Shown here: positions 1-34,557 of the stretch, in pieces
Numbering within the stretch: position 1 is the first letter of the stretch
How the letters are laid out: each line of letters begins with the position of its first letter
IMG/VR virus record: IMGVR_UViG_3300035162_000704
Span: 1 to 34,557 of that record
DNA length: 34,557 nt
Source: a virus
Strand: one strand, 5' to 3'
Program-made: the position numbers and the translations under genes
The notes under the pieces: model-generated
What the model saw: the letters and a program-made list of their open reading frames with translations, nothing else
Databases searched by the model: none
Told to the model about the DNA's origin: nothing

Positions 1-127
1 TGAGTCTGACATTAAGACTGGACTCAAGTCTTTGATTGATAAAGGTTTTTTTATTGACGATAGCAACGTGCTAGCAGACCGCTATCAAGATGCTATACCA
101 GAGACAGAGACAGAGACAGAGACAGAG
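1..127. repeat. Left copy of the 127-bp terminal overlap (identical to 34431-34557)
   Basis: Direct base-by-base comparison of the window ends. The length of 127 matches a commonly used maximum assembler k-mer. Confidence 0.95.
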
Positions 128-520
128 ACAGAGGTAAAGAAGAAAAGAACAGCAACGCGTGGTACGCGGTTGCCAGCAGACTGGAAGCCTAATCCTGAAT
201 TGGTTGCATGGTCAAAAGCCGAACGACCAGACCTTGATTTACGCAAGGTGTTTGAGGAATTCAAGGATTACTGGTCATCAGTCAGTGGCAGCGGCGGTGT
301 CAAACTCAACTGGGATGCAACATGGCGCAACTGGGTTCGCAAGCAAACTGCTGCAAAAACATCGTTTGCCCAACAAGCCTCCGACGTTGTTCGCAGCACT
401 GTGCCGTTTAGCCAAGACGCGGCGCTTAGGAAAGTTGAAGAAGACCACAAGACAGGCTCACCTCCACCAGCGCATATTAGGGAAATGATGAAAGACATAT
501 TAGGAGTCAAAAATGCGTAA
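2..520 (+). CDS. Replication initiation protein, C-terminal part (DnaT/phage-O-like C-terminal domain)
   Basis: In frame with 34216..34557. The motif RLPADWKPNPELVAWSKAERPDLDLRKVFEEFKDYW...NWDATWRNWVRKQ resembles DnaT-type C-terminal domains of phage replication proteins. Confidence 0.75.
   Translation, partial: ESDIKTGLKSLIDKGFFIDDSNVLADRYQDAIPETETETETETEVKKKRTATRGTRLPADWKPNPELVAWSKAERPDLDLRKVFEEFKDYWSSVSGSGGVKLNWDATWRNWVRKQTAAKTSFAQQASDVVRSTVPFSQDAALRKVEEDHKTGSPPPAHIREMMKDILGVKNA
101..133 (+). repeat. (GAGACA)x5.5 hexanucleotide microsatellite encoding (ET)n
   Basis: gagacagagacagagacagagacagagacagag read directly. It lies between the N- and C-terminal domains of the replication protein and is followed by an A-rich stretch. 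Confidence 0.95.
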
Positions 521-983
521 GCGGTCTAGATATACACCTAAGCCTGTGCGTTTGGACACTATGGCATATGTTTCTGAAAGCATTGAACCCATTGCCAGCA
601 GGACATCTTTTTACACAACACTGAACCTGAAGAACATGAGTGCGCTAGACAGCTTAGGCAAAGGTACTGCAACAAAGCTGGAGGCTGATGTTGTCATTGA
701 GGCTTTAAACGTCTGCGAGGCGTATTGCATGATGAATGTAGGGCGTGAGTACCGGCAAGATGTTTTAAACGCTCTGAGTGCCCTTCAGGACGTTTGTGTG
801 AGGTCTTTGACGTTAGAAGGTAAGTTCATTTGCCAAAACGACGAGTTTGAGTTGATTCAAGCTGGTTTTGATGTTCACGCTGCCCAACTAGAGGTGGCAA
901 CCATTGGGTCGCTGGAAACTGCAATCAAACTGGTCTTTAGCACACTAAAAGCAAAACGGGCAAAGGTAATTCAAGATGCGTAA
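513..983 (+). CDS. Conserved phage hypothetical protein (156 aa)
   Basis: ORF with ATGCGTAA-type overlap to the upstream stop. The N-terminus RKRSRYTPKP and the helical remainder resemble an uncharacterised family seen in lambdoid replication/nin regions. Confidence 0.7.
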   Translation: MRKRSRYTPKPVRLDTMAYVSESIEPIASRTSFYTTLNLKNMSALDSLGKGTATKLEADVVIEALNVCEAYCMMNVGREYRQDVLNALSALQDVCVRSLTLEGKFICQNDEFELIQAGFDVHAAQLEVATIGSLETAIKLVFSTLKAKRAKVIQDA

Positions 984-1296
984 AGCAATGTCAGTCAATG
1001 AGCAACTTTTGTGCAAAACGTGGTCACTGTTTACTTTTTCAGAGCGCGAAATGACCTCGCACGACCTTGCTTACGAGCTTGAAATCAGCATACGCACTGC
1101 GTATAAGTGGGTAAGAACCATCCATGAGTTTAGGCTTATATACATTTGCGGCTGGAAAGCTGACACCATTGGTCGATTCAATACCCCGATTTATGCCGCT
1201 GGAAACTTGATGGACAAGCCCAAGCCAAGGCGCACATTGCGCGACCGTAGACGGGCTTACAAGATCAAGACTGAAATTGCGAGGGTAGACAAATGA
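976..1296 (+). CDS. Small DNA-binding protein with a helix-turn-helix
   Basis: The segment HDLAYELEISIRTAYKWVRTI looks like an HTH. The ORF overlaps both neighbours. Confidence 0.6.
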   Translation: MRKAMSVNEQLLCKTWSLFTFSEREMTSHDLAYELEISIRTAYKWVRTIHEFRLIYICGWKADTIGRFNTPIYAAGNLMDKPKPRRTLRDRRRAYKIKTEIARVDK

Positions 1297-1490
1297 TTCA
1301 ACTAACACTCTGGAGAACTAATCTAATGACACACAAAAGCGGCATTTACAAGTTTGGCAACTTGGTTTTGAAGTACTTAAATCAACCGTCCAGCATTGAT
1401 TTTTACTTTGTGACTGCGTTCGCCTGCATGGTTGGCGTGGTCAGTTTTGTTGCTGGCGTGCTGTACGGCTTTGCATTTACTGGGTGGTAA
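1293..1490 (+). CDS. Small membrane protein (65 aa, C-terminal TM helix)
   Basis: ATGA overlap with the upstream stop. Hydrophobic segment FYFVTAFACMVGVVSFVAGVLYGFAF. Confidence 0.55.
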   Translation: MIQLTLWRTNLMTHKSGIYKFGNLVLKYLNQPSSIDFYFVTAFACMVGVVSFVAGVLYGFAFTGW

Positions 1491-1492
1491 GC

Positions 1493-1615
1493 ATGAGTAT
1501 CGACATTGCACGCAAGATTCTTAATCAAGTAAAGGATGGTTCACTTGAGTACAGCACTTACATTATTCGGCAAGCCCTTAAAGCAACGGGCGACTTGGCC
1601 GAAATTTACGAGTGA
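1493..1615 (+). CDS. Possible 40-aa ORF (MSIDIARKILNQVKDGSLEYSTYIIRQALKATGDLAEIYE)
   Basis: ATG lies 3 nt after the upstream stop. The ORF is below the track cutoff and fills the gap before the next gene. Confidence 0.35.
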   Translation: MSIDIARKILNQVKDGSLEYSTYIIRQALKATGDLAEIYE

Positions 1616-1850
1616 GCAACGCGCTAACTACGAGCGCATTGCTGTGGAGCAACGCCATATAAACGACATGGCCGATGCAAGGCAGCTTGTGCAGATGTAT
1701 CACTCAAAACACAAAGACATACAAAAGGAGTGGATGCAAGGCGTGTTCCTTCAGATTGTAAAAACAAAAGGTGCTGCTGAGATGGAAAGAGTACGCAGTT
1801 GCATGACAAAAGTGAGATTGACAGAATATGAAAATAACATTACGCAATAG
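1536..1850 (+). CDS. Hypothetical protein, start uncertain (alternative starts GTG 1644 or ATG 1668)
   Basis: Open frame of 104 aa. Its 5' part overlaps ORF 1493..1615 in another frame. Confidence 0.5.
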   Translation: MVHLSTALTLFGKPLKQRATWPKFTSEQRANYERIAVEQRHINDMADARQLVQMYHSKHKDIQKEWMQGVFLQIVKTKGAAEMERVRSCMTKVRLTEYENNITQ

Positions 1851-2235
1851 CAACCAAGGTGTGTCGCAGATGCGACAACTGTGGGACAAGATGAAGGAAG
1901 CGCTAGACAGCGGTGTTGCCTTGGTTGTTCAGGTTGACAAAGAAACGCGGTCGCAAGAGCAAAACGCAATGTATCATTCAATCATTGACCAAATTGCAAA
2001 ACAAGCCAAACATTTAGGATCGTCTTGGGACTCTGAATCTTGGAAGCGGCTGCTGGTTGATACCTACACCAGAGAGATTGGGCAGGAAAGCGGAAAGGTC
2101 ATTCCGAATTTGACGGGCGATGGCATTGTCCAATTGGGATTGCAAACACGAAAATTTACCAAAGCACAAGCATCGGAATTTACCGAATGGCTTATAGCTT
2201 GGGCAGCGCAAAACGGGGTAACGCTACATGACTAA
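1828..2235 (+). CDS. ninB: NinB/Orf-family recombination mediator
   Basis: TRSQEQNAMYHSIIDQIAK...WDSESWKRLL...VIPNLTGDGIVQLG...ASEFTEWL lines up with the lambda NinB pattern (RSLDQN...LDAESWK...VVPNLAGNGFVV...). Confidence 0.85.
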   Translation: MKITLRNSNQGVSQMRQLWDKMKEALDSGVALVVQVDKETRSQEQNAMYHSIIDQIAKQAKHLGSSWDSESWKRLLVDTYTREIGQESGKVIPNLTGDGIVQLGLQTRKFTKAQASEFTEWLIAWAAQNGVTLHD

Positions 2236-2779
2236 AAGGTGCAAAGGATGCCGCGAGGTCTTTACAGCAGACCGGCCAATGCAGGTAGTGTGCAGCTACC
2301 TGTGCGCAATGGACATATCAAAAAAGATGGCGGCTAAGGCTGTGAGGGCTGACAAAAAAGAAACCAAGGTAAAGCTGGACGCTTTACAAACTAAGCCTCA
2401 ATTGACTAAGAAAGCTCAGACTGCTTTTAACGCATTCATCAGGGCTAGGGATGTAGGCAAGCCTTGCATAAGCTGTGATAAGCCGTTTGACCCAGCGCCC
2501 AACACCACTGACGCTGGTCATTTTCGGAGCGTAGGCAGTGCGCCACATATGCGTTTTGTGGAATGGAACTGCTATGGGCAATGCAAACATTGCAATATTT
2601 TTTTGGCAGGTAATTCGCTTGAGTACCGCAAACGCCTTTTAAGCAGGCTGGGTGAAAAAGAACTTGAATTGCTTGAGAATGACAACGTTTTGCGTAAGTA
2701 CACGCATGAAGGTTTAATTGAAATAGCAAGGCACTACAACGCAGAGACTAGACGGTTAACAAAAGAACGGTTAGACTGA
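2228..2779 (+). CDS. ninG: NinG/Rap-family recombination endonuclease
   Basis: N-terminal CxxC, then AQTAFNAFIRARDVGKPCISC...DAGHFRSVGSAPHMRF...CKHCN...GN...YR, as in lambda NinG. Confidence 0.85.
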   Translation: MTKRCKGCREVFTADRPMQVVCSYLCAMDISKKMAAKAVRADKKETKVKLDALQTKPQLTKKAQTAFNAFIRARDVGKPCISCDKPFDPAPNTTDAGHFRSVGSAPHMRFVEWNCYGQCKHCNIFLAGNSLEYRKRLLSRLGEKELELLENDNVLRKYTHEGLIEIARHYNAETRRLTKERLD

Positions 2780-2809
2780 AGTCCTCTCCTGCGTTTTGAT
2801 CGACGCTTT

Positions 2810-2837
2810 GGGCTACTATCGCGGTAGCCCTTTTTTT
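2810..2837 (+). terminator. Rho-independent terminator ending the replication/nin arm
   Basis: GGGCTAC-tatcgcg-GTAGCCC followed by T7. Confidence 0.8.
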
Positions 2838-2845
2838 GGTAAAAT
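2836..2845 (+). promoter_or_regulatory. Candidate extended -10 promoter TTGgTAAAAT
   Basis: TGn+TAAAAT lies immediately after the terminator and 23 nt before the SD-bearing ATG at 2869. The same decamer recurs at 12855. Confidence 0.45.
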
Positions 2846-2868
2846 ACCTGTAACTACATGGAGTTATT

Positions 2869-2991
2869 ATGGGAACGACAAACCAAATGATGCCAAAAAT
2901 GGCAAAGCCAGCTAAACCTGCGCCTAAGGGTAAGCCAATTCCTCGTGAGCTTCCTACGCGCAATCAGCGTGCAAGGACAAACAAGAAATGA
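2869..2991 (+). CDS. Tiny lysine/proline-rich basic protein (40 aa)
   Basis: GGAG SD upstream. Sequence MGTTNQMMPKMAKPAKPAPKGKPIPRELPTRNQRARTNKK. ATGA overlap with the next ORF. The antisense track ORF 2748..2963 is judged spurious. Confidence 0.55.
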   Translation: MGTTNQMMPKMAKPAKPAPKGKPIPRELPTRNQRARTNKK

Positions 2992-3152
2992 AAGCCGGAC
3001 TTTACTCCAACATCAACGCCAAGCAAAAACGCATTGCTGAAGGCTCTGGTGAGAAAATGAACAGGGTAGGCTCAAAGAACGCACCTTCAGCCCAAGCCTT
3101 TGCCAAAGCAGCTAAGACGGCTAAACCTTTTGTCAAAGCAAAGAAGAAATAA
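2988..3152 (+). CDS. Tiny basic protein (54 aa) with a GLYSNINAKQKRIAEGSGEKM motif
   Basis: Coupled at both ends (ATGA and TAATG). The motif resembles a small conserved peptide I recall from marine and T7-like phages, but I cannot name the family with certainty. Confidence 0.6.
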   Translation: MKAGLYSNINAKQKRIAEGSGEKMNRVGSKNAPSAQAFAKAAKTAKPFVKAKKK

Positions 3153-3298
3153 TGGCTAAAGGTCAAACACACTACCTGCCCAACGGCAAAGTCCATACTG
3201 GAAAAACACACAAAGAAGGCCGTGTTTTAATGTCTGGTGAAAAACATACACAAGCCAGTAAGGTGCTAACACACGCACCGCCCAAAAAGAAGAAGTAG
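3152..3298 (+). CDS. Tiny His/Lys-rich protein (48 aa), HYLPNGKVHTGKTHKEGRVLMSGEKH
   Basis: TAATG coupling to the upstream ORF. It ends 2 nt before ATG 3301. Confidence 0.55.
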   Translation: MAKGQTHYLPNGKVHTGKTHKEGRVLMSGEKHTQASKVLTHAPPKKKK

Positions 3299-3300
3299 TT

Positions 3301-4926
3301 ATGCCATCAATCTTTGACGATCCAGAAGCCTATGCGTTTTCAGACGACAAAGAGGAAGACTTACGTCGCAAACTAACCAACCAGCAGGCTTTTAACGCCA
3401 TGTTGCAGGGTGTGGGCGACTTGCCATACAGTCTGCTTGGCGCACCTGTAGAGATTGGTACTGGGTTGCTTAGATCAATGGGCATGGCTCAAGGTGAGCA
3501 AGTTGGCGGAATTGATTACATCAAGAGAAAAGCTACTGAGCTAGGCATTAGACCACCAGACTCAACCGACCCAACAATGCGCGATATGCGTATGGGTGCT
3601 GAGATTGTTTCAGGCGCTATTGACCCAACAAGGGTCGCAAGGGTTGGTGGCGTAGCGGCAACGGCTGCGGCAAGAAAAGCTGCGCCTATGGTCGGCAATG
3701 CTATAGAAAACTACATGGTCAAGGCTGGGTTAGCCCCAAGAATAGTCCCAGAAGGTGGATTACTAAAAAGAGATATTCCGGTTAAGCCGTCTACTGACGA
3801 CGTTTATGAAGTTATGGAGTCCAGCTTTGATTTTGGGAAAGTTGGTGCTAACAAAAATATGTCACTAGAGGATTTAATTGGTGGCGTAAGGATGAACGAC
3901 CCGAAAGAAGCTCAAAGAGTTAATGAGCTTGCTCAAAAAATGTCTAGCCCAGACGGGTATGTTTCCAGAATATTAGTAGATGATTTGGGTAACGTTCTTG
4001 AAGGGCAACACCGGCTTGAGGCTTTAAGACTACTTGGAGAGAAAAACGCTCCTGTTACCATTATTCAAGATTTAAGCAATAAATATAATATTTCAGAAAT
4101 GAAACAAGCCATAAGTGGCCAAATGCGTTCAGATCAATCCAACCAACTTATCAGAGAGGCAATTGATGCCCTTGAAGATTCTGGAAGTGTGGAAAAAGCG
4201 TTGGCAGAGTATTCAATGCCAAGTTACTTACAAAAACCTTTTGAAGACGCAATTAAGGCTTCAAAAATAACCCCGGTAAGCGGCAAGTCAGCCGCGCCGC
4301 AAACGGAGGCTTTGAAGGTTGCCCAGAGCAATGCCGCTTTACCTGTTGAGCAAGGAGGTCTTGGACTACCTGCCAATAACACGCCTATGGACAGAGCTAA
4401 GGCAATGGGGTTTGATGTTGACACAATAAGATACCACGGATCAGATGTTGAAATACACGGCTTTGATCCCAAAAAGTTTGGTAAAAACGACCAAGGTTGG
4501 TATGGCAGAGGAGTAACTACAGACACAGACCCAGAAATAGCAGCAGGATATGCGGATTACAACCAGCCGGAATCTGGCCAAGTAATTTACCCTTTGTTAA
4601 CAAAAGGTAAATACATGAACTGGCCTGATGGCCAGCCGCCATTTTCTTCTGCAAAAGATGCAATTGCTGGGACAAAAGATATGCAAAACTTGGGTTATTC
4701 TGGTACAAGAATAACAAATGACAGGGATTTATATGGCTCTACTCCTGATTTTGGTACGGAGCAGGTAACATTTCAGCCGCAAAACGTTCGTTCAGTAAAC
4801 GCTGCATTTGACCCACTAAGAAAGAATGACGCAGACTTACTTGCTGGAATAGGGGCTGGCGGTCTATTAGCAGTAGATGATGAAACAAAGCAGAAAGTGC
4901 AAAGTCTGTTAGGATACTCACAATAA
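3301..4926 (+). CDS. Polyvalent-type protein: ParB-like nuclease/N-terminal-domain module plus ART-PolyVal-like ADP-ribosyltransferase-like module
   Basis: aa 187-256: MSLEDLIGG...YVSRILVDDLGNVLEGQHRLEALRLLGEKNAPVTII (ParB N-domain pattern). aa 361-505: MGFDVDTIRYHGSDVEIHGFDPKKFG...GWYGRGVTTDTDPEIAAGYA...GYSGTRI...TEQVTFQPQNVRSVNAAFDP (ART-in-polyvalent-protein pattern). Confidence 0.6.
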   Translation: MPSIFDDPEAYAFSDDKEEDLRRKLTNQQAFNAMLQGVGDLPYSLLGAPVEIGTGLLRSMGMAQGEQVGGIDYIKRKATELGIRPPDSTDPTMRDMRMGAEIVSGAIDPTRVARVGGVAATAAARKAAPMVGNAIENYMVKAGLAPRIVPEGGLLKRDIPVKPSTDDVYEVMESSFDFGKVGANKNMSLEDLIGGVRMNDPKEAQRVNELAQKMSSPDGYVSRILVDDLGNVLEGQHRLEALRLLGEKNAPVTIIQDLSNKYNISEMKQAISGQMRSDQSNQLIREAIDALEDSGSVEKALAEYSMPSYLQKPFEDAIKASKITPVSGKSAAPQTEALKVAQSNAALPVEQGGLGLPANNTPMDRAKAMGFDVDTIRYHGSDVEIHGFDPKKFGKNDQGWYGRGVTTDTDPEIAAGYADYNQPESGQVIYPLLTKGKYMNWPDGQPPFSSAKDAIAGTKDMQNLGYSGTRITNDRDLYGSTPDFGTEQVTFQPQNVRSVNAAFDPLRKNDADLLAGIGAGGLLAVDDETKQKVQSLLGYSQ

Positions 4927-4961
4927 CTTACTAACCTCACCAACCCACAAGGGAGTGAACC

Positions 4962-5276
4962 ATGAATAAAATAGAAAGCGGAAATTCCGCAAACCTTACC
5001 AACAGAGGCAGGGGAAGACCCAAGGGGGCTGTTAACAAGGCTACCAAGGCGTTTAGAGACACAGTTAATGACCTACTAGAGGGTAACGCTGAAAACGTCT
5101 CTGTGTGGCTGCAAACAGTAGCTTACGGTGACGGCGATCAGTTAAGGCCAGACCCAAAGGGTGCGCTAGATATTCTGTCCAAGCTGGCAGAGTTTGCTAC
5201 ACCTAAACTGGCCAGAACAGAACACAGTGGCACTAACAACGAGCCTATTGAGATGAAGATCACATGGATGAAGTGA
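4962..5276 (+). CDS. terS: Terminase small subunit
   Basis: GGGAG SD. Sequence GRGRPKGAVNKATKAFRD...ILSKLAEFATPKLARTEH is typical of small terminases. It overlaps terL. Confidence 0.65.
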   Translation: MNKIESGNSANLTNRGRGRPKGAVNKATKAFRDTVNDLLEGNAENVSVWLQTVAYGDGDQLRPDPKGALDILSKLAEFATPKLARTEHSGTNNEPIEMKITWMK

Positions 5277-6526
5277 TTGAGATCAAATACGCACCAAGGG
5301 TACACCAGCAACAGATTCACGACTTACTGGATGCCAAGCGCTTTGCTGTAGTAGTAGCTCACAGACGATTCGGTAAGACTGTAAGCGCTATCAACCACTT
5401 GATCCGGGACGCAGTTCTAAACACCAGTGAAGCGCCACGCTACGCTTATATTGCTCCAACGTACAGCCAAGCCAAGCGGATTGCTTGGGATTACCTCATT
5501 AAGTACGTCCAGCCATTAGGCGCTGTTGTGAACATTGCTGAGTTGAGGGTGGACTTTTGGGGCAGGCGTATCCAGCTATACGGCTCAGACAACCCAGAAT
5601 CATTGCGTGGCCAATACTTTGATGGCGTGATTTTGGATGAGATTGGCGACCAGAACCCAGTTATCTGGACGGACATCATTCGACCAGCCTTGGCCGACCG
5701 CAAGGGATGGACGCTGTTTATTGGAACACCCAAGGGACACAACCACTTTCGCGAGTTGAGAGACAGAGCCTTAAAGGATGAGGACTGGGGCTTGCTAGAG
5801 TTCAAGGCCTCTGAGACTAATGTTGTTGACGCAAAAGAATTGCACGCCGCCCGTATAGAGATGGGGGAAAACAAGTTTCGCCAAGAATTCGAGTGTTCTT
5901 TTGACGCCGCAGTTGAAGGTAGTTATTATGGCCAAATCCTTAATAAAATTGAAGCTGATAACCACATCCAAGGCATACCCAGAGACGATATATGTCGCAC
6001 TGTCACTGCTTGGGACTTGGGGATGGGTGATTCGACTTCAATCTGGGTGGCTCAGATCGCTGGTTCGGAGATTCGACTGATTGACTACTACGAAAACAAC
6101 GGTGTAGGCCTAGACGTTTATATTAAGTGGCTGCGGGATAACGATTTTAACAAGGCTCAACACATATTGCCGCATGATGTAAGAGTTCGGGAGCTAGGAA
6201 CAGGCAAGAGCCGCTTGGAGGTACTTGAAGATGCTGGACTTGAAATTAGGGTTGCGCCTCGTATGTCAGTCGATGACGGAATCCAAGCCGTTCGTCGCTT
6301 GCTGCCACGGTGCTGGTTTAATGTGCCAAACGTGCAGATTGGGCTTAACTGCCTGCGAAACTACCGGCGCACGTATGATGAAAAGCGCAAGATATTTTTT
6401 GAGCGCCCATTGCATGACTGGTCATCTCATGGCTCTGATGCCTTTCGGTATCTTGCTATTGGCCTAGACGAAACCGCCTCAACTTGGGGCGAATCTATTA
6501 ACAAACCAGCAAGGTGGGTGGTCTAA
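5264..6526 (+). CDS. terL: Terminase large subunit
   Basis: Walker A-like AHRRFGKTVSAI and Walker B-like GVILDEIGD, with a C-terminal nuclease-like half. 420 aa. Confidence 0.9.
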   Translation: MDEVIEIKYAPRVHQQQIHDLLDAKRFAVVVAHRRFGKTVSAINHLIRDAVLNTSEAPRYAYIAPTYSQAKRIAWDYLIKYVQPLGAVVNIAELRVDFWGRRIQLYGSDNPESLRGQYFDGVILDEIGDQNPVIWTDIIRPALADRKGWTLFIGTPKGHNHFRELRDRALKDEDWGLLEFKASETNVVDAKELHAARIEMGENKFRQEFECSFDAAVEGSYYGQILNKIEADNHIQGIPRDDICRTVTAWDLGMGDSTSIWVAQIAGSEIRLIDYYENNGVGLDVYIKWLRDNDFNKAQHILPHDVRVRELGTGKSRLEVLEDAGLEIRVAPRMSVDDGIQAVRRLLPRCWFNVPNVQIGLNCLRNYRRTYDEKRKIFFERPLHDWSSHGSDAFRYLAIGLDETASTWGESINKPARWVV

Positions 6527-6700
6527 ATGTATTTACAGCCGCAGGGAATCAACCCAAAGATAGCGATGGACGCTTTGACTGCTAGGGTTGCAGCTTTGGA
6601 AAATATCATATATACACTACAATTGGACGTAAAACCCAAGCGTGGGCGACCACCAAAGGATAACAATGAAGCAGAGCAACGACCTAAAAGCGATAGTTGA
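6527..6700 (+). CDS. Possible 57-aa ORF between terL and the portal gene
   Basis: ATG immediately follows the terL stop. Sequence MYLQPQGINPKIAMDALTARVAALENIIYTLQLDVKPKRGRPPKDNNEAEQRPKSDS. It overlaps the portal start. Confidence 0.3.
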   Translation: MYLQPQGINPKIAMDALTARVAALENIIYTLQLDVKPKRGRPPKDNNEAEQRPKSDS

Positions 6701-8783
6701 CAGCGAAATACAAGATGCCATTGGGTATCTTGAGACCGAAACCGTTGAGGCTAGGCGTGACGCTTTACGCTCTTACCTGCGCCGACCTTATGGCAATGAG
6801 GTAGAAGGCAAGTCCTCTATAGTTACGGGTGAAGTGGCTGAAGCTATTGATGGCGCATTGCCCAGCTTAGTACGCATTTTCACAGGCTCTGATGAGATTA
6901 CCCAGTTTGATCCAGTTGCACAACGTGATGAGGCTTCAGCCAAGCAAGCCACAGACTACTGCAATTATGTCTTCTTGAAAGAAAACCACGGCGCAATAAT
7001 CCTGCATGACTGGATTAAAGACGCGCTGTTGCAGAAGGTCGGCATTGTCAAGGCATACTGGGAAGACAAGATTGACGTATCCAAAGAAACCTACGAAGGT
7101 CTAAGCGACGACGAAATCACGATCTTGCTGTCTGACAAGGACATTGAGATTGCTGAACAAGACACTGAGGAATTCCCAGTTCTTGACCAAATGGGCATGC
7201 AGGTGTTTGATGAGACGGGTATGCCGGTTGTTTACGGTGTACACAACGTCACAATCAAGCACAAAGAAAAGAGTGGCAAGGTAACGATTGAGAACGTCCC
7301 ACCAGAGGAGTTCTTAATATCGAAACGCGCCAAGACCATTGAAGACGCACCTTTTGTGGCTCACCGTCGCAATATCAGGCGTGGCGATCTAATCGCAATG
7401 GGATTTGATGAAGACATTGTTGAGACGCTATCCGCAAGCAGTGGCTTGATTTATCAAGCTGAACTGTTGACACGGTACGACAACAGCGAAATCCCAGACG
7501 AAAACAGCGCCTTGGATGAGTCAATGCAAGAGGTCGAGGTGTTTGAGTGCTACCTGCGTACCGACCAGAACAACGACGGCATACCAGAGCTACGACAAGT
7601 ATTCTTTGCTGACAACAAGATTTTGTCTGATGAGGAATGTGATTACATCCCTTTCTACTCAATTTGCCCAATTCCAATCCCGCACAAGTTTTTTGGCCAG
7701 TCACTAGCTGACAGGACAATGGACATCCAACTGATTAAGACGACTATCATGCGCCAGACGCTTGATAACCTGTACTTAACCAACAATGCAAGGGTCGTGG
7801 CTGTTGAGGGTCAAGTTAACTTAGATGACCTGCTAACCAGTACGGCTGGCGGCGTTATTCGTGCTAAGTCGCAAGGCGCAGTGCAGCAATTGGTTGTGCA
7901 AAACGTTGCCGCCCAGTCTTTCCCCATGCTGGAATACTTAGACCAAGTACAAGCTAAACGAACGGGCGTGTCAGATGCAAGCCAAGGTTTAGATGCTTCA
8001 GTGCTGCAAAACGTCACAGCCGCAGCTATTGCGTCTATGCAACAAAGTGGCGCAGGCAAGATTGAAATGATCGCTCGCATATTTGCTGAGACGGGTGTAA
8101 GAAACCTGTTCAAAGGGATCATGCATCTGGTAACAAAGTACCAGAACAAAGAAAAGATTATCCGATTGCGTGGCGAATATATCCCAATTGACCCACGCAC
8201 ATGGGCTACCGCCTACGATGTAACAGTCAACGTTGGCATTGGGGCTGGTGGTAATCGCCAAGAGCAGATGGCCACTCTAAACATGATTTCTACAAAGCAA
8301 GAGCAAATGCTGGCGGCTTATGGCCCAGCCAACCCATTTGTGTCTCCTGCCCAGTACCGCAACACTTTGGGTCGCATGGTCGAGGCGGCTGGCTTTAAGG
8401 ACTCCAACGAGTTCTACAAGCCAATTACTGCGGAACAAGACCAGCAGTTGAGCAACCCACCACCACAGCAGCCACAGCAAGACCCTGCGATGCAAATGGC
8501 ACAAGCCAAGATGCAGGCTGATTTGCAGATGGCTCAGGCTAAAATGCAGGCAGACATCCAACTGCAACAGGTCAAGGCTGAAGCCCAGATTGACTTGGAG
8601 CGCCAGAAGGCGGCTGCTGATTTGCAATTAGAGCGTGAGAAGTTTGCTATGCAGACCAAGCAGGCTGAGGCTGAGTTTGTGATGAAGACCAGACAGAAAG
8701 AGGCTGAGTTCCAAGCTGAGGTGCAAATCAAGACTGCAAAGGCAATGGCTGGCTTGCAGACCTCTGGCCAAATAATAGGGTAA
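6666..8783 (+). CDS. Portal protein with a long C-terminal coiled-coil (barrel-like) extension
   Basis: Position after terL, about 705 aa. I prefer ATG 6666 (AAGGA SD) over the track start at 6642. The C-terminus is Q/A/K/E-rich heptad-like sequence containing a tandem QMAQAKMQAD[LI] duplication. Confidence 0.85.
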   Translation: MKQSNDLKAIVDSEIQDAIGYLETETVEARRDALRSYLRRPYGNEVEGKSSIVTGEVAEAIDGALPSLVRIFTGSDEITQFDPVAQRDEASAKQATDYCNYVFLKENHGAIILHDWIKDALLQKVGIVKAYWEDKIDVSKETYEGLSDDEITILLSDKDIEIAEQDTEEFPVLDQMGMQVFDETGMPVVYGVHNVTIKHKEKSGKVTIENVPPEEFLISKRAKTIEDAPFVAHRRNIRRGDLIAMGFDEDIVETLSASSGLIYQAELLTRYDNSEIPDENSALDESMQEVEVFECYLRTDQNNDGIPELRQVFFADNKILSDEECDYIPFYSICPIPIPHKFFGQSLADRTMDIQLIKTTIMRQTLDNLYLTNNARVVAVEGQVNLDDLLTSTAGGVIRAKSQGAVQQLVVQNVAAQSFPMLEYLDQVQAKRTGVSDASQGLDASVLQNVTAAAIASMQQSGAGKIEMIARIFAETGVRNLFKGIMHLVTKYQNKEKIIRLRGEYIPIDPRTWATAYDVTVNVGIGAGGNRQEQMATLNMISTKQEQMLAAYGPANPFVSPAQYRNTLGRMVEAAGFKDSNEFYKPITAEQDQQLSNPPPQQPQQDPAMQMAQAKMQADLQMAQAKMQADIQLQQVKAEAQIDLERQKAAADLQLEREKFAMQTKQAEAEFVMKTRQKEAEFQAEVQIKTAKAMAGLQTSGQIIG

Positions 8784-8787
8784 AGCA

Positions 8788-10548
8788 ATGGCTACAATGA
8801 ATACGTCGAACGCACCTAATCTGTTAAGCACGCCTAATCAGGCTGGCCAGTTAAATGCACCTACCTCGCTATTGCAATCTCAACAGCCGATGTCTGGGCT
8901 GCTTAATTCCTCGTACTTTCCCGTTTCTAAACAGATGGGTCAGCCGGGGCAAGCAAACGACTTGATAAATATTACTCAGAACGCAGGCCAAGGCCCACAG
9001 TTGCAGAATGTCATTAACGCAGTGCAAGCTCAGTACAACCCAGAGACTTACACCGCAAACGGTCAAAGCTACGGGGCTGGGCGGTTTATGCAACCAACAG
9101 ACTTTGGCGCATTTACACCAGCGACATCACCGACTCCTGTGTTTTCGTTTACTCCGAGTGTGTTTGATATAAACAACTACCCAGCGCTTTCAAATATGCC
9201 AGCCGCGCCAGTAGTAGAGCCACCTATAATTGCCCCGGTTACAAATACAAGTGATGGCGGGTCAATCGACTATTCTTTACCGGAAACTAACACACCATTT
9301 AACTCAACAGGTCAACCCGGCGAACAAGCTAATGATTCTGCTTATGATCCGTATGATGCATTAATAAACCCATCAAGCAATTTAAGAACTGCTGCGGCTG
9401 CTATTCCGGGAATAGGTGGATTGGTGTCTCTGGGTCTTGGGGCTAAAGAAGGATGGGACAACGCAGCCGCAGCTAATGCTTTGGCAACGGGTATAGCGGC
9501 GTATGGTGAAGATGTGTCAGACCTGACAACAAATCGTTATACGGCGGCTATAGCCAAAGCGTTTGGGATTGATACCACAGGAATTCAAGCAGCAAAAGCA
9601 TTGGTAGGCCCAGATGGGACTTACAGCAGCGTTGAGAACTTATACGGGGATTTAACCGCTACAAATGACCCAACTGTTAAAGGTATAGTTGATTTTGTTA
9701 GCACTCGCAATGGCGCCCCTCAAAACGCTAATGCGGCTGGGAAACTTGGTTTTGACATTAGCACGCAAATACATTCAGTTATCGCTAGTCAGCGTGGTAT
9801 GGGCTTAAACGAGGCTGTTGCAATAGTTGCTCAAGCAAATGGTATGACTGCGGAACAGGCTACGGCACTTGCAGCCAATTTACCGCCTGATTCAATGATG
9901 CAAGAAGTGGCCAACAATCTGAACACTGGGGCAATGCCTGTTGTAAACGACACAACCGGATTATTAGGATCAACCGTTGATACATCTGTAGGCTTGCCAT
10001 CGCTACCCAACGTGTTTTCAGAGACATCAGCGCCGCCAGACTCAGTTACTAGAAGCCCTGCCACACCAAGACCGTCAGTGCAGGAATTTACGCCTGCTGA
10101 AAAAGCTGAATTTAATGATGCAATAGTGGCGGCGGCGGCGGTTGAGGGTAAGACCGTTCAGCAAAAGGCTTTAGAGGTTGCTATAAAGCAAGGCTACACA
10201 ATGTCTGAAGTTGACACAATGCTAGGTTTAACATCGGGATATGCTGCAAACTACGAGGCAACCGGTTTTTCTCAAGACGTAGCAAACTCTACCGCTAACA
10301 AAGCGATGTCACAAGCAGCAGCAGCAGTTGCAGCCGCAGGTGGCAATGTATCTAAGTCTCAAGCAGAAGCTATTGCTAACGCTACAGACGACCCAGTTGC
10401 GGCAATGATTGAGATTACGAAGAACGCGAATTACAACCAAAACAGCGGCAGCAGTGGATTCAGTGGTATGACTCCGGGTAATGCTGTGACAGACAGTTCT
10501 GGCCAAGCAGTCCGCACCGTTAATGGTGGCTATGTAACATCAGGCTAA
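8788..10548 (+). CDS. Low-complexity A/G/T/N/Q-rich virion-module protein (586 aa), function unknown
   Basis: Long ORF between the portal and scaffold genes. No recognisable catalytic motif. Confidence 0.7.
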   Translation: MATMNTSNAPNLLSTPNQAGQLNAPTSLLQSQQPMSGLLNSSYFPVSKQMGQPGQANDLINITQNAGQGPQLQNVINAVQAQYNPETYTANGQSYGAGRFMQPTDFGAFTPATSPTPVFSFTPSVFDINNYPALSNMPAAPVVEPPIIAPVTNTSDGGSIDYSLPETNTPFNSTGQPGEQANDSAYDPYDALINPSSNLRTAAAAIPGIGGLVSLGLGAKEGWDNAAAANALATGIAAYGEDVSDLTTNRYTAAIAKAFGIDTTGIQAAKALVGPDGTYSSVENLYGDLTATNDPTVKGIVDFVSTRNGAPQNANAAGKLGFDISTQIHSVIASQRGMGLNEAVAIVAQANGMTAEQATALAANLPPDSMMQEVANNLNTGAMPVVNDTTGLLGSTVDTSVGLPSLPNVFSETSAPPDSVTRSPATPRPSVQEFTPAEKAEFNDAIVAAAAVEGKTVQQKALEVAIKQGYTMSEVDTMLGLTSGYAANYEATGFSQDVANSTANKAMSQAAAAVAAAGGNVSKSQAEAIANATDDPVAAMIEITKNANYNQNSGSSGFSGMTPGNAVTDSSGQAVRTVNGGYVTSG

Positions 10549-10564
10549 CCATAACAGGATTTAA

Positions 10565-10795
10565 ATGGACAGAATAGAACGAGCAACGCATTTACTGCAA
10601 GACGAATTCTTTGTTAGCGTAATGGCCGCATTGAAAGAAACTGAAATAAATGCTATCATTAACTCAAATGAGAATGATTGCGACTTACGTGAAAGCTCTT
10701 ATAAAACCATTAAGGTACTTGATACTTTGGTTGCGCACATACAGTCTATTGCAGACGGTGCAAAACTACGTGACAAGCGCTGGACGATTCTGTAA
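10565..10795 (+). CDS. Hypothetical head-module protein (76 aa)
   Basis: AGGA SD. ORF lies between the 586-aa protein and the scaffold gene. Confidence 0.6.
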   Translation: MDRIERATHLLQDEFFVSVMAALKETEINAIINSNENDCDLRESSYKTIKVLDTLVAHIQSIADGAKLRDKRWTIL

Positions 10796-10850
10796 CTACT
10801 GTAGTTACGAACGGATGACAGACCGTATCTGTTGAAAATTGGATTGAATT

Positions 10851-11828
10851 ATGGCAGACACCAACCCATCCGGGAGTGAAGCTCTAAATGTTAGCTCTGC
10901 GGCAGAGGCGTTTTTAGGATTAATGGGCGATGATGAGGGAGCTGATAGCCAACCCGAACTCGAACAAGATTCTGAGGAAGTAACTGTTGATGAAGCGGAT
11001 GAGTCTAGTGATTCTGAGGAAAGTCAAGAATACGAAGATGAATCCGAAGATGAATCTGATGAACCTAAGCCTGAACCCACGCGGTACAAGGTAAAGGCCG
11101 CTGGCGAAGAAGTCGAGGTCGAACTCGATGAACTCATTGCTGGCTACCAGAGAAGCAAGGACTATACACAAAAATCCCAAACACTTGCAGAGGCTCGTAA
11201 GTCTTTAGAGACTCAACAAGCACAAGTGGCAGAAATACAAAGAGAGCGCGAGGCGTACTCACAACGGCTAACAGCTATAGATAATTTCTTAGCCAAGCAA
11301 GAAGTGAGTCGAGAAAATATAGCGGAGTTGAAAGAGACTGACCCAATCGGCTATGCGATTGCAACAGCAGACCAGTATGAGCGAGATAAGCAACGCGAAG
11401 CGGTACGAGTAGAGCAAGCCGGGATTGCTGAAAAGCAACGATCCGACCACTCTGCGGGACTGCAAGCACACTTACAACGTGAGTCACAACTGTTAACTGA
11501 GGCAATCCCAGAAATGGCTGGCGAAGGTGGCAACAAGTTAAAGCAAGAGGTTATGGCCTATGCAAAGACTAAGGGCTACACAGACGAGCAGATTGGAAAA
11601 CTATATGACCATCGCGCAGTGGTCGCATTGCATGGGGCAATGAAATGGGAAGCGTTGCAGAAATCAAAACCAGAGGCGATGAAACGGGTGCAGGCCGCAC
11701 CTAAAGTGCTAAAGGCAGGAACTGCACCACCTTCAACAACCGGGCAACGCGACAAGCAAACTATGGCGCGGCTAAAGCAATCTGGACGAATCCAAGACGC
11801 AGCAGCCGCTTTTGAACGATTCTTGTAA
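10851..11828 (+). CDS. Scaffolding protein
   Basis: Immediately upstream of the capsid gene. Strongly acidic N-terminus (DESSDSEESQEYEDESEDESDE) followed by a long helical, coiled-coil-like sequence. Confidence 0.7.
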   Translation: MADTNPSGSEALNVSSAAEAFLGLMGDDEGADSQPELEQDSEEVTVDEADESSDSEESQEYEDESEDESDEPKPEPTRYKVKAAGEEVEVELDELIAGYQRSKDYTQKSQTLAEARKSLETQQAQVAEIQREREAYSQRLTAIDNFLAKQEVSRENIAELKETDPIGYAIATADQYERDKQREAVRVEQAGIAEKQRSDHSAGLQAHLQRESQLLTEAIPEMAGEGGNKLKQEVMAYAKTKGYTDEQIGKLYDHRAVVALHGAMKWEALQKSKPEAMKRVQAAPKVLKAGTAPPSTTGQRDKQTMARLKQSGRIQDAAAAFERFL

Positions 11829-11849
11829 TTTATATTTGGAGTTACACAA

Positions 11850-12791
11850 ATGGCTGTTTATCAAACCTATACCGCAATTGGACAACGTGAAGACTTGTCC
11901 GACGTAATTGCGAACATCTCACCAACAGATACGCCTCTCATGTCCACAGTGGGCAAGACCAAGGCAACCGCTACTTACCATGAGTGGCAGACCGATTCAC
12001 TCGCAGACGCAGCATTGGGCGGCGCAGTCGAGGGCGCAGACGCTACCAGCGCAACGATGAATCCAACAACCCGTATTGGCAACCGTACACAGATTTTCCA
12101 AAAGACAATCGCTGTTGCTAACACATTGGATGCAGTCAACAAGGCCGGTCGCAAGTCAGAAAAGGCTTACCAATTGGCCAAGGCTTCATCTGAAGTTAAG
12201 CGCAATATCGAGTTGTCACTGTTGAGCAACCAAGTAACTAGTGCTGGTACTGCAACCCAAGCTCGTATCATGGGCGGCTTGCAAACATGGATTTCAACCA
12301 ACGGCGTATTTAATGACGGCACTACAGGCTCAGGCGGCACAACTGCCCGTGTCGAAGGTACTGGCCAGACATTTACAGAAGCCATGTTGAAAGAAGTCGT
12401 TAAGGAAGTCTACGCAAGCGGCGGCAAGCCTACTATCCTGATGGTTAGCCCTGCACACAAGCAAGTGGTTAGCACTTTCGCAGGTATTGCTGCCCAACGC
12501 TACGAAGCTCCTAAGTCTTCAGCCACAACCATCATCGGTGCTGCTGACGTTTACTTGAGCGATTTTGGCACAATGTCTGTTGTTCCTAACCGCTTTATGA
12601 ACGCCGCTAATCAGGGTGATACTTGTGCTTTGGTACTTGACCCAGACTACGCTTCAGTAAGCTACTTGCGTCCTTTCTCAACCAGCGAATTGGCACGCAC
12701 TGGTGACTCTGAAAAGACACAAATCATCTGTGAGTTGACTCTGGAAGTTAAGAACGAAGCCGCTCACGGCATCATTGGCGACTTGTTGTAA
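11850..12791 (+). CDS. Major capsid protein (HK97 fold, SU10-type family)
   Basis: N-terminal signature YTAIGQREDLSDVIANISPTDTPLMSTVGKTKATATYHEWQTDSLA. GGAG SD. A strong terminator follows. Confidence 0.85.
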   Translation: MAVYQTYTAIGQREDLSDVIANISPTDTPLMSTVGKTKATATYHEWQTDSLADAALGGAVEGADATSATMNPTTRIGNRTQIFQKTIAVANTLDAVNKAGRKSEKAYQLAKASSEVKRNIELSLLSNQVTSAGTATQARIMGGLQTWISTNGVFNDGTTGSGGTTARVEGTGQTFTEAMLKEVVKEVYASGGKPTILMVSPAHKQVVSTFAGIAAQRYEAPKSSATTIIGAADVYLSDFGTMSVVPNRFMNAANQGDTCALVLDPDYASVSYLRPFSTSELARTGDSEKTQIICELTLEVKNEAAHGIIGDLL

Positions 12792-12808
12792 TCTTTCGCG
12801 AATGAATG

Positions 12809-12846
12809 AAGCCCCACTGTTATGAGCGCTGGGGCTTTTTTCTTTT
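12809..12846 (+). terminator. Rho-independent terminator after the capsid gene
   Basis: AAGCCCCA-ctgttatgagcgc-TGGGGCTT followed by a T-run. Confidence 0.8.
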
Positions 12847-12854
12847 CCACAATG

Positions 12855-12864
12855 TTGGTAAAAT
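12855..12864 (+). promoter_or_regulatory. Candidate extended -10 promoter TTGgTAAAAT
   Basis: Same decamer as at 2836. The hexamer ends 6 nt before ATG 12871, which has no SD, so the transcript could be leaderless. Confidence 0.45.
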
Positions 12865-12870
12865 GGCTTT

Positions 12871-13176
12871 ATGGATAAAATACGACACTCACAAGCAACG
12901 GCTGATGGCGATGGTGGCTTAATCATTAAGACCAGCCAAGACGTTAGCGCAATACTTGAGCAAAATCGGGCAGAGTACAACGCGCACGATGAACGGTCTA
13001 AGTGGTCGGATCATCTGTTTGGAAATAAAGTTGCGTCGATTCCACTTACTGTGATAGACGATTTAAACAAAAGCGGGATTATGCGCGGCTTCCATGTTGT
13101 TGACCAAAAGCGATTTACATCGTGGCTTAACGATTCTGAAAACCGCTTCTTTCGCACAAGGCCGGGAGTTATCTAA
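12871..13176 (+). CDS. Hypothetical virion-module protein (101 aa)
   Basis: ORF directly after the capsid terminator. TAATG coupling to the next gene. Confidence 0.65.
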   Translation: MDKIRHSQATADGDGGLIIKTSQDVSAILEQNRAEYNAHDERSKWSDHLFGNKVASIPLTVIDDLNKSGIMRGFHVVDQKRFTSWLNDSENRFFRTRPGVI

Positions 13177-13790
13177 TGGCAATGACAACGTATGCAGAAC
13201 TAAGCACATCGGTCGCTGGCTATTTAGCCCGTACAGATTTGACCGACCAAATCCCCGACTTCATTTCAATGGCAGAGTTGAGGATGCAGCGGGAATTACG
13301 CATACGTCAGATGCTAAAGTCGGTAACACTGACAGCTACAGGTGGCTCTAACCTGTTGGCACTGCCCTCAGACTTTATCCAAGTACGTGATCTGGTGGTG
13401 GTCGGCAACCCTGTCACGCCGCTGAACTTCTACGCCCCAAGTGCCTTGTCTCGCAATACGCGCACAGCACAAAGTGGCAAGCCTTTGGATTACACCTTAC
13501 TGGCCGACAATTTTCAGTTGTCACCAATTCCTGATAGCGCTTACAGCCTTGAACTGCTGTACTACGCCAAGCCTCCCGTGTTAAGCGACACAAACGCTAG
13601 TAATATATTTATGGCTACTGTGCCGGATATGCTGCTATATGCAACGCTTTTAGAGGCAGAGCCTTGGTTAATGAATGATGCGCGTGTCAGTACGTGGGTG
13701 TCCTTGTACGAGCGTGCTTCTATATCTGTAACCAAGTCAGATGAGACTGGGCAGTATTCTGGTGTCCCATTAGCCATTAAGGTGATCTGA
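13176..13790 (+). CDS. Putative head-tail adaptor protein
   Basis: Position and size (204 aa). The pattern LARTDLTDQIPDFISMAELRMQRELR...PDSAYSLELLYY is seen in phage adaptor-like proteins. Confidence 0.45.
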   Translation: MAMTTYAELSTSVAGYLARTDLTDQIPDFISMAELRMQRELRIRQMLKSVTLTATGGSNLLALPSDFIQVRDLVVVGNPVTPLNFYAPSALSRNTRTAQSGKPLDYTLLADNFQLSPIPDSAYSLELLYYAKPPVLSDTNASNIFMATVPDMLLYATLLEAEPWLMNDARVSTWVSLYERASISVTKSDETGQYSGVPLAIKVI

Positions 13791-15232
13791 TGGCAATGCA
13801 ACGCATATCCTTTAGTGAGTGGTTGCCAGACCAGCCCGGATTGTCGGGTGCGCTAACAACTGCCAGCAATGTGGTTAGTCAATCTATAGGTTACGGGCCA
13901 TTGCCCTTGCCCGTCAGTATTGCCGCCAGCGCAGACGAAACCCTGTACACACTGCACACCACTCAGAACGCCGCAGGCACGACATTGCTGTTTGCTGGTG
14001 GGACAACCAAGGTTTATCAAGTTTCACCAGTTGGCGCGTTTACAAACGTTTCTGGGACAACTTACGCAACACCAGTTAAAAACAGGATTCGGTTTACCCA
14101 GTTTGGTCGAAGCACTGTATTTGCCAATGACGCGGACAAAATCCAATACTTTGACAGCGGATCATCAACCGCCTTTGCTGACGTTGCCGCTGACGCTCCT
14201 ATTGCACGCTACATAACCGTAGTACGAGACTTTGTAGTAGTTGCCAATGAGCTAGTAAGCTCTGTACGCAAGCCATCACGGGTTAGGTGGTCAGGCATCA
14301 ATGATGAGACAACGTGGGCTTTTTCGCAGACCACACAGTCCGACTTTCAGGAAATCCCAGACGGTGGCAACATTGTAGGCATTACTGGGGGTGAGTTTGG
14401 CTTAATACTGATGGACAACGCGATTGTCAGAATGTCTTACATCGGCACACCGTTTGTGTTTCAGTTTGACAACATTAGTCGAGGCATCGGTTGCTTTGAA
14501 GAAAACACTGTCGCTCAATATCAGGGCATTACATTCTTTTTAAGCGCTGACGGCTTCTATATGTGCGATGGCCAACAGGTCACACCAATTGGCTCTGAGA
14601 AAGTTGACCGCCATTTCTTTGCAACGCTGACGCTAAGTGAGATACACACAATGTCAACGGCTATAGACCCAATCAGGAAACTGGTTGTCTGGTCGTACCC
14701 AACGGTAGGTAACAAGCGGAAACTTCTTATATACAACTTTAAGACGGGACGCTGGACAAGCGCCGATGCTGTTGTTGATTACCTGTCAGACGCATCTACT
14801 GGTGACATTACCCTAGAGCAACTGGACTCTATATCAGGCTCTTTAGACGATCTAGGCCAGTCATTAGACAGTTCAGCCTTCATTGGTGGGCAGCACTTTC
14901 TGGGTGGCACTAAAAACGCCGACATATTTAGCTTTACCGGATTACCTAGAACTGGGCTAATCCAAACCGGCGATATTGATGTTGGCGCTGCTTCTATGGT
15001 TAAGCTGGCTATGCCTCAAATAGATAACGGCTCTGCGTCGGTAGCTGTCGCATCACGCAACAGACTTGACGTTGAGGTAGTTTACCCCGCAGCCGTTGCC
15101 GCAAGCGATGAGAACCGCGTGTCATTACGCAGTCAAGGGCGTTACCACCGAATAAGTGTTACACCAACGGGTGATAACTGGAAGAACGCGATTGCCGTCG
15201 ATGTTGATATTGTCCCAACGGGTGCGCGCTAA
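13790..15232 (+). CDS. Putative tail tubular/nozzle-type structural protein (480 aa)
   Basis: TGATG coupling. Beta-rich repetitive sequence (WSGINDETTW, GGEFGLILMDNAIVRMSYIG, FFLSADGFYMCDG) resembles propeller-like podovirus tail proteins. Confidence 0.4.
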   Translation: MAMQRISFSEWLPDQPGLSGALTTASNVVSQSIGYGPLPLPVSIAASADETLYTLHTTQNAAGTTLLFAGGTTKVYQVSPVGAFTNVSGTTYATPVKNRIRFTQFGRSTVFANDADKIQYFDSGSSTAFADVAADAPIARYITVVRDFVVVANELVSSVRKPSRVRWSGINDETTWAFSQTTQSDFQEIPDGGNIVGITGGEFGLILMDNAIVRMSYIGTPFVFQFDNISRGIGCFEENTVAQYQGITFFLSADGFYMCDGQQVTPIGSEKVDRHFFATLTLSEIHTMSTAIDPIRKLVVWSYPTVGNKRKLLIYNFKTGRWTSADAVVDYLSDASTGDITLEQLDSISGSLDDLGQSLDSSAFIGGQHFLGGTKNADIFSFTGLPRTGLIQTGDIDVGAASMVKLAMPQIDNGSASVAVASRNRLDVEVVYPAAVAASDENRVSLRSQGRYHRISVTPTGDNWKNAIAVDVDIVPTGAR

Positions 15233-16014
15233 TGTTTAGAACCGTACCAGTTTTTGGCGCAGATCAACGCTCAGTTGCTGAGGTGTTGCGTAACGCTATG
15301 ATGGGCAAGACAAACAACACCGGATCAATTACACTTGCCACAGGTGGTGCATTGACTACAACGCTCTCAGACGAGCGTATTAGCCCAGACAGCAAGATAG
15401 TGTTGATTCCATTCTCTGACGCAGCAGAGAGCGATTCAATACCGTTTGCGGAGCTTTACTGTACGGCTGGCCAATCGGCGGCGGTAATTGACACGGCTTA
15501 CCCGCTTGGATTCAATACTACCCCAGCCTTAAATGGCGTAACGCTAACCAATACAAGTCGGATCAATGTATTAAACGCAGGCGAGTATTCGTTCAATGTT
15601 GGCTACCAACTGCAAAACACTGATAACGCGCAGCATGAAGTTAGTATTTGGTTTAGAAAAAATGGGGCGGACATTGCGTACAGTAACCGTTTAATCACTG
15701 TTCCGTCGCGAAAAAGCGCAACAATATTTGGTTTTACGTCCTCATCTACTGAGGTGTTTGCCGACCTTGCTGCTAACGATTATCTGGAAGTAGTGTGGTC
15801 TACCTCAAGCACTTTGGTGACGTTCTTTGCAACTGGCGCACAATCTAGCCCAACTAGACCGGAAACGCCTTGCAAATATGCGATGGTGAAATACATATCA
15901 CCAAGGTCGATTGCGGACGTTTATGTAAGCGCACAAGCAAAAGGGTCGGCTACTGTATCGCACTTTGCAAACAGTACGGCAGATAAAACCTATGGCTATA
16001 TAGTCATTGGTTGA
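15232..16014 (+). CDS. Structural protein with a C-terminal C1q/TNF-like jelly-roll-looking half
   Basis: TAATG coupling. The C-terminal half (INVLNAGEYSFNVGYQLQNTDNAQHEVSIWFRKNGADIAYSN...LAANDYLEVVW) shows a pattern typical of BclA/C1q-like knobs. Confidence 0.4.
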   Translation: MFRTVPVFGADQRSVAEVLRNAMMGKTNNTGSITLATGGALTTTLSDERISPDSKIVLIPFSDAAESDSIPFAELYCTAGQSAAVIDTAYPLGFNTTPALNGVTLTNTSRINVLNAGEYSFNVGYQLQNTDNAQHEVSIWFRKNGADIAYSNRLITVPSRKSATIFGFTSSSTEVFADLAANDYLEVVWSTSSTLVTFFATGAQSSPTRPETPCKYAMVKYISPRSIADVYVSAQAKGSATVSHFANSTADKTYGYIVIG

Positions 16015-16020
16015 AATTTA

Positions 16021-16029
16021 TTGTAAAAT
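16021..16029 (+). promoter_or_regulatory. Variant of the TTG(N)TAAAAT motif (TTGTAAAAT)
   Basis: Intergenic, 47 nt upstream of ATG 16076 (AAGGAA SD). It lacks the 1-nt spacer of a canonical extended -10. Confidence 0.3.
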
Positions 16030-16075
16030 GACTGTAGGACGACCGCCTACGAGTCCAAACTAAAAGGAATCCTTT

Positions 16076-16879
16076 ATGGCGGAAGTAAATTACTCAACGG
16101 TTACTAACACAACTGCACCAAGCGCAGAAATTGCACCATACATGCAATATGGCTTGAGTGAAGCACAACGTTTATACCAAGCTGGTGGCTCACCAATAGC
16201 AGGTCAATCAAGCGCTACTCAGGCAGGTTTGCAGGCGATGACCAATCGCGCAACAGCCGGATCACCTTTAATGGGCGCGGCACAGACGCAACAAATGGGA
16301 ACTATTGCTGGCGATTACTTGTCAGGCAACCCGTTCTTTCAAGGCGCGTTTCAACCAGCCGCACAAGCTGCAACATCGACGTTCAACAACGCCATCGGTA
16401 ACATTGGCTCACAAGCCTCTCGCGCAGGTAGGTATGGTTCGGGTGCGTTTGGCGACTTGCAAAACCAAGCAAGTGGCCAACTAGCTCAGGGCTTGACAAA
16501 TACGGCTGGGCAACTGGCGTATCAGAACTACGCAAACGAGCGTGGTCGTCAGGAGCAGGCAGCTACTAATGCGCCCTCAATGGCTCAGTCTGATTACTTT
16601 GATATTCAGAATCTGTTGGGTGCTGGTAACGTGCAAGATCAGTACTCACAGATGCAGAACAACCAGCCCCAAGTTGCTTTACAGAATTACCTGTCTAGCT
16701 TAGGTATGAACATGGGGCAATCTAGCACCCAGAGTACGCCTTATTACACGAACGACACGGCCAACACGCTTGGCGATGTGTCCTCTGTAGCTAACATAAT
16801 TGGCAAACTGACCAACCAAAGTAATGGCCCAAGCGTAATGCAACAGGGTTACGACTGGTTTAAGAACTTTGGGAGCTAA
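16076..16879 (+). CDS. Internal virion/ejection-type protein (Q/G/A-rich, 267 aa)
   Basis: Composition and position upstream of two larger internal-protein-like ORFs and the fibre gene. Confidence 0.45.
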   Translation: MAEVNYSTVTNTTAPSAEIAPYMQYGLSEAQRLYQAGGSPIAGQSSATQAGLQAMTNRATAGSPLMGAAQTQQMGTIAGDYLSGNPFFQGAFQPAAQAATSTFNNAIGNIGSQASRAGRYGSGAFGDLQNQASGQLAQGLTNTAGQLAYQNYANERGRQEQAATNAPSMAQSDYFDIQNLLGAGNVQDQYSQMQNNQPQVALQNYLSSLGMNMGQSSTQSTPYYTNDTANTLGDVSSVANIIGKLTNQSNGPSVMQQGYDWFKNFGS

Positions 16880-16882
16880 TAA

Positions 16883-18205
16883 ATGGCAAATTTAAACGGA
16901 TTATTAGGCGGCGGTAGACAAATGCCCAGCTTCCTTGGTGGCCTATTAGGTGACGAGGAAGAATACCGACGTTTGCAGCAACAAGCTCAAAGTAGCTCGT
17001 TGGGCGACATGGCCAGTGCTTTTTACAAGGCTGGCGCACCAAGCCGCGTGCCGGGCGGTAGTACATTGCAAGCCATCAACGAGGGCATGAGGGCACAGGA
17101 GTCTGGCTACAAGCGCTCTATGAACGAGCAATTGCAGGAAAAGATTGCACAGCAGAAGATGCGTCAAGAAATGGCATCGCGTGATCGTCAGGCAAAGGCT
17201 CAAGTTTTAGCACCTCAACTGATAGGTCAACCAACGCGCCCAGACACGCCTTTGATGGACAACTATGGCAGGGAGCAAGCTGGGCCTAATATGCCACGCG
17301 CAGGCGGTGTAAACCCAAATGTATTGAACCAATTGCTTGGACTTGGCGCAGAAGGCCAAAAGTCAGTGTCAGACAGATTTGCAATAGCAAAACTAATGCA
17401 GCCAGAAATGTTCTCAGTTGCACCGGGTGCTGTCCAACTTTCGCGTGATCCGATTACTGGCGAAACCAAGCAAGTGGCGGCTGGCGCTCCAAAGACATCT
17501 AACTCTCAACTTGATTTCGCATTTGCAAAAACTCCAGAAGGCGGTGGTTTTAAAGGAACATTTGAAGACTTCAAAAACTTATCTGGCACTAAGATAACAA
17601 ACACTGTTAACCCGTTGCAGCCAACAAAAAGTGTTATTAACGGTTTGCAGGATTCACTGATTAACGGTGGCGAAAGACGTATGAGGTACAACCAAATTGA
17701 GGCAACATTTGATCCAAAGTACCTCAATGTGCCTTACCGCGCAGGCCAAGCATGGTTGTCTCTAAAAGAAAAATTTAGCGAACTGTCAGAAGAAGAAAAA
17801 CAAAATCTCAGAGAGTTTTCACAATTTAGGCAAAACTCAGTAAACAACTTGAGTAAGTCAATTCAAGAAATTACTGGCGCGGCTATGGGTGTTGAGGAAG
17901 CAAAGCGAATAACAGCAGGTTTGCCCAACCCCGGCGTAGGCTTAACGGATGGAGATAGCCCAACAGAGTTTAAAGCAAAGCTAGATCAAACAATCTATCA
18001 GTTAAAACTGGTCGAGGCACGAACAGTCTATTTGCTCGCGAATGGCCTTACTTTAGGAAGCGTCTCTCTTGATGCAATGCCAAACATTATTAACCGGCGT
18101 GCTAAAGAAATAGCGAAGCGGGACAATATAGACCTAAGCACCACAGCGGGGCAGTCGTTGATTAAGCAACAACTTTCCGCGGAGTTTGGTATTTCAACGC
18201 AATAG
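16883..18205 (+). CDS. Internal virion/ejection-type protein (440 aa)
   Basis: Gene order resembles the T7 gp14-16 block. No enzymatic motif seen. Confidence 0.4.
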   Translation: MANLNGLLGGGRQMPSFLGGLLGDEEEYRRLQQQAQSSSLGDMASAFYKAGAPSRVPGGSTLQAINEGMRAQESGYKRSMNEQLQEKIAQQKMRQEMASRDRQAKAQVLAPQLIGQPTRPDTPLMDNYGREQAGPNMPRAGGVNPNVLNQLLGLGAEGQKSVSDRFAIAKLMQPEMFSVAPGAVQLSRDPITGETKQVAAGAPKTSNSQLDFAFAKTPEGGGFKGTFEDFKNLSGTKITNTVNPLQPTKSVINGLQDSLINGGERRMRYNQIEATFDPKYLNVPYRAGQAWLSLKEKFSELSEEEKQNLREFSQFRQNSVNNLSKSIQEITGAAMGVEEAKRITAGLPNPGVGLTDGDSPTEFKAKLDQTIYQLKLVEARTVYLLANGLTLGSVSLDAMPNIINRRAKEIAKRDNIDLSTTAGQSLIKQQLSAEFGISTQ

Positions 18206-18212
18206 GGTTTTT

Positions 18213-20282
18213 ATGGCTGATTACAATTTTGCAAAAGATTTGCTAAGTGGGAAAAAAGAGGAAGAAAAATCCGTAAACGGCGAAACCTCACCTGTTGCCG
18301 CCAATATTGATTTTGCTGCGGAAATTTTTAGCAAGCCATCGGCTCAAAACAGACGCGCTGGCTCTGGTAGTTTCCCGTCGTTAAATGTTTCTCCAAAGGC
18401 AATTAGCGATCCAACCAAAGCTGCTGACATACTTACCTCGTTTGTGGGTGGTGTACCTACGGACAAGAAGGCAGCTATCAAGTATTTTGCCGACAAGCGG
18501 GGAATACCTGAAAGCCGCTACAAGATTATCGACGGTGAAATTGCTTACCTTGGCGACGACAACAAGTTCTACAAAGAGATTGCTGGTGCTGGCTCGACTA
18601 TGGCCTACTACGCACCAGACGTAATTGAGGCCGTACCTGAAATTGTTGCTGGCATTGCGTCTGCGCCAATGGTGTTAACTGGCCCACAGGGTTTGCTTGG
18701 ATCAGCAGCCATCACCGGAGGCGTTTCTAGTGCGGCAAACATGGCTCGCCAGCAAATTGGACAAGCTGTATCTGGCCAAGAGATAAGCCCCTCTCAATCA
18801 GTTATTTCTGGCTTGCTTGGTGGTGCGACCCAACTTGTACCCGGCACTGCGGCAAAAGTTACAGAGCGCAATCTTGTTCGTGATATTGCCTCGATTGATG
18901 AGAGGGCAATGCGTGACTTGGTTATGAAGTCCAAAGCTGAAAACATAGACCTGACTCCAGCGGAGTTGACTAACTTGTCTTCATTGATGGGTCAGCAACG
19001 AGCGCTAGGAAACCTCAATGCTTCTAGTAAGCCAATGCAAGAGTTCTATGAGGGTCGAGAGAAAAACCAGATTCAGCCAGCGGTTGATAAATTTTTAGCA
19101 AATATCTCAGGTACAACTGATAGTGCTGAAGCGGGGTTCAAGGGCCAGTCGGCGCTATTGGCTTCTAAGGAAAGTCTTGTTAAGGCGCGAAAAGATGCGT
19201 CTGATGAAGTCTACAAAGAGGCATTTGCATCATCTGCGCCCGTAAATGTAAGGCCAGTTGTTAATAACATTAACGCCATGCTAGAAAGTGCTAAGGGTAG
19301 CCAGAAAGCAAAGTTGCTCAAGATTAAGGACTTACTGTACACAGAGAGGCAAATGCTAGATGCTGATGGTAATACAGTCACGCGCAGGGTTTTGGATGAT
19401 GACTTAGAGGGGTTGCAGAACGCCAAGTTTGAAATGGATCGAGAGTTTAAGGATGAAGTCTTTAGCTCAATGGACAAAAAAATCCAAGGACAACTTACTG
19501 GTTTGCAAAAGGATTTGGTTGCGGCAATGGGTAAGAACAACCCTACATACTTAGAAGCAAACCAAGTATTTTCCCAGCTATCCAAGCCGATAGACGAGTT
19601 CAATACTAGCAAAAGTGGTCTGTCCCTAACGGCCATGTCTAGGGATAACTTGAACCAGTTTGCTGATCGTCTCTTTGAAAGCAATTCTCTAAGTGCAATT
19701 AACTATGCCAAGAAGCAAATCCAGAGCGCTGACCCAGAGGCTTGGAACGCTGTAACTAGATCATTTTTGCAGAAGCAATGGGAGCAAGCTAAAAAGCCAT
19801 CTGCGCGTCAGCAAGGCATGAAGCTGGATACTGGTGGCACATGGTCAAATATGTTACTGGGCGATGTAAACAGGCAGAAGGCTTTACGTGCTGCGCTAGA
19901 GCCTAAACAGTTTCAAGCGTTAAGCGACTTATCTGAAGTTCTTGAGCGTGCCGCAAGGGTCAAGAAGCTAGGCTCAGATACAGCGTTTAATAAAGAAATT
20001 ATTGACCAAATGAGGCGCGAGGCTAAAGGTGATCCGGTGGCAATCGCCGCGCTTGGGATTGGAACTGTATTGCAGCCGCAGAATTGGGGCGCTAAAATAA
20101 GTGATTGGGCGGTAGAGCGCCGCTTTGCCAGTAACGCAGAAGGACTGGCTAAAATTATTACATCACCTGATGGCGTTAGTAAACTGAAAGAGTTGCGCCT
20201 AATGTCGCCAACATCGGCAAAAACTTGGGCATCACTTGCGCAATTGTTGAACACGTATGGCATATTAGAAGCTAAGGAATAA
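18213..20282 (+). CDS. Large internal virion/ejection-type protein (689 aa)
   Basis: I prefer ATG 18213 over the TTG at 18186, because the upstream gene ends at 18205. Largely helical sequence. Confidence 0.4.
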   Translation: MADYNFAKDLLSGKKEEEKSVNGETSPVAANIDFAAEIFSKPSAQNRRAGSGSFPSLNVSPKAISDPTKAADILTSFVGGVPTDKKAAIKYFADKRGIPESRYKIIDGEIAYLGDDNKFYKEIAGAGSTMAYYAPDVIEAVPEIVAGIASAPMVLTGPQGLLGSAAITGGVSSAANMARQQIGQAVSGQEISPSQSVISGLLGGATQLVPGTAAKVTERNLVRDIASIDERAMRDLVMKSKAENIDLTPAELTNLSSLMGQQRALGNLNASSKPMQEFYEGREKNQIQPAVDKFLANISGTTDSAEAGFKGQSALLASKESLVKARKDASDEVYKEAFASSAPVNVRPVVNNINAMLESAKGSQKAKLLKIKDLLYTERQMLDADGNTVTRRVLDDDLEGLQNAKFEMDREFKDEVFSSMDKKIQGQLTGLQKDLVAAMGKNNPTYLEANQVFSQLSKPIDEFNTSKSGLSLTAMSRDNLNQFADRLFESNSLSAINYAKKQIQSADPEAWNAVTRSFLQKQWEQAKKPSARQQGMKLDTGGTWSNMLLGDVNRQKALRAALEPKQFQALSDLSEVLERAARVKKLGSDTAFNKEIIDQMRREAKGDPVAIAALGIGTVLQPQNWGAKISDWAVERRFASNAEGLAKIITSPDGVSKLKELRLMSPTSAKTWASLAQLLNTYGILEAKE

Positions 20283-20283
20283 C

Positions 20284-23200
20284 ATGGCAAAGACAAAGAT
20301 CAGCGAATTCGACGCAACGCAGATAAACAACACGGATATTGACAACATCAATATTGCGGAGGGCTGCGCACCGAGTGGAATTAACAACGCAATCCGTGAG
20401 CTAATGGCTCAACTAAAGGACTTCCAGACAGGCACTGCTGGCGATTCCCTCACAGTTGGTGGCAACCTAGCTGTAACCGGCACATCAACGCACACGGGCG
20501 CACTAGCGGCCAATGGCGGCATTACCGGCACAACCGCAGTAGTTTCTAGCCTTACCGTCAACACAAGCGCAGTAATTGCCTCTGCTGACATTAATGCTGG
20601 AACAATCGACGGCGCTGTGATTGGTGGCGCTGCGGCGCAGGCTGTGACCGGCACATTGATTACAGCAAGCACCGGATTTGTCGGTGGCGTAACTGGTGCT
20701 GTTGTCGGCAACGTAACTGGCAACGTTACGGGAAGTGTGACTGGCAATGTTGTAGGTAATTTAATTGGCAACGTGACTGGTGATGTAACCGGCAACGTCA
20801 CTGCTACCACAGGGACAACTACCCTTGCTGACGTAATCATTCGTGGCGGTCTGGACATGGACGCAGGAACGTCTGCAACCATCACAAACCTAGCAGCACC
20901 TACCAATTCAGGCGACGCAGCCACCAAGGGATACACAGACGCTCAGACGGCTTTAAAACTGTCCTTGTCTGGCGGCACTATGAGTGGCGCTATTGCGATG
21001 GGTGCAAACAAGATCACGGGTTTGGGTACGCCAACCGCTGATGCTGACGCTGCAAGCAAAATTTATGTGGATGGGCTTGTACAAGGCTTAGACGCAAAAG
21101 CATCTTGTGTCGCGGCCTCTACTGCAAACTTAACACTGTCTGGCGCACAAACTATTGATGGTGTGTCTGTAGTTGCTGGCAACAGGGTGTTGGTAAAAGA
21201 CCAAAGCACAGCTTCAGCAAACGGTATTTATGTTGCCGCAGCAGGCGCTTGGGCAAGGTCTACAGACGCAGATACATGGGACGAACTGGTTTCAGCCTTT
21301 GTTTTTGTTGAGGGTGGAACAGCAAACGCAGACAACGGCTTTACTTGCACAAACAACGCAGGCGGCACGCTAGGATCAACAGCAGTTACTTGGGTGCAGT
21401 TCTCAGGTGCTGGACAGATCACCGCAGGGGACGGCTTATCTAAAACTGGCAACACCATAAACGTCGGCACTGCTGCTGCTGGTCGGATTGTTGTAAACGC
21501 TGACAACATCGACTTGGCCACAACGGGCATATCGGCTGGCACGTACAGATCAGTGACGATTGATGCTTACGGTCGGGCAACTGCTGGCACTACGCCGACA
21601 ACCATCTCCGGCTACAGCATCTCAGACGCTTACACCAAGACCGAGATTGACACCACTGTTAGCGGGTTATTGGCCAAGACCGGCGGCACAATGTCTGGGG
21701 CTATCGCTCTAGGCACAAACAAGCTGACAGGGGTGGGCGATCCTACTTCTGCACAAGACGCGGCTACAAAGAATTACATAGACGTACTGTTTGGCTCAAC
21801 AACATCTGCGGCAGCATCTGCTGCGACCGCAGCGACACGGGCAGGCGAAGCAGCCACCAGTGCAGGTAACGCATCAACCAGCGAAACAAATGCATCAGCA
21901 TCAGCAACCGCCGCAAATGACTCAAAAATAGCAGCCGCAGCCAGCTACGATGCTTTTGATGACCGCTACCTTGGAAGTAAGTCGTCTTCACCTAGTGTAG
22001 ACAACGATGGTAATGCGTTACTAACTGGTGCTTTGTACTGGGACACAACAGCCAGCCAAATGCGAGTTTACACAGGCAATAGCTGGGTGGCTACGGGATC
22101 GGCGGTTAATGGTACTACTTCACGAGAAGTATATACAGCTAATTCTAGCCAAACAACCTTTGCTGTTGTCTACGATGCTGGATATGTTGACGTTTACCTG
22201 AACGGTGTAAAGCTAGTTGCAGGCACAGACTTTACAGCAACCTCTGGAACAAACATTGTTTTAGCTACTGCCGCAACTGATGGTGACATTGTTGACATAG
22301 TGGCTTATGGTGCTTTTGCTCTTGCAGATGTCTACACCAAGGCAGCTTCTGATGCACGCTACGCTACCGCAGCGCAGGGTGCAGGCACAGGTGTAACTTC
22401 TACTTATGTGTCCTCTGTCACAGTTGGCGGTACAACTTTCGCACAACCAGCAGTCACCGGGGAAATAAACTCTGATGAAGGCTTTGTTCAAGTTAACTAC
22501 GCAGGCGCAACGGGCATTACCGTTACCACTTTAACGTCAGCATCCACGTATGTATACATAGATAAAAACGGTGCTTTACAGCAGCAAACTACTGAGCCAA
22601 CACGCCAAGACTGGTCTCGTAAAATGTTTACGATGCGGATTGCAGTAGACACAACAACAAATTTAGTTCTTGGTTTTGAGTATTTAAACAACCCAATTGG
22701 TCGTTACGCAAACAGCATAAGAGATGTGTATTCGTTTCTTTTGTCTAATGGTGTACCTTTCAAGAAGGATCAGACTGTTACAGGTCGGGCGGGAGACTTA
22801 GGTTTTGACGTCAGCGCTGGAACTATGTTGGAGTTTGGCGGTACGGGGGATATATATGACCCAAACATTCTCTCGTTTTCATCAGTAGCAAACGCTGCGT
22901 TTTTCTTGTCAACAAGAACGGCGTTTGACGCAGGCGGAAATACAAACCTTCCTAAGTTTTGGGACAACGCTGGAACAATTACAGCGCTTGGTTCTACCAC
23001 CGTAGTTGGGCATCGTCTGTATCGTTTCAGTAACGGTAATATTTGTTTGCAATACGGCCAAGGCAACTATGCCAACATGACGCTGGCAAAAACGGGTGCA
23101 TTGCTGGAAGACTATGTATTAAACCCAGCCCTAGAAAATGCTACGTTTTTCGGCTGGTGGTTCATTGAAAGCACTGCTACAAACACAGCAGGAACAACAT

Positions 23201-23688
23201 TAACAGCATTTAAAGAGTACACGATTGGAGTCGGTGGCGGTATATCTTCAGCCTTATCAGGTGCGCTGCTGCAAGGTAACAACTTGTCTGATGTGCTCGA
23301 TGCTGCAACTGCAAGAACAAATTTAAGTGTTGTTGGCATAACAGATACACAGACGCTGACAAACAAGACCATCACTGGTGTTGTTGAGACTAAGGTGGCA
23401 ATGGCAGCACACGCTATTGACCTGTCCTTAGGCAACTACTTCACCTACACTTTGTCTGGCGCTCAAACACTAACTGTCAGTAACGTAGCTGCTAGTGGCT
23501 CTGTAAGTGCATTTGTGCTTGAAGTGACCAATGGTGGCTCTGCTGCCTTGACATTCTTTAGTGGCGTGACTTGGGCTGCTGCTACACCTCCTACACTTAC
23601 CGCTGCTGGTGTTGACAACCTAGCCTTCTTTACCTCAGACGGTGGCACGACTTGGAGAGGCTTTGTCCTTGGATTGGGGATGGCGTAA
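20284..23688 (+). CDS. Tail fibre protein (1134 aa)
   Basis: Three copies of the fibre motif ...L(A/G)xPxxxxDAA(T/S)KxY(V/T/I)D, a GNVT repeat tract, NNLSDVLDAATARTNLSV and an A/S/T-rich coiled segment. Confidence 0.85.
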   Translation: MAKTKISEFDATQINNTDIDNINIAEGCAPSGINNAIRELMAQLKDFQTGTAGDSLTVGGNLAVTGTSTHTGALAANGGITGTTAVVSSLTVNTSAVIASADINAGTIDGAVIGGAAAQAVTGTLITASTGFVGGVTGAVVGNVTGNVTGSVTGNVVGNLIGNVTGDVTGNVTATTGTTTLADVIIRGGLDMDAGTSATITNLAAPTNSGDAATKGYTDAQTALKLSLSGGTMSGAIAMGANKITGLGTPTADADAASKIYVDGLVQGLDAKASCVAASTANLTLSGAQTIDGVSVVAGNRVLVKDQSTASANGIYVAAAGAWARSTDADTWDELVSAFVFVEGGTANADNGFTCTNNAGGTLGSTAVTWVQFSGAGQITAGDGLSKTGNTINVGTAAAGRIVVNADNIDLATTGISAGTYRSVTIDAYGRATAGTTPTTISGYSISDAYTKTEIDTTVSGLLAKTGGTMSGAIALGTNKLTGVGDPTSAQDAATKNYIDVLFGSTTSAAASAATAATRAGEAATSAGNASTSETNASASATAANDSKIAAAASYDAFDDRYLGSKSSSPSVDNDGNALLTGALYWDTTASQMRVYTGNSWVATGSAVNGTTSREVYTANSSQTTFAVVYDAGYVDVYLNGVKLVAGTDFTATSGTNIVLATAATDGDIVDIVAYGAFALADVYTKAASDARYATAAQGAGTGVTSTYVSSVTVGGTTFAQPAVTGEINSDEGFVQVNYAGATGITVTTLTSASTYVYIDKNGALQQQTTEPTRQDWSRKMFTMRIAVDTTTNLVLGFEYLNNPIGRYANSIRDVYSFLLSNGVPFKKDQTVTGRAGDLGFDVSAGTMLEFGGTGDIYDPNILSFSSVANAAFFLSTRTAFDAGGNTNLPKFWDNAGTITALGSTTVVGHRLYRFSNGNICLQYGQGNYANMTLAKTGALLEDYVLNPALENATFFGWWFIESTATNTAGTTLTAFKEYTIGVGGGISSALSGALLQGNNLSDVLDAATARTNLSVVGITDTQTLTNKTITGVVETKVAMAAHAIDLSLGNYFTYTLSGAQTLTVSNVAASGSVSAFVLEVTNGGSAALTFFSGVTWAAATPPTLTAAGVDNLAFFTSDGGTTWRGFVLGLGMA
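20683..20802 (+). repeat. Ten tandem 12-nt units encoding G-[NGASD]-[VL]-[TVI]
   Basis: GGVT GAVV GNVT GNVT GSVT GNVV GNLI GNVT GDVT GNVT read in frame. This tract generates the spurious antisense ORF 20409..20936. Confidence 0.9.
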
Positions 23689-25592
23689 TGGCTATCAGAG
23701 ATATTGTACAAGCCGCTGCTGGTGCTGGTGAAGATAAGCTGTATGTTGACGATGTGTTCTCAACTTACTTATATACAGGCAACAGCTCCACCCAGACAAT
23801 CAACAACGGTATTGACTTAGATGGTAAGGGTGGGTTGATTTGGGGTAAAGTTCGAAATTCAGTAGACAATAATTGGTTGATTGATACGGCGCGTGGAGCA
23901 TCAAAAGTATTAGCATCTAATCTGAACGCAGCACAAACTACACCGGGCCCGCCAGATTGGGTTTCTTTTAATAACAACGGATTTTCAATTGGTGCATCAA
24001 ACGGAGAAATAAATCAATCATCACAAACATATGTTTCATGGACGCTCCGCAAGAGTCCTAAATATTTTGACATTGTGACCTACACGGGGAATGGAAGTAC
24101 ACAAAACATTTCTCATAGCCTTGATACACAGCCGGGTTGCGTGATGATTAAAAAGACAAGCGGCGCTGGGGATTGGATGATATGGCATAGAGGTTTGTCA
24201 GCGGGTCACTACATTCGATTTACTACAGCGGCACAGAATAATTCATTTAACGATGCGTACTTTGGCAACAGCACTACTTATGTAGACCCCACATCAACAC
24301 AGTTTACTGTTGGTTATGGAGACTTAGTAAACTCCAATGGCGCAACTTTCGTCGCATACGTCTTTGCCCATGATGCTGGCGGCTTCGGGGACGATGGTGA
24401 GCAAGATGTTATTAGCTGTGGGAGTTTTACTACTGATGGCAGTGGTAATGCTATTGTTAATTTAGGGTATGAGCCTCAATGGGTTTTGGTAAAACCAGCA
24501 AGTACCGCTGGACAGTGGCGACTCTTTGATACCATGCGGGGGTTTAGTCACTCAAGTGCTGCCATGTTATTACCAAACCTTGCTAATGCAGAGGGCGTTA
24601 ATACTACTGCTGAAAGGTATTTTCCAACCGCAACTGGTTTTAATCTTACCCCTTATGATGCAGGCGGTGTTACAAGCATGTACATGGCCATTCGCCGCCC
24701 AATGAAAACTCCTGAGGCGGGAACTGAGGTGTTTGCTATGGATACTCAAGGAGGTTCTTCTGGAAAACCTAATTTCAAAAGTGGGTTTCCTGTGGATTTT
24801 GCTTTTGTAGCTGAGACTGGTGGGAGTGCAAGATTAAATAGCAGTCGCTTAACTTCTCCAAAGATAATGTATTTTAATAATACTAATGCAGAATCATCTG
24901 ACGCAGAGCGAACGTTTGATTATCAAAATGGATGGGGCAACAGCACTGATGTTGATTCAACACGCTACTCATGGATGTTTAAACGCGCCCCCGCCTTTAT
25001 GGATGTGGTGGCTTTTACACAAGTTGGGACTGGAAGTGTTCAAACGATTAACCATAACTTAACAGTTGTGCCAGAGTTAATTATATTTAAAACAAGGGGC
25101 GGAGGAGATAACTGGAGAGTTCGTGTTGGCTCGTATTCGGGAGGTGGAATTCTTAACTCAAATAGTGGATTTTCATCTAGTTTATATGCCACAAACCTTA
25201 CATCAACTACTTTTGGCTTTAATCAAAGTACGGCGGGGTATAACAGCGGAATGACTTTTGTATCCTACCTATTCGCCACCCTAGCAGGTGTAAGTTGCGT
25301 ATCTAGCTACAGCGGAACTGGCGGTAACGTAAATGTGGATTGTGGCTTCAGCGGGGGTGCAAGGTTCATCTTAATCAAACGAACTGACTCCACTGGTGAT
25401 TGGTATTTGTGGGACTCAGCTAGAGGCATCGTGGCTGGCAATGACCCATACTTGCTCTTGAACACCACAGCGGCTCAAGTGACCAACACAGATTACATTG
25501 ACCCATTGGCAAGTGGCTTTACCGTAACATCATCAGCACCAGCGGCATTGAATGCAAGTGGTGGCAGCTACATCTTCTTGGCAATAGCTTAA
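23688..25592 (+). CDS. Receptor-binding-type distal tail protein, paralogue 1 (634 aa, six internal repeats)
   Basis: TAATG coupling to the fibre gene. Full-length paralogue of 26085..28052, with identical nucleotide runs at both ends. Confidence 0.7.
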   Translation: MAIRDIVQAAAGAGEDKLYVDDVFSTYLYTGNSSTQTINNGIDLDGKGGLIWGKVRNSVDNNWLIDTARGASKVLASNLNAAQTTPGPPDWVSFNNNGFSIGASNGEINQSSQTYVSWTLRKSPKYFDIVTYTGNGSTQNISHSLDTQPGCVMIKKTSGAGDWMIWHRGLSAGHYIRFTTAAQNNSFNDAYFGNSTTYVDPTSTQFTVGYGDLVNSNGATFVAYVFAHDAGGFGDDGEQDVISCGSFTTDGSGNAIVNLGYEPQWVLVKPASTAGQWRLFDTMRGFSHSSAAMLLPNLANAEGVNTTAERYFPTATGFNLTPYDAGGVTSMYMAIRRPMKTPEAGTEVFAMDTQGGSSGKPNFKSGFPVDFAFVAETGGSARLNSSRLTSPKIMYFNNTNAESSDAERTFDYQNGWGNSTDVDSTRYSWMFKRAPAFMDVVAFTQVGTGSVQTINHNLTVVPELIIFKTRGGGDNWRVRVGSYSGGGILNSNSGFSSSLYATNLTSTTFGFNQSTAGYNSGMTFVSYLFATLAGVSCVSSYSGTGGNVNVDCGFSGGARFILIKRTDSTGDWYLWDSARGIVAGNDPYLLLNTTAAQVTNTDYIDPLASGFTVTSSAPAALNASGGSYIFLAIA

Positions 25593-25611
25593 AACATTGG
25601 AGAATTAAATA

Positions 25612-26088
25612 ATGAGTAAAGCAAAAATACTAGCAACAACCGTTTCGGATGGTAACGTGCTGGCAGACGGTACGGTTGCCTATGCAGAAGTGAGCGGCAC
25701 ACCAACGCTTCCTACATTCCCTAGCGGCACTGTTGTAGGTACAACGGATACACAGACATTATCCGGTAAGACCATCACAAACCTAATCAATGACGGGTCT
25801 ATCACTGAAGAAGTGTACACGTTAACAGGTACAGCGATTGATCCATCTAACGGCACAATCCAAGTCAAGGCTCTGTCAGGCATTGTGACATTGACAGACT
25901 CAGTAAGTGCTGGTCAGAGTGTTGTGCTGATGATTACTGGCGGCGCTTCCTATGCCATTACATGGCCTACAATGACATGGGTGACTAGTGGTGGCAACGT
26001 AGCTCCTACGTCTACGGCTAGTGATACCTTTGTCTTGTGGAAAATCAGCACCACGCTGTACGGTGCTTATGTAGGTAACTATGTATGA
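25612..26088 (+). CDS. Stand-alone homologue of the tail-fibre C-terminal domain (158 aa)
   Basis: TDTQTLSGKTITN...AIDPSNGT...LSGIVTLTDS...ITGGASYAITW aligns with fibre residues ITDTQTLTNKTITG...AIDLSLGN...LSGAQTLTVS...VTNGGSAALTF. Confidence 0.7.
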   Translation: MSKAKILATTVSDGNVLADGTVAYAEVSGTPTLPTFPSGTVVGTTDTQTLSGKTITNLINDGSITEEVYTLTGTAIDPSNGTIQVKALSGIVTLTDSVSAGQSVVLMITGGASYAITWPTMTWVTSGGNVAPTSTASDTFVLWKISTTLYGAYVGNYV

Positions 26089-28052
26089 GCAAGTTAGCTA
26101 AGACGTTACAGGCTGCTGCGGGTAATGCTGGTGGGGATAAGCTGTATGTTGACGATGTGTTCTCAACTTACTTATATACAGGCACGGGTTCAGCAATAAC
26201 AATCACCAACGGGATTGATCTGGCTGGTGAAGGCGGCATGGTTTGGAATAAATGCCGAACATCAGCAACAAACCACGCAATGTCAGATACAGAAAGAGGC
26301 ATACCTTCAACTCTTAAACCTAACAAAACACAGGGAGAAAGCACAAGCACAGGATATTTTACATCTTTTAACTCAGATGGCTGGTCAATGGGAGGTAACA
26401 CAGAAACTAACTTAGCAAATGAACAGTTTGCCTCATGGACATGGCGCAAGAGTCCTAAATATTTCGACATTGTGACCTACACAGGGAATGGTGTTGCAAG
26501 AACTATTGCACATTCACTTGGCTCTGTGCCGGGAATGATTATTGTTAAATCTACAACTTATGGTTTAGGGTGGCCTGTTTATCATCGCTCTTTGGGGCAA
26601 TACACAAACACGCTTTACCTTGACGCTACTTCTTCGGCAGGCGCAAGTAAATGGAATGAGCAATTACCAACAGACTCAGCTTTTCCAATTAGCGCCAATG
26701 ATTATGTAAATAAAGCTGGTGAAACTTATGTGGCTTATCTCTGGGCCCATGATGCTGGGGGCTTTGGGGACGATGGTGAGCAGAATGTAATTAGCTGTGG
26801 GAGTTTTACTTGTGATGCTGTTGGTAGTGCAACTGTTAGCCTTGGATATGAGCCTCAATTTGTCATAATGAAAAAAGCAGATGGCGGCGCACAAGATTGG
26901 ATTACGCTTGATGTATTACGGGGTTGGTCACAAACATCGGACAACTATTTAAGGCCAAATTCGTCAGCCGCAGAAGTGGCGTCTTCGGGGCTAGGATTTC
27001 CGACCGCAACAGGATTTACAGAAGCGGGGTTGGGTAGCTCAGGCTCAACATACATCTACATGGCAATTCGCCGCCCAATGAAAACTCCGGCAAGTGGGAC
27101 TGAGGTGTTTGCTCCTGTATCAAGAACAGGGAATGCATCAGTAACTACCGTATCAGCAGGGTTTGCTCCTGACTTTGTTTTAAGTAATAATACGTCAAAC
27201 GGGGCAAGTAACCGAAGGATAGTGGGTACAAAACTAATAGGAACTACAAACTACTTACGAACAGAAACCACTGCCTCTGAATTAGTGGGTAGGGCTGACG
27301 CTGTTACTTCATACACTAATAGTGGAATAGTTTTAGGGGCTGATGTAGATACTGCGGCTTTTAATACTAATAATTTCCCTTATATTCTTTATATGATGCG
27401 CCGTGCCCCATCCTTTATGGATGTAGTTTGCTATACAGGGACGGGAAGTGGTGCAAACACTGTAACGCATGGGCTAACAGTCGCCCCTGAACTGCTTATA
27501 ACAAAGATACGCAGTGGAGGTACTGAATCTGGTGTGGGTGGTTGGGGGGTGTACGCAGCACCTTTAACTATTGCAAAAGTTTTAGAGCTTAATGCTACAA
27601 CCGCTAGTGCATCAGATAATTGGTTTAGCGGAAACACTGGTGATGAAGCTGCGCCGACATCTACGCAGTTTACAGTTTGGGGTAATGATCCACACTCAAA
27701 TAGGGCAAACGGTAACTACGCAGCCTACCTCTTCGCCAGCCTAGCTGGTGTAAGTAAAATTGCCAGCTACAGCGGAACTGGTAATTTTGTAAATGTTGAT
27801 TGTGGTTTTGCTGCTGGTGCTCGGTTCGTGATGATTAAGCGCACTGACTCCACTGGTGATTGGTATGTATGGGACTCAGCTAGAGGTATTGTTGCTGGTA
27901 ATGATCCATATCTGCTTCTTAATAGCGCAGTTGCTCAAGTGACCAACACTGATTACATTGACCCATTGGCAAGTGGCTTTACCGTAACATCATCAGCGCC
28001 AGCGGCTTTAAATGCTTCAGGTGGCACTTACATTTTCTTGGCAATAGCGTAA
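26085..28052 (+). CDS. Receptor-binding-type distal tail protein, paralogue 2 (655 aa, six internal repeats)
   Basis: ATGA coupling to 25612..26088. It shares DKLYVDDVFSTYLYTG, RKSPKYFDIVTYTGNG, AHDAGGFGDDGEQ.VISCGSFT, YMAIRRPMKTP and the last ~90 aa with paralogue 1. Confidence 0.7.
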   Translation: MSKLAKTLQAAAGNAGGDKLYVDDVFSTYLYTGTGSAITITNGIDLAGEGGMVWNKCRTSATNHAMSDTERGIPSTLKPNKTQGESTSTGYFTSFNSDGWSMGGNTETNLANEQFASWTWRKSPKYFDIVTYTGNGVARTIAHSLGSVPGMIIVKSTTYGLGWPVYHRSLGQYTNTLYLDATSSAGASKWNEQLPTDSAFPISANDYVNKAGETYVAYLWAHDAGGFGDDGEQNVISCGSFTCDAVGSATVSLGYEPQFVIMKKADGGAQDWITLDVLRGWSQTSDNYLRPNSSAAEVASSGLGFPTATGFTEAGLGSSGSTYIYMAIRRPMKTPASGTEVFAPVSRTGNASVTTVSAGFAPDFVLSNNTSNGASNRRIVGTKLIGTTNYLRTETTASELVGRADAVTSYTNSGIVLGADVDTAAFNTNNFPYILYMMRRAPSFMDVVCYTGTGSGANTVTHGLTVAPELLITKIRSGGTESGVGGWGVYAAPLTIAKVLELNATTASASDNWFSGNTGDEAAPTSTQFTVWGNDPHSNRANGNYAAYLFASLAGVSKIASYSGTGNFVNVDCGFAAGARFVMIKRTDSTGDWYVWDSARGIVAGNDPYLLLNSAVAQVTNTDYIDPLASGFTVTSSAPAALNASGGTYIFLAIA

Positions 28053-28090
28053 GCCGTAAGGCTCTCAACAGACTTTTAAAGGATCAATAT

Positions 28091-28600
28091 ATGTCTGAAT
28101 ATCGTAATCGCACCACTGGTGCAGTAAACACACAAGGCGAAATTCGCCGCTCAATGCCTAACACTAGCTTGCCACGGGTATGGACTAGCTCTATATGCGA
28201 CAGCCTTGGCATTGACCCAGTGCTGGCAGCACCAGCTCCAGAGGCTTCTGGTGAGTACAAGTCAGTCTACCGTGATGGTGTTGTACAAGACGCACTAGGG
28301 AACTGGGTGCAAGCATACGCTGAACGTGATATGTTTTCTGCATACGTCACAGAGGATGATGTGGCAGTCACCAAAGCCTCACAAGAAGAAGCGTACACAG
28401 CCGCTAAAACAGCAGAGGCCGCAACCGCTGCCCGTAACACTCGTGACGGCTTGATTGCAAGTAGCGACTGGCGGGCTATTAAAGCGTTTGAAGCAGGAGC
28501 TACGGTAGGCGCAGACTGGGCAACCTATCGCCAAGCCTTGCGTGATGTTACAGATCAAGCGGGCTTCCCTAACGAAATCGTGTGGCCTGAAAAACCATAA
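28091..28600 (+). CDS. Tail fibre assembly/chaperone-like protein
   Basis: C-terminal pattern RDGLIASSDWRAIKAFEAG...WATYRQALRDVTDQAGFPNEIVWPEKP is typical of tail fibre assembly proteins. Confidence 0.7.
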   Translation: MSEYRNRTTGAVNTQGEIRRSMPNTSLPRVWTSSICDSLGIDPVLAAPAPEASGEYKSVYRDGVVQDALGNWVQAYAERDMFSAYVTEDDVAVTKASQEEAYTAAKTAEAATAARNTRDGLIASSDWRAIKAFEAGATVGADWATYRQALRDVTDQAGFPNEIVWPEKP

Positions 28601-28602
28601 CC

Positions 28603-28612
28603 TTGTTAAAAT
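28603..28612 (+). promoter_or_regulatory. Candidate extended -10 promoter TTGtTAAAAT upstream of the lysis cassette
   Basis: TGn+TAAAAT in the 41-nt gap before ATG 28642. Confidence 0.35.
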
Positions 28613-28641
28613 ATTGACAACGATTTAAAACCAAGCTAAAT

Positions 28642-28848
28642 ATGACTACTCAAATTGACCCAGTTGAATATGGTAAATTACTTGGCCAAGTTGAGACCAT
28701 GATGCGTAAAGTTGACTCAATGGACTCAGACATCAAGGAGCTACTAGCGCTTGCAAACAAGTCCAAAGGTGGCTTCTGGATGGGCATGGCTGCTGCATCG
28801 GCTGTAAGTGGTTTTGTGGCTTGGTTTATCACTGCTTGGAATAGGTAG
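28642..28848 (+). CDS. Small tail-anchored membrane protein (68 aa)
   Basis: Helical N-terminus, then a single C-terminal TM segment GFWMGMAAASAVSGFVAWFITAW. Confidence 0.6.
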   Translation: MTTQIDPVEYGKLLGQVETMMRKVDSMDSDIKELLALANKSKGGFWMGMAAASAVSGFVAWFITAWNR

Positions 28849-29291
28849 TGCTGGCTGAAATCGCTATCGCGAACGCGGCGTGGGCGGTTTTGCGTGAGGG
28901 GCTTGCCAACGGCAAATCTATAATTGAGATGGGCGCGTCTGCGGCTGATTATTTCGATGCTACCTCAGTTATAGACATAAAAGCGCAGGCGGACGGAAGT
29001 TCCTCAGCCGCTTTTTTTGCTAGAGAAAAACACAGAGAGCAGCAGGAACAGCTTAGAGAAATGTTGATATGGGCGGGTAATGCTGGGCAGTACGACCGTT
29101 TCCTAGAGTTCAAGTTGGAACGTAAGCGCGAGCGCGAGGCAGCAGAAAAGGCTGTCAGGATTAAAAAGACAAAGCGCTTAAAAGTCCTTACGAATGTCGT
29201 AACTGGTGTATGTATTTTCATATTATCTATTAGTGGAATAGGCGCACTGCTTTTTGTAGTCTGGCTAATCATTACAAAGGTCTATAAATGA
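28848..29291 (+). CDS. Tail-anchored membrane protein with a charged coiled region (147 aa, GTG start)
   Basis: C-terminal TM segment VVTGVCIFILSISGIGALLFVVWLII, preceded by a KRERE-rich helix. It is coupled to both neighbours. Confidence 0.55.
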   Translation: MLAEIAIANAAWAVLREGLANGKSIIEMGASAADYFDATSVIDIKAQADGSSSAAFFAREKHREQQEQLREMLIWAGNAGQYDRFLEFKLERKREREAAEKAVRIKKTKRLKVLTNVVTGVCIFILSISGIGALLFVVWLIITKVYK

Positions 29292-29719
29292 TCCCAATTC
29301 TCACTAGCTTAATATCGCTTGGCGGCACATGGATGGAAGGCAAACAAGACCAAGCCAAGGCTGCATCTGCGGCTGCTATCGTTGGCATCCAAGCGCAGGC
29401 AGACATTGAGAAAGCTAAAGCTATATCAGCCACGCGCCAAGCCGAAACTGGCCAAAGGCAGGACTACGACCTTGATCGAATTGCTATGGAGCAAATGACA
29501 AAAAGCTGGAAAGACGAGTTTTTGCTAATTGTGTTCTTGACCCCAATGGCCATGGCTTTTGTTCCATCACTGGCCCCGCACGCCTTAGCTGGCTTTGAAA
29601 TTATCGACAAAATGCCAGAGTGGTATATGTACATAATCGTAGGCATGGTGGTTGTAATTTATGGTATGCGGGGCATGGTCAAAGCTCTTGCAAATAAAAA
29701 GATTGGCTTGCCAAAATAA
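29288..29719 (+). CDS. Putative holin (3-TM, GTA-holin-like architecture)
   Basis: Hydrophobic N-terminus, an Ala/Gln-rich loop, then SWKDEFLLIVFLTPMAMAFVP and WYMYIIVGMVVVIYGM segments. It lies two genes upstream of the endolysin gene. Confidence 0.5.
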   Translation: MIPILTSLISLGGTWMEGKQDQAKAASAAAIVGIQAQADIEKAKAISATRQAETGQRQDYDLDRIAMEQMTKSWKDEFLLIVFLTPMAMAFVPSLAPHALAGFEIIDKMPEWYMYIIVGMVVVIYGMRGMVKALANKKIGLPK

Positions 29720-29729
29720 GGAGTGGGGT

Positions 29730-29921
29730 ATGTTGTGGTTGCCTGTAGCGTTTATTTGTTTTTTTGGTGGCAATTGTAGTTTTGCCAGTGGCCGCCCGAC
29801 TGCGACAGCCAGCCAGTGTGAGGAAAAAAACTACAGGCTGCGGCATGAGCTTATTATTGACATGAGAATCTCAAAGTTTGAGCTTACTTGTCTAGAAATC
29901 CCAAAGGTATCATTTATATGA
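29730..29921 (+). CDS. Small secreted Cys-containing protein (63 aa), possible spanin-like component
   Basis: Strong AAGGAG SD before ATG 29730. Signal-peptide-like MLWLPVAFICFFGGNCSFASG with a non-canonical lipobox. ATGA coupling to the endolysin gene. Confidence 0.5.
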   Translation: MLWLPVAFICFFGGNCSFASGRPTATASQCEEKNYRLRHELIIDMRISKFELTCLEIPKVSFI

Positions 29922-30373
29922 AGCTATCAGCTAATTTTTCACTTAACGAGCTAACCAAGAGTGAGACAGCGACCCGCAACGGCATTTTTAACACACCATC
30001 AGCGCTGGTCATTGGAAAGCTGCAAGCATTGACTGACAACATCCTGCAACCATTGCGCGACAAGTTTGGCCCGGTCATTGTCACAAGTGCGTATCGTTCG
30101 CCAGAGGTTAACAAGGCTGTTGGGGGAAGCACCAGTTCGCATCACTGTTTTGGGTTTGCAGCCGACTTTGAGGTGCTTGGTATGGACAATCGCGAATTAG
30201 CTCTATACATCAGGGATTCGCTAACCTATACCCAGTTAATACTTGAGTATTACAATGGCGACCCAGATTCAGGCTGGGTGCATTGCAGCTATGACGCAGC
30301 CGACCTAAAGTGCCAAACACTAACTGCCAGACGGGTCAACGGGCGCACCCAGTACAGCAACGGGATTCTTTAA
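29918..30373 (+). CDS. Endolysin, peptidase M15 family (Zn D,D- or L-Ala-D-Glu peptidase type)
   Basis: SAYRSPEVNKAVGGSTSSHHCFGFAADF...GWVHCSY gives the H/D/H zinc-ligand pattern of M15 phage lysins. Confidence 0.85.
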   Translation: MKLSANFSLNELTKSETATRNGIFNTPSALVIGKLQALTDNILQPLRDKFGPVIVTSAYRSPEVNKAVGGSTSSHHCFGFAADFEVLGMDNRELALYIRDSLTYTQLILEYYNGDPDSGWVHCSYDAADLKCQTLTARRVNGRTQYSNGIL

Positions 30374-30508
30374 CCGGCCAGCAACGGCTACCTCTCTTGT
30401 TGAAAAGAGGTGGCTGTTTGCGCAAATGTAGCGTCTGTAAGTTGAGCCATTAGTGCGCTGCCTAGTCTCCTTTACTTCGCACCATGCTTGGCACTCCGGG
30501 CATATCAT
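30320..30508 (-). CDS. Small zinc-ribbon protein (62 aa), Ogr/Delta-like N-terminal pattern
   Basis: MICPECQAWCEVKETRQRTNGSTYRRYICANSHLFSTRE (CxxC...C..H). ATGA coupling to the upstream gene. The 3' 54 nt overlap the endolysin gene antisense. Confidence 0.55.
   Translation of the reverse strand: MICPECQAWCEVKETRQRTNGSTYRRYICANSHLFSTREVAVAGRLKNPVAVLGAPVDPSGS
30386..30415 (+). terminator. Weak hairpin at the convergence point of the late and early-left arms
   Basis: GGCTACCTCT-N10-AGAGGTGGCT (two G-U pairs) followed only by GTTTG. It lies inside minus-strand ORF 30320..30508. Confidence 0.35.
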
Positions 30509-30696
30509 TTGACGTTTTTAATTGAGCCGTCACCAAAATGCAGTTTATTGCCCACTCTGCTTGGCAATTTTTCGTGATTGTCCGCACCCACTCTGACGGC
30601 TGGTTTTGGCGGCTCGTTGTACACACCGTCCATTTTGCTAAATGTCATGCTGCGTGCAATAGAGATTTCTTCTAAGAGTTTTTGTCGGTCGTTCAT
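30505..30696 (-). CDS. Hypothetical early protein (63 aa)
   Basis: ATGA coupling at both ends. Confidence 0.6.
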   Translation of the reverse strand: MNDRQKLLEEISIARSMTFSKMDGVYNEPPKPAVRVGADNHEKLPSRVGNKLHFGDGSIKNVK

Positions 30697-30863
30697 TCTG
30701 TTTTCCCTGTGTTGGTCTGTGCCAAGGCTTCCTCTAGCTTGGCCATTGCAGCGTGGATGTCAGTAGTCGCATCACGGCCAGCCTGAAGCCCACCAAAGTC
30801 GTTGACGTACATCTCAGAGTCGATAATGGCCAGCAGGTCTTTTGCTAGTTGTTCAGTTGTCAT
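30693..30863 (-). CDS. Hypothetical early protein (56 aa, below the track cutoff)
   Basis: MTTEQLAKDLLAIIDSEMYVNDFGGLQAGRDATTDIHAAMAKLEEALAQTNTGKTE. ATGA coupling at both ends. Confidence 0.6.
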   Translation of the reverse strand: MTTEQLAKDLLAIIDSEMYVNDFGGLQAGRDATTDIHAAMAKLEEALAQTNTGKTE

Positions 30864-31099
30864 TCTGTTTCTTCTGTTGCTTTGGCAATTGCTTCATCTG
30901 CTACAAGGGCAATCATGTGCGGCTGATGGCCTAGTGGCGTCTCTATCCGGTAGCGTTTGACAAGGCCAAGCAATTCCACATTAATTTCATGCAGGCGGCG
31001 CAGTTCATCGGCTGCGACTAGCATCAGTACGGCTTGGCCAATGTCACCTCGCTGTCTTTCAAGACGTTTGGCCAGTCTAAATGCTAGGGGTTGTTTCAT
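30860..31099 (-). CDS. Hypothetical early protein (79 aa)
   Basis: I prefer ATG 31099, preceded by AACAGGAGA, over the track start at 31225. Confidence 0.65.
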   Translation of the reverse strand: MKQPLAFRLAKRLERQRGDIGQAVLMLVAADELRRLHEINVELLGLVKRYRIETPLGHQPHMIALVADEAIAKATEETE

Positions 31100-31317
31100 T
31101 GTGTTTCTCCTGTTGTAAACCGCGCAAAACGCGCCCAGAGCGTTTCTTTCTTGCCTAGCAGTATGGTTTGCCACCAAATGTTTGAATCGTCCATGTGCGA
31201 CCGTCTGGGTGGCTCGTAGCGACATCCTATGACTACCTTGCCAGTGTTGTAGCCTTTCACGACAAGGCCACCATCAAAACTGCTGGGCCAGTCATAAGTG
31301 CGGCAAGAACGATGCAT
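31096..31317 (-). CDS. Hypothetical early protein (73 aa)
   Basis: ATGA coupling at the 3' end. No clear SD at 31317, so the start is uncertain. Confidence 0.45.
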   Translation of the reverse strand: MHRSCRTYDWPSSFDGGLVVKGYNTGKVVIGCRYEPPRRSHMDDSNIWWQTILLGKKETLWARFARFTTGETQ

Positions 31318-31342
31318 GAAATCAAGTCGTAAATAAAGTTTT

Positions 31343-31540
31343 TCATTTTGAAACCAATGCTAATTGAAAATCTGCCAATTCGTCTGTAGCCCAATCAAAA
31401 CCGAGGCCGTCTAGAAGGTCTAGGTGCACTGCTGCCCACAGGACAAGCTGCGTGCCTTGGCTAGTCTTGCGTAGCGAGTAAATTTCAATTATTTCTGGGT
31501 CTTCTTTGTGCTGGCGAACGAATACGGGTTCTTTTGTCAT
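31343..31540 (-). CDS. Hypothetical early protein (65 aa)
   Basis: AACAGGAGA SD upstream of ATG 31540. Confidence 0.65.
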   Translation of the reverse strand: MTKEPVFVRQHKEDPEIIEIYSLRKTSQGTQLVLWAAVHLDLLDGLGFDWATDELADFQLALVSK

Positions 31541-31575
31541 TTCAATCTCCTGTTATGGGGCTTGCGCCCCGTTGG

Positions 31576-31767
31576 TTATTTCTTTTGGATGTTTGTTGGT
31601 GAGTAGGGCTGTGGAACATCGCCGCACCAGCGACCATCATGTGTTGCCAAAACTCTTTTGGGGGTGAAGCCAAAAACCACACCAGTGCAAACTGTGCCTT
31701 GGTAGTTGACCCAAACCGCATCTCCGATTGAGATTCCTTTTTCTGTCATTTGTTGTTGGGCGGTCAT
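31576..31767 (-). CDS. Hypothetical early protein (63 aa), first gene of the second leftward operon
   Basis: GGAG SD inside the conserved leader. Confidence 0.65.
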   Translation of the reverse strand: MTAQQQMTEKGISIGDAVWVNYQGTVCTGVVFGFTPKRVLATHDGRWCGDVPQPYSPTNIQKK

Positions 31768-31780
31768 TTTAGTCTCCAGT

Positions 31781-31820
31781 TGTGTTGCGATGTGTTTATT
31801 CTAATACACATAACAACACA
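31781..31820 (-). promoter_or_regulatory. 40-bp dyad operator-like element over the second leftward promoter (-10 TAGAAT at 31798-31803)
   Basis: The plus strand reads TGTGT tgcga TGTGT ttattctaat ACACA taaca ACACA. Bases 31779-31799 are identical to 33619-33639. Confidence 0.55.
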
Positions 31821-31853
31821 AAGGGAAGCTATTTTTAACTATTTTCTAGGTGA

Positions 31854-31991
31854 TTACCCTAACGCCTTCCTGACTAGATACACAATTTGCCCACTGACAG
31901 AACGGGCCTCTGCCTTGGCTTGCGTTTGTACTTGCGCGTACAAATCAATAGGGAATCGCAGGGTAACAAATTTTAATAACATTTTTTCCAT
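31854..31991 (-). CDS. Arc/CopG-type ribbon-helix-helix DNA-binding protein (45 aa, not in the ORF track)
   Basis: MEKMLLKFVTLRFPIDLYAQVQTQAKAEARSVSGQIVYLVRKALG shows the beta-strand/helix/helix pattern of Arc-like repressors. AAGGTA SD after the ssb-like stop. Confidence 0.6.
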   Translation of the reverse strand: MEKMLLKFVTLRFPIDLYAQVQTQAKAEARSVSGQIVYLVRKALG

Positions 31992-32003
31992 AATATTTAC
32001 CTT

Positions 32004-32255
32004 TTAAAACGGCATGTCATCATCAAAGTCTGGTGCAGGCGCTGGCCTTGCGGCAGGCGGTGCGGCTTGCTGTTGCTCTTTAGGCTGGAAGCTGAACGAC
32101 ATAAATTTTGTGCCATTTGCGCCAGTCTTGAGCCAAGCGCTCATCCACATTTCCACGCCATTTATCATGGCAGAGCCTTTGTAGTCTGGGTGGGTCTCTT
32201 TTTGCTTTTCATTTTTGAACAGCGAACCTGAGTTGGGTCGTATTTCGTAAGCCAT
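32004..32255 (-). CDS. Mini ssDNA-binding-like protein with an SSB-type acidic C-terminal tip (83 aa)
   Basis: It ends in PAPDFDDDMPF, which matches the canonical SSB-Ct D-D-D-[IM]-P-F. AAGGAA SD. It lies two genes downstream of Erf in the same leftward operon. Confidence 0.55.
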   Translation of the reverse strand: MAYEIRPNSGSLFKNEKQKETHPDYKGSAMINGVEMWMSAWLKTGANGTKFMSFSFQPKEQQQAAPPAARPAPAPDFDDDMPF

Positions 32256-32258
32256 GAT

Positions 32259-32549
32259 TTATTCCTTTATGTCAATGATTTTGTAGACCCGCACAGTACG
32301 GGCGTGTGATGCAAGATGTGTCGCATTTGTGTAGCCAATTGGCTTGAATTGTTTGCCTCGCAGGACTGCGCCCCAAGTGTTTACGTGATAACCCGCTGGC
32401 AGGCTTACAACCTTGCGCAAGTCGTTGATGGTTACCTCGCCGTTGGCCTTGCCTATTTTTTTAGCAACGGCTCTAGCCTCATTAATCCACCTTTTGCGCT
32501 TTTGCTCTAGCATTGCCAATACGCGGTCGCGTTCGTGTTTTGCAGTCAT
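32259..32549 (-). CDS. Hypothetical early protein (96 aa, basic)
   Basis: ORF between the Erf and SSB-like genes. Confidence 0.6.
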   Translation of the reverse strand: MTAKHERDRVLAMLEQKRKRWINEARAVAKKIGKANGEVTINDLRKVVSLPAGYHVNTWGAVLRGKQFKPIGYTNATHLASHARTVRVYKIIDIKE

Positions 32550-32551
32550 AA

Positions 32552-33160
32552 CTAGTCTTTCTTTTTGAGTGATGCGCGGGTCTTAGAGTCCAGCAGCGTC
32601 CACAGAGCAAGTTTCTGGGCTTCTTCTAAGTTAGCGCTAATGACAATCTGTTTAGCCTTGGCTGGGTCTTCTGTGACCGCCTCTCTCAGCACATCAGATA
32701 GCTCCACCAGTTCGCTCATTTCGTCATCTGTGACCAACTCGCGTGCGCCTTGGTTTGGCGTAATGATTGGGTCTTTCTTGGCTTCTAGCGGCTTGCTTGC
32801 GTCTAATATGTCATGCTCCACAATCTCTAGCGCAGCCATCCACAAGTACCTACGGTTGTACGTCTCAACAGCGCCCAAGTTTTGGATGGGGTGAACGCCT
32901 TTTAAGCTGGCATCAGCCATCGGGCTGGTGATAACAATTTCGGTTTGGTCGTGTACGTCTGTGATTGTCAGGATAGCCAATTCCTTGCCAAAACTCACGT
33001 AGCCGCACAAACCAATGCGAAAAAAGATGCTTTGAATCTGTGGCAAGAAATCGCTCAGTTCAAAATAGTTGTATCCAGCAAACTTGTTTTTGCCCGACTT
33101 GCTCAGTTTCTCTGCTTGCAGGTCAACCCTTGCCTGCATCAGCTTTAAATGTACGCTCAT
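32552..33160 (-). CDS. erf: Erf-family single-strand annealing protein
   Basis: KNKFAGYNYFELSDFLPQIQSIF...GAVETYNRRYLWMAALEIVEHD matches the ERF-superfamily pattern. AAGGGGA SD. Confidence 0.8.
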   Translation of the reverse strand: MSVHLKLMQARVDLQAEKLSKSGKNKFAGYNYFELSDFLPQIQSIFFRIGLCGYVSFGKELAILTITDVHDQTEIVITSPMADASLKGVHPIQNLGAVETYNRRYLWMAALEIVEHDILDASKPLEAKKDPIITPNQGARELVTDDEMSELVELSDVLREAVTEDPAKAKQIVISANLEEAQKLALWTLLDSKTRASLKKKD

Positions 33161-33171
33161 TATTTCCCCTT

Positions 33172-33363
33172 TTAGTTTGCGACAAGAATTGTGTCGAAAT
33201 GCTCTGCGCCAAAAACGGTGCGCTCAAAGTACGGCATATCGCCCTTATCCATCTTGTTTTCCAAGTCCATGACGGCATCAATGTAGCTGTCATCTAAGTG
33301 ACTAATCAAAGCCTTGAGCTTAACTTGCCCGGACTCATTAAGTGAGTAAAGTGTTCGTGTCAT
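33172..33363 (-). CDS. Hypothetical early protein (63 aa)
   Basis: AACAGGAGAG SD. Confidence 0.6.
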   Translation of the reverse strand: MTRTLYSLNESGQVKLKALISHLDDSYIDAVMDLENKMDKGDMPYFERTVFGAEHFDTILVAN

Positions 33364-33375
33364 TGCTCTCTCCTG

Positions 33376-33606
33376 TTAGTTGTTCCATGAGAATTCGGGC
33401 TTGCTTTCCTGCCAAGCCCTGTCTACCTCTGCTTTTAGTTCTGCTTCTAGTCCCAACACAGTGACACCAAAATGCAGGGCAACAGCCGCTACAGAGACGG
33501 CGTATATTTTGTCACTGTCGTCCCAGCCGTTATGCTGCATCTCCTGCATCTCATGGTCAAGCATCTCTACTGCCTCATCGATGTCTATGGTTTTAATATC
33601 TTGCAT
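33376..33606 (-). CDS. Hypothetical early protein (76 aa), first gene of the leftward arm
   Basis: I prefer ATG 33606, preceded by AACAGGAGATTGAAA, over the track start at 33657. Confidence 0.6.
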   Translation of the reverse strand: MQDIKTIDIDEAVEMLDHEMQEMQHNGWDDSDKIYAVSVAAVALHFGVTVLGLEAELKAEVDRAWQESKPEFSWNN

Positions 33607-33620
33607 TTTCAATCTCCTGT

Positions 33621-33660
33621 TGTGTTGCGATGTGTTTATAGTATCATACAAATTCACACA
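33621..33660 (-). promoter_or_regulatory. 40-bp dyad operator-like element over the first leftward promoter (extended -10 TGaTACTAT on the minus strand, 33638-33646)
   Basis: The plus strand reads TGTGT tgcga TGTGT ttatagtatc ATACA aattc ACACA. Same architecture as 31781-31820. Confidence 0.55.
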
Positions 33661-33666
33661 AAAGCT

Positions 33667-33680
33667 AGGTGTTTACACCT
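33667..33680. promoter_or_regulatory. 14-bp palindrome AGGTGT-TT-ACACCT in the divergent control region
   Basis: Perfect 6-bp arms read directly. It lies between the leftward and rightward promoter candidates. Confidence 0.4.
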
Positions 33681-33681
33681 A

Positions 33682-33711
33682 TTCACAAAAATAATTTTAA
33701 ACTCACATAAT
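33682..33711 (+). promoter_or_regulatory. Candidate rightward promoter TTCACA-N18-CATAAT
   Basis: The hexamers are read directly. The -10 ends 5 nt before ATG 33717, which has no SD. Confidence 0.35.
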
Positions 33712-33716
33712 CCAGC

Positions 33717-33893
33717 ATGAACCAAACATTTCAAGACTTTATGGCCGACCTTACGGTACTTGTTCGGAATCAGCCGGACACTGACATTGAGGCGGTCTTG
33801 TGGCTTAACAGCCTGACTTATAACTGCGTCATGGCTGCTGAAAAAATACAGCGCAATGACCTAAGCAAAGAGAATTTTGGAGGTACAGATTGA
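33717..33893 (+). CDS. Hypothetical 58-aa protein, first rightward ORF (possibly leaderless)
   Basis: MNQTFQDFMADLTVLVRNQPDTDIEAVLWLNSLTYNCVMAAEKIQRNDLSKENFGGTD. No SD. Below the track cutoff. Confidence 0.4.
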   Translation: MNQTFQDFMADLTVLVRNQPDTDIEAVLWLNSLTYNCVMAAEKIQRNDLSKENFGGTD

Positions 33894-33906
33894 AACGATG
33901 AAAGCG

Positions 33907-33915
33907 TGCTATAGT
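33907..33915 (+). promoter_or_regulatory. Candidate extended -10 promoter TGcTATAGT
   Basis: Read directly in the 123-nt gap upstream of ATG 34017. Confidence 0.35.
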
Positions 33916-34016
33916 TTTTACAGACGCGGCTAGGTTGGGATTTGCTCCCCGACCGAAAGGAGTTACCCCTTCTCTTGCCGTTGTTTCTTTCAAAGGGCGT
34001 TAAAAAAGGAAGCATC

Positions 34017-34226
34017 ATGGGCTTTGGATTTTTCAGGGAAAACCGTCTTCGCGTCTACGGCGATGGAGAGGGCAACATTGTTATCGCGGAATACATTGAT
34101 GACGATTGTGAAGTACCAATCAACAAAATTACTATTTCTTGGGAGCGCTTTGAGCAATTCCAAAACTACTTTAATGATTTAAGGGTGGAGGCGTTCGCCT
34201 CAAGTGAGGTCAGTGATGAAGCCTAA
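34017..34226 (+). CDS. Hypothetical protein (69 aa)
   Basis: AAGGAAG SD before ATG 34017, which is internal to track ORF 33942..34226. It overlaps the start of the replication gene. Confidence 0.6.
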   Translation: MGFGFFRENRLRVYGDGEGNIVIAEYIDDDCEVPINKITISWERFEQFQNYFNDLRVEAFASSEVSDEA

Positions 34227-34557
34227 AAATTGGACGCACTTTCAGCACTACAAAGACCGCTGCCCACCTTGGATTAAATTGCATAAAGAGTTGTTAAACG
34301 ACCGTTCTTTTATGACTCTGCCAACCGCTAGCAAGGCGCTAGCACCTTTGTTGTGGTTGCTAGCAAGTGAGACAAAGGACGGCTCATTTGATGCCTCTAT
34401 TGATGAGTTGGTGTTTCGACTGCGTATGCCTGAGTCTGACATTAAGACTGGACTCAAGTCTTTGATTGATAAAGGTTTTTTTATTGACGATAGCAACGTG
34501 CTAGCAGACCGCTATCAAGATGCTATACCAGAGACAGAGACAGAGACAGAGACAGAG
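34216..34557 (+). CDS. Replication initiation protein, N-terminal part. The gene continues across the circular junction into 2..520, about 244 aa in total.
   Basis: ATG at 34216 overlaps the stop of the upstream ORF. The reading frame runs through the overlap into ORF 32..520. N-terminal sequence: MKPKNWTHFQHYKDRCPPWIKLHKELLNDRSFMTLPTASKALAPLLWLLASE, typical of phage replication/DnaD-O-like N-termini. Confidence 0.75.
   Translation, partial: MKPKNWTHFQHYKDRCPPWIKLHKELLNDRSFMTLPTASKALAPLLWLLASETKDGSFDASIDELVFRLRMPESDIKTGLKSLIDKGFFIDDSNVLADRYQDAIPETETETETE
34431..34557. repeat. Right copy of the 127-bp terminal overlap
   Basis: Identical to bases 1-127. Confidence 0.95.

Follow-up and report, generated by a model that had tools for sequence, protein, structure and literature searches.

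A compact gene for a predicted polyvalent effector with two exchangeable enzyme cassettes directly upstream of phage terminase genes

To our knowledge, polyvalent proteins form a large category that is almost entirely computational; the size of its members and the lack of simple model cases have kept them from being tested. As described by Iyer, Burroughs, Anand, de Souza & Aravind (2017, PMC5512222), a single polypeptide of a phage or conjugative element here unites a number of effector-type domains that are unrelated to one another, and polyvalent proteins and phage ADP-ribosyltransferases (ARTs) encoded beside terminase or portal genes have been predicted to be packaged in the head (PMC5512222, PMC9503650). 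The working model that we propose below is the one that holds for T4 Alt, an ART that is made late, packaged and injected, and that acts on proteins of the host as infection begins (PMC5512222, PMC9503650). The MuF toxins (Jamet et al. 2017, PMC5576092; SPP1 gp7, Mu F) combine a constant N-terminal part tied to the portal/terminase region with hypervariable C-terminal enzymes, and are likewise proposed to be head-packaged and delivered with the DNA.

The gene reported here lies in a window of 34,557 nt, which is the whole stretch of viral DNA that was analysed, and its features are collected in Table 1. Its 541-aa product carries two enzyme domains and an accessory domain in a phage terminase/portal context and is shuffled with GNAT, PBECR5 and LPD23 relatives; its family shares with the polyvalent proteins the domain vocabulary of ART-PolyVal, ParB/Srx, GNAT, PBECR5 and LPD23, the late/virion gene context and the combinatorial shuffling of domains. 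The protein thus belongs to a kind of phage weapon protein that is already known, and is a compact representative of it. Compared with the giant DarB-like polyvalent proteins it is very small and stand-alone, as the earlier note had remarked, and the MPTase, helicase and methylase modules of those proteins were not seen in Pfam and PHROG scans of it. It further differs from described polyvalent proteins in that a conserved N-terminal domain (N-domain), a linker and a C-terminal peptide frame its modules, which are swapped as cassettes while the locus stays the same. The ORF is the sole long one of its stretch (ORF listing and translation), and it can be taken as a real gene because a protein search returned 268 homologues and an identical protein on 4 contigs. 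All of the peptides originally quoted for it were found in the translation, namely ILVDDLGNVLEGQHRLEALRLLGEKNAPVTII (aa 224-255), IRYHGS (aa 376-381), GWYGRGVTTDTDPEIAAGYA (aa 399-418) and TEQVTFQPQNVRSVNAAFDP (aa 486-505).

Table 1. Coordinates of the 541-aa gene, its modules and predicted site residues, and neighbouring features in the window.
Feature	Position (nt)	Strand	Description
Intrinsic-terminator-like hairpin	2810..2837	+	strong; 8-bp stem, 5 G-C pairs, T7 run
Three small ORFs (40, 54, 48 aa)	2869-2991, 2988-3152, 3152-3298	+	tightly packed, Lys-rich, directly 5' of the gene
Whole gene	3301..4926	+	541-aa modular (polyvalent-type) protein, ATG start
N-terminal module, aa 1-155	3301..3765	+	conserved, unnamed, mostly helical domain
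Cassette 1, aa 156-325	3766..4276	+	ParB/sulfiredoxin-fold domain and helical extension
E234-G-Q-H-R238	4000-4014		active-site-type motif of cassette 1
Helical linker, aa 326-374	4277..4421	+	conserved; APQxEALxxAQxNAALPVEQGGLGLPxxNTxMDRAKAMGF
Cassette 2, aa 375-486	4422..4758	+	core of PARP-like ART domain
H379	4435-4437		in RYHGS
T406	4516-4518		in GRGVTT
Y417	4549-4551		in A..Y motif
C-terminal flank, aa 487-541	4759..4926	+	E487, last ART strands, RS..A.FDP motif, low-confidence linker, terminal helix/peptide
E487	4759-4761		first residue of C-terminal flank
Terminal peptide ...LLAVDDETKQKVQSLLGYSQ	~4861-4923	+	end of C-terminal flank
Putative terS, 104 aa	4962-5276	+	named by position only; overlaps terL
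terL	5264-6526	+	phrog_2, E=1.8e-33; Terminase_6N weak
Portal	6642-8783		phrog_1216, E=8e-165

The terminator-like hairpin lies just 3' of a NinG-like gene and marks the boundary before the operon that holds the 541-aa gene. No sigma-70-like promoter was found in positions 2200-5400 (0 against 3.6 expected), so that a moron with its own promoter was rejected as an account of the gene, which apparently sits inside the late operon, after a strong terminator. As had been noticed from the sequence, the three tiny basic ORFs precede it and the terminase genes follow at once, the terS-like ORF starting 36 nt downstream of the gene. Family searches with the three Lys-rich ORFs gave no match; those of 54 and 48 aa are kept in the sister-phage contigs L002 and L003. 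In seven related contigs (L002, L003, L004, L005, L007, L008 and L009), which include both SU10-type and P22-type heads, a syntenic copy of the gene directly precedes the terminase genes. Paralogues of the N-domain or the ART domain were found nowhere else in the window, and no tRNA genes were found in it.

Comparison of these contigs revealed how the protein is built. In L002 and L003 a GNAT domain stands in place of the ParB-like domain together with a different ART core, yet the flanking DNA is 90-96% identical to the window; no DNA similarity to the window was found for these contigs at 3766-4276 or 4422-4758. The breakpoints against the sister phage fall at 3765/3766, 4276/4277, 4421/4422 and 4758/4759, and the outer ones lie in linkers of low pLDDT (aa 145-155 and 324-331). 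DNA identity resumes at 4759 for L002 and at 4861 for L004, the latter sharing with the window only 3284-3765 and the stretch from 4861 onward. The linker between the two variable segments is 95.9% identical in DNA to L002 although the segments on both sides of it differ there, and it occurs in 60 of the 120 listed family proteins, ahead of many different cores; its helices (333-346 and 362-368) were modelled with pLDDT above 90. A constant frame, consisting of the N-domain, the helical linker and the C-terminal peptide, carries two enzyme cassettes that are exchanged independently of each other. The earlier note had described the ORF as a combination of two modules, and both domains are indeed present; the three parts of the frame were missed in that description, as was the fact that both enzyme modules are exchangeable cassettes.

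The N-domain is 72-99% identical among the family proteins that bear it with other cargo, and shows the motif G.GD.PY.L.G.PV[DE]...G..[DE][WY][IL]K.K.T..GIRP....DPT. Relatives have it fused to GNAT plus ART, to GNAT, to a PBECR5 RNase (92.8 bits), to ART alone or to cargo of unknown type. A phmmer search of 1.84 billion proteins with the N-domain gave 179 representatives at E<=1e-3, mostly proteins of 700-2,255 aa with the domain near mid-chain (see also alignment A4). An SLT lytic transglycosylase domain is present in 15 of 45 N-domain carriers and LPD23 in 2 of the 45, and in phages of about 62 kb the carrier is encoded between terL and the portal gene. The domain had no Pfam or PHROG match of its own, was modelled poorly by AlphaFold (pLDDT 25-69) and resembles none of the domains that are known to direct proteins into the head; tblastn of the large-carrier version against GenBank phages gave no match. 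The RS..A.FDP motif was rejected as a part of the N-domain system, being present in only 2 of 146 large carriers, and belongs to the ART end.

At the other end of the frame, the AlphaFold model places a terminal helix at aa 527-536, and most of the listed family proteins share a C-terminus of the '...E-E-x-K/R-K-x-x-S-L-L-G/E' kind ("...SLLGY"-type). This ending is also found with cargo other than ART (PBECR5 in P0064, ParB only in P0088, and cargo of unrecognised type in P0025 and P0089), and no other protein of the window carries it. Cleavage at the linkers by a prohead protease was considered and rejected, since a scaffolding protein (10851-11828) belongs to the head module and the interval from the portal gene to the capsid gene (11850-12791) showed no gene for a protease. 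A 586-aa protein is encoded at 8788-10548.

Residues 160-320 were modelled as a ParB/sulfiredoxin fold (AlphaFold, pLDDT 89-96). Foldseek comparison of the cassette 1 model with the PDB returned ParB-N, ParB-CTP, sulfiredoxin and SbnI structures at probabilities of 0.95-1.0, with pNOB8 ParB-N (5k5d) as the best ParB-N match (E=6.7e-4, probability 0.99), sulfiredoxin at probability 1.0 (TMt 0.53-0.64) and SbnI at probability 1.0; M. xanthus and B. subtilis ParB-CDP/CTP, Noc and PadC were also matched. Its core fold is that of the SerK and SbnI kinases, sulfiredoxin, Osa and the ParB-methylase nucleases, even though sequence similarity to this group is marginal (E about 0.01 to 1). Among sequence families, PHROG ParB-type families matched the protein at E=1e-6 to 1e-1, the best being the ParB-like N-terminus of phrog_498, 'DNA methyltransferase' (E=1e-6). 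Pfam ParB_N (PF02195) did not match the protein even at E<=10, nor any of 39 family members at E<=0.01, and only 'faint' precomputed matches were seen in homologues; the DdrB-like ParB domain (PF18763) of polyvalent proteins was absent from the Pfam scans of the protein (E<=10) and of the family members. The ParB N-terminal-domain-like segment first read from the sequence thus stands as a fold match to PDB structures, without the Pfam assignment.

The active-site arginine motif is present in cassette 1: the VLEGQHRLEAL block recurs with at most conservative changes in the listed homologues that have the ParB module, and a GGVR motif lies at aa 194-197. EGQHR aligns with dGhHR of SerK, with which a [DE]-G-x-H-R motif is shared ('vdGhHRwagL' in SerK, 'leGqHRleaL' here), although the SerK matches are weak; SerK alone was returned when the sequence profile of the family was compared with PDB sequences (E about 1), and the NCBIfam SerK match was also weak. 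Judged by this motif, the site appears to resemble the DGHHR nuclease/kinase branch most and to differ from the CTP-clamp branch with its GERRxR motif, and cassette 1 is predicted to be a ParB/sulfiredoxin-fold, NTP-binding enzyme. A true partition ParB was rejected, because EGQHR stands in place of the GERRxR CTP-binding motif, no ParA match was found among the window ORFs scanned, and GNAT replaces the module in the sister phage. Nor does the protein show the centromere-binding HTH and the C-terminal dimerisation domain of such ParB proteins, the ParB core being followed by a short helical extension and then the ART module. Elsewhere the ParB module is combined with GNAT or other tails.

Residues 333-510 were modelled as a PARP-like ADP-ribosyltransferase fold (pLDDT 80.8, pTM 0.76 for the C-domain model); over the two enzyme domains pLDDT reached 89-96. 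PARP-family domains made up 48 of the best 50 PDB matches, the other two being a RES toxin and a PE-like toxin (as deposited), with probabilities of 0.8-1.0 and a best E of 1.2e-3 (PARP3, 4l7p; PARP13, 4x52, reached probability 1.0). When compared with a library of viral structures, the model matched large, multi-domain phage proteins labelled ParB/Sulfiredoxin, N-acetyltransferase and ART-PolyVal-like. Pfam ART-PolyVal (PF18760) scored 15.1 bits against the protein itself (E=0.041, aa 378-430 only), below its cut-off of 31.2 bits, and phrog_4700 matched cassette 2 at E=7e-6. Homologues aligned over the whole domain do reach ART-PolyVal, 20 among 39 family members having a match at E<=0.01 (the strongest at 7.4e-10), and the syntenic protein P0005 scored 36.4 bits, above the curated cut-off. 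The initial assignment of the C-terminal segment to ART-PolyVal is accordingly upheld by the fold and the homologues and not by the protein's own Pfam score. Of the checks that the earlier note had proposed, the structure prediction with fold search matched both the ParB/sulfiredoxin and the ART folds, and the profile HMM search gave PHROG and homologue matches with direct Pfam scores below threshold; the lack of any significant HMM or structural match, by which the note would have been refuted, was thus not observed. No significant sequence-level link to solved ParB/Srx or ART structures was found, so that the domain calls rest on the fold search and the homologues. When the isolated ART core (126 aa) served as query, a protein search gave no match, very likely because of a word-index limit, since the full-length query found many such cores.

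Cassette 2 is predicted to be a PARP-like (H-Y-E clade, ART-PolyVal) NAD+-dependent ADP-ribosyltransferase. T4 Alt is an ART of the R-S-E clade, whereas the present domain is H-Y-E/PARP-like by fold and motif (HGS...Y...E), the two not being homologous beyond the ART superfamily fold. Alignment A2 fixed the residue equivalences: H379, the strand-1 histidine within the predicted strand 377-381, is conserved in at least 90% of A2, and E487, within the predicted strand 484-490 (putatively strand 5, by a numbering taken from the model), is invariant in the cassette type and is a Glu where the family description has Asp. T406 occupies the canonical strand-2 aromatic position (G-x-G-[VI]-[YFW]). That the usual aromatic residue of the G-x-G-Y-F motif is replaced had already been pointed out, and the Thr proved constant in every A2 sequence of this cassette type, Y, F or W standing there in nearly all of the other types aligned. 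About 15 unrelated-looking core types fill this slot in relatives, and the Thr-bearing ART cassette is the commonest among the sequences retrieved.

Iyer et al. (2017, PMC5512222) list the strand-2 Tyr within the ART-PolyVal active site, and since T406 replaces it, transferase activity is not assured. The domain might accordingly be altered in its catalysis, acting as an NAD+ glycohydrolase, an NAD+/ADPr binder or a pseudoenzyme, a reading that is compatible with any model of delivery and that we regard as unlikely but with a real chance of being correct. The uniform Thr and the sub-threshold Pfam score are consistent with it; on the other hand, H379, Y417, P431 and E487 are all conserved, and W400 and Y401, beside the pocket motif, may supply the aromatic contact. 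The GWYGRGVTTDTDPE block is nearly invariant across proteins that are 50-70% identical elsewhere, which argues for strong selection on the ART site. The Thr-for-Tyr variant, strongly conserved as it is, is a concrete candidate for an atypical ADP-ribosylating or NADase enzyme in the conflict between marine phages and their hosts.

Taken together, we favour, with reasonable though limited confidence, the view that the product of the gene is a compact polyvalent effector, made late and probably delivered by the virion, and that the phage is a lambdoid-type podophage whose head module is SU10-like. The presence of the N-domain in large proteins linked to the terL-portal interval, together with distant homologues that lie among adaptor, tail and ejection genes (L006; MW202573), points to a virion-associated protein. 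The 541-aa protein would be synthesised at the same time as the proteins of the head and of packaging. Its N-domain, its C-terminal peptide or both would bring it into the head or portal region, and it would then enter the next host cell along with the DNA; once there, each of the two enzymes may have nucleic acid or protein targets of its own in the host, probably ones of defence or takeover. The locus offers a minimal, dissectable version of a polyvalent protein, with a short frame, two enzyme slots and natural swap variants in near-identical phages; should none of these readings hold, the protein would still be a correctly recognised, ordinary member of a predicted effector class.

A non-packaged protein is the principal competing account of where the enzymes act. 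Both could work late in the producing cell, blocking abortive infection or other defences, depleting or redirecting NAD+, or modifying the DNA or proteins of the phage ahead of packaging, for instance by ADP-ribosylating DNA to which the ParB-like domain guides the protein. What is established is the position in a late/packaging operon, which by itself fits any late function, and phage ParB-fold domains fused to DNA-modifying enzymes do exist at the same genome position (phrog_498). We nonetheless judge this account improbable, as the constant N-domain recurs in the large SLT- or LPD23-bearing proteins and the distant homologues sit amid adaptor and ejection genes. The independent swapping of ParB and ART also argues against one domain obligatorily guiding the other.

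A more specific form of the virion-delivery reading is that the N-domain and the C-terminal '...EE.KK..SLLG[YQE]' peptide are loading signals by which any enzyme cargo can be docked to the portal or the inside of the capsid in SU10-/P22-type podophages, and that the commonest ART cassette (H-T-E, not H-Y-D/E) has a non-canonical NAD+ chemistry or acceptor. This is a doubtful proposal by analogy, the closest parallel being the cargo-loading peptides of encapsulins. If it were true, the locus would be a natural plug-and-play system of cargo delivery; a frame that loads cargo into capsids would account for the passage of effectors of this type to the next host, and might be put to use for the delivery of proteins of choice.

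The arrangement of a constant, N-terminal head-associated part and hypervariable C-terminal cassettes in a phage with a lambdoid-type early region recalls MuF (PMC5576092), and the protein could by that comparison be a phage-borne polymorphic toxin, whose particles would kill or inhibit the competitors of a lysogen in place of aiding the phage's own infection. We consider this quite unlikely. The N-domain is not MuF, the Pfam Phage_Mu_F family having no match in the protein even at E<=10; the gene lies upstream of terS, whereas the MuF gene lies downstream of the portal gene, and it has two variable slots where MuF has one. No immunity-type gene follows the variable cassettes, the next ORF being the conserved terS-like gene. 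Among the scanned ORFs of at least 90 aa, which are a subset of the ORFs, no integrase or repressor family was matched, which leaves a benefiting lysogen hypothetical.

No GenBank phage was matched when 20 kb of the window was searched by megablast, tblastn of the 541-aa protein against the same phages gave one distant match confined to the ART part, and no close homologue was found in any cultured or proteomically studied phage. A scan of genome collections with A2 gave distant matches only (27-48% identity), and as the MAGs concerned belong to many phyla, they allowed no assignment of a host. Judged by its portal, Methylophilales phage Venkman is the nearest relative in culture.

Finally, the protein could be an accessory of DNA packaging, its ParB-like domain binding or nicking the pac region in concert with terS and terL. 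This role accords with the gene order, the terS-like ORF coming right after the gene in all close relatives, and with the ability of ParB-fold proteins to bind and nick DNA (PMC5512222), but is scarcely credible and was rejected on the cassette replacement in the sister phage, whose putative terS and terL are 93.5% identical in DNA to those of the window (L002; portal and neighbours about 92%) whatever cassette lies upstream, and which has GNAT and not ParB. L004 carries wholly unrelated cargo, and in Venkman, whose portal is related, the annotation shows no such large gene ahead of the terminase; the ParB module is thus dispensable for packaging by this terminase.

The ORF that the earlier note had described as a ParB-like module joined to an ADP-ribosyltransferase (ART)-like module is a genuine gene: a protein search returned 268 homologues, an identical copy occurs on four contigs, and all of the peptides quoted in that note were found in its translation. 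The two-module view was right about the ParB and ART modules but missed a constant frame within which cassettes are exchanged. BLASTP of the protein against 120 homologues showed that the modules are independent of each other, and their boundaries (Table) were set from DNA comparison with syntenic contigs. The DNA of two sister phages (L002 and L003) matched that of the window at 90–96% identity in 2200-3765, 4277-4421 and 4759-6600, with similar identity across most of the remaining genome, and showed no similarity at 3766-4276 or 4422-4758; their homologue, P0005, fills these two slots with GNAT and another ART-PolyVal core. Cassettes have thus been exchanged by recombination between near-identical phages. 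A further related phage, L004, shares DNA with the window only at 3284-3765 and from 4861 on, and between these common segments its homologue (P0025) has about 530 aa of unrelated, unannotated cargo. In an AlphaFold full-length model, for which the input was a 39-row family alignment (A1), confidence was low over aa 1-155 and the short linkers at 145-155, 324-331 and 513-524, and the outer breakpoints fall at low-confidence linkers of the model.

Table. Features of the locus and segments of the 541-aa protein
Feature	Position	Strand	Remarks
NinB-like and NinG-like genes	5' of the 541-aa gene
Terminator-like hairpin	2810-2837		strong, with T7 run; between NinG-like gene and late genes
Mini-ORFs (40, 54 and 48 aa)	2869-3298		tightly packed; very basic, each with K-rich tail
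Polyvalent-type gene	3301-4926	+	ATG start; 541 aa
N-domain	aa 1-155
Cassette 1	aa 156-325		ParB/Srx in the 541-aa protein
Conserved helical linker	aa 326-374
Cassette 2	aa 375-486		ART core
Conserved C-terminal flank	aa 487-541
terS-like ORF (104 aa)	36 nt 3' of the 541-aa gene		overlaps terL; terS name from position alone
terL	5264-6526
Portal gene	6642-8783		SU10-type; followed by scaffold, capsid, ejection-type and tail-fibre genes

Among the 60 family proteins having both the linker and the RS..A.FDP motif, the interval between them holds roughly 15 core types that look mutually unrelated. Most of these types keep an H-G-[ST] motif and an aromatic-x-[ST] motif, which identifies them as strongly diversified ART cores; at least three (e.g. 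'HFSR...GTHVG') look non-ART. A recurrent slot-2 type found in five homologues (P0010, P0028, P0043, P0112 and P0118), 'VHFSR.GGDYTELDSGK[FY]A.APFDAVGTHVG...', is without the HG[ST] motif, matches no Pfam family and is a candidate for an effector domain so far unrecognised. The C-terminal pattern '...[DE]EE.[KR]K..SLL[GE][YQE]' is common to most listed family members, including proteins with PBECR5, ParB-only or unknown cargo, and at least two other N-terminal types occur in the family, and a P22-type phage has one divergent copy of the window's type.

The N-domain corresponds to no Pfam or PHROG family, and elsewhere its fusion partner is GNAT plus ART, GNAT, a PBECR5 RNase (92.8 bits), ART without a further enzyme, or a domain of unknown type. 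An exhaustive phmmer search with it retrieved 179 cluster representatives at E<=1e-3 (62 at E<=1e-10), and its carriers outside the small family are 700-2,255 aa long (median 984), with the domain near mid-chain. A Pfam scan of 45 carriers identified SLT lytic transglycosylase (15), DUF6973 (9), PcfJ (5), LPD23 (2), ART-PolyVal (1) and Peptidase_M91 (1). Among 68 loci compiled from viral contigs, two ~62-kb phages have the carrier gene between terL and a portal gene of the window's PHROG family, and one of these carriers has LPD23 above the curated cut-off. The N-domain is thereby linked to large SLT/LPD-bearing proteins beside terL and portal: it is an accessory domain, as yet without a name, that true large polyvalent proteins carry, and its genes are found in the terminase/portal neighbourhood.

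For cassette 1, Pfam ParB_N did not match the 541-aa protein and PHROG ParB-type families gave E=1e-6 to 1e-1; Pfam ART-PolyVal scored 15.1 bits, below its 31.2 cut-off, and phrog_4700 matched the start of the ART module (7e-6). Fold tests were run because this HMM evidence on the query alone was weak. The full-length model had pLDDT 89-96 over aa 160-320, and Foldseek against the PDB bore out the ParB-like assignment, with matches to pNOB8 ParB-N (E=6.7e-4, prob 0.99), ParB-CDP/CTP structures, Noc, PadC, sulfiredoxin (prob 1.0, TMt 0.53-0.64) and SbnI (prob 1.0). The module carries a GGVR motif at aa 194-197 and E234-G-Q-H-R238 within a recurring block, VLEGQHRLEAL, and, in contrast to partition ParB, is without the GERRxR CTP motif. 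The sequence links, which are marginal, lead to the [DE]GxHR branch, with SerK matched at E=0.008 in NCBIfam and at E about 1 among PDB sequences. In other proteins the module lies 3' of GNAT or is joined to other C-terminal parts.

The ART assignment was likewise upheld by fold. The full-length model had pLDDT mostly 80-95 over aa 335-510, and aa 326-541 modelled separately from a dedicated alignment (A2) gave pLDDT 80.8 and pTM 0.76; PARP-family structures (PARP1/2/3/4/13, tankyrase) made up 48 of its 50 best PDB matches, and the remaining two are deposited as a RES toxin and a PE-like toxin. Pfam ART-PolyVal matched 20 of the 39 family members (best 7.4e-10), with the syntenic P0005 exceeding the curated cut-off. 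Among predicted viral structures, the model matched (E 2e-11 to 1e-3) phage proteins of several domains that bear the labels ParB/Sulfiredoxin, N-acetyltransferase and ART-PolyVal-like, crAss-like phage proteins included.

In A2, at least 90% of sequences keep His379 (RYHGS, strand 377-381) and Tyr417 (A..Y motif), Ala414 and Pro431 are invariant, and Glu487 (strand 484-490) is invariant among sequences of the query's cassette type. Directly after G-x-G-[VIF], almost all other cassette types have an aromatic residue (Y, F or W) and the query's type has Thr406 throughout, as the aromatic replacement remarked on earlier had indicated for the one protein; the equivalence follows from an intermediate homologue, P0117, which aligns GWYGDEGVYLTPDP with GWYGRGVTTDTDP of the 541-aa protein. 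With the PARP1 residues taken as H862, Y896, Y907 and E988, Thr406 presumably corresponds to Y896 and Tyr417 to Y907. Iyer et al. (PMC5512222) define the polyvalent-protein ART family by a strand-1 H, a strand-2 Y and a strand-5 D, and the 541-aa protein would therefore be H-T-E. Since GWYGRGVTTDTDPE hardly varies between proteins that are just 50-70% identical in other parts, the site is under strong constraint and not decaying.

The gene heads the packaging/head operon at a conserved position. It lies directly 5' of a terS-like ORF and terL in six related phages with an SU10-type portal (L002, L003, L004, L005, L007 and L009) and in L008, which has a P22-type portal and coat, and its modules vary between these phages. 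At the equivalent place MW202462 (GenBank; portal 64% identical) encodes a 304-aa 'hypothetical protein' with another N-type and '...HEFGY' cargo as in the homologue P0107. The gene is accessory, because Methylophilales phage Venkman, the nearest cultured phage by portal similarity, has no comparable large gene annotated 5' of its terminase. ParB+ART homologues at a greater distance have adaptor, tail and ejection genes as neighbours: in MW202573 the homologue is flanked by the tail adaptor and a 'stabilization protein', and in L006 it lies (JGI 3300005690 contig, 62 kb; 15542-18664) close to a muramidase/PG-binding protein and a 1,040-aa protein bearing InPase, itself a polyvalent-protein domain. 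The tail/ejection module of the L006 phage appears to encode several individual effector proteins.

A search of 2200-5400 gave no sigma-70-like promoter, and we infer co-transcription of the gene with those for packaging and the head. Between the NinG-like gene and the late genes, where the hairpin (GGGCTACC...GGTAGCCC followed by T7) lies, there is no obvious Q-like antiterminator gene. The 541-aa protein would be made late, its constant parts would bring it into the head or portal region, it would enter the next cell together with the DNA, and its enzymes would act there on host targets. Such a late-made, delivered protein would agree with the published computational model for polyvalent proteins and phage ARTs beside terminase/portal genes (PMC5512222; PMC9503650); the literature searched contained no experimental study of any ART-PolyVal protein. 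A classical polymorphic-toxin arrangement has the same architectural logic (PMC5576092) but is disfavoured because no immunity-type gene lies 3' of the variable slots. That the ParB module is essential for packaging is ruled out by a phage with a 93.5% identical terminase region and GNAT in the ParB slot. The 541-aa protein is of a kind already known and predicted earlier; new are the minimal two-slot version at a fixed locus, the constant frame of an unnamed N-domain and a conserved C-terminal peptide, the natural swap variants among near-identical phages, and an abundant ART cassette without the defining strand-2 tyrosine, a set that specialists would find of use and amenable to testing, though hardly startling.

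The first and last 127 bp of the window (1-127 and 34431-34557) are identical, and it is therefore a complete assembly, circular or terminally redundant, of about 34,430 bp; the overlap closes with a perfect (CAGAGA)x5-6 hexamer array (tandem CAGAGA at 99-133 and 34529-34557). No tRNAs were found in the window, a genome-collection scan for the host gave distant matches only, and the scanned ORFs of at least 90 aa, which among leftward ORFs included only ERF, gave no integrase or CI-type repressor match. The early region resembles that of lambdoid phages, with an ERF recombinase (minus strand, 32552-33160), NinB and NinG, and with DUF1376, RusA and Cro-like genes in relatives (L002, L005, L007-L009). 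The three Lys-rich mini-ORFs form the operon start right behind the hairpin and have no family matches; their products could bind DNA or be internal proteins of the head. Those of 54 and 48 aa are kept in the sister phages, and a small ORF at the equivalent position in L009 carries DUF6496. A 57-aa ORF (6527-6700) in the terL-portal gap overlaps the portal start, and small ORFs of 57-60 aa are kept there in L002, L004, L005, L007 and L009. Directly 3' of the portal gene, a low-complexity (A/G/N/S/T/Q-rich) 586-aa protein (8788-10548) matches no family in PHROG, Pfam or NCBIfam and is a candidate for a further variable protein of the internal or ejection kind; the C-terminal third of its gene (9928-10550) is a second variable spot, with unrelated DNA in L002 (542 aa), and the equivalents that follow portal in relatives are 163-581 aa. 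Two tail-fibre-like paralogues (23652-25592 and 26085-28052; phrog_19943/24898) flank a 158-aa ORF, precede a tail-fibre-assembly gene (28091-28600) and have near-identical C-terminal ends, ...NTDYIDPLASGFTVTSSAPAALNASGG[ST]YIFLAIA.

What the first reader, a model, noticed from the sequence alone, without database searches (positions are those of the whole stretch)
23338..28052. Tandem duplication of a two-part receptor-binding cassette (small fibre-tip domain + ~640-aa six-repeat protein)
The last ~115 aa of the 1134-aa fibre (nt ~23338-23685) are homologous to the stand-alone 158-aa ORF 25612..26088.
- Fibre: ITDTQTLTNKTITG...AIDLSLGN...LSGAQTLTVS...VTNGGSAALTF.
- 158-aa ORF: TDTQTLSGKTITN...AIDPSNGT...LSGIVTLTDS...ITGGASYAITW.

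Each of these is followed, with start/stop overlap (TAATG at 23686-23690, ATGA at 26085-26088), by a large paralogue: 23688..25592 and 26085..28052.

The paralogues share exact nucleotide runs at both ends. A 49-nt run at 23733-23781 equals 26136-26184. A 47-nt run at 25491-25537 equals 27951-27997. Their interiors diverge and look more AT-rich by eye.

So the unit [tip domain + large protein] is present twice, about 2.4 kb apart. It is fused to the fibre shaft once and free-standing once. This looks like a branched, dual-specificity receptor-binding apparatus, or a cassette-exchange system whose conserved ends act as recombination anchors.
Basis: seen in the sequence. Interest (0 to 1): 0.75.

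Follow-up and report, generated by a model that had tools for sequence, protein, structure and literature searches.

The report
Two plug-and-socket tail-fibre receptor cassettes
An uncultured aquatic short-tailed phage carries two adjacent "socket domain plus plug-bearing receptor-binding head" cassettes; they belong to a very widespread and apparently undescribed modular system for attaching interchangeable host-recognition proteins to phage fibres.

Summary
The coordinates, the start/stop overlaps, the 49-nt and 47-nt exact runs, the two 48%-identical six-repeat paralogues and the homology between the fibre C-terminus and the 158-aa ORF are all real.

It is not a recent in-situ duplication. 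Each large protein has closer relatives in other phages than its neighbour.

The ~100-aa "tip domain" is a conserved domain that lies at the extreme C-terminus of its carrier protein in 187 of 188 cases. The carriers are fibres or small adapters of 126-1407 aa. There are about 6,000 clusters at 50% identity and no Pfam model.

The gene immediately downstream usually opens with a ~14-aa peptide, mostly ending AAAG(N). The body behind that peptide varies: DUF7483 x2, LamG or beta-propellers.

The peptide co-varies with the upstream domain and not with its own body. In close relatives, homology to the window stops exactly after codon 14 of the second large gene and resumes after its stop codon. 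Only the body was swapped there.

I read the domain as a socket and the peptide as a plug. The window pairs two different socket/plug types (B1 with D1, A with D2) and has one shared tail-fibre chaperone. Binding, stoichiometry and the adapter's attachment site are inferred, not shown.

The parts
20284..23688 (+). Tail fibre, 1134 aa. Its N-terminus is probably the tail anchor and its middle is a long shaft. Its C-terminus ends in the type-B1 socket domain.
   Evidence: PHROG tail-fibre families. The shaft shares 70-76% nt identity with the fibres of L004 and L092. The socket (AD) HMM matches aa 1032-1130.
23377..23685 (+). Socket domain (AD), sub-type B1, ending ...FFTSDGGTTWRGFVLGLGMA. It forms the last ~100 aa of the fibre.
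   Evidence: Type-B HMM score of 150 bits against 0 for type A. 88% identical to the L004 fibre C-terminus. In L092-L095 the same socket sits on small adapters of 182-195 aa.
23688..25592 (+). D1, 634 aa. A receptor-binding head made of two DUF7483 units (six ~105-aa repeats). The start codon overlaps the fibre stop (TAATG).
   Evidence: Pfam PF24299, E=8e-75. PHROG 24898 and 19943. It has the consensus residue at 176 of 188 positions that are at least 90% conserved in the family.
23688..23729 (+). Plug peptide of D1, MAIRDIVQAAAGAG. This is the variant that goes with socket B1.
   Evidence: Every B1 socket is followed by MA[IV]RD[IV]VQAAAG.... Across the family the plug follows the socket type and not the body.
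25612..26088 (+). Free-standing adapter, 158 aa. Residues 1-62 form an N-terminal anchor module (MSKAKILATTVSDGNVLADGTVAYAEVSG...). Residues 63-158 form the type-A socket, ending ...TTLYGAYVGNYV.
   Evidence: More than 513 homologues share a conserved C-terminal ~100 aa and have variable N-termini. AF2 pLDDT is 85, with a beta-rich domain at residues 63-158. The same anchor is joined to a B1 socket in L092, at 85% nt identity.
26085..28052 (+). D2, 655 aa. The second receptor-binding head (DUF7483 x2). The start codon overlaps the adapter stop (ATGA).
   Evidence: Pfam PF24299, E=1e-93. AF2 pLDDT 87.5 and pTM 0.86. It has the consensus residue at 178 of 188 conserved family positions.
26085..26126 (+). 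Plug peptide of D2, MSKLAKTLQAAAGN. This is the variant that goes with socket A.
   Evidence: Homology between the window and L005 runs from 25338 to 26125 and stops there. The body behind the plug is unrelated (DUF7483 against LamG).
23733..23781 (+). 49-nt exact repeat, copy 1. It encodes DKLYVDDVFSTYLYTG and starts 3 nt (one codon) after the end of the D1 plug. Copy 2 is at 26136-26184.
   Evidence: The probability that all 16 codons match by chance is about 9e-8. The best window-versus-other same-codon fraction over this segment is 0.6.
25491..25537 (+). 47-nt exact repeat, copy 1. It encodes DYIDPLASGFTVTSS(A) in repeat R6. Copy 2 is at 27951-27997.
28091..28600 (+). Tail-fibre assembly chaperone, 169 aa. 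It is the only one in the locus and is of the type (MSEYRxRxTGxV...) that follows DUF7483 heads elsewhere.
   Evidence: Pfam PF16778 Phage_tail_APC, 66 bits against a 26.6-bit cut-off. PHROG tail-fibre assembly families. The same chaperone type follows DUF7483 heads in L032, L022, L092 and L094.

Best explanation
The locus encodes two modular receptor-binding cassettes of a plug-and-socket type.

In each cassette, a carrier protein ends in a conserved ~100-aa beta-rich domain (the socket). The very next gene encodes a separate head protein. I infer that the first ~14 residues of that head (the plug, ...AAAG[N]) dock it non-covalently onto the socket.

- Cassette 1: the 1134-aa fibre, with a type-B1 socket, carries D1.
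- Cassette 2: the 158-aa adapter, with a short N-terminal anchor and a type-A socket, carries D2.

D1 and D2 are six-repeat DUF7483 x2 proteins. Their variable repeats, R4 and R5 above all, most likely contact host receptors. Their very conserved last repeat (R6) would let the single downstream Phage_tail_APC chaperone serve both.

Because the two socket/plug pairs differ, each head would be directed to its own carrier. One virion could then display two different heads.

The array evolves by exchanging modules. Head bodies are replaced between the end of the plug and the stop codon. Anchors and sockets are also reshuffled. Short tracts of gene conversion occur between the two paralogues.

Shown: the anatomy, the family-wide gene coupling, plug-socket covariation, the breakpoints, and the intactness of both copies.

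Inferred: physical docking, receptor binding by D1 and D2, simultaneous display on one virion, chaperone sharing, and where the 158-aa adapter attaches.
For: 1. Position and coupling. Among 188 socket-bearing proteins in 172 loci, the domain ends within 0-8 residues of the C-terminus in 187. In nearly every case where sequence continues, a gene starts within about -4 to +18 nt; a few starts lie 22-46 nt away or at -37 nt, and L097, L105 and L106 show no such gene despite several kb of downstream sequence. All 150 best hits among 1.84 billion representative proteins also end at the C-terminus.

2. Conserved plug on unrelated bodies. Downstream proteins usually begin with M(S)KLAKAL[TQ]AAAGNAG-like peptides (a minority of type-B sub-types carry divergent N-termini). 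Their bodies are DUF7483, Laminin_G_3, RCC1, SGL/lactonase or SBBP beta-propellers.

3. The plug follows the socket, not the body (144 non-redundant cassettes).
- Unrelated bodies and sockets at least 70% identical: mean plug identity 0.52.
- Unrelated bodies and sockets below 45% identical: 0.29.
- Similar bodies and different sockets: 0.34.
- A permutation test gave 0 of 500 shuffles reaching the observed correlation.
- None of 444 pairs with plugs at least 78% identical has sockets at or below 45%.

4. Selection acts on the peptide. The same-codon fraction at identical plug residues is 0.36, which is the random expectation.

5. Breakpoints. Window-to-L005 homology covers 25338-26125 and ends after plug codon 14. 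It resumes at 28065, after the D2 stop at 28052, in the chaperone gene.

6. Recurrent multi-cassette arrays.
- L004-L008 have two.
- L022, L047, L109, L132, L139 and L162 have two.
- L028/L032 and L044 have three.
- In five of these arrays (the window, L004-L008, L022, L032, L047) one A socket is combined with one B socket. L109, L132, L139 and L162 instead carry two type-B sockets, of differing sub-types in L132, L139 and L162; L044 has two B and one A.

7. Both window copies are intact, with 176 and 178 of 188 conserved positions. There is no promoter or terminator excess inside the array.

8. Tail-fibre context: PHROG tail-fibre families and the PF16778 chaperone. The gene order fibre/adapter > head > chaperone is the same in CRP-1, CRP-4, MW202710 and an SU10-like phage.
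Against: - There is no structural or biochemical evidence that socket and plug touch. Both structure-prediction jobs went on monomers, so no complex was predicted.
- Socket and plug lie a few nucleotides apart. Part of their covariation could therefore be simple linkage.
- The best PDB fold match of the adapter model is Pa223 capsid spike gp52 (E=1.4e-4, TMq 0.44). Its C-terminal knob is described as TNF-like. That is the kind of fold that often forms a terminal receptor-binding knob.
- Similarity to the gp10-like branching domains of CBA120 TSP4 is weak (E about 0.13).
- D2's model has no significant PDB neighbour (best E=1.4e-3, TM 0.16). Receptor binding therefore rests on context alone.
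- The attachment site of the 158-aa adapter is unknown.
- The locus has only one chaperone, whereas L032 and L022 have one per cassette.
- There are no expression or virion-proteome data for this phage.
Confidence: 0.68

Rival explanations
1. A plain, fairly recent tandem duplication of one [tip + large protein] unit. The interiors then diverged, and the ends stayed similar only through purifying selection.
For: The two units lie in the same order and orientation about 2.4 kb apart. The paralogues align over their full length. The repeat families are collinear. At identical residues 62% of codons are the same, against 36% expected.
Against: D1 is the most distant of 49 aligned homologues of D2. 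D1 itself has relatives up to 60% identical, against 49.5% to D2. D2's best relatives (63-65%) are in single-cassette phages with Mtd_N adapters. The two sockets are of different sub-types (44% identity over 89 aa) and the plugs differ. Relatives carry an unrelated LamG head in slot 2, with clean breakpoints.
Confidence: 0.1
2. The small C-terminal domain is itself the distal receptor-binding knob of the fibre. The downstream large proteins are accessory, for example assembly factors, lateral decorations or non-virion proteins.
For: The best PDB fold match is Pa223 capsid spike gp52, whose C-terminal knob is TNF-like. The domain is terminal. BFVD neighbours are annotated as tail fibres.
Against: The domain is the best-conserved part of the cassette, at 60-70% identity across unrelated phage lineages. 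The downstream proteins are the hypervariable and interchangeable part. Proteins as short as 126-141 aa consist of little beyond this domain yet still precede a large head. Plug and socket covary. A dedicated chaperone gene already follows the head.
Confidence: 0.12
3. Only one cassette is functional. The second is a spare or decaying copy that serves as a recombination reservoir.
For: There is one chaperone for two heads. Gene-conversion tracts show that the copies exchange sequence. In L022 a DUF7483 head is split into two ORFs.
Against: Both window heads keep 176-178 of 188 conserved positions, within the family range of 173-187. Both have intact plugs and overlapping start/stop codons. The two-slot layout is conserved in relatives from at least five samples.
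Confidence: 0.1

Closest known systems
Anchor or branching-domain plus conserved N-terminal docking-peptide RBP systems of enterobacterial phages: K1-5/SP6 gp37 adapter, G7C gp66/gp63.1, CBA120 TSP1-4, and Klebsiella KP32/K11/KP34 (Latka et al. 2019, PMC6872550; experimental validation in PMC13352976)
   Same: A carrier protein offers a docking domain. A separate receptor-binding protein has no anchor of its own and attaches through a short conserved N-terminal peptide (7-29 aa in those systems, about 14 aa here). Two or more RBPs are encoded side by side. RBP bodies are exchanged behind the conserved peptide.
   Different: The socket here is a different, unannotated domain. It has no Pfam hit, and its fold similarity to the gp10-like domains of CBA120 TSP4 is only E about 0.13. 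It is always at the extreme C-terminus, so the head continues the fibre in series and does not branch near the N-terminus. The heads are single-chain repeat folds (DUF7483, LamG, beta-propellers), not trimeric beta-helix tailspikes or depolymerases. One peptide theme (AAAG[N]) is shared by thousands of aquatic phages and is not specific to one genus.
T2/T6/S16-type long tail fibre tip adhesin: gp38 bound to the C-terminal tip of gp37 (from my own knowledge)
   Same: A separate adhesin gene lies directly downstream of the fibre gene. The adhesin sits on the fibre's distal end and determines host range.
   Different: There is no sequence relationship. No gp38-type family was found in Pfam or PHROGs. 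Here the attachment element is a short peptide. The socket is also found on tiny free-standing adapters, which allows several cassettes per genome.
PF24299 (DUF7483) proteins of pelagiphages, cyanophages and roseophages, variously annotated as tail fibre, SPRY, LamG or virion structural protein
   Same: D1 and D2 are full members, each with two copies of the domain. Homologues occur in CRP-1, CRP-4, HTVC011P and SS120-1, mostly one per genome and followed by a chaperone.
   Different: The window has two copies on two different carriers. No paper in the library mentions DUF7483, so the family has no described function or attachment mode.

Membership tests
PF24299 DUF7483 | Match to the Pfam model above the gathering score of 27 bits | tested here: met
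   D1 scores 252 bits and D2 314 bits, each with two matched stretches. The three-repeat substructure of each unit is confirmed by hhalign.
PF16778 Phage_tail_APC (tail-fibre assembly chaperone) | Match above the gathering score of 26.6 bits, and a position directly downstream of a fibre or RBP gene | tested here: met
   28091-28600 scores 66.2 bits. PHROG tail-fibre assembly families match at E down to 5e-20.
Branching-domain / docking-peptide RBP systems (K1-5, G7C, CBA120, KP32) | The carrier contains a T4 gp10-like (XD2/XD3) branching domain | tested here: inconclusive
   Foldseek of the adapter model against CBA120 TSP4 N-terminal fragments gives E=0.13-0.34 and TM 0.28-0.36. The best hit is instead Pa223 capsid spike gp52, whose C-terminal knob is TNF-like. 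There is no Pfam or PDB sequence match.
Branching-domain / docking-peptide RBP systems (K1-5, G7C, CBA120, KP32) | The secondary RBP lacks an anchor domain and carries a short conserved N-terminal peptide, independent of its body | tested here: met
   A ~14-aa plug is conserved in front of DUF7483, LamG, RCC1 and other beta-propeller bodies. It is conserved at the protein level only.
Branching-domain / docking-peptide RBP systems (K1-5, G7C, CBA120, KP32) | Demonstrated physical binding of the peptide to the carrier domain | not testable with these tools
   Only indirect support is available: covariation and the breakpoint position. No complex prediction or experiment was possible.
Branching-domain / docking-peptide RBP systems (K1-5, G7C, CBA120, KP32) | The RBPs are homotrimeric tailspikes or depolymerases | tested here: not met
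   The bodies are single-chain repeat folds: DUF7483 six-repeat, Laminin_G_3, RCC1, SGL/lactonase and SBBP propellers. The D2 monomer model is compact, with pTM 0.86.
Recent in-situ tandem gene duplication | The paralogues are each other's closest relatives | tested here: not met
   D1 ranks 49th of 49 for D2. D2 ranks 24th of 49 for D1. Closer homologues occur in other phages.
Diversity-generating retroelement target (Mtd-like) | A reverse transcriptase and a template/variable repeat pair near the RBP | tested here: not met
   No RT was found among the window ORFs scanned. The only repeats in 20-29 kb are the collinear paralogue blocks. Some adapters elsewhere carry PF18454 Mtd_N, but the window's adapter does not.
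T2/S16 gp38-type tip adhesin | Homology to gp38 adhesins | tested here: not met
   No such family appears in the Pfam or PHROG scans of D1 and D2. Only the gene order is analogous.

The most novel reading that the evidence does not exclude
The socket and AAAG(N) plug form a common attachment standard used by thousands of aquatic phages, both short-tailed phages and at least one T4-like cyanomyovirus.

It comes in several mutually orthogonal socket/plug variants. A genome can therefore stack two or three cassettes without mispairing.

The heads would be single-chain proteins with internal pseudo-symmetry: 3+3 DUF7483 repeats, beta-propellers or LamG. One such head would sit on a trimeric fibre knob with a 3:1 symmetry mismatch.

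That mismatch would explain why socket and head were not found fused in one polypeptide in any of the loci or top hits examined.
Probability: 0.35. Interest if true: 0.8.

Novelty: new variant of a known kind. Interest (0 to 1): 0.62.

Why it matters
How abundant marine and freshwater phages recognise their hosts is largely unknown. This includes relatives of pelagiphages, roseophages and cyanophages. Their fibre genes are mostly annotated as hypothetical.

A recognisable socket, with about 6,000 clusters at 50% identity, would help in three ways when combined with the short plug:
- It would let annotators find the true receptor-binding proteins in metagenomes, whatever their fold.
- It would explain how these phages swap or stack specificities.
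- It would offer a natural plug-and-play interface for engineering host range, as is now being done with the Klebsiella docking-peptide systems.

It would also give a first functional context to DUF7483, a family with at least 8,000 clusters at 90% identity.

Tried and rejected
- Near-identical DNA in the isolate phage database: no match.
- PDB sequence and profile searches with D2, the fibre, the adapter, A1 and A2: nothing relevant.
- Foldseek of the D2 model against the PDB: no hit below E=1e-3. The top hits are beta-prism or three-repeat lectins at TM 0.16, so no fold was assigned.
- T4 gp10-like fold for the socket: too weak to claim.
- Intragenomic homogenisation of the whole conserved C-terminus: rejected, because that region is just as conserved in unrelated family members. 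Only the exact nucleotide tracts are genome-specific.
- The plug as a DNA-level recombination site: rejected, because synonymous positions are randomised.
- DGR-type diversification: no RT and no template repeats.
- The Alteromonas phage R22Y 'six iron-binding domains' fibre paper: it concerns an unrelated T4 gp37-like HxH fibre.
- Internal promoters or terminators separating the cassettes: no more than in shuffled sequence.
- Where the 158-aa adapter docks: comparing its N-terminus with the fibre N-terminus and with the plugs gave only suggestive short similarities, with no test available.


Full report
**1. What is in the sequence**

Between 20.3 and 28.6 kb the + strand carries five tightly packed genes:
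- a 1134-aa fibre (20284-23688);
- a 634-aa protein, D1 (23688-25592, whose ATG overlaps the fibre stop as TAATG);
- a 158-aa protein (25612-26088);
- a 655-aa protein, D2 (26085-28052, overlapping as ATGA);
- a 169-aa protein (28091-28600).

- The 49-nt and 47-nt exact repeats exist and do not extend.
- D1 and D2 are 48% identical over their full length.
- The fibre's last ~115 aa match the 158-aa ORF at 44% identity over 89 aa, E=1e-9.
- Profile-profile comparison of the two sub-families gives E=2.5e-6.

D1 and D2 each contain two PF24299/DUF7483 units. All six ~105-aa segments are homologous to one another, with R1 closest to R4, R2 to R5 and R3 to R6. The 'six-repeat' description is therefore correct.

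The 169-aa protein is a Phage_tail_APC tail-fibre assembly chaperone.

The window is a mosaic short-tailed phage.
- It has a P22/SU10-like portal, a scaffold and a capsid protein, and no tail tube or tape measure.
- It also encodes NinB, NinG, an ERF recombinase and an M15 endolysin.
- Its nearest relatives are uncultured freshwater-spring phages (64% portal identity) and Methylophilales phage Venkman (54%).

**2. Not a recent duplication**

In an alignment of D2, D1 and 48 database homologues, D1 is the most distant from D2 (rank 49 of 49). D1 has relatives up to 60% identical, against 49.5% to D2.

D2's best relatives (63-65%) come from other phages. One sits behind a 206-aa Mtd_N adapter in a single-cassette genome.

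The conserved protein 'ends' are a family property. The last 70 residues of D2 have a median 87% identity to unrelated members, and the first 35 have 65%.

What is specific to this genome is identity at the nucleotide level.
- When codons were resampled from the window's own usage, the longest run never exceeded 35 nt in 2000 trials. The observed runs are 49 and 47 nt.
- In the same two segments the window copies share 94-100% of codons with each other, and at most 60-67% with any other locus.

I read these as short gene-conversion tracts between two paralogues of separate origin. The phage encodes ERF and NinB. From general knowledge, single-strand-annealing recombinases work on homologies of about this length. 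This link is an inference.

**3. The small domain is a conserved C-terminal module coupled to the next gene**

The 158-aa ORF has more than 513 homologues at 90% clustering. At 50% clustering there are 6,016 representative clusters with E<=1e-3. It has no Pfam model.

Only its last ~100 residues are conserved, typically at 60-70% identity. The N-termini are unrelated to one another, and some carry Mtd_N.

I fetched 160 IMG/VR loci with two profiles: type A from the 158-aa ORF and type B from the fibre C-terminus. I added isolate phages and metagenome contigs.
- Among 188 proteins with this domain, it ends within 0-8 residues of the C-terminus in 187. The carriers range from 126 to 1407 aa.
- In nearly every case where sequence continues, a gene starts within -4 to +18 nt. 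A few predicted starts lie further off (gaps of 22-46 nt or -37 nt), and L097, L105 and L106 show no downstream gene despite several kb of flanking sequence.
- That gene usually opens with a peptide of the form M(S)KLAKAL[TQ]AAAGNAG or a sub-type variant. A minority of type-B sub-types carry more divergent N-termini.

The proteins behind the peptide are unrelated to one another. About half are DUF7483 x2. The rest include Laminin_G_3, RCC1 propellers, SGL/lactonase-like and SBBP propellers, and unassigned folds.

No socket-head fusion was seen in any of the loci or top hits examined.

**4. The peptide belongs functionally to the upstream domain**

Across 144 non-redundant cassettes, plug identity follows socket identity and not body identity.

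| Bodies | Sockets | Mean plug identity |
|---|---|---|
| unrelated (<25%) | >=70% identical | 0.52 |
| unrelated (<25%) | <45% identical | 0.29 |
| similar (>=60%) | <45% identical | 0.34 |
| similar (>=60%) | >=70% identical | 0.88 |

- Shuffling plug labels never reached the observed correlation (0 of 500).
- None of 444 pairs with plugs at least 78% identical has sockets at or below 45%.
- Only 7 of 374 pairs with sockets at least 85% identical have dissimilar plugs. Some of those look like mis-called start codons.
- At identical plug residues only 36% of codons agree, which is the random expectation. The peptide is under selection, not a DNA site.

Several type-B sub-types each have their own plug. 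For example:
- ...GFVLGLGMA goes with MA[IV]RD[IV]VQAAAG;
- ...IWYGIASGIGMA goes with MTIEKKLLGT.P, both before LamG bodies and before DUF7483 bodies.

Linkage between adjacent sequences contributes to this signal. Even so, a recurrent exchange boundary immediately after the plug marks a functional domain border.

**5. Direct evidence of module exchange around the window**

The closest relatives (L004-L008, five samples) have the same layout: fibre with a B1 socket, a DUF7483 head, a 158-aa adapter (80% identical) and a chaperone. Their slot-2 protein, however, is a 698-707-aa LamG-type protein.

Nucleotide homology to the window runs from 25338 to 26125. That stretch covers the end of D1, the adapter and exactly 14 codons of D2 (MSKLAKTLQAAAGN against MSKLAKALQAAAGN). 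It stops there and resumes at 28065, after the D2 stop at 28052, in the chaperone gene. Only the body behind the plug was replaced.

The retained chaperone is of the type (MSEYRxRxTGxV...) that follows DUF7483 heads elsewhere. This suggests that [adapter + head 2] was inserted between head 1 and its chaperone.

In L092 a 195-aa adapter combines two window elements:
- the anchor of the window's adapter (25599-25709, 85% nt identity);
- the window's fibre socket and D1 N-terminus (23328-23851, 80%).

Meanwhile L092's long fibre, which shares shaft sequence with the window's fibre, has no socket. Anchors, sockets and heads are thus three separately shuffled modules.

**6. Multi-cassette arrays recur**

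- Two cassettes: L004-L008, L022, L047, L109, L132, L139 and L162.
- Three cassettes: L028/L032 and L044.
- Among loci of at least 14 kb, 3 of 34 show two sockets at a strict threshold.
- In the window, L004-L008, L022, L032 and L047, one type-A socket is combined with one type-B socket. L109, L132, L139 and L162 carry two type-B sockets, of differing sub-types in L132, L139 and L162. L044 has two B and one A.
- The extra small adapters in L022, L028/L032, L092, L004-L008 and the window share the N-terminal motif MSKA..LA..V..G..L.DG.V...E[VI].

The system also occurs in cultured phages:
- roseophage CRP-1 (gp42 then gp41) and CRP-4 (gp53 then gp52);
- the T4-like cyanomyovirus S-CREM2, where gp115 is followed by gp116, which starts MLQSQGLRAGSGG and lies next to baseplate genes.

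**7. Structure**

- The adapter model (pLDDT 85) has a beta-rich domain at residues 63-158.
- Its best PDB neighbour is Pa223 capsid spike gp52 (E=1.4e-4, TMq 0.44). Its authors describe the C-terminal knob of that protein as TNF-like.
- The gp10-like N-terminal domains of CBA120 TSP4 follow at E about 0.13.
- BFVD gives 152 hits, mostly tail fibres. I treat the fold assignment as unresolved.
- The D2 monomer model is confident (pLDDT 87.5, pTM 0.86) except for residues 1-15, which is the plug. It has no significant PDB neighbour.
- Repeat R6 is the most conserved (0.89 mean consensus frequency; 86% D1-D2 identity). R4 is the least conserved (0.41 and 19%), followed by R5. R4 and R5 are therefore candidate specificity surfaces.

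**8. Mechanism proposed**

Each socket-bearing carrier holds a separate head through the head's N-terminal plug. The window has two orthogonal pairs: fibre-B1 with D1, and adapter-A with D2. The virion can therefore display two heads, and the near-identical R6 repeats would allow one chaperone to serve both.

- Shown: the anatomy, coupling, covariation, breakpoints and intactness. Both heads keep 176-178 of 188 conserved positions, and there are no internal promoter or terminator signals beyond chance.
- Inferred: binding, receptor recognition, co-display and chaperone sharing.
- Unknown: where the 158-aa adapter's anchor attaches (tail hub, fibre shaft or elsewhere), and the stoichiometry.

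All identified heads are single-chain folds, and no fusion was seen in any of the loci or top hits examined. This makes a trimer-to-monomer mismatch an attractive but untested idea.

**9. Comparison with known systems**

The principle is that of the docking-peptide and branching-domain RBP systems of K1-5/SP6, G7C, CBA120 and Klebsiella KP32/KP34 phages (PMC6872550). Experimental support was published recently (PMC13352976). In gene order it also resembles the T2/S16 gp37-gp38 tip adhesin (from my own knowledge).

It differs in four ways:
- the socket domain is unannotated and always C-terminal;
- the geometry is serial and not branched near the N-terminus;
- the heads are of a different kind;
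- one peptide theme is shared across very many aquatic phage lineages.

No paper in the library mentions DUF7483. Searches on marine phage fibres found no description of this arrangement.

I rate it a new variant of a known kind. For the window itself, the finding is a genuine dual-cassette example of that variant.

Noticed in passing
L132:5419-11435: After the second adapter, two DUF7483 head genes follow each other directly (9343-11235 and 11247 onward). They have nearly the same plug (MTIERKLLGTSPSGG and MTIERKLLSTSPSGG) and no adapter lies between them. Two alternative heads may therefore compete for one socket.
   Followed up: no
L028:991-8507 and L032:1-6906 (same phage population): Three consecutive cassettes, each with its own chaperone:
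- an 836-aa fibre with a weak B-type socket, then a 1331-aa head;
- a 168-aa type-A adapter, then a DUF7483 head;
- a 176-aa type-B adapter, then a 443-aa SBBP-propeller head.
   Followed up: partly
window:25612-25700, compared with 26085-26130: The adapter's own N-terminus (MSKAKILATTVSDGN...) loosely resembles the plug (MSKLAKTLQAAAGN...). Both start with MSK, have an amphipathic stretch and then x-G-N at about position 13-15. The adapter might itself plug into something, which would allow daisy-chaining. The similarity is too short to test here.
   Followed up: partly
window:32552-33160 (-) and 1828-2779 (+): An ERF-family single-strand-annealing recombinase (PF04404) together with NinB and NinG homologues. 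This is a phage-encoded recombination set that could mediate the short-homology exchanges seen in the fibre locus.
   Followed up: partly
window:21100-21550 (fibre aa ~273-422): The fibre shaft contains a segment that matches 'head decoration' PHROGs and a PDB capsid decoration protein (9nx3_A, E=4e-11). The module appears to be shared between fibres and capsid decorations.
   Followed up: no
L022:3837-5889: The DUF7483 head behind the 653-aa fibre is split into two overlapping ORFs of 510 and 181 aa. This could be a frameshift, an assembly error or a decaying head in a dual-cassette phage.
   Followed up: no
L173:1964-5304 (Synechococcus phage S-CREM2 gp115/gp116): A T4-like cyanomyovirus of 175 kb carries the same C-terminal socket on a 795-aa protein. 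A 317-aa protein follows, starting MLQSQGLRAGSGG. Both lie upstream of a tail assembly chaperone and baseplate wedge genes. The system therefore crosses phage morphotypes.
   Followed up: partly
window:28848-30373: A lysis module lies directly after the chaperone. It has two small proteins with hydrophobic C-terminal or central segments (147 and 143 aa) and a Peptidase_M15_3 endolysin (29888-30373).
   Followed up: partly
window:23688-28052: Both head genes have lower GC (0.443 and 0.450) than the fibre (0.497), the chaperone (0.522) and the window as a whole (0.472). This fits either horizontal origin or an N/S/T/Y-rich composition.
   Followed up: partly

Follow-up and report, generated by a model that had tools for sequence, protein, structure and literature searches.

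A dyad beside an Arc-like gene of an uncultured aquatic phage: probably a promoter within an RNA hairpin rather than an operator

Does a dyad that flanks a promoter, beside the gene for an Arc-like ribbon-helix-helix (RHH) protein, serve as the operator of that protein? The question arises in IMG/VR record IMGVR_UViG_3300035162_000704, all 34,557 nucleotides of which (the window) were analysed. The window is the complete circular genome, about 34.4 kb, of an uncultured aquatic phage. The original prediction was that an unannotated 45-aa gene ends the first leftward operon and that its product shuts off both leftward early operons at two copies of a four-box dyad, much as Arc does at Pant of phage P22. 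Among 50,697 GenBank phages no close relative was found by megablast of the early region or by tblastn of the RHH protein and of the ORF at 3301-4926. The relatives that carry the RHH gene form one clade of lambdoid-like podoviruses, aquatic and uncultured, with ERF, SSB, NinB and NinG and an SU10-type portal.

The gene exists as predicted, on the minus strand at 31854..31991, with an ATG start, a TAA stop codon at 31854-31856 and a product of 45 residues, MEKMLLKFVTLRFPIDLYAQVQTQAKAEARSVSGQIVYLVRKALG; the ORF list, Pfam, AlphaFold2 and Foldseek all bear on its identification. A Shine-Dalgarno-like AAGG (32000..32003, minus strand) lies 8 nt upstream of the ATG, and relatives have AAGGAG or AAGGAA at this place. 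The plus-strand ORF at 31750..32007, earlier called spurious, is present and has no Pfam match. The product matched Pfam RHH_5 (PF07878) over residues 9-44 with 34.7 bits, above the gathering score of 26, and the Arc model (PF03869) with 16.6 bits, under its threshold of 20.4; PHROG Arc-like families also matched. The protein has 66 homologs; PF07878 is among the precomputed annotations of homologs, and PF03869 as well in some. The structure prediction called for earlier gave the RHH layout: the AlphaFold2 monomer, from a 51-sequence alignment, had a pLDDT of 93.9 and showed an extended stretch (residues 1-14) followed by two helices (15-27 and 32-44), as expected of an N-terminal strand and a helix pair joined by a tight turn of the G-x-S/T/N type. 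This run superseded one from a 6-sequence alignment, which had yielded a single long helix with a pLDDT of 74. The best Foldseek matches in the PDB were P22 Arc chains (1baz, 1bdv, 1par; TM 0.72-0.79, probability about 1, 26-30% identity), and AmrZ, CopG and RHH antitoxins were also matched, with TM 0.7-0.8 for the best of the matches. A profile search of the PDB placed Mnt, AmrZ, HP0222 and Arc on top, as weak RHH matches; phmmer against PDB sequences gave no match. The turn RSVSGQ aligns with RSVNSE of Arc (GRSVNSE) and with Mnt, and LRFP with LRWP of Arc. On its profile match and modelled fold, the 45-aa product is an Arc-like member of the RHH (MetJ/Arc) superfamily and presumably a dimeric DNA-binding regulator. 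Proteins of this superfamily are obligate dimers that bind specific DNA sequences by placing their paired strands in the major groove.

A type II toxin-antitoxin reading, which calls for a co-transcribed toxin gene next door, was rejected because this gene has no such partner: it is followed by the predicted promoter and hairpin described below and a 63-aa protein without a toxin-family match, and its upstream neighbour is SSB-like. The only related matches, weak ones to ParD_like (19.1 bits against a threshold of 23) and to partition-protein PHROGs, all fall on the RHH domain itself.

ERF and an SSB-like gene belong to the first leftward early operon, which begins with a 76-aa gene (33376..33606, minus strand; ATG at 33606, Shine-Dalgarno GGAG at 33614-33617) and ends, as had been proposed, with the RHH gene, which holds the same place in all relatives found. 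Upstream of the RHH gene lie the genes for ERF, a 96-aa protein and the SSB-like protein; downstream are small proteins of no known family, and the order of ERF to RHH, a gap and small genes was seen in every relative contig read. The second leftward operon opens with the 63-aa gene (31576..31767, minus strand), of no known family in Pfam or PHROG.

The dyad at 31781-31820 was confirmed and is conserved. Its minus-strand sequence (31820..31781) is TGTGT-tgtta-TGTGT-attagaataa-ACACA-tcgca-ACACA, in which TAGAAT occupies 31803-31798, as first described. The RHH gene does adjoin it, but the distance from stop codon to first box is 33 nt and not 34. The proposal that the boxes lie one helical turn apart holds within each arm, where they are spaced by 10 bp and flank the -10, but not for all four, since the centres of the inner boxes are separated by 15 bp, which puts these boxes on opposite faces of the helix.

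As had also been noted, the promoter-like element, with its conserved -10, appears again where the first leftward operon begins. This dyad-like copy (33621..33660, minus strand) has its leader at 33621-33635, a -10 TACTAT at 33638-33643 and degenerate left boxes at 33646-33660. Read from 33660 to 33621 it is TGTGT-gaatt-TGTAT-gatactataa-ACACA-tcgca-ACACA, in which TGTAT makes one box degenerate and three of the four boxes are retained at equal spacing. Both copies lie in a 77-nt direct repeat (31767-31843 and 33607-33683, 74% identity) with an exact 21-mer in common, and within the window the exact 15-mer ACACATCGCAACACA occurs at the two dyad sites only.

If RHH dimers of dimers bound the four boxes around the -10 of both leftward promoters, several of these features would be accounted for: the 10-bp spacing within the arms, the three boxes of the upstream copy at that same spacing, and the RHH gene directly upstream of the dyad promoter, a position it always has, even in distant relatives without the TAGG palindrome (see below) at that place. 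Across the RHH groups that have the motif, the strand residues presumed to face the DNA (F/Y, T/S, R) are kept. In two loci outside the clade (L075 and L273), RHH homologs come immediately after a promoter that has this same leader together with ACACA-like direct repeats spaced by 10-11 bp, an arrangement which hints that the family may recognise ACACA-like boxes.

Only after the RHH gene is the symmetry of the dyad preserved; the operon-head promoters do not show it. In RNA reading through from the first operon, a hairpin is predicted at 31770..31831 (minus strand), composed of outer UAG/CUA pairs, an anti-Shine-Dalgarno helix, the left and right arms and a loop. The left arm, TTGTGTTGTTATGTGT (31806..31821), forms its 5' strand and is also the spacer of the internal promoter. 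The anti-Shine-Dalgarno tract UUCC (31824..31827), at about the -35 position of this promoter, pairs with the Shine-Dalgarno GGAG (31774..31777) of the first gene of the second operon. The loop contains the -10 hexamer TAGAAT of the predicted second leftward promoter (31798..31803), and the right arm, the start-region or leader element ACACATCGCAACACAA (31780..31795), starts 2 nt after it.

The computed fold of the window hairpin has a stability of -23.7 kcal/mol (z -5.67; 0 of 200 shuffles as stable), with GGAG fully paired. A sense-strand hairpin was predicted in 44 of 44 distinct in-clade post-RHH regions, with z below -2.5 in each (range -2.6 to -7.2, mean -4.7). When L075 from outside the clade is included, at least three of the four Shine-Dalgarno nucleotides are paired in 40 of 45 distinct post-RHH regions, and 40 of 45 have a sense fold more stable than the antisense. 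In the window the two are nearly equal (-23.7 against -25.2 kcal/mol for the antisense), so that a DNA palindrome is also possible there. Among the relatives the stem is near-perfect, with 16-25 bp, stands at the operon boundary and is extended by pairing of the pyrimidine tract with the Shine-Dalgarno sequence of the next gene. The loop measures 7-11 nt and in all relatives keeps TAnnnT (TAGAAT, TATACT, TATAAT or TATGAT); its -10 and leader have the geometry of the operon-head promoters and of canonical TTGACA-17-TATAAT promoters elsewhere. RNA starting inside the right arm is predicted to be unstructured, with the Shine-Dalgarno region unpaired. Operon-head promoters, which have no transcription upstream, are without a hairpin (mean z -1.5; -1.12 for the upstream copy in the window), and the left arm persists only behind the RHH gene, in a stretch that read-through transcripts would cover.

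Several lineages have changed both arms with pairing kept: CUCCUGUUUGG with CCAAACAGGAG in L090 and L198, GUGUUGGUGGUG with CACCAUCAACAC in L102, and UCUCUUGUUGGUUGUGGUU with AAUCAUCAGCAACCAACAGGAGA in L276. In L156 a one-sided change is held by wobble (GUGUGUUGUGGUG with ACCAUUGCAACACAC). On an alignment fitted to the structure 85.9% of cells pair, compared to 29-64% when the partner columns are slid, and there are 65 G.U and 9 A.C cells, an excess that stems from few independent events. Two-sided covariation on this alignment was not above shuffles (2 pairs, score 0.119 vs. 0.132) because the right arm, through which most post-RHH sequences were found, barely varies. The case for the hairpin therefore leans on the pairing of the Shine-Dalgarno sequence, on the bias towards wobble pairs, on the lineages in which the arms have changed and on the different behaviour of operon-head promoters. 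When the post-RHH regions were aligned with MAFFT alone, RNAalifold recovered no structure, owing to register errors in the repetitive TG/AC arms; per-sequence folding and a covariance-model alignment were used instead.

The right arm also occurs by itself. Its 14-mer, ACACATCGCAACAC, begins exactly 2 nt after the -10 hexamer and recurs in dozens of other phage promoters without the left arm and without an RHH gene in the sequence examined. In an unbiased viral scan, 38 of 106 distinct occurrences stood exactly 2 nt after TAnnnT, against about 1.7 expected. The 89 promoter-context loci (550 kb examined) had no RHH ORF and no left arm, and 62 of 91 promoters matched TTGACA in at least five of six positions. 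The lineages with this fixed offset in their early promoters differ in -35 region, downstream genes and GC content (0.40-0.65 by contig), and their flanks are otherwise unrelated; the searches were by exact match, which biases the apparent conservation and spread of the 14-mer. Some protein families are common to loci with and without the RHH gene, for example that of window ORF 513-983 and a winged-helix-like protein of 122 aa.

These observations tell against the four-box dyad as the RHH operator. The right arm keeps its offset independently of RHH, the left arm is conserved only where read-through RNA would exist, and binding to the boxes leaves the pairing that extends out to the Shine-Dalgarno sequence unexplained. 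In L276, L090 and L102 the boxes have been lost and complementarity kept with the strand residues of RHH unchanged or conservatively changed; in L276 they are unchanged although the ACACA/TGTGT boxes are gone. The variation in loop length and the placement of the inner boxes on opposite helix faces are likewise difficult to reconcile with such binding. Repression of both leftward promoters from the dyad must be considered unlikely, and a timed shut-off of both operons by the RHH protein is conjecture.

On balance, the dyad is probably not, in the main, a protein operator but a promoter embedded in a hairpin that would hide the Shine-Dalgarno sequence of the next gene in read-through RNA, with RHH acting elsewhere, for which the TAGG palindrome is the best candidate site. 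The left arm would serve as the complement of the right arm, and the pyrimidine tract upstream as the complement of the Shine-Dalgarno sequence, so that transcripts reading through from the first operon would hold both arms. Transcription from the internal promoter would start within the right arm, about 7 nt past the -10 of the loop; the position of this start we infer from the -10 only. Such RNA, being without the left arm, would be open for translation, and the second operon would thus be expressed only from its own promoter. We infer read-through and its translational effect, as we do the other start sites, from the computed features. As part of this explanation the right arm is probably a start-site and 5' leader region common to all early promoters of the phage group.

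A precedent for this arrangement is known in phage T4, in which an mRNA hairpin with an internal late promoter controls translation of genes e (lysozyme), soc, 49 and I-TevI by hiding the Shine-Dalgarno sequence in long transcripts started upstream (Uzan and Miller, 2010; PMC3014915). The T4 promoter is inside the DNA for the 5' strand and loop of the hairpin, and transcripts from it therefore lack the inhibitory strand. In the window, by prediction, the hairpin likewise pairs the Shine-Dalgarno sequence in read-through RNA, with a putative promoter in the loop, and the structure is conserved among relatives. There are differences. The putative internal promoter in the window is sigma-70-like (-10 TAGAAT), whereas that in T4 is a gp55 late promoter; what would be gated is an entire operon, early or delayed-early, rather than a single late gene; and the 3' arm doubles as the start-region element common to all early promoters. 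Gates of this kind have been documented until now mainly in T4-type phages, and here one appears to be conserved throughout a clade.

The same stem might instead be an element of RNA processing or stability, either an RNase III site that splits the operons or a 3' structure that protects or terminates the mRNA of the first. RNase III is known to act at stems of this kind in the early mRNAs of T7 and in the lambda N leader. The length and near-perfection of the stem, its position at an operon boundary, and the fact that cleavage within it would also free the Shine-Dalgarno sequence are consistent with such a role. In the lambda N leader and at the T7 RNase III sites a long boundary stem in early polycistronic RNA likewise includes the ribosome-binding region, but there is no promoter in the loop there. 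The consistent placement of the Shine-Dalgarno sequence in the stem and of a conserved -10 in the loop is a specific prediction of a T4-type gate, and processing or protection is rather improbable as the function of the hairpin. An intrinsic terminator was considered and rejected: the stem is followed by ACUAAAAUG, without the U-tract that comes directly after the G+C-rich stem of a canonical terminator. The terminator scan detected none between the RHH gene and the hairpin and nothing terminator-like at 31770-31831.

The exact 14-nt block, common to dozens of otherwise unrelated phage promoters, could, and with it the dyad, be the site of another trans-acting factor. This might be a host protein, RNA polymerase, the ribosome or a different regulator of the phage, for example one of the winged-helix-like proteins encoded in the rightward operon, and the fixed 2-nt offset in so many promoter lineages and the protein families in common to loci with and without RHH would agree with this. 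The strong T5 promoters PN25, P25 and P26, in which conserved transcribed "downstream regions" reportedly affect promoter clearance, offer a parallel, for there too a short conserved sequence just past the start is common to several early promoters independently of the gene that follows. The 14-mer differs in being identical across many phage lineages, in starting at about -4 and in occurring with varied GC content and -35 regions. No Rfam family matched either dyad at E up to 5, no paper was found in a full-text literature search for the motif string, and a scan of bacterial genomes for the -10 plus 14-mer gave only 12 matches, mostly without promoter context, one of them a Halieaceae MAG contig bearing the RHH and hairpin module. 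A motif so rare in bacterial genomes makes a host regulon unlikely. A factor of this sort would account for the right arm only, leaving the left arm and the anti-Shine-Dalgarno tract unexplained, and as an explanation of the dyad we regard it as very doubtful.

A broader version, which is possible though we would not expect it, is that ACACATCGCAACAC is a recognition element of a new kind, at the start site or in the leader, for a trans-acting factor that could come from the RHH family, from elsewhere in the phage proteome or from the host. To this element the RHH clade would then have added the complementary strand and RHH with its palindrome, to gate and time the second operon. A further reading, as a promoter for a phage RNA polymerase, was set aside because Pfam and PHROG searches found no RNA polymerase gene among the ORFs examined; the sequence AATTAGGG...CTAG is loosely like K11 and SP6 promoters.

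If the dyad is a gate, where would the RHH protein bind? The candidate sites have the form TAGG-N7/8-CCTA, and their distribution, largely within RHH-carrying phages, and their constant helical phase relative to the -10 make them better operator candidates than the dyad. One, TAGGGTAATCACCTA (31847..31861; TAGG-N7-CCTA), overlaps the RHH stop codon, and 43 nt separate its end from the -10 of the second promoter downstream. The other, a perfect palindrome, TAGGTGTAAACACCTA (33666..33681), lies upstream of the first leftward promoter, with 22 nt between its end and the -10, and abuts the -35 of a candidate rightward promoter. The palindrome was found at 42 of 45 distinct leader promoters in RHH-carrying loci compared to 6 of 64 elsewhere, a co-occurrence that may reflect shared ancestry since the RHH-carrying phages are one clade. 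It stands either 22-25 or 42-43 nt from the -10, two classes that differ by about two helical turns, and it is conserved across relatives even though its overlap with the RHH stop codon falls in two different frame registers. The spacing of its arms varies by 1-2 nt, and at the post-RHH position it is missing or decayed in some relatives (L056, L276). The RHH protein most likely acts on DNA elsewhere than the dyad, and from the palindrome it could exert autoregulation of the operon that encodes it, and perhaps also act on the second.

The likeness to P22 Arc is one of size (45 aa in the window, 53 aa in Arc) and of strand-helix-helix layout, and both proteins are phage-encoded from genes that adjoin a promoter. 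The presumed base-contacting residues are F/T/R in the window protein and Q/N/R in Arc. In P22 immI, Arc is transcribed from Pant and represses it, and the genes for Mnt and Ant are adjacent. The window RHH gene ends an ERF/SSB recombination operon and is not behind the promoter it was proposed to repress, and neither Mnt nor the antirepressor (Ant) was found by Pfam and PHROG among the genes examined, so that the suggested immI-like arrangement is not borne out. The Arc operator has 21 bp, with two TAGA-type subsites between -35 and -10 that are bound by a tetramer; the window dyad has 40 bp and four boxes. The palindrome bears only a loose likeness to TAGA-N5-TCTA of Arc and is upstream of the -35 position.

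The analysis adds an unannotated regulator gene to this genome, and it corrects a tempting misreading: a promoter-flanking palindrome beside a repressor gene need not be the operator of that repressor. The exact 14-nt start-region block is a possible marker for early promoters in metagenomic phage contigs. The gate would insulate from the first operon a second one that ends in a 62-aa Ogr/Delta-like zinc finger (30320..30508, minus strand), a possible late-gene activator, and thus bears on temporal control in phages without a cultured representative. Against Pfam PF04606 the zinc-finger product reached 20.7 bits (E 3.9e-4), short of the 26.3 bits set as gathering score, and its family was found in 48 related loci. 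The candidate rightward promoter, TTCACA-18-CATAAT (33682..33711, plus strand), came from a promoter scan with a 10/12 match; the ATG at 33717 is without a Shine-Dalgarno sequence, and the rightward transcript may therefore be leaderless.

The dyad past the 45-aa ribbon-helix-helix (RHH) gene had been proposed as an operator at which the RHH protein would shut off both early leftward operons. The gene, its fold, its operon position and the promoter in that original prediction all stood; the operator assignment was not supported. The right arm of the dyad is common to promoters without RHH, and the left arm behaves as one strand of an RNA hairpin.

The ORF (31854-31991, minus strand) and its translation are confirmed in the sequence. 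The product matches Pfam RHH_5 (34.7 bits, threshold 26) and Arc-like PHROGs. Its 66 homologs are nearly all unnamed metagenomic proteins, with one NCBI entry named 'Arc family DNA-binding protein'. When the family profile was compared with PDB sequences, Mnt, AmrZ, HP0222 and Arc took the top ranks, and the LRxP strand end and RSVSGQ turn aligned in register with LRWP and RSVNSE of Arc. Six sequences gave a poor AlphaFold2 model; 51 gave an RHH layout at pLDDT 93.9, with an extended N-terminus and helices at 15-27 and 32-44. In Foldseek, P22 Arc chains came out best (TM 0.72-0.79), ahead of AmrZ, RHH antitoxins and CopG. In relatives the gene is preceded by strong Shine-Dalgarno (SD) sequences and, as predicted, is always last in the ERF operon. 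Gene and fold are confirmed by these results together, and the protein is a new addition to an already known family. No toxin gene was found adjoining it, nor the Mnt and Ant partners that accompany Arc in P22.

On the minus strand the dyad has the described sequence, with TAGAAT in its centre. It is present twice, past the RHH gene (copy 2, 31781-31820) and at the head of the first leftward operon (copy 1, 33621-33660, with one degenerate box, TGTAT). Both copies sit inside a 77-nt repeat of 74% identity with an exact 21-mer in common, and the exact 15-mer ACACATCGCAACACA occurs in these two copies and nowhere else in the genome.

The right arm is the exact 14-mer ACACATCGCAACAC (31781-31794 and 33621-33634), 2 nt past the -10. 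A scan of 2.9 million viral contigs found it at 119 loci, many with an RHH homolog (33-98% identity) 40-75 nt upstream and many others without. In this unbiased scan TAnnnT ended exactly 2 nt upstream of the 14-mer in 38 of 106 distinct occurrences, against about 1.7 expected; other offsets had 1-5 occurrences each. The same two classes appeared at the 120 or more loci found in metagenomes, where one contig holds three such promoters within 1.2 kb. The promoters look early and lie on dozens of uncultured phage contigs with no other evident kinship; loci with the 14-mer at this position include L011, L012, L016, L023, L026, L030, L039, L075, L094, L105, L108, L192 and many others. RHH-less loci, on contigs of GC 0.40-0.65, have the canonical order TTGACA-17-TATAAT-NN-ACACATCGCAACAC-...-SD-ATG, followed by unrelated small genes. 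Among the matches listed, 89 promoter-context loci spanning 550 kb held no RHH ORF, and TTGACA was matched at 5-6 of 6 positions in 62 of their 91 promoters; the match never exceeds 4/6 at RHH-carrying loci. The right arm is thus not RHH-specific and, judged from its sequence context, forms the block of discriminator, start site and leader in a type of promoter that is widespread. The 14-mer is hardly present in bacterial genomes and had no match in Rfam or in a literature search for its sequence; this widely shared start-region block is the most novel item to emerge from the analysis.

The left arm was examined in 45 distinct regions downstream of RHH genes, 44 from the RHH-carrying clade and one from an out-of-clade locus, L075. 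A sense-strand hairpin is predicted in all 44 in-clade sequences (z -2.6 to -7.2, mean -4.7), and in 40 of the 45 regions at least three of the four SD nucleotides of the next gene pair with an upstream pyrimidine tract. The predicted window hairpin (31770-31831, minus strand; -23.7 kcal/mol, z -5.67, 0/200 shuffles) pairs GGAG with UUCC and holds TAGAAT in its loop. Operon-head promoters of the same type, into which no transcription runs from upstream, fold into nothing comparable and favour neither strand (mean z -1.5; window copy 1, -1.12). Left arms most often read TGTGTTGTGGTGTG, which relies on G.U wobbles to pair, and the covariance-model alignment contains 65 G.U cells to 9 A.C cells. 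In that alignment 85.9% of cells are paired, compared with 29-64% once partner columns are slid. With so little variation in the right arm, two-sided covariation did not reach significance in this alignment; lineages in which that arm does vary retain pairing. Both arms have changed in L090/L198 (CUCCUGUUUGG with CCAAACAGGAG, 11 contiguous pairs, SD included), L102 (GUGUUGGUGGUG with CACCAUCAACAC) and L276 (UCUCUUGUUGGUUGUGGUU with AAUCAUCAGCAACCAACAGGAGA), and in L156 wobbles preserve pairing through mainly right-arm changes (GUGUGUUGUGGUG with ACCAUUGCAACACAC).

Binding of the TGTGT/ACACA boxes by the RHH protein is, on these data, improbable. In L276 the boxes are gone, yet the strand residues of the protein (KFVTMRLP) are the same, and the right arm occurs without RHH. 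Some weight is left on box binding because the sense fold, which exceeds the antisense fold in stability in 40 of the 45 regions, equals it in the window, because copy 1 keeps three boxes at the same spacing, as it does in the close relative L206, and because of repeats at two out-of-clade loci. At these, L075 (10259-10514) and L273 (2940-3183), a TTGACA promoter whose leader is the same or similar has the gene for an RHH_5 homolog (33-39% identity) directly behind it as the first gene, and the promoter spacer has ACACA-like direct repeats every 10-11 bp, which may reflect autoregulation.

The hairpin reading has a precedent in T4 genes e, soc, 49 and I-TevI: in their long early transcripts an inhibitory helix covers the ribosome-binding site, while transcripts from a promoter placed in the DNA that encodes the 5' strand are free of the helix and are translated (PMC3014915). 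The window dyad is predicted from its sequence to have the same arrangement and would be a new instance of this known RNA device; here the gated unit would be the second leftward operon. RNA starting inside the right arm is predicted to be unstructured, and in the window no terminator was found between RHH gene and hairpin, nor a U-tract past the hairpin. Start sites, read-through and the effect on translation are all inferred: RNA reading on from the ERF/RHH operon would stay translationally silent and might then undergo polarity, and the second operon would depend on its own promoter. The last gene of that operon encodes a 62-aa CxxC...CxxxH zinc finger (30320-30508, minus strand) with a sub-threshold Pfam match to Ogr/Delta (20.7 bits against 26.3). 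This protein, whose family is kept in 48 related loci, may act as an activator of late genes.

Upstream of the leftward promoters there is a second conserved element, TA(A/G)GG-N-YYTA. The post-RHH copy of this TAGG-N7/8-CCTA palindrome is TAGGGTAATCACCTA (31847-31861), ahead of the second promoter; that ahead of the first is the perfect palindrome TAGGTGTAAACACCTA (33666-33681). The post-RHH palindrome overlaps the stop codon in two registers, L-G-stop (TTAGGGTAA) or K-stop (AAGTAGGG), which marks it as a signal in DNA or RNA rather than a coding constraint. The element accompanies 42 of 45 distinct leader promoters in RHH-carrying loci and 6 of 64 elsewhere. From the -10 it is separated by either 22-25 or 42-43 nt, a difference of about two helical turns. 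This phasing, its position at the would-be -35 and the missing -35 matches in the clade (TTGACA is present in RHH-less phages that share the leader) suggest a protein site working with RNA polymerase. On circumstantial sequence evidence, the palindrome is a better operator candidate for the RHH protein than the dyad, in autoregulation of its own operon. Against this, the RHH-carrying phages form a single monophyletic clade, relatives differ by 1-2 nt in arm spacing, and the post-RHH site is decayed or absent in some.

The copy 1 palindrome also abuts the -35 of a good candidate for a rightward promoter, TTCACA-18-CATAAT (33682-33719 region, plus strand). An ATG at 33717 follows it by 5 nt with no SD, so the mRNA for the 58-aa product may be leaderless; this protein, of no known family, has relatives in 40 related loci. 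Farther along, a sub-threshold Rfam match to int-alpA RNA (33923-33997, plus strand; 28.5 bits, gathering score 35.8, E 0.006) lies upstream of, and overlaps the start of, ORF 33942-34226.

Other structured elements were seen in the window and in relatives. A G+C-rich stem-loop, GGGGCGCAAGCCCC (31555-31572, minus strand), lies between two second-operon genes just before AGGAG; the same hairpin occupies the equivalent place in locus L003, and a similar one precedes a promoter in L276. It could be a stabiliser, a processing site, an attenuator or a plus-strand terminator. Some relatives (L056 at 8841, L038 at 482, L081 at 521, L229, L257) have an extra early promoter whose -10, together with the leader's first ACAC, is covered by a different palindrome, GTGTTTATCTT-N-AAGATAAACAC, perfect over 11-12 bp. 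Its antisense RNA fold is more stable than the sense, and from sequence it looks like a genuine DNA operator.

An exact 127-nt overlap of the window ends (1-127 = 34431-34557) marks a circularly assembled genome of ~34.4 kb (~34,430 bp), with a (CAGAGA)n hexamer run at the junction (99-140). No close cultured phage was found in nucleotide and protein searches against GenBank phages; TARA and other aquatic metagenomes yielded several relatives, and a Halieaceae MAG holds one related contig. Small early genes form the two leftward blocks (33606 to 31854 and 31767 to 30320, minus strand), the first with the ERF gene (32552-33160) and an 83-aa SSB-like gene (32004-32255), whose acidic DDDMPF tail is a typical SSB partner-binding tip. 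The plus strand encodes NinB, NinG, large terminase, SU10-type portal, scaffold, major head protein, tail fibres and M15 endolysin; searches of the window genes examined turned up neither an integrase nor a CI-type repressor or RNA polymerase gene. ORF 976-1296 (plus strand) has short similarity to a 122-aa winged-helix-like family found among leader-motif phages with RHH and among those without it. Two tandem paralogous segments of ~2.4 kb each (23328-25592 and 25731-28052; 71-83% identity in blocks) span tail-fibre-like genes of 646 and 655 aa (DUF7483), which suggests a duplicated receptor-binding module.

Follow-up and report, generated by a model that had tools for sequence, protein, structure and literature searches.

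A repeated, probable promoter/stem-loop cassette in the early region of a 34-kb phage genome, with predicted fold-back masking of a ribosome-binding site in one copy

The window, by which we mean the whole stretch of DNA analyzed here (34,557 nucleotides), is the IMG/VR virus record IMGVR_UViG_3300035162_000704. Its first and last 127 bases are identical, and from this terminal overlap the window is a complete, circularly assembled phage genome of 34,430 bp. The leftward early genes occupy the block from 33606 to 30320 and are separated from the rightward early genes by a divergent region of 110 bp, in which the first copy of the element under study (copy 1) is located. The first leftward operon (33606 to 31854) encodes a 76-aa gene, a 63-aa gene, Erf, a 96-aa gene, an SSB-like gene and a 45-aa RHH gene. 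It is followed by the second copy (copy 2) and by small genes, the last of which encodes an Ogr/Delta-like zinc finger. The rightward genes comprise a DUF1376-type replication gene, NinB, NinG and the structural and lysis genes. No tRNA was found in the window, and Rfam 15 gave 0 matches across its whole length at the gathering threshold. The genes next to the two copies and the rightward promoter candidate are as follows.

31576..31767, minus strand: first gene of the second leftward block, 63 aa, downstream of copy 2
31854..31991, minus strand: RHH (Arc/CopG-like) gene, 45 aa, last gene before copy 2
33376..33606, minus strand: first leftward early gene, 76 aa, heading the operon 33606 to 31854
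33682..33711, plus strand: rightward promoter candidate TTCACA-18-CATAAT, 10/12 consensus matches, back-to-back with copy 1
33717..33893, plus strand: divergent 58-aa gene, conserved in the clade

The -10 of the rightward candidate ends 5 nt ahead of the ATG at 33717. The RHH gene matched the Pfam family RHH_5 (1.4e-8, 34.7 bits against a cut-off of 26), in agreement with the Arc-like gene recognized in the initial annotation of this DNA, and its matches to solved structures were weak only (Mnt, E 0.19; AmrZ, E 0.96). The 58-aa divergent neighbour was considered as a regulator and rejected: it had no Pfam match and no significant fold match in the PDB, and it is confidently predicted to form a two-helix hairpin that carries no DNA-binding signature. 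The overall layout resembles the lambdoid PL/PR and OL/OR regions in its back-to-back early promoters, its leftward recombination genes (Erf, SSB) and its rightward replication genes with NinB/NinG. It differs in that no integrase and no cI/cro-type genes were seen in the window or in its longer relatives, and in that both promoters lie in one 110-bp region with a single central dyad.

Searches for a close cultured relative by megablast with the early region gave no match, and tblastn with the 541-aa ORF, the RHH protein and Erf returned only partial matches of 34-59% to unrelated or uncultured phages. A scan of 185k species genomes for prophage copies with a conserved 17-mer produced 51 matches, all of them in coding sequence or due to chance and none with a promoter context. 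Homologues were found in aquatic and marine metagenomes, including Tara.

The minus strand of the divergent region reads, from 33660 to 33604, TGTGT gaatt TGTAT gatactataa ACACA tcgca ACACA ac AGGAG attgaaa ATG. This reading confirmed the sequences, spacing and coordinates of the four boxes that had been described at 33614-33660. Upstream of them lies a TAGG...CCTA dyad, whose center maps to about -42.5 relative to the putative leftward start and to about -44.5 relative to the putative rightward one. The features of copy 1 are listed below.

33666..33681, unstranded: TAGGTGTTTACACCTA dyad (TAGG-N8-CCTA), upstream module of cassette copy 1
33660-33656, minus strand: box 1 (TGTGT), at about -29 to -25 of the putative leftward promoter
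33650-33646, minus strand: box 2 (TGTAT), overlapping TATG
33648-33645, minus strand: TATG, TRTG/TGn extended -10 motif
33646-33638, minus strand: TG + a + TACTAT, the extended -10
33643-33638, minus strand: TACTAT, -10 hexamer of the putative first leftward early promoter
33619-33639, minus strand: 21 nt identical to 31779-31799 by exact-match search
33635-33631, minus strand: box 3 (ACACA)
33625-33621, minus strand: box 4 (ACACA)
33635-33621, minus strand: right arm ACACATCGCAACACA (boxes 3 and 4), putative start region (-4 to +11) and CA-rich 5' leader
33618-33614, minus strand: Shine-Dalgarno (SD) sequence AGGAG for the first leftward gene
33606-33604, minus strand: ATG of the first leftward gene, read from the sequence

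Within the 110-bp region, the TACTAT promoter is the sole candidate for the first leftward gene. A consensus scan called neither of the two leftward promoters, since their -35 hexamers are weak. The genes upstream of copy 1 are on the other strand, with no same-strand gene among them. Copy 2 is preceded by the same-strand first operon, with no terminator-like site called by the scan between 33606 and 31854. Copy 2 is also the cleaner dyad, reading TGTGT tgtta TGTGT attagaataa ACACA tcgca ACACA, and has the following features.

31847..31861, unstranded: TAGGGTAATCACCTA dyad, center at about -62.5, overlapping the RHH stop codon
31770..31831, minus strand: predicted fold-back stem-loop, -23.7 kcal/mol, z -5.53, 0/200 shuffles as stable, SD paired
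31828-31824, minus strand: anti-SD CTTCC
31820-31806, minus strand: left arm TGTGTTGTTATGTGT
31803-31798, minus strand: -10 hexamer TAGAAT, in the loop
31795-31781, minus strand: right arm ACACATCGCAACACA
31778-31774, minus strand: SD TGGAG

The identity of 33619-33639 with 31779-31799 was verified by exact search. The 21-mer, ATAAACACATCGCAACACAAC, occurs exactly twice in the window even when 3 mismatches are allowed, with 0 occurrences expected (100 shuffles). The three-box pattern TGTRT-N10-ACACA-N5-ACACA with at most 2 mismatches gave 6 matches against 0.39 expected, 4 of the 6 being copies 1 and 2, each counted on both strands. A four-box score of at least 17/20 was reached in 426 kb only by the two window copies (W1, 19/20; W2, 20/20) and two relatives, as compared to 0-1 in shuffled sequences. 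The pair ACACA-N5-ACACA alone was not significant (6 matches, 4.4 expected). Thus, the identity and the three-box and four-box counts far exceed chance, and the earlier description is correct and concerns a non-random pattern. Two candidate explanations were discarded at this stage: a CRP-like site (TGTGA-N6-TCACA) is ruled out by sequence and spacing, and an intrinsic terminator by the lack of a T-run after either copy and of a call by the terminator scan at either.

Relatives were fetched via the 58-aa protein, Erf, the conserved 17-mer and an alignment of RHH proteins. The related contigs contained approximately 35-52 non-redundant cassettes, with 1-3 copies per genome, in which the order of elements is TAGG dyad, weak -35, -10, 2 nt, CA-rich 15-mer, 2-5 nt, SD and ATG. 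A good -10-like hexamer (TAGAAT, CATAAT, TAAAAT, TAAGAT, TATAAT, TATACT or TACTAT) was observed at a fixed position in 52/52 related cassettes, with a gap of 2 nt to the right arm in 51/52. This position agrees with the extended -10 (TATGaTACTAT, of the TRTG type) that had been noticed in the central segment of copy 1. The TGn extended -10 was present in 13/21 cassettes that do not adjoin an RHH gene and in 0/31 RHH-adjacent ones. The CA-rich 15-mer occurs in 12 versions, the commonest of which is ACACATCGCAACACA (25/52 cassettes). The TAGG-N7/8-CCTA dyad was found in 50/52 cassettes with its center between -41.5 and -44 or between -61.5 and -63.5 relative to the putative start, and dyads of this type occur 3 times in the window (0.46 expected), including one at each of copies 1 and 2. 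The leader of 17-21 nt is identical in dozens of contigs. Such identity among many phages that are otherwise 70-85% identical exceeds what an unstructured leader would need and counts against the reading favored below.

The genes that follow the cassette ATG vary between phages, with at least 10 different genes in this position. When the window was compared to one relative (L001), the gene order differed exactly at the cassettes; the 63-aa gene (31576..31767) follows copy 2 here and the cassette of the divergent region in L001. In both copies the SD/ATG edge coincides with a peak of homology breakpoints, and other gene borders also show peaks. The relatives retain the TAGG dyad, the -10 and the SD at their orthologous divergent locus. 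There, the sequence GTGTGT (box 1) is retained in close relatives only, box 2 reads CTATG (CTATG-n-CATAAT), which is the extended -10, and one lineage has a different leader in place of boxes 3 and 4. The proposed search of related phages for the box spacing showed that the cassette is conserved but not the four-box layout, of which the exact pattern was found in only one other IMG/VR contig. Likewise, box starts at 0, 10, 25 and 35 describe the window correctly, but this geometry is specific to the window and one relative; the central spacer is 9 nt in 28/31 dyad copies and 10 nt in only two. The comparison of cassettes supports a cis-regulatory element that is common to both copies and overlaps a promoter, as had been suggested, and the ACACA boxes are seen just ahead of the SD, in the 5' leader and at the start site as inferred from the -10.

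The two copies differ in their predicted RNA folds. For copy 1 (33604-33665) the fold reached only -9.3 kcal/mol (z -0.69), with 52/200 shuffles equally stable; no significant hairpin was thus obtained against 200 shuffles, and the pairing of the SD was weak and not significant. The predicted stem-loop of copy 2 places the -10 in the apical loop and the SD in the 3' arm. Among the relatives, strong dyad symmetry was observed almost only in the cassette just 3' of a 45-48 aa RHH gene. Across 15 distinct loci, every dyad-type cassette was preceded by such a gene at a distance of 37-63 nt, and further loci show the same arrangement, so that the RHH gene is tightly linked to the dyad-type copy. 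In folds that begin 5' of the arm and include the start codon, the RHH-adjacent cassettes (n=31) had a mean of -26.7 kcal/mol and a z of -6.2, with the SD paired in 28/31, to the anti-SD sequences CTCC, TTCC or TTCTT. The corresponding values for the other cassettes (n=21) were -17 to -19 kcal/mol and a z of about -3, with the SD paired in 4/21.

The same difference was seen in a metagenome sample blind to pairing, in which the TAGG dyad, the -10 and the first ACACA were the sole criteria for choosing loci. Here, RHH-adjacent cassettes (n=35) averaged -25.0 kcal/mol (z -5.8; SD paired in 33/35) and the others (n=15) -15.6 kcal/mol (z -3.1; SD paired in 5/15). Three of those 5 SD-paired loci are at contig edges, where an RHH gene is not visible. 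A distant lineage (L189-L193) achieves the same arrangement with yet another arm sequence.

An identical RHH protein is encoded in approximately 20 contigs, and the arms adjacent to it differ and change together: the left arm GTCCTGTAT occurs with the right arm ATACAGGAC, and GGCTTGTAT with ATACCAACC. We swapped arms between cassettes and compared predicted stabilities, using per-sequence MFE folds and permutations that ignore relatedness. Beside the identical RHH protein, native pairs gave -24.9 kcal/mol and chimeric pairs -22.5 kcal/mol, with 16/2000 permutations as stable. The difference was larger for all groups (-25.1 versus -18.8 kcal/mol; 0/2000 permutations) and for the pairing-blind sample (-25.0 versus -19.2 kcal/mol; 0/1000 permutations). 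Two contigs (L154, L164) resemble natural chimeras of different arm versions. Positions 6-8 of the right arm, which correspond to the spacer between the boxes, are kept paired via 3-5 canonical pair types, and positions 13 and 14 are also kept paired via several. RNAalifold on fixed alignments detected 0 and 1 fully compensatory pairs; the register of the pairing shifts from lineage to lineage, and such alignments therefore capture little formal covariation. The arm-swap and per-position tests were used in its place, and the arm swap is independent of register.

The sense RNA was more stable than the antisense RNA in 27/35 pairing-blind cassettes (-25.0 versus -20.9 kcal/mol; Wilcoxon p = 4e-4). 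The gap amounts to 4-15 kcal/mol in the arm family of the window, where many of the pairs are G.U and thereby favor the sense strand. In the lineage with the constant RHH protein the two strands have similar stabilities, so that a role at the DNA level may be possible there. A helix between anti-SD and SD is meaningful only in RNA. Taken together with the arm tests, this helix suggests that selection acts on the stem in the sense RNA rather than on pentamers read by a protein.

Several features of the cassette are shared with the PeSL cassettes of T4-type phages. In these, a sigma70-type early promoter is combined with a stem-loop that either separates the -35 from the -10 or covers the -10, the 3' end supplies an SD and ATG, and the flanking genes are small and of unknown function; crossovers take place in the loop or in the interval from the -10 to the SD, and related phages differ in gene content at the cassettes (PMC2839356; PMC4122927). 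The present cassettes likewise end in an SD and start codon, in both window copies and in the relatives, and show changes of gene content at the cassettes. They also recur within genomes, with two copies in the window and as many as three in relatives, and go together with gene replacement between related phages. A stable stem-loop at or over the -10 is predicted for copy 2 and for RHH-adjacent copies in general, but not for copy 1. Differences are that the phage is lambdoid-style with a genome of 34 kb rather than a T4-type myovirus, that there are just 1-3 copies per genome, and that a weak -35 is combined with the TAGG...CCTA dyad at -42/-62. Moreover, the stem is GT/CA-rich rather than polyG/polyC and is prolonged into the anti-SD/SD helix, and the strong stem is confined to the copy adjoining the RHH gene. 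Promoter and terminator activity and the formation of mini-circles are part of the description of PeSL cassettes.

Copy 2 also shows a likeness to insertion sequences. Davis, Simons and Kleckner (1985) reportedly described fold-back inhibition of read-through transcripts in IS10 and IS50. There, and by prediction in copy 2, an inverted repeat brackets the element's own promoter, and only transcripts from outside carry both arms, which sequester the ribosome-binding site. In copy 2 and in the 31 and 35 RHH-adjacent relatives of the two samples, the -10 lies in the apical loop of such a repeat, and in copy 2 and its class the ribosome-binding site is in the 3' arm. The left end of IS200 combines protection from impinging transcription with an SD-sequestering stem-loop (PMC4513863), but the SD stem of IS200 also occurs in the element's own transcript. 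In contrast to IS10 and IS200, the device predicted here is situated within a phage early operon and not at the end of a transposon.

Based on these comparisons, we consider it on balance probable that the element is an early promoter with a shared leader, which belongs to a repeated promoter/stem-loop cassette and which in copy 2 is accompanied by fold-back masking of the SD. Copy 1 would be the core of the first leftward early promoter, consisting of TATGaTACTAT, the start region with the leader ACACATCGCAACACAAC and the SD. Together with copy 2 it would belong to a PeSL-like cassette that heads different genes, and the 21-nt identity between the copies would reflect a common leader that also serves as 3' arm. 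The mirror symmetry would be a selected property of copy 2, after the RHH gene. In the sense RNA of copy 2, the GT-rich arm and the anti-SD are predicted to pair with the leader and the SD, leaving the -10 in the loop. A read-through transcript of the first operon would then have the ribosome-binding site of the next gene locked in a stem of 20-25 bp, while a transcript begun inside the loop would be devoid of the 5' arm and hence translatable, in a fold-back protection of the IS10 kind. The anatomy, the conservation and the arm co-variation are observed and the folds predicted; from these we infer that the promoters are active, where they start, that transcripts read through out of the first operon, and the translational effect. 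Copy 1 would keep just two pentamers of the 5' arm, one of which doubles as extended -10. Box 1 appears to be a remnant of the GT-rich 5' arm, and the symmetry of copy 1 would be an apparent remnant of the RNA hairpin seen in its sister copy.

The interpretation previously given to the four boxes, that of a repressor operator, is only partly supported. Spelled out in full, a dimer-of-dimers repressor (the RHH protein or another early protein) would bind the TGTGT/ACACA pentamers, occlude the -10 and start of both leftward promoters and shut off early leftward transcription. The RHH repressors Arc and Mnt have their operators in the immI region of phage P22, where Arc acts at Pant. A likeness exists in that a small RHH gene in an early operon lies beside a dyad-symmetric site overlapping a promoter; the four pentamers cover the -10 and the start in both copies, and an RHH gene always adjoins the dyad-type copy. 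The motif [FY]-x-[TS]-x-R, at the presumed DNA-reading beta-strand positions by alignment to Arc, is shared by four RHH groups, and the first of the ACACA boxes hardly varies. When the left arms of the two copies are compared, 4/5 differences fall in the 5-nt spacer and the pentamers are kept (chance about 0.02), which is the pattern that an operator would predict. Helically spaced subsites over the promoter are present in the window, but 28/31 relatives have the 9-nt central spacing. An operator would also be expected to have subsites that are constant with a constant protein and spacers that are independently free. Beside an identical RHH protein, however, the outer box reads ACACA, AACAA or ACCAA with both arms changing together, and the spacers co-vary (TGCGA/TCGCA, TGGTA/TACCA, GTCCTG/CAGGAC). 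The SD takes part in the pairing, another difference from the Arc and Mnt operators, and the greater stability of the sense RNA, owing to G.U pairs, also speaks against an operator. Finally, the orthologous divergent locus of the relatives, the counterpart of copy 1, does not have the four-box layout. The comparative data thus gave no positive support to a protein operator, which we regard as possible but unlikely.

A stem-loop that acts on transcription or RNA processing, either as a PeSL-type attenuator or terminator or as an RNase III site that splits the leftward operons, is a doubtful, though conceivable, alternative, in which copy 1 would be merely the promoter half of the cassette. Stem-loops of PeSL cassettes attenuate or terminate transcription, often over the -10 (PMC2839356, PMC4122927). 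In the dyad-type cassettes, the stem follows immediately on the RHH stop codon, where one operon borders on the next. With 20-25 bp and internal loops, it is of a size compatible with the requirement of RNase III substrates. Attenuation is opposed by the absence of a U-tract after the stem and by the silence of the terminator scan, and either function would leave the regular reach of the stem to the SD (28/31 and 33/35) unexplained. Such an action is compatible with fold-back masking, and the two are not mutually exclusive. A further reading takes the leader, with or without the TAGG dyad, as the target of a trans-acting factor, be it a translational enhancer or repressor site in the mRNA or a site for a host or phage activator at -42/-62, and regards the upstream pentamers as incidental. 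This would account for a 17-21 nt leader identical across dozens of contigs and for a TAGG dyad in 50/52 cassettes at two positions two helical turns apart, next to a weak -35. The 12 versions of the leader, two of which coexist in one genome (for example L014), suggest instead that no single leader sequence is required, and the search for a factor yielded no candidate, the 58-aa neighbour being a plain helical hairpin; we find this reading quite improbable. Common descent alone, by recent duplication or gene conversion of the promoter region with chance symmetry, would fit two paralogous copies and a cassette whose copies appear to recombine (L154, L164). The pattern is far beyond chance, however, and the family is conserved with co-varying arms across contigs of 65-85% identity, so that this explanation is very hard to credit.

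The TAGG dyad is more conserved than the pentamers, which makes it at least as good a candidate for the site of the RHH protein. The half-sites of Arc are arranged as TAGA-N5-TCTA, and TAGG-N7/8-CCTA is at least as close to this arrangement as are the ACACA boxes. The dyad and the RHH stop codon overlap, and they do so in two different reading frames. It was also considered as a terminator hairpin; the copy 1 instance was flagged as such, but the commonest version, TAGGGTAAACACCTA, forms a stem of 4 bp only, and a protein site is more likely. As a speculative extension of the favored reading, to which we assign a small chance, the RHH gene, the TAGG dyad and the fold-back cassette could together form a two-key timing gate. 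Read-through mRNA would be untranslatable beyond the RHH gene, with the anti-SD stem locking the next ribosome-binding site. The putative promoter of copy 2 has neither a -35 nor an extended -10 and would thus depend on a factor bound at the TAGG dyad, two or three helical turns upstream, the candidate being the RHH protein as activator. If so, expression of the second operon, with its Ogr/Delta-like late activator as last gene, would be delayed until RHH protein accumulates.

We conclude from the sequence comparisons that the element is a real, conserved regulatory cassette, best classed with the PeSL-like promoter/stem-loop cassettes, with a predicted fold-back like that of IS10 in its sister copy. 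The results also indicate that comparative data are needed before dyad symmetry overlapping a promoter is called an operator. For a phage group with no cultured member, the arm co-variation offers clear and cheap experiments. If the interpretation is correct, cassettes of the PeSL type, so far described from T4-type myoviruses, would also organize and shuffle the early region of small lambdoid-style phages from aquatic metagenomes. The cassette would here carry a further level of control, in the form of an internal promoter placed within the loop of a stem that sequesters the SD, and the logic by which insertion sequences guard against outside transcription would be at work inside a phage operon.

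The TAGG-N7/8-CCTA dyad was found in 50 of the 52 cassettes (repeated early promoter-leader units) in the window and the related loci, with the window instances at 33666-33681 and 31847-31861. The center of the dyad is located at approximately -42 or -62 relative to the inferred start; these two positions are two helical turns apart and are the classic sites for class II and class I activation, respectively. The instance at 31847-31861 overlaps the stop codon of the ribbon-helix-helix (RHH) gene, and the dyad is retained in two different reading frames among the RHH groups. The dyad is a candidate protein site, with the RHH protein as a possible ligand.

The RHH-adjacent cassettes of two related contigs, L154 and L164, look like natural chimeras that combine a left stem arm of one version with a right stem arm of a different version, resulting in weaker inner stems. 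This suggests recombination within the loop/-10 region, as also reported for the PeSLs (promoter-early stem-loop cassettes) of T4-type phages. Another contig, L165, contains two consecutive hairpin-type cassettes at approximately 1612 and 1928. The second of these is not preceded by an RHH gene, yet displays a perfect stem of 11-12 bp, with a left arm (TTGGTATGTGT) that matches ACACATACCAA, the variant form of the right arm.

For the candidate rightward promoter, TTCACA-18-CATAAT, in the segment 33682-33717, only 5 nt separate the end of the -10 hexamer from the ATG of the 58-aa gene, which has no SD. The mRNA of this gene is therefore probably leaderless. The lineage of the related contig L189 does have a normal leader with GAGGAGGG, owing to an insertion of 19 nt.

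The following features were recorded in the leftward block and at the circle junction:

30320-30508, minus strand: Ogr/Delta-like zinc-finger protein, 62 aa (Pfam E 3.9e-4, below the cut-off)
31556-31571, minus strand: GC-rich tetraloop hairpin, GGGGC-GCAA-GCCCC
32004-32255, minus strand: SSB-like protein, 83 aa (PHROG SSB, 6e-14)
34216 (start), spanning the circle junction: DUF1376-like replication gene, 244 aa

The SSB-like protein is unusually short for an SSB and has an acidic C-terminal tail (...DFDDDMPF); in the relatives, the RHH gene invariably comes after the gene for this protein. In the second leftward block, the hairpin occupies the gap that separates the 63-aa gene from the 65-aa gene, directly before the next SD; L189 retains it as well (gap 7109-7146). 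The coding strand has no U-tract after the hairpin, which may serve as an RNA stabilizer or processing site. The Ogr/Delta-like protein, which could be a late-gene activator, is encoded by the final gene of the leftward block, the 3' end of which overlaps the end of the convergent rightward gene 29888-30373.

The two ends of the window share 127 identical bases (1-127 and 34431-34557), showing that it represents a complete, circularly assembled genome of 34,430 bp. The assembly overlap stops within a (CAGAGA)n hexanucleotide repeat in the replication gene (approximately 100-135, and 34530-34557). This repeat codes for a PETETETETETE linker and is also present in the relative L018. Some relatives are carried on contigs of 44-67 kb, which may be concatemeric assemblies. 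Neither an integrase, a cI/cro-like repressor nor a tRNA was found in the whole window or in L189-L193, and the species-representative genomes yielded no prophage copy. This clade appears to be virulent, or at any rate non-integrating.
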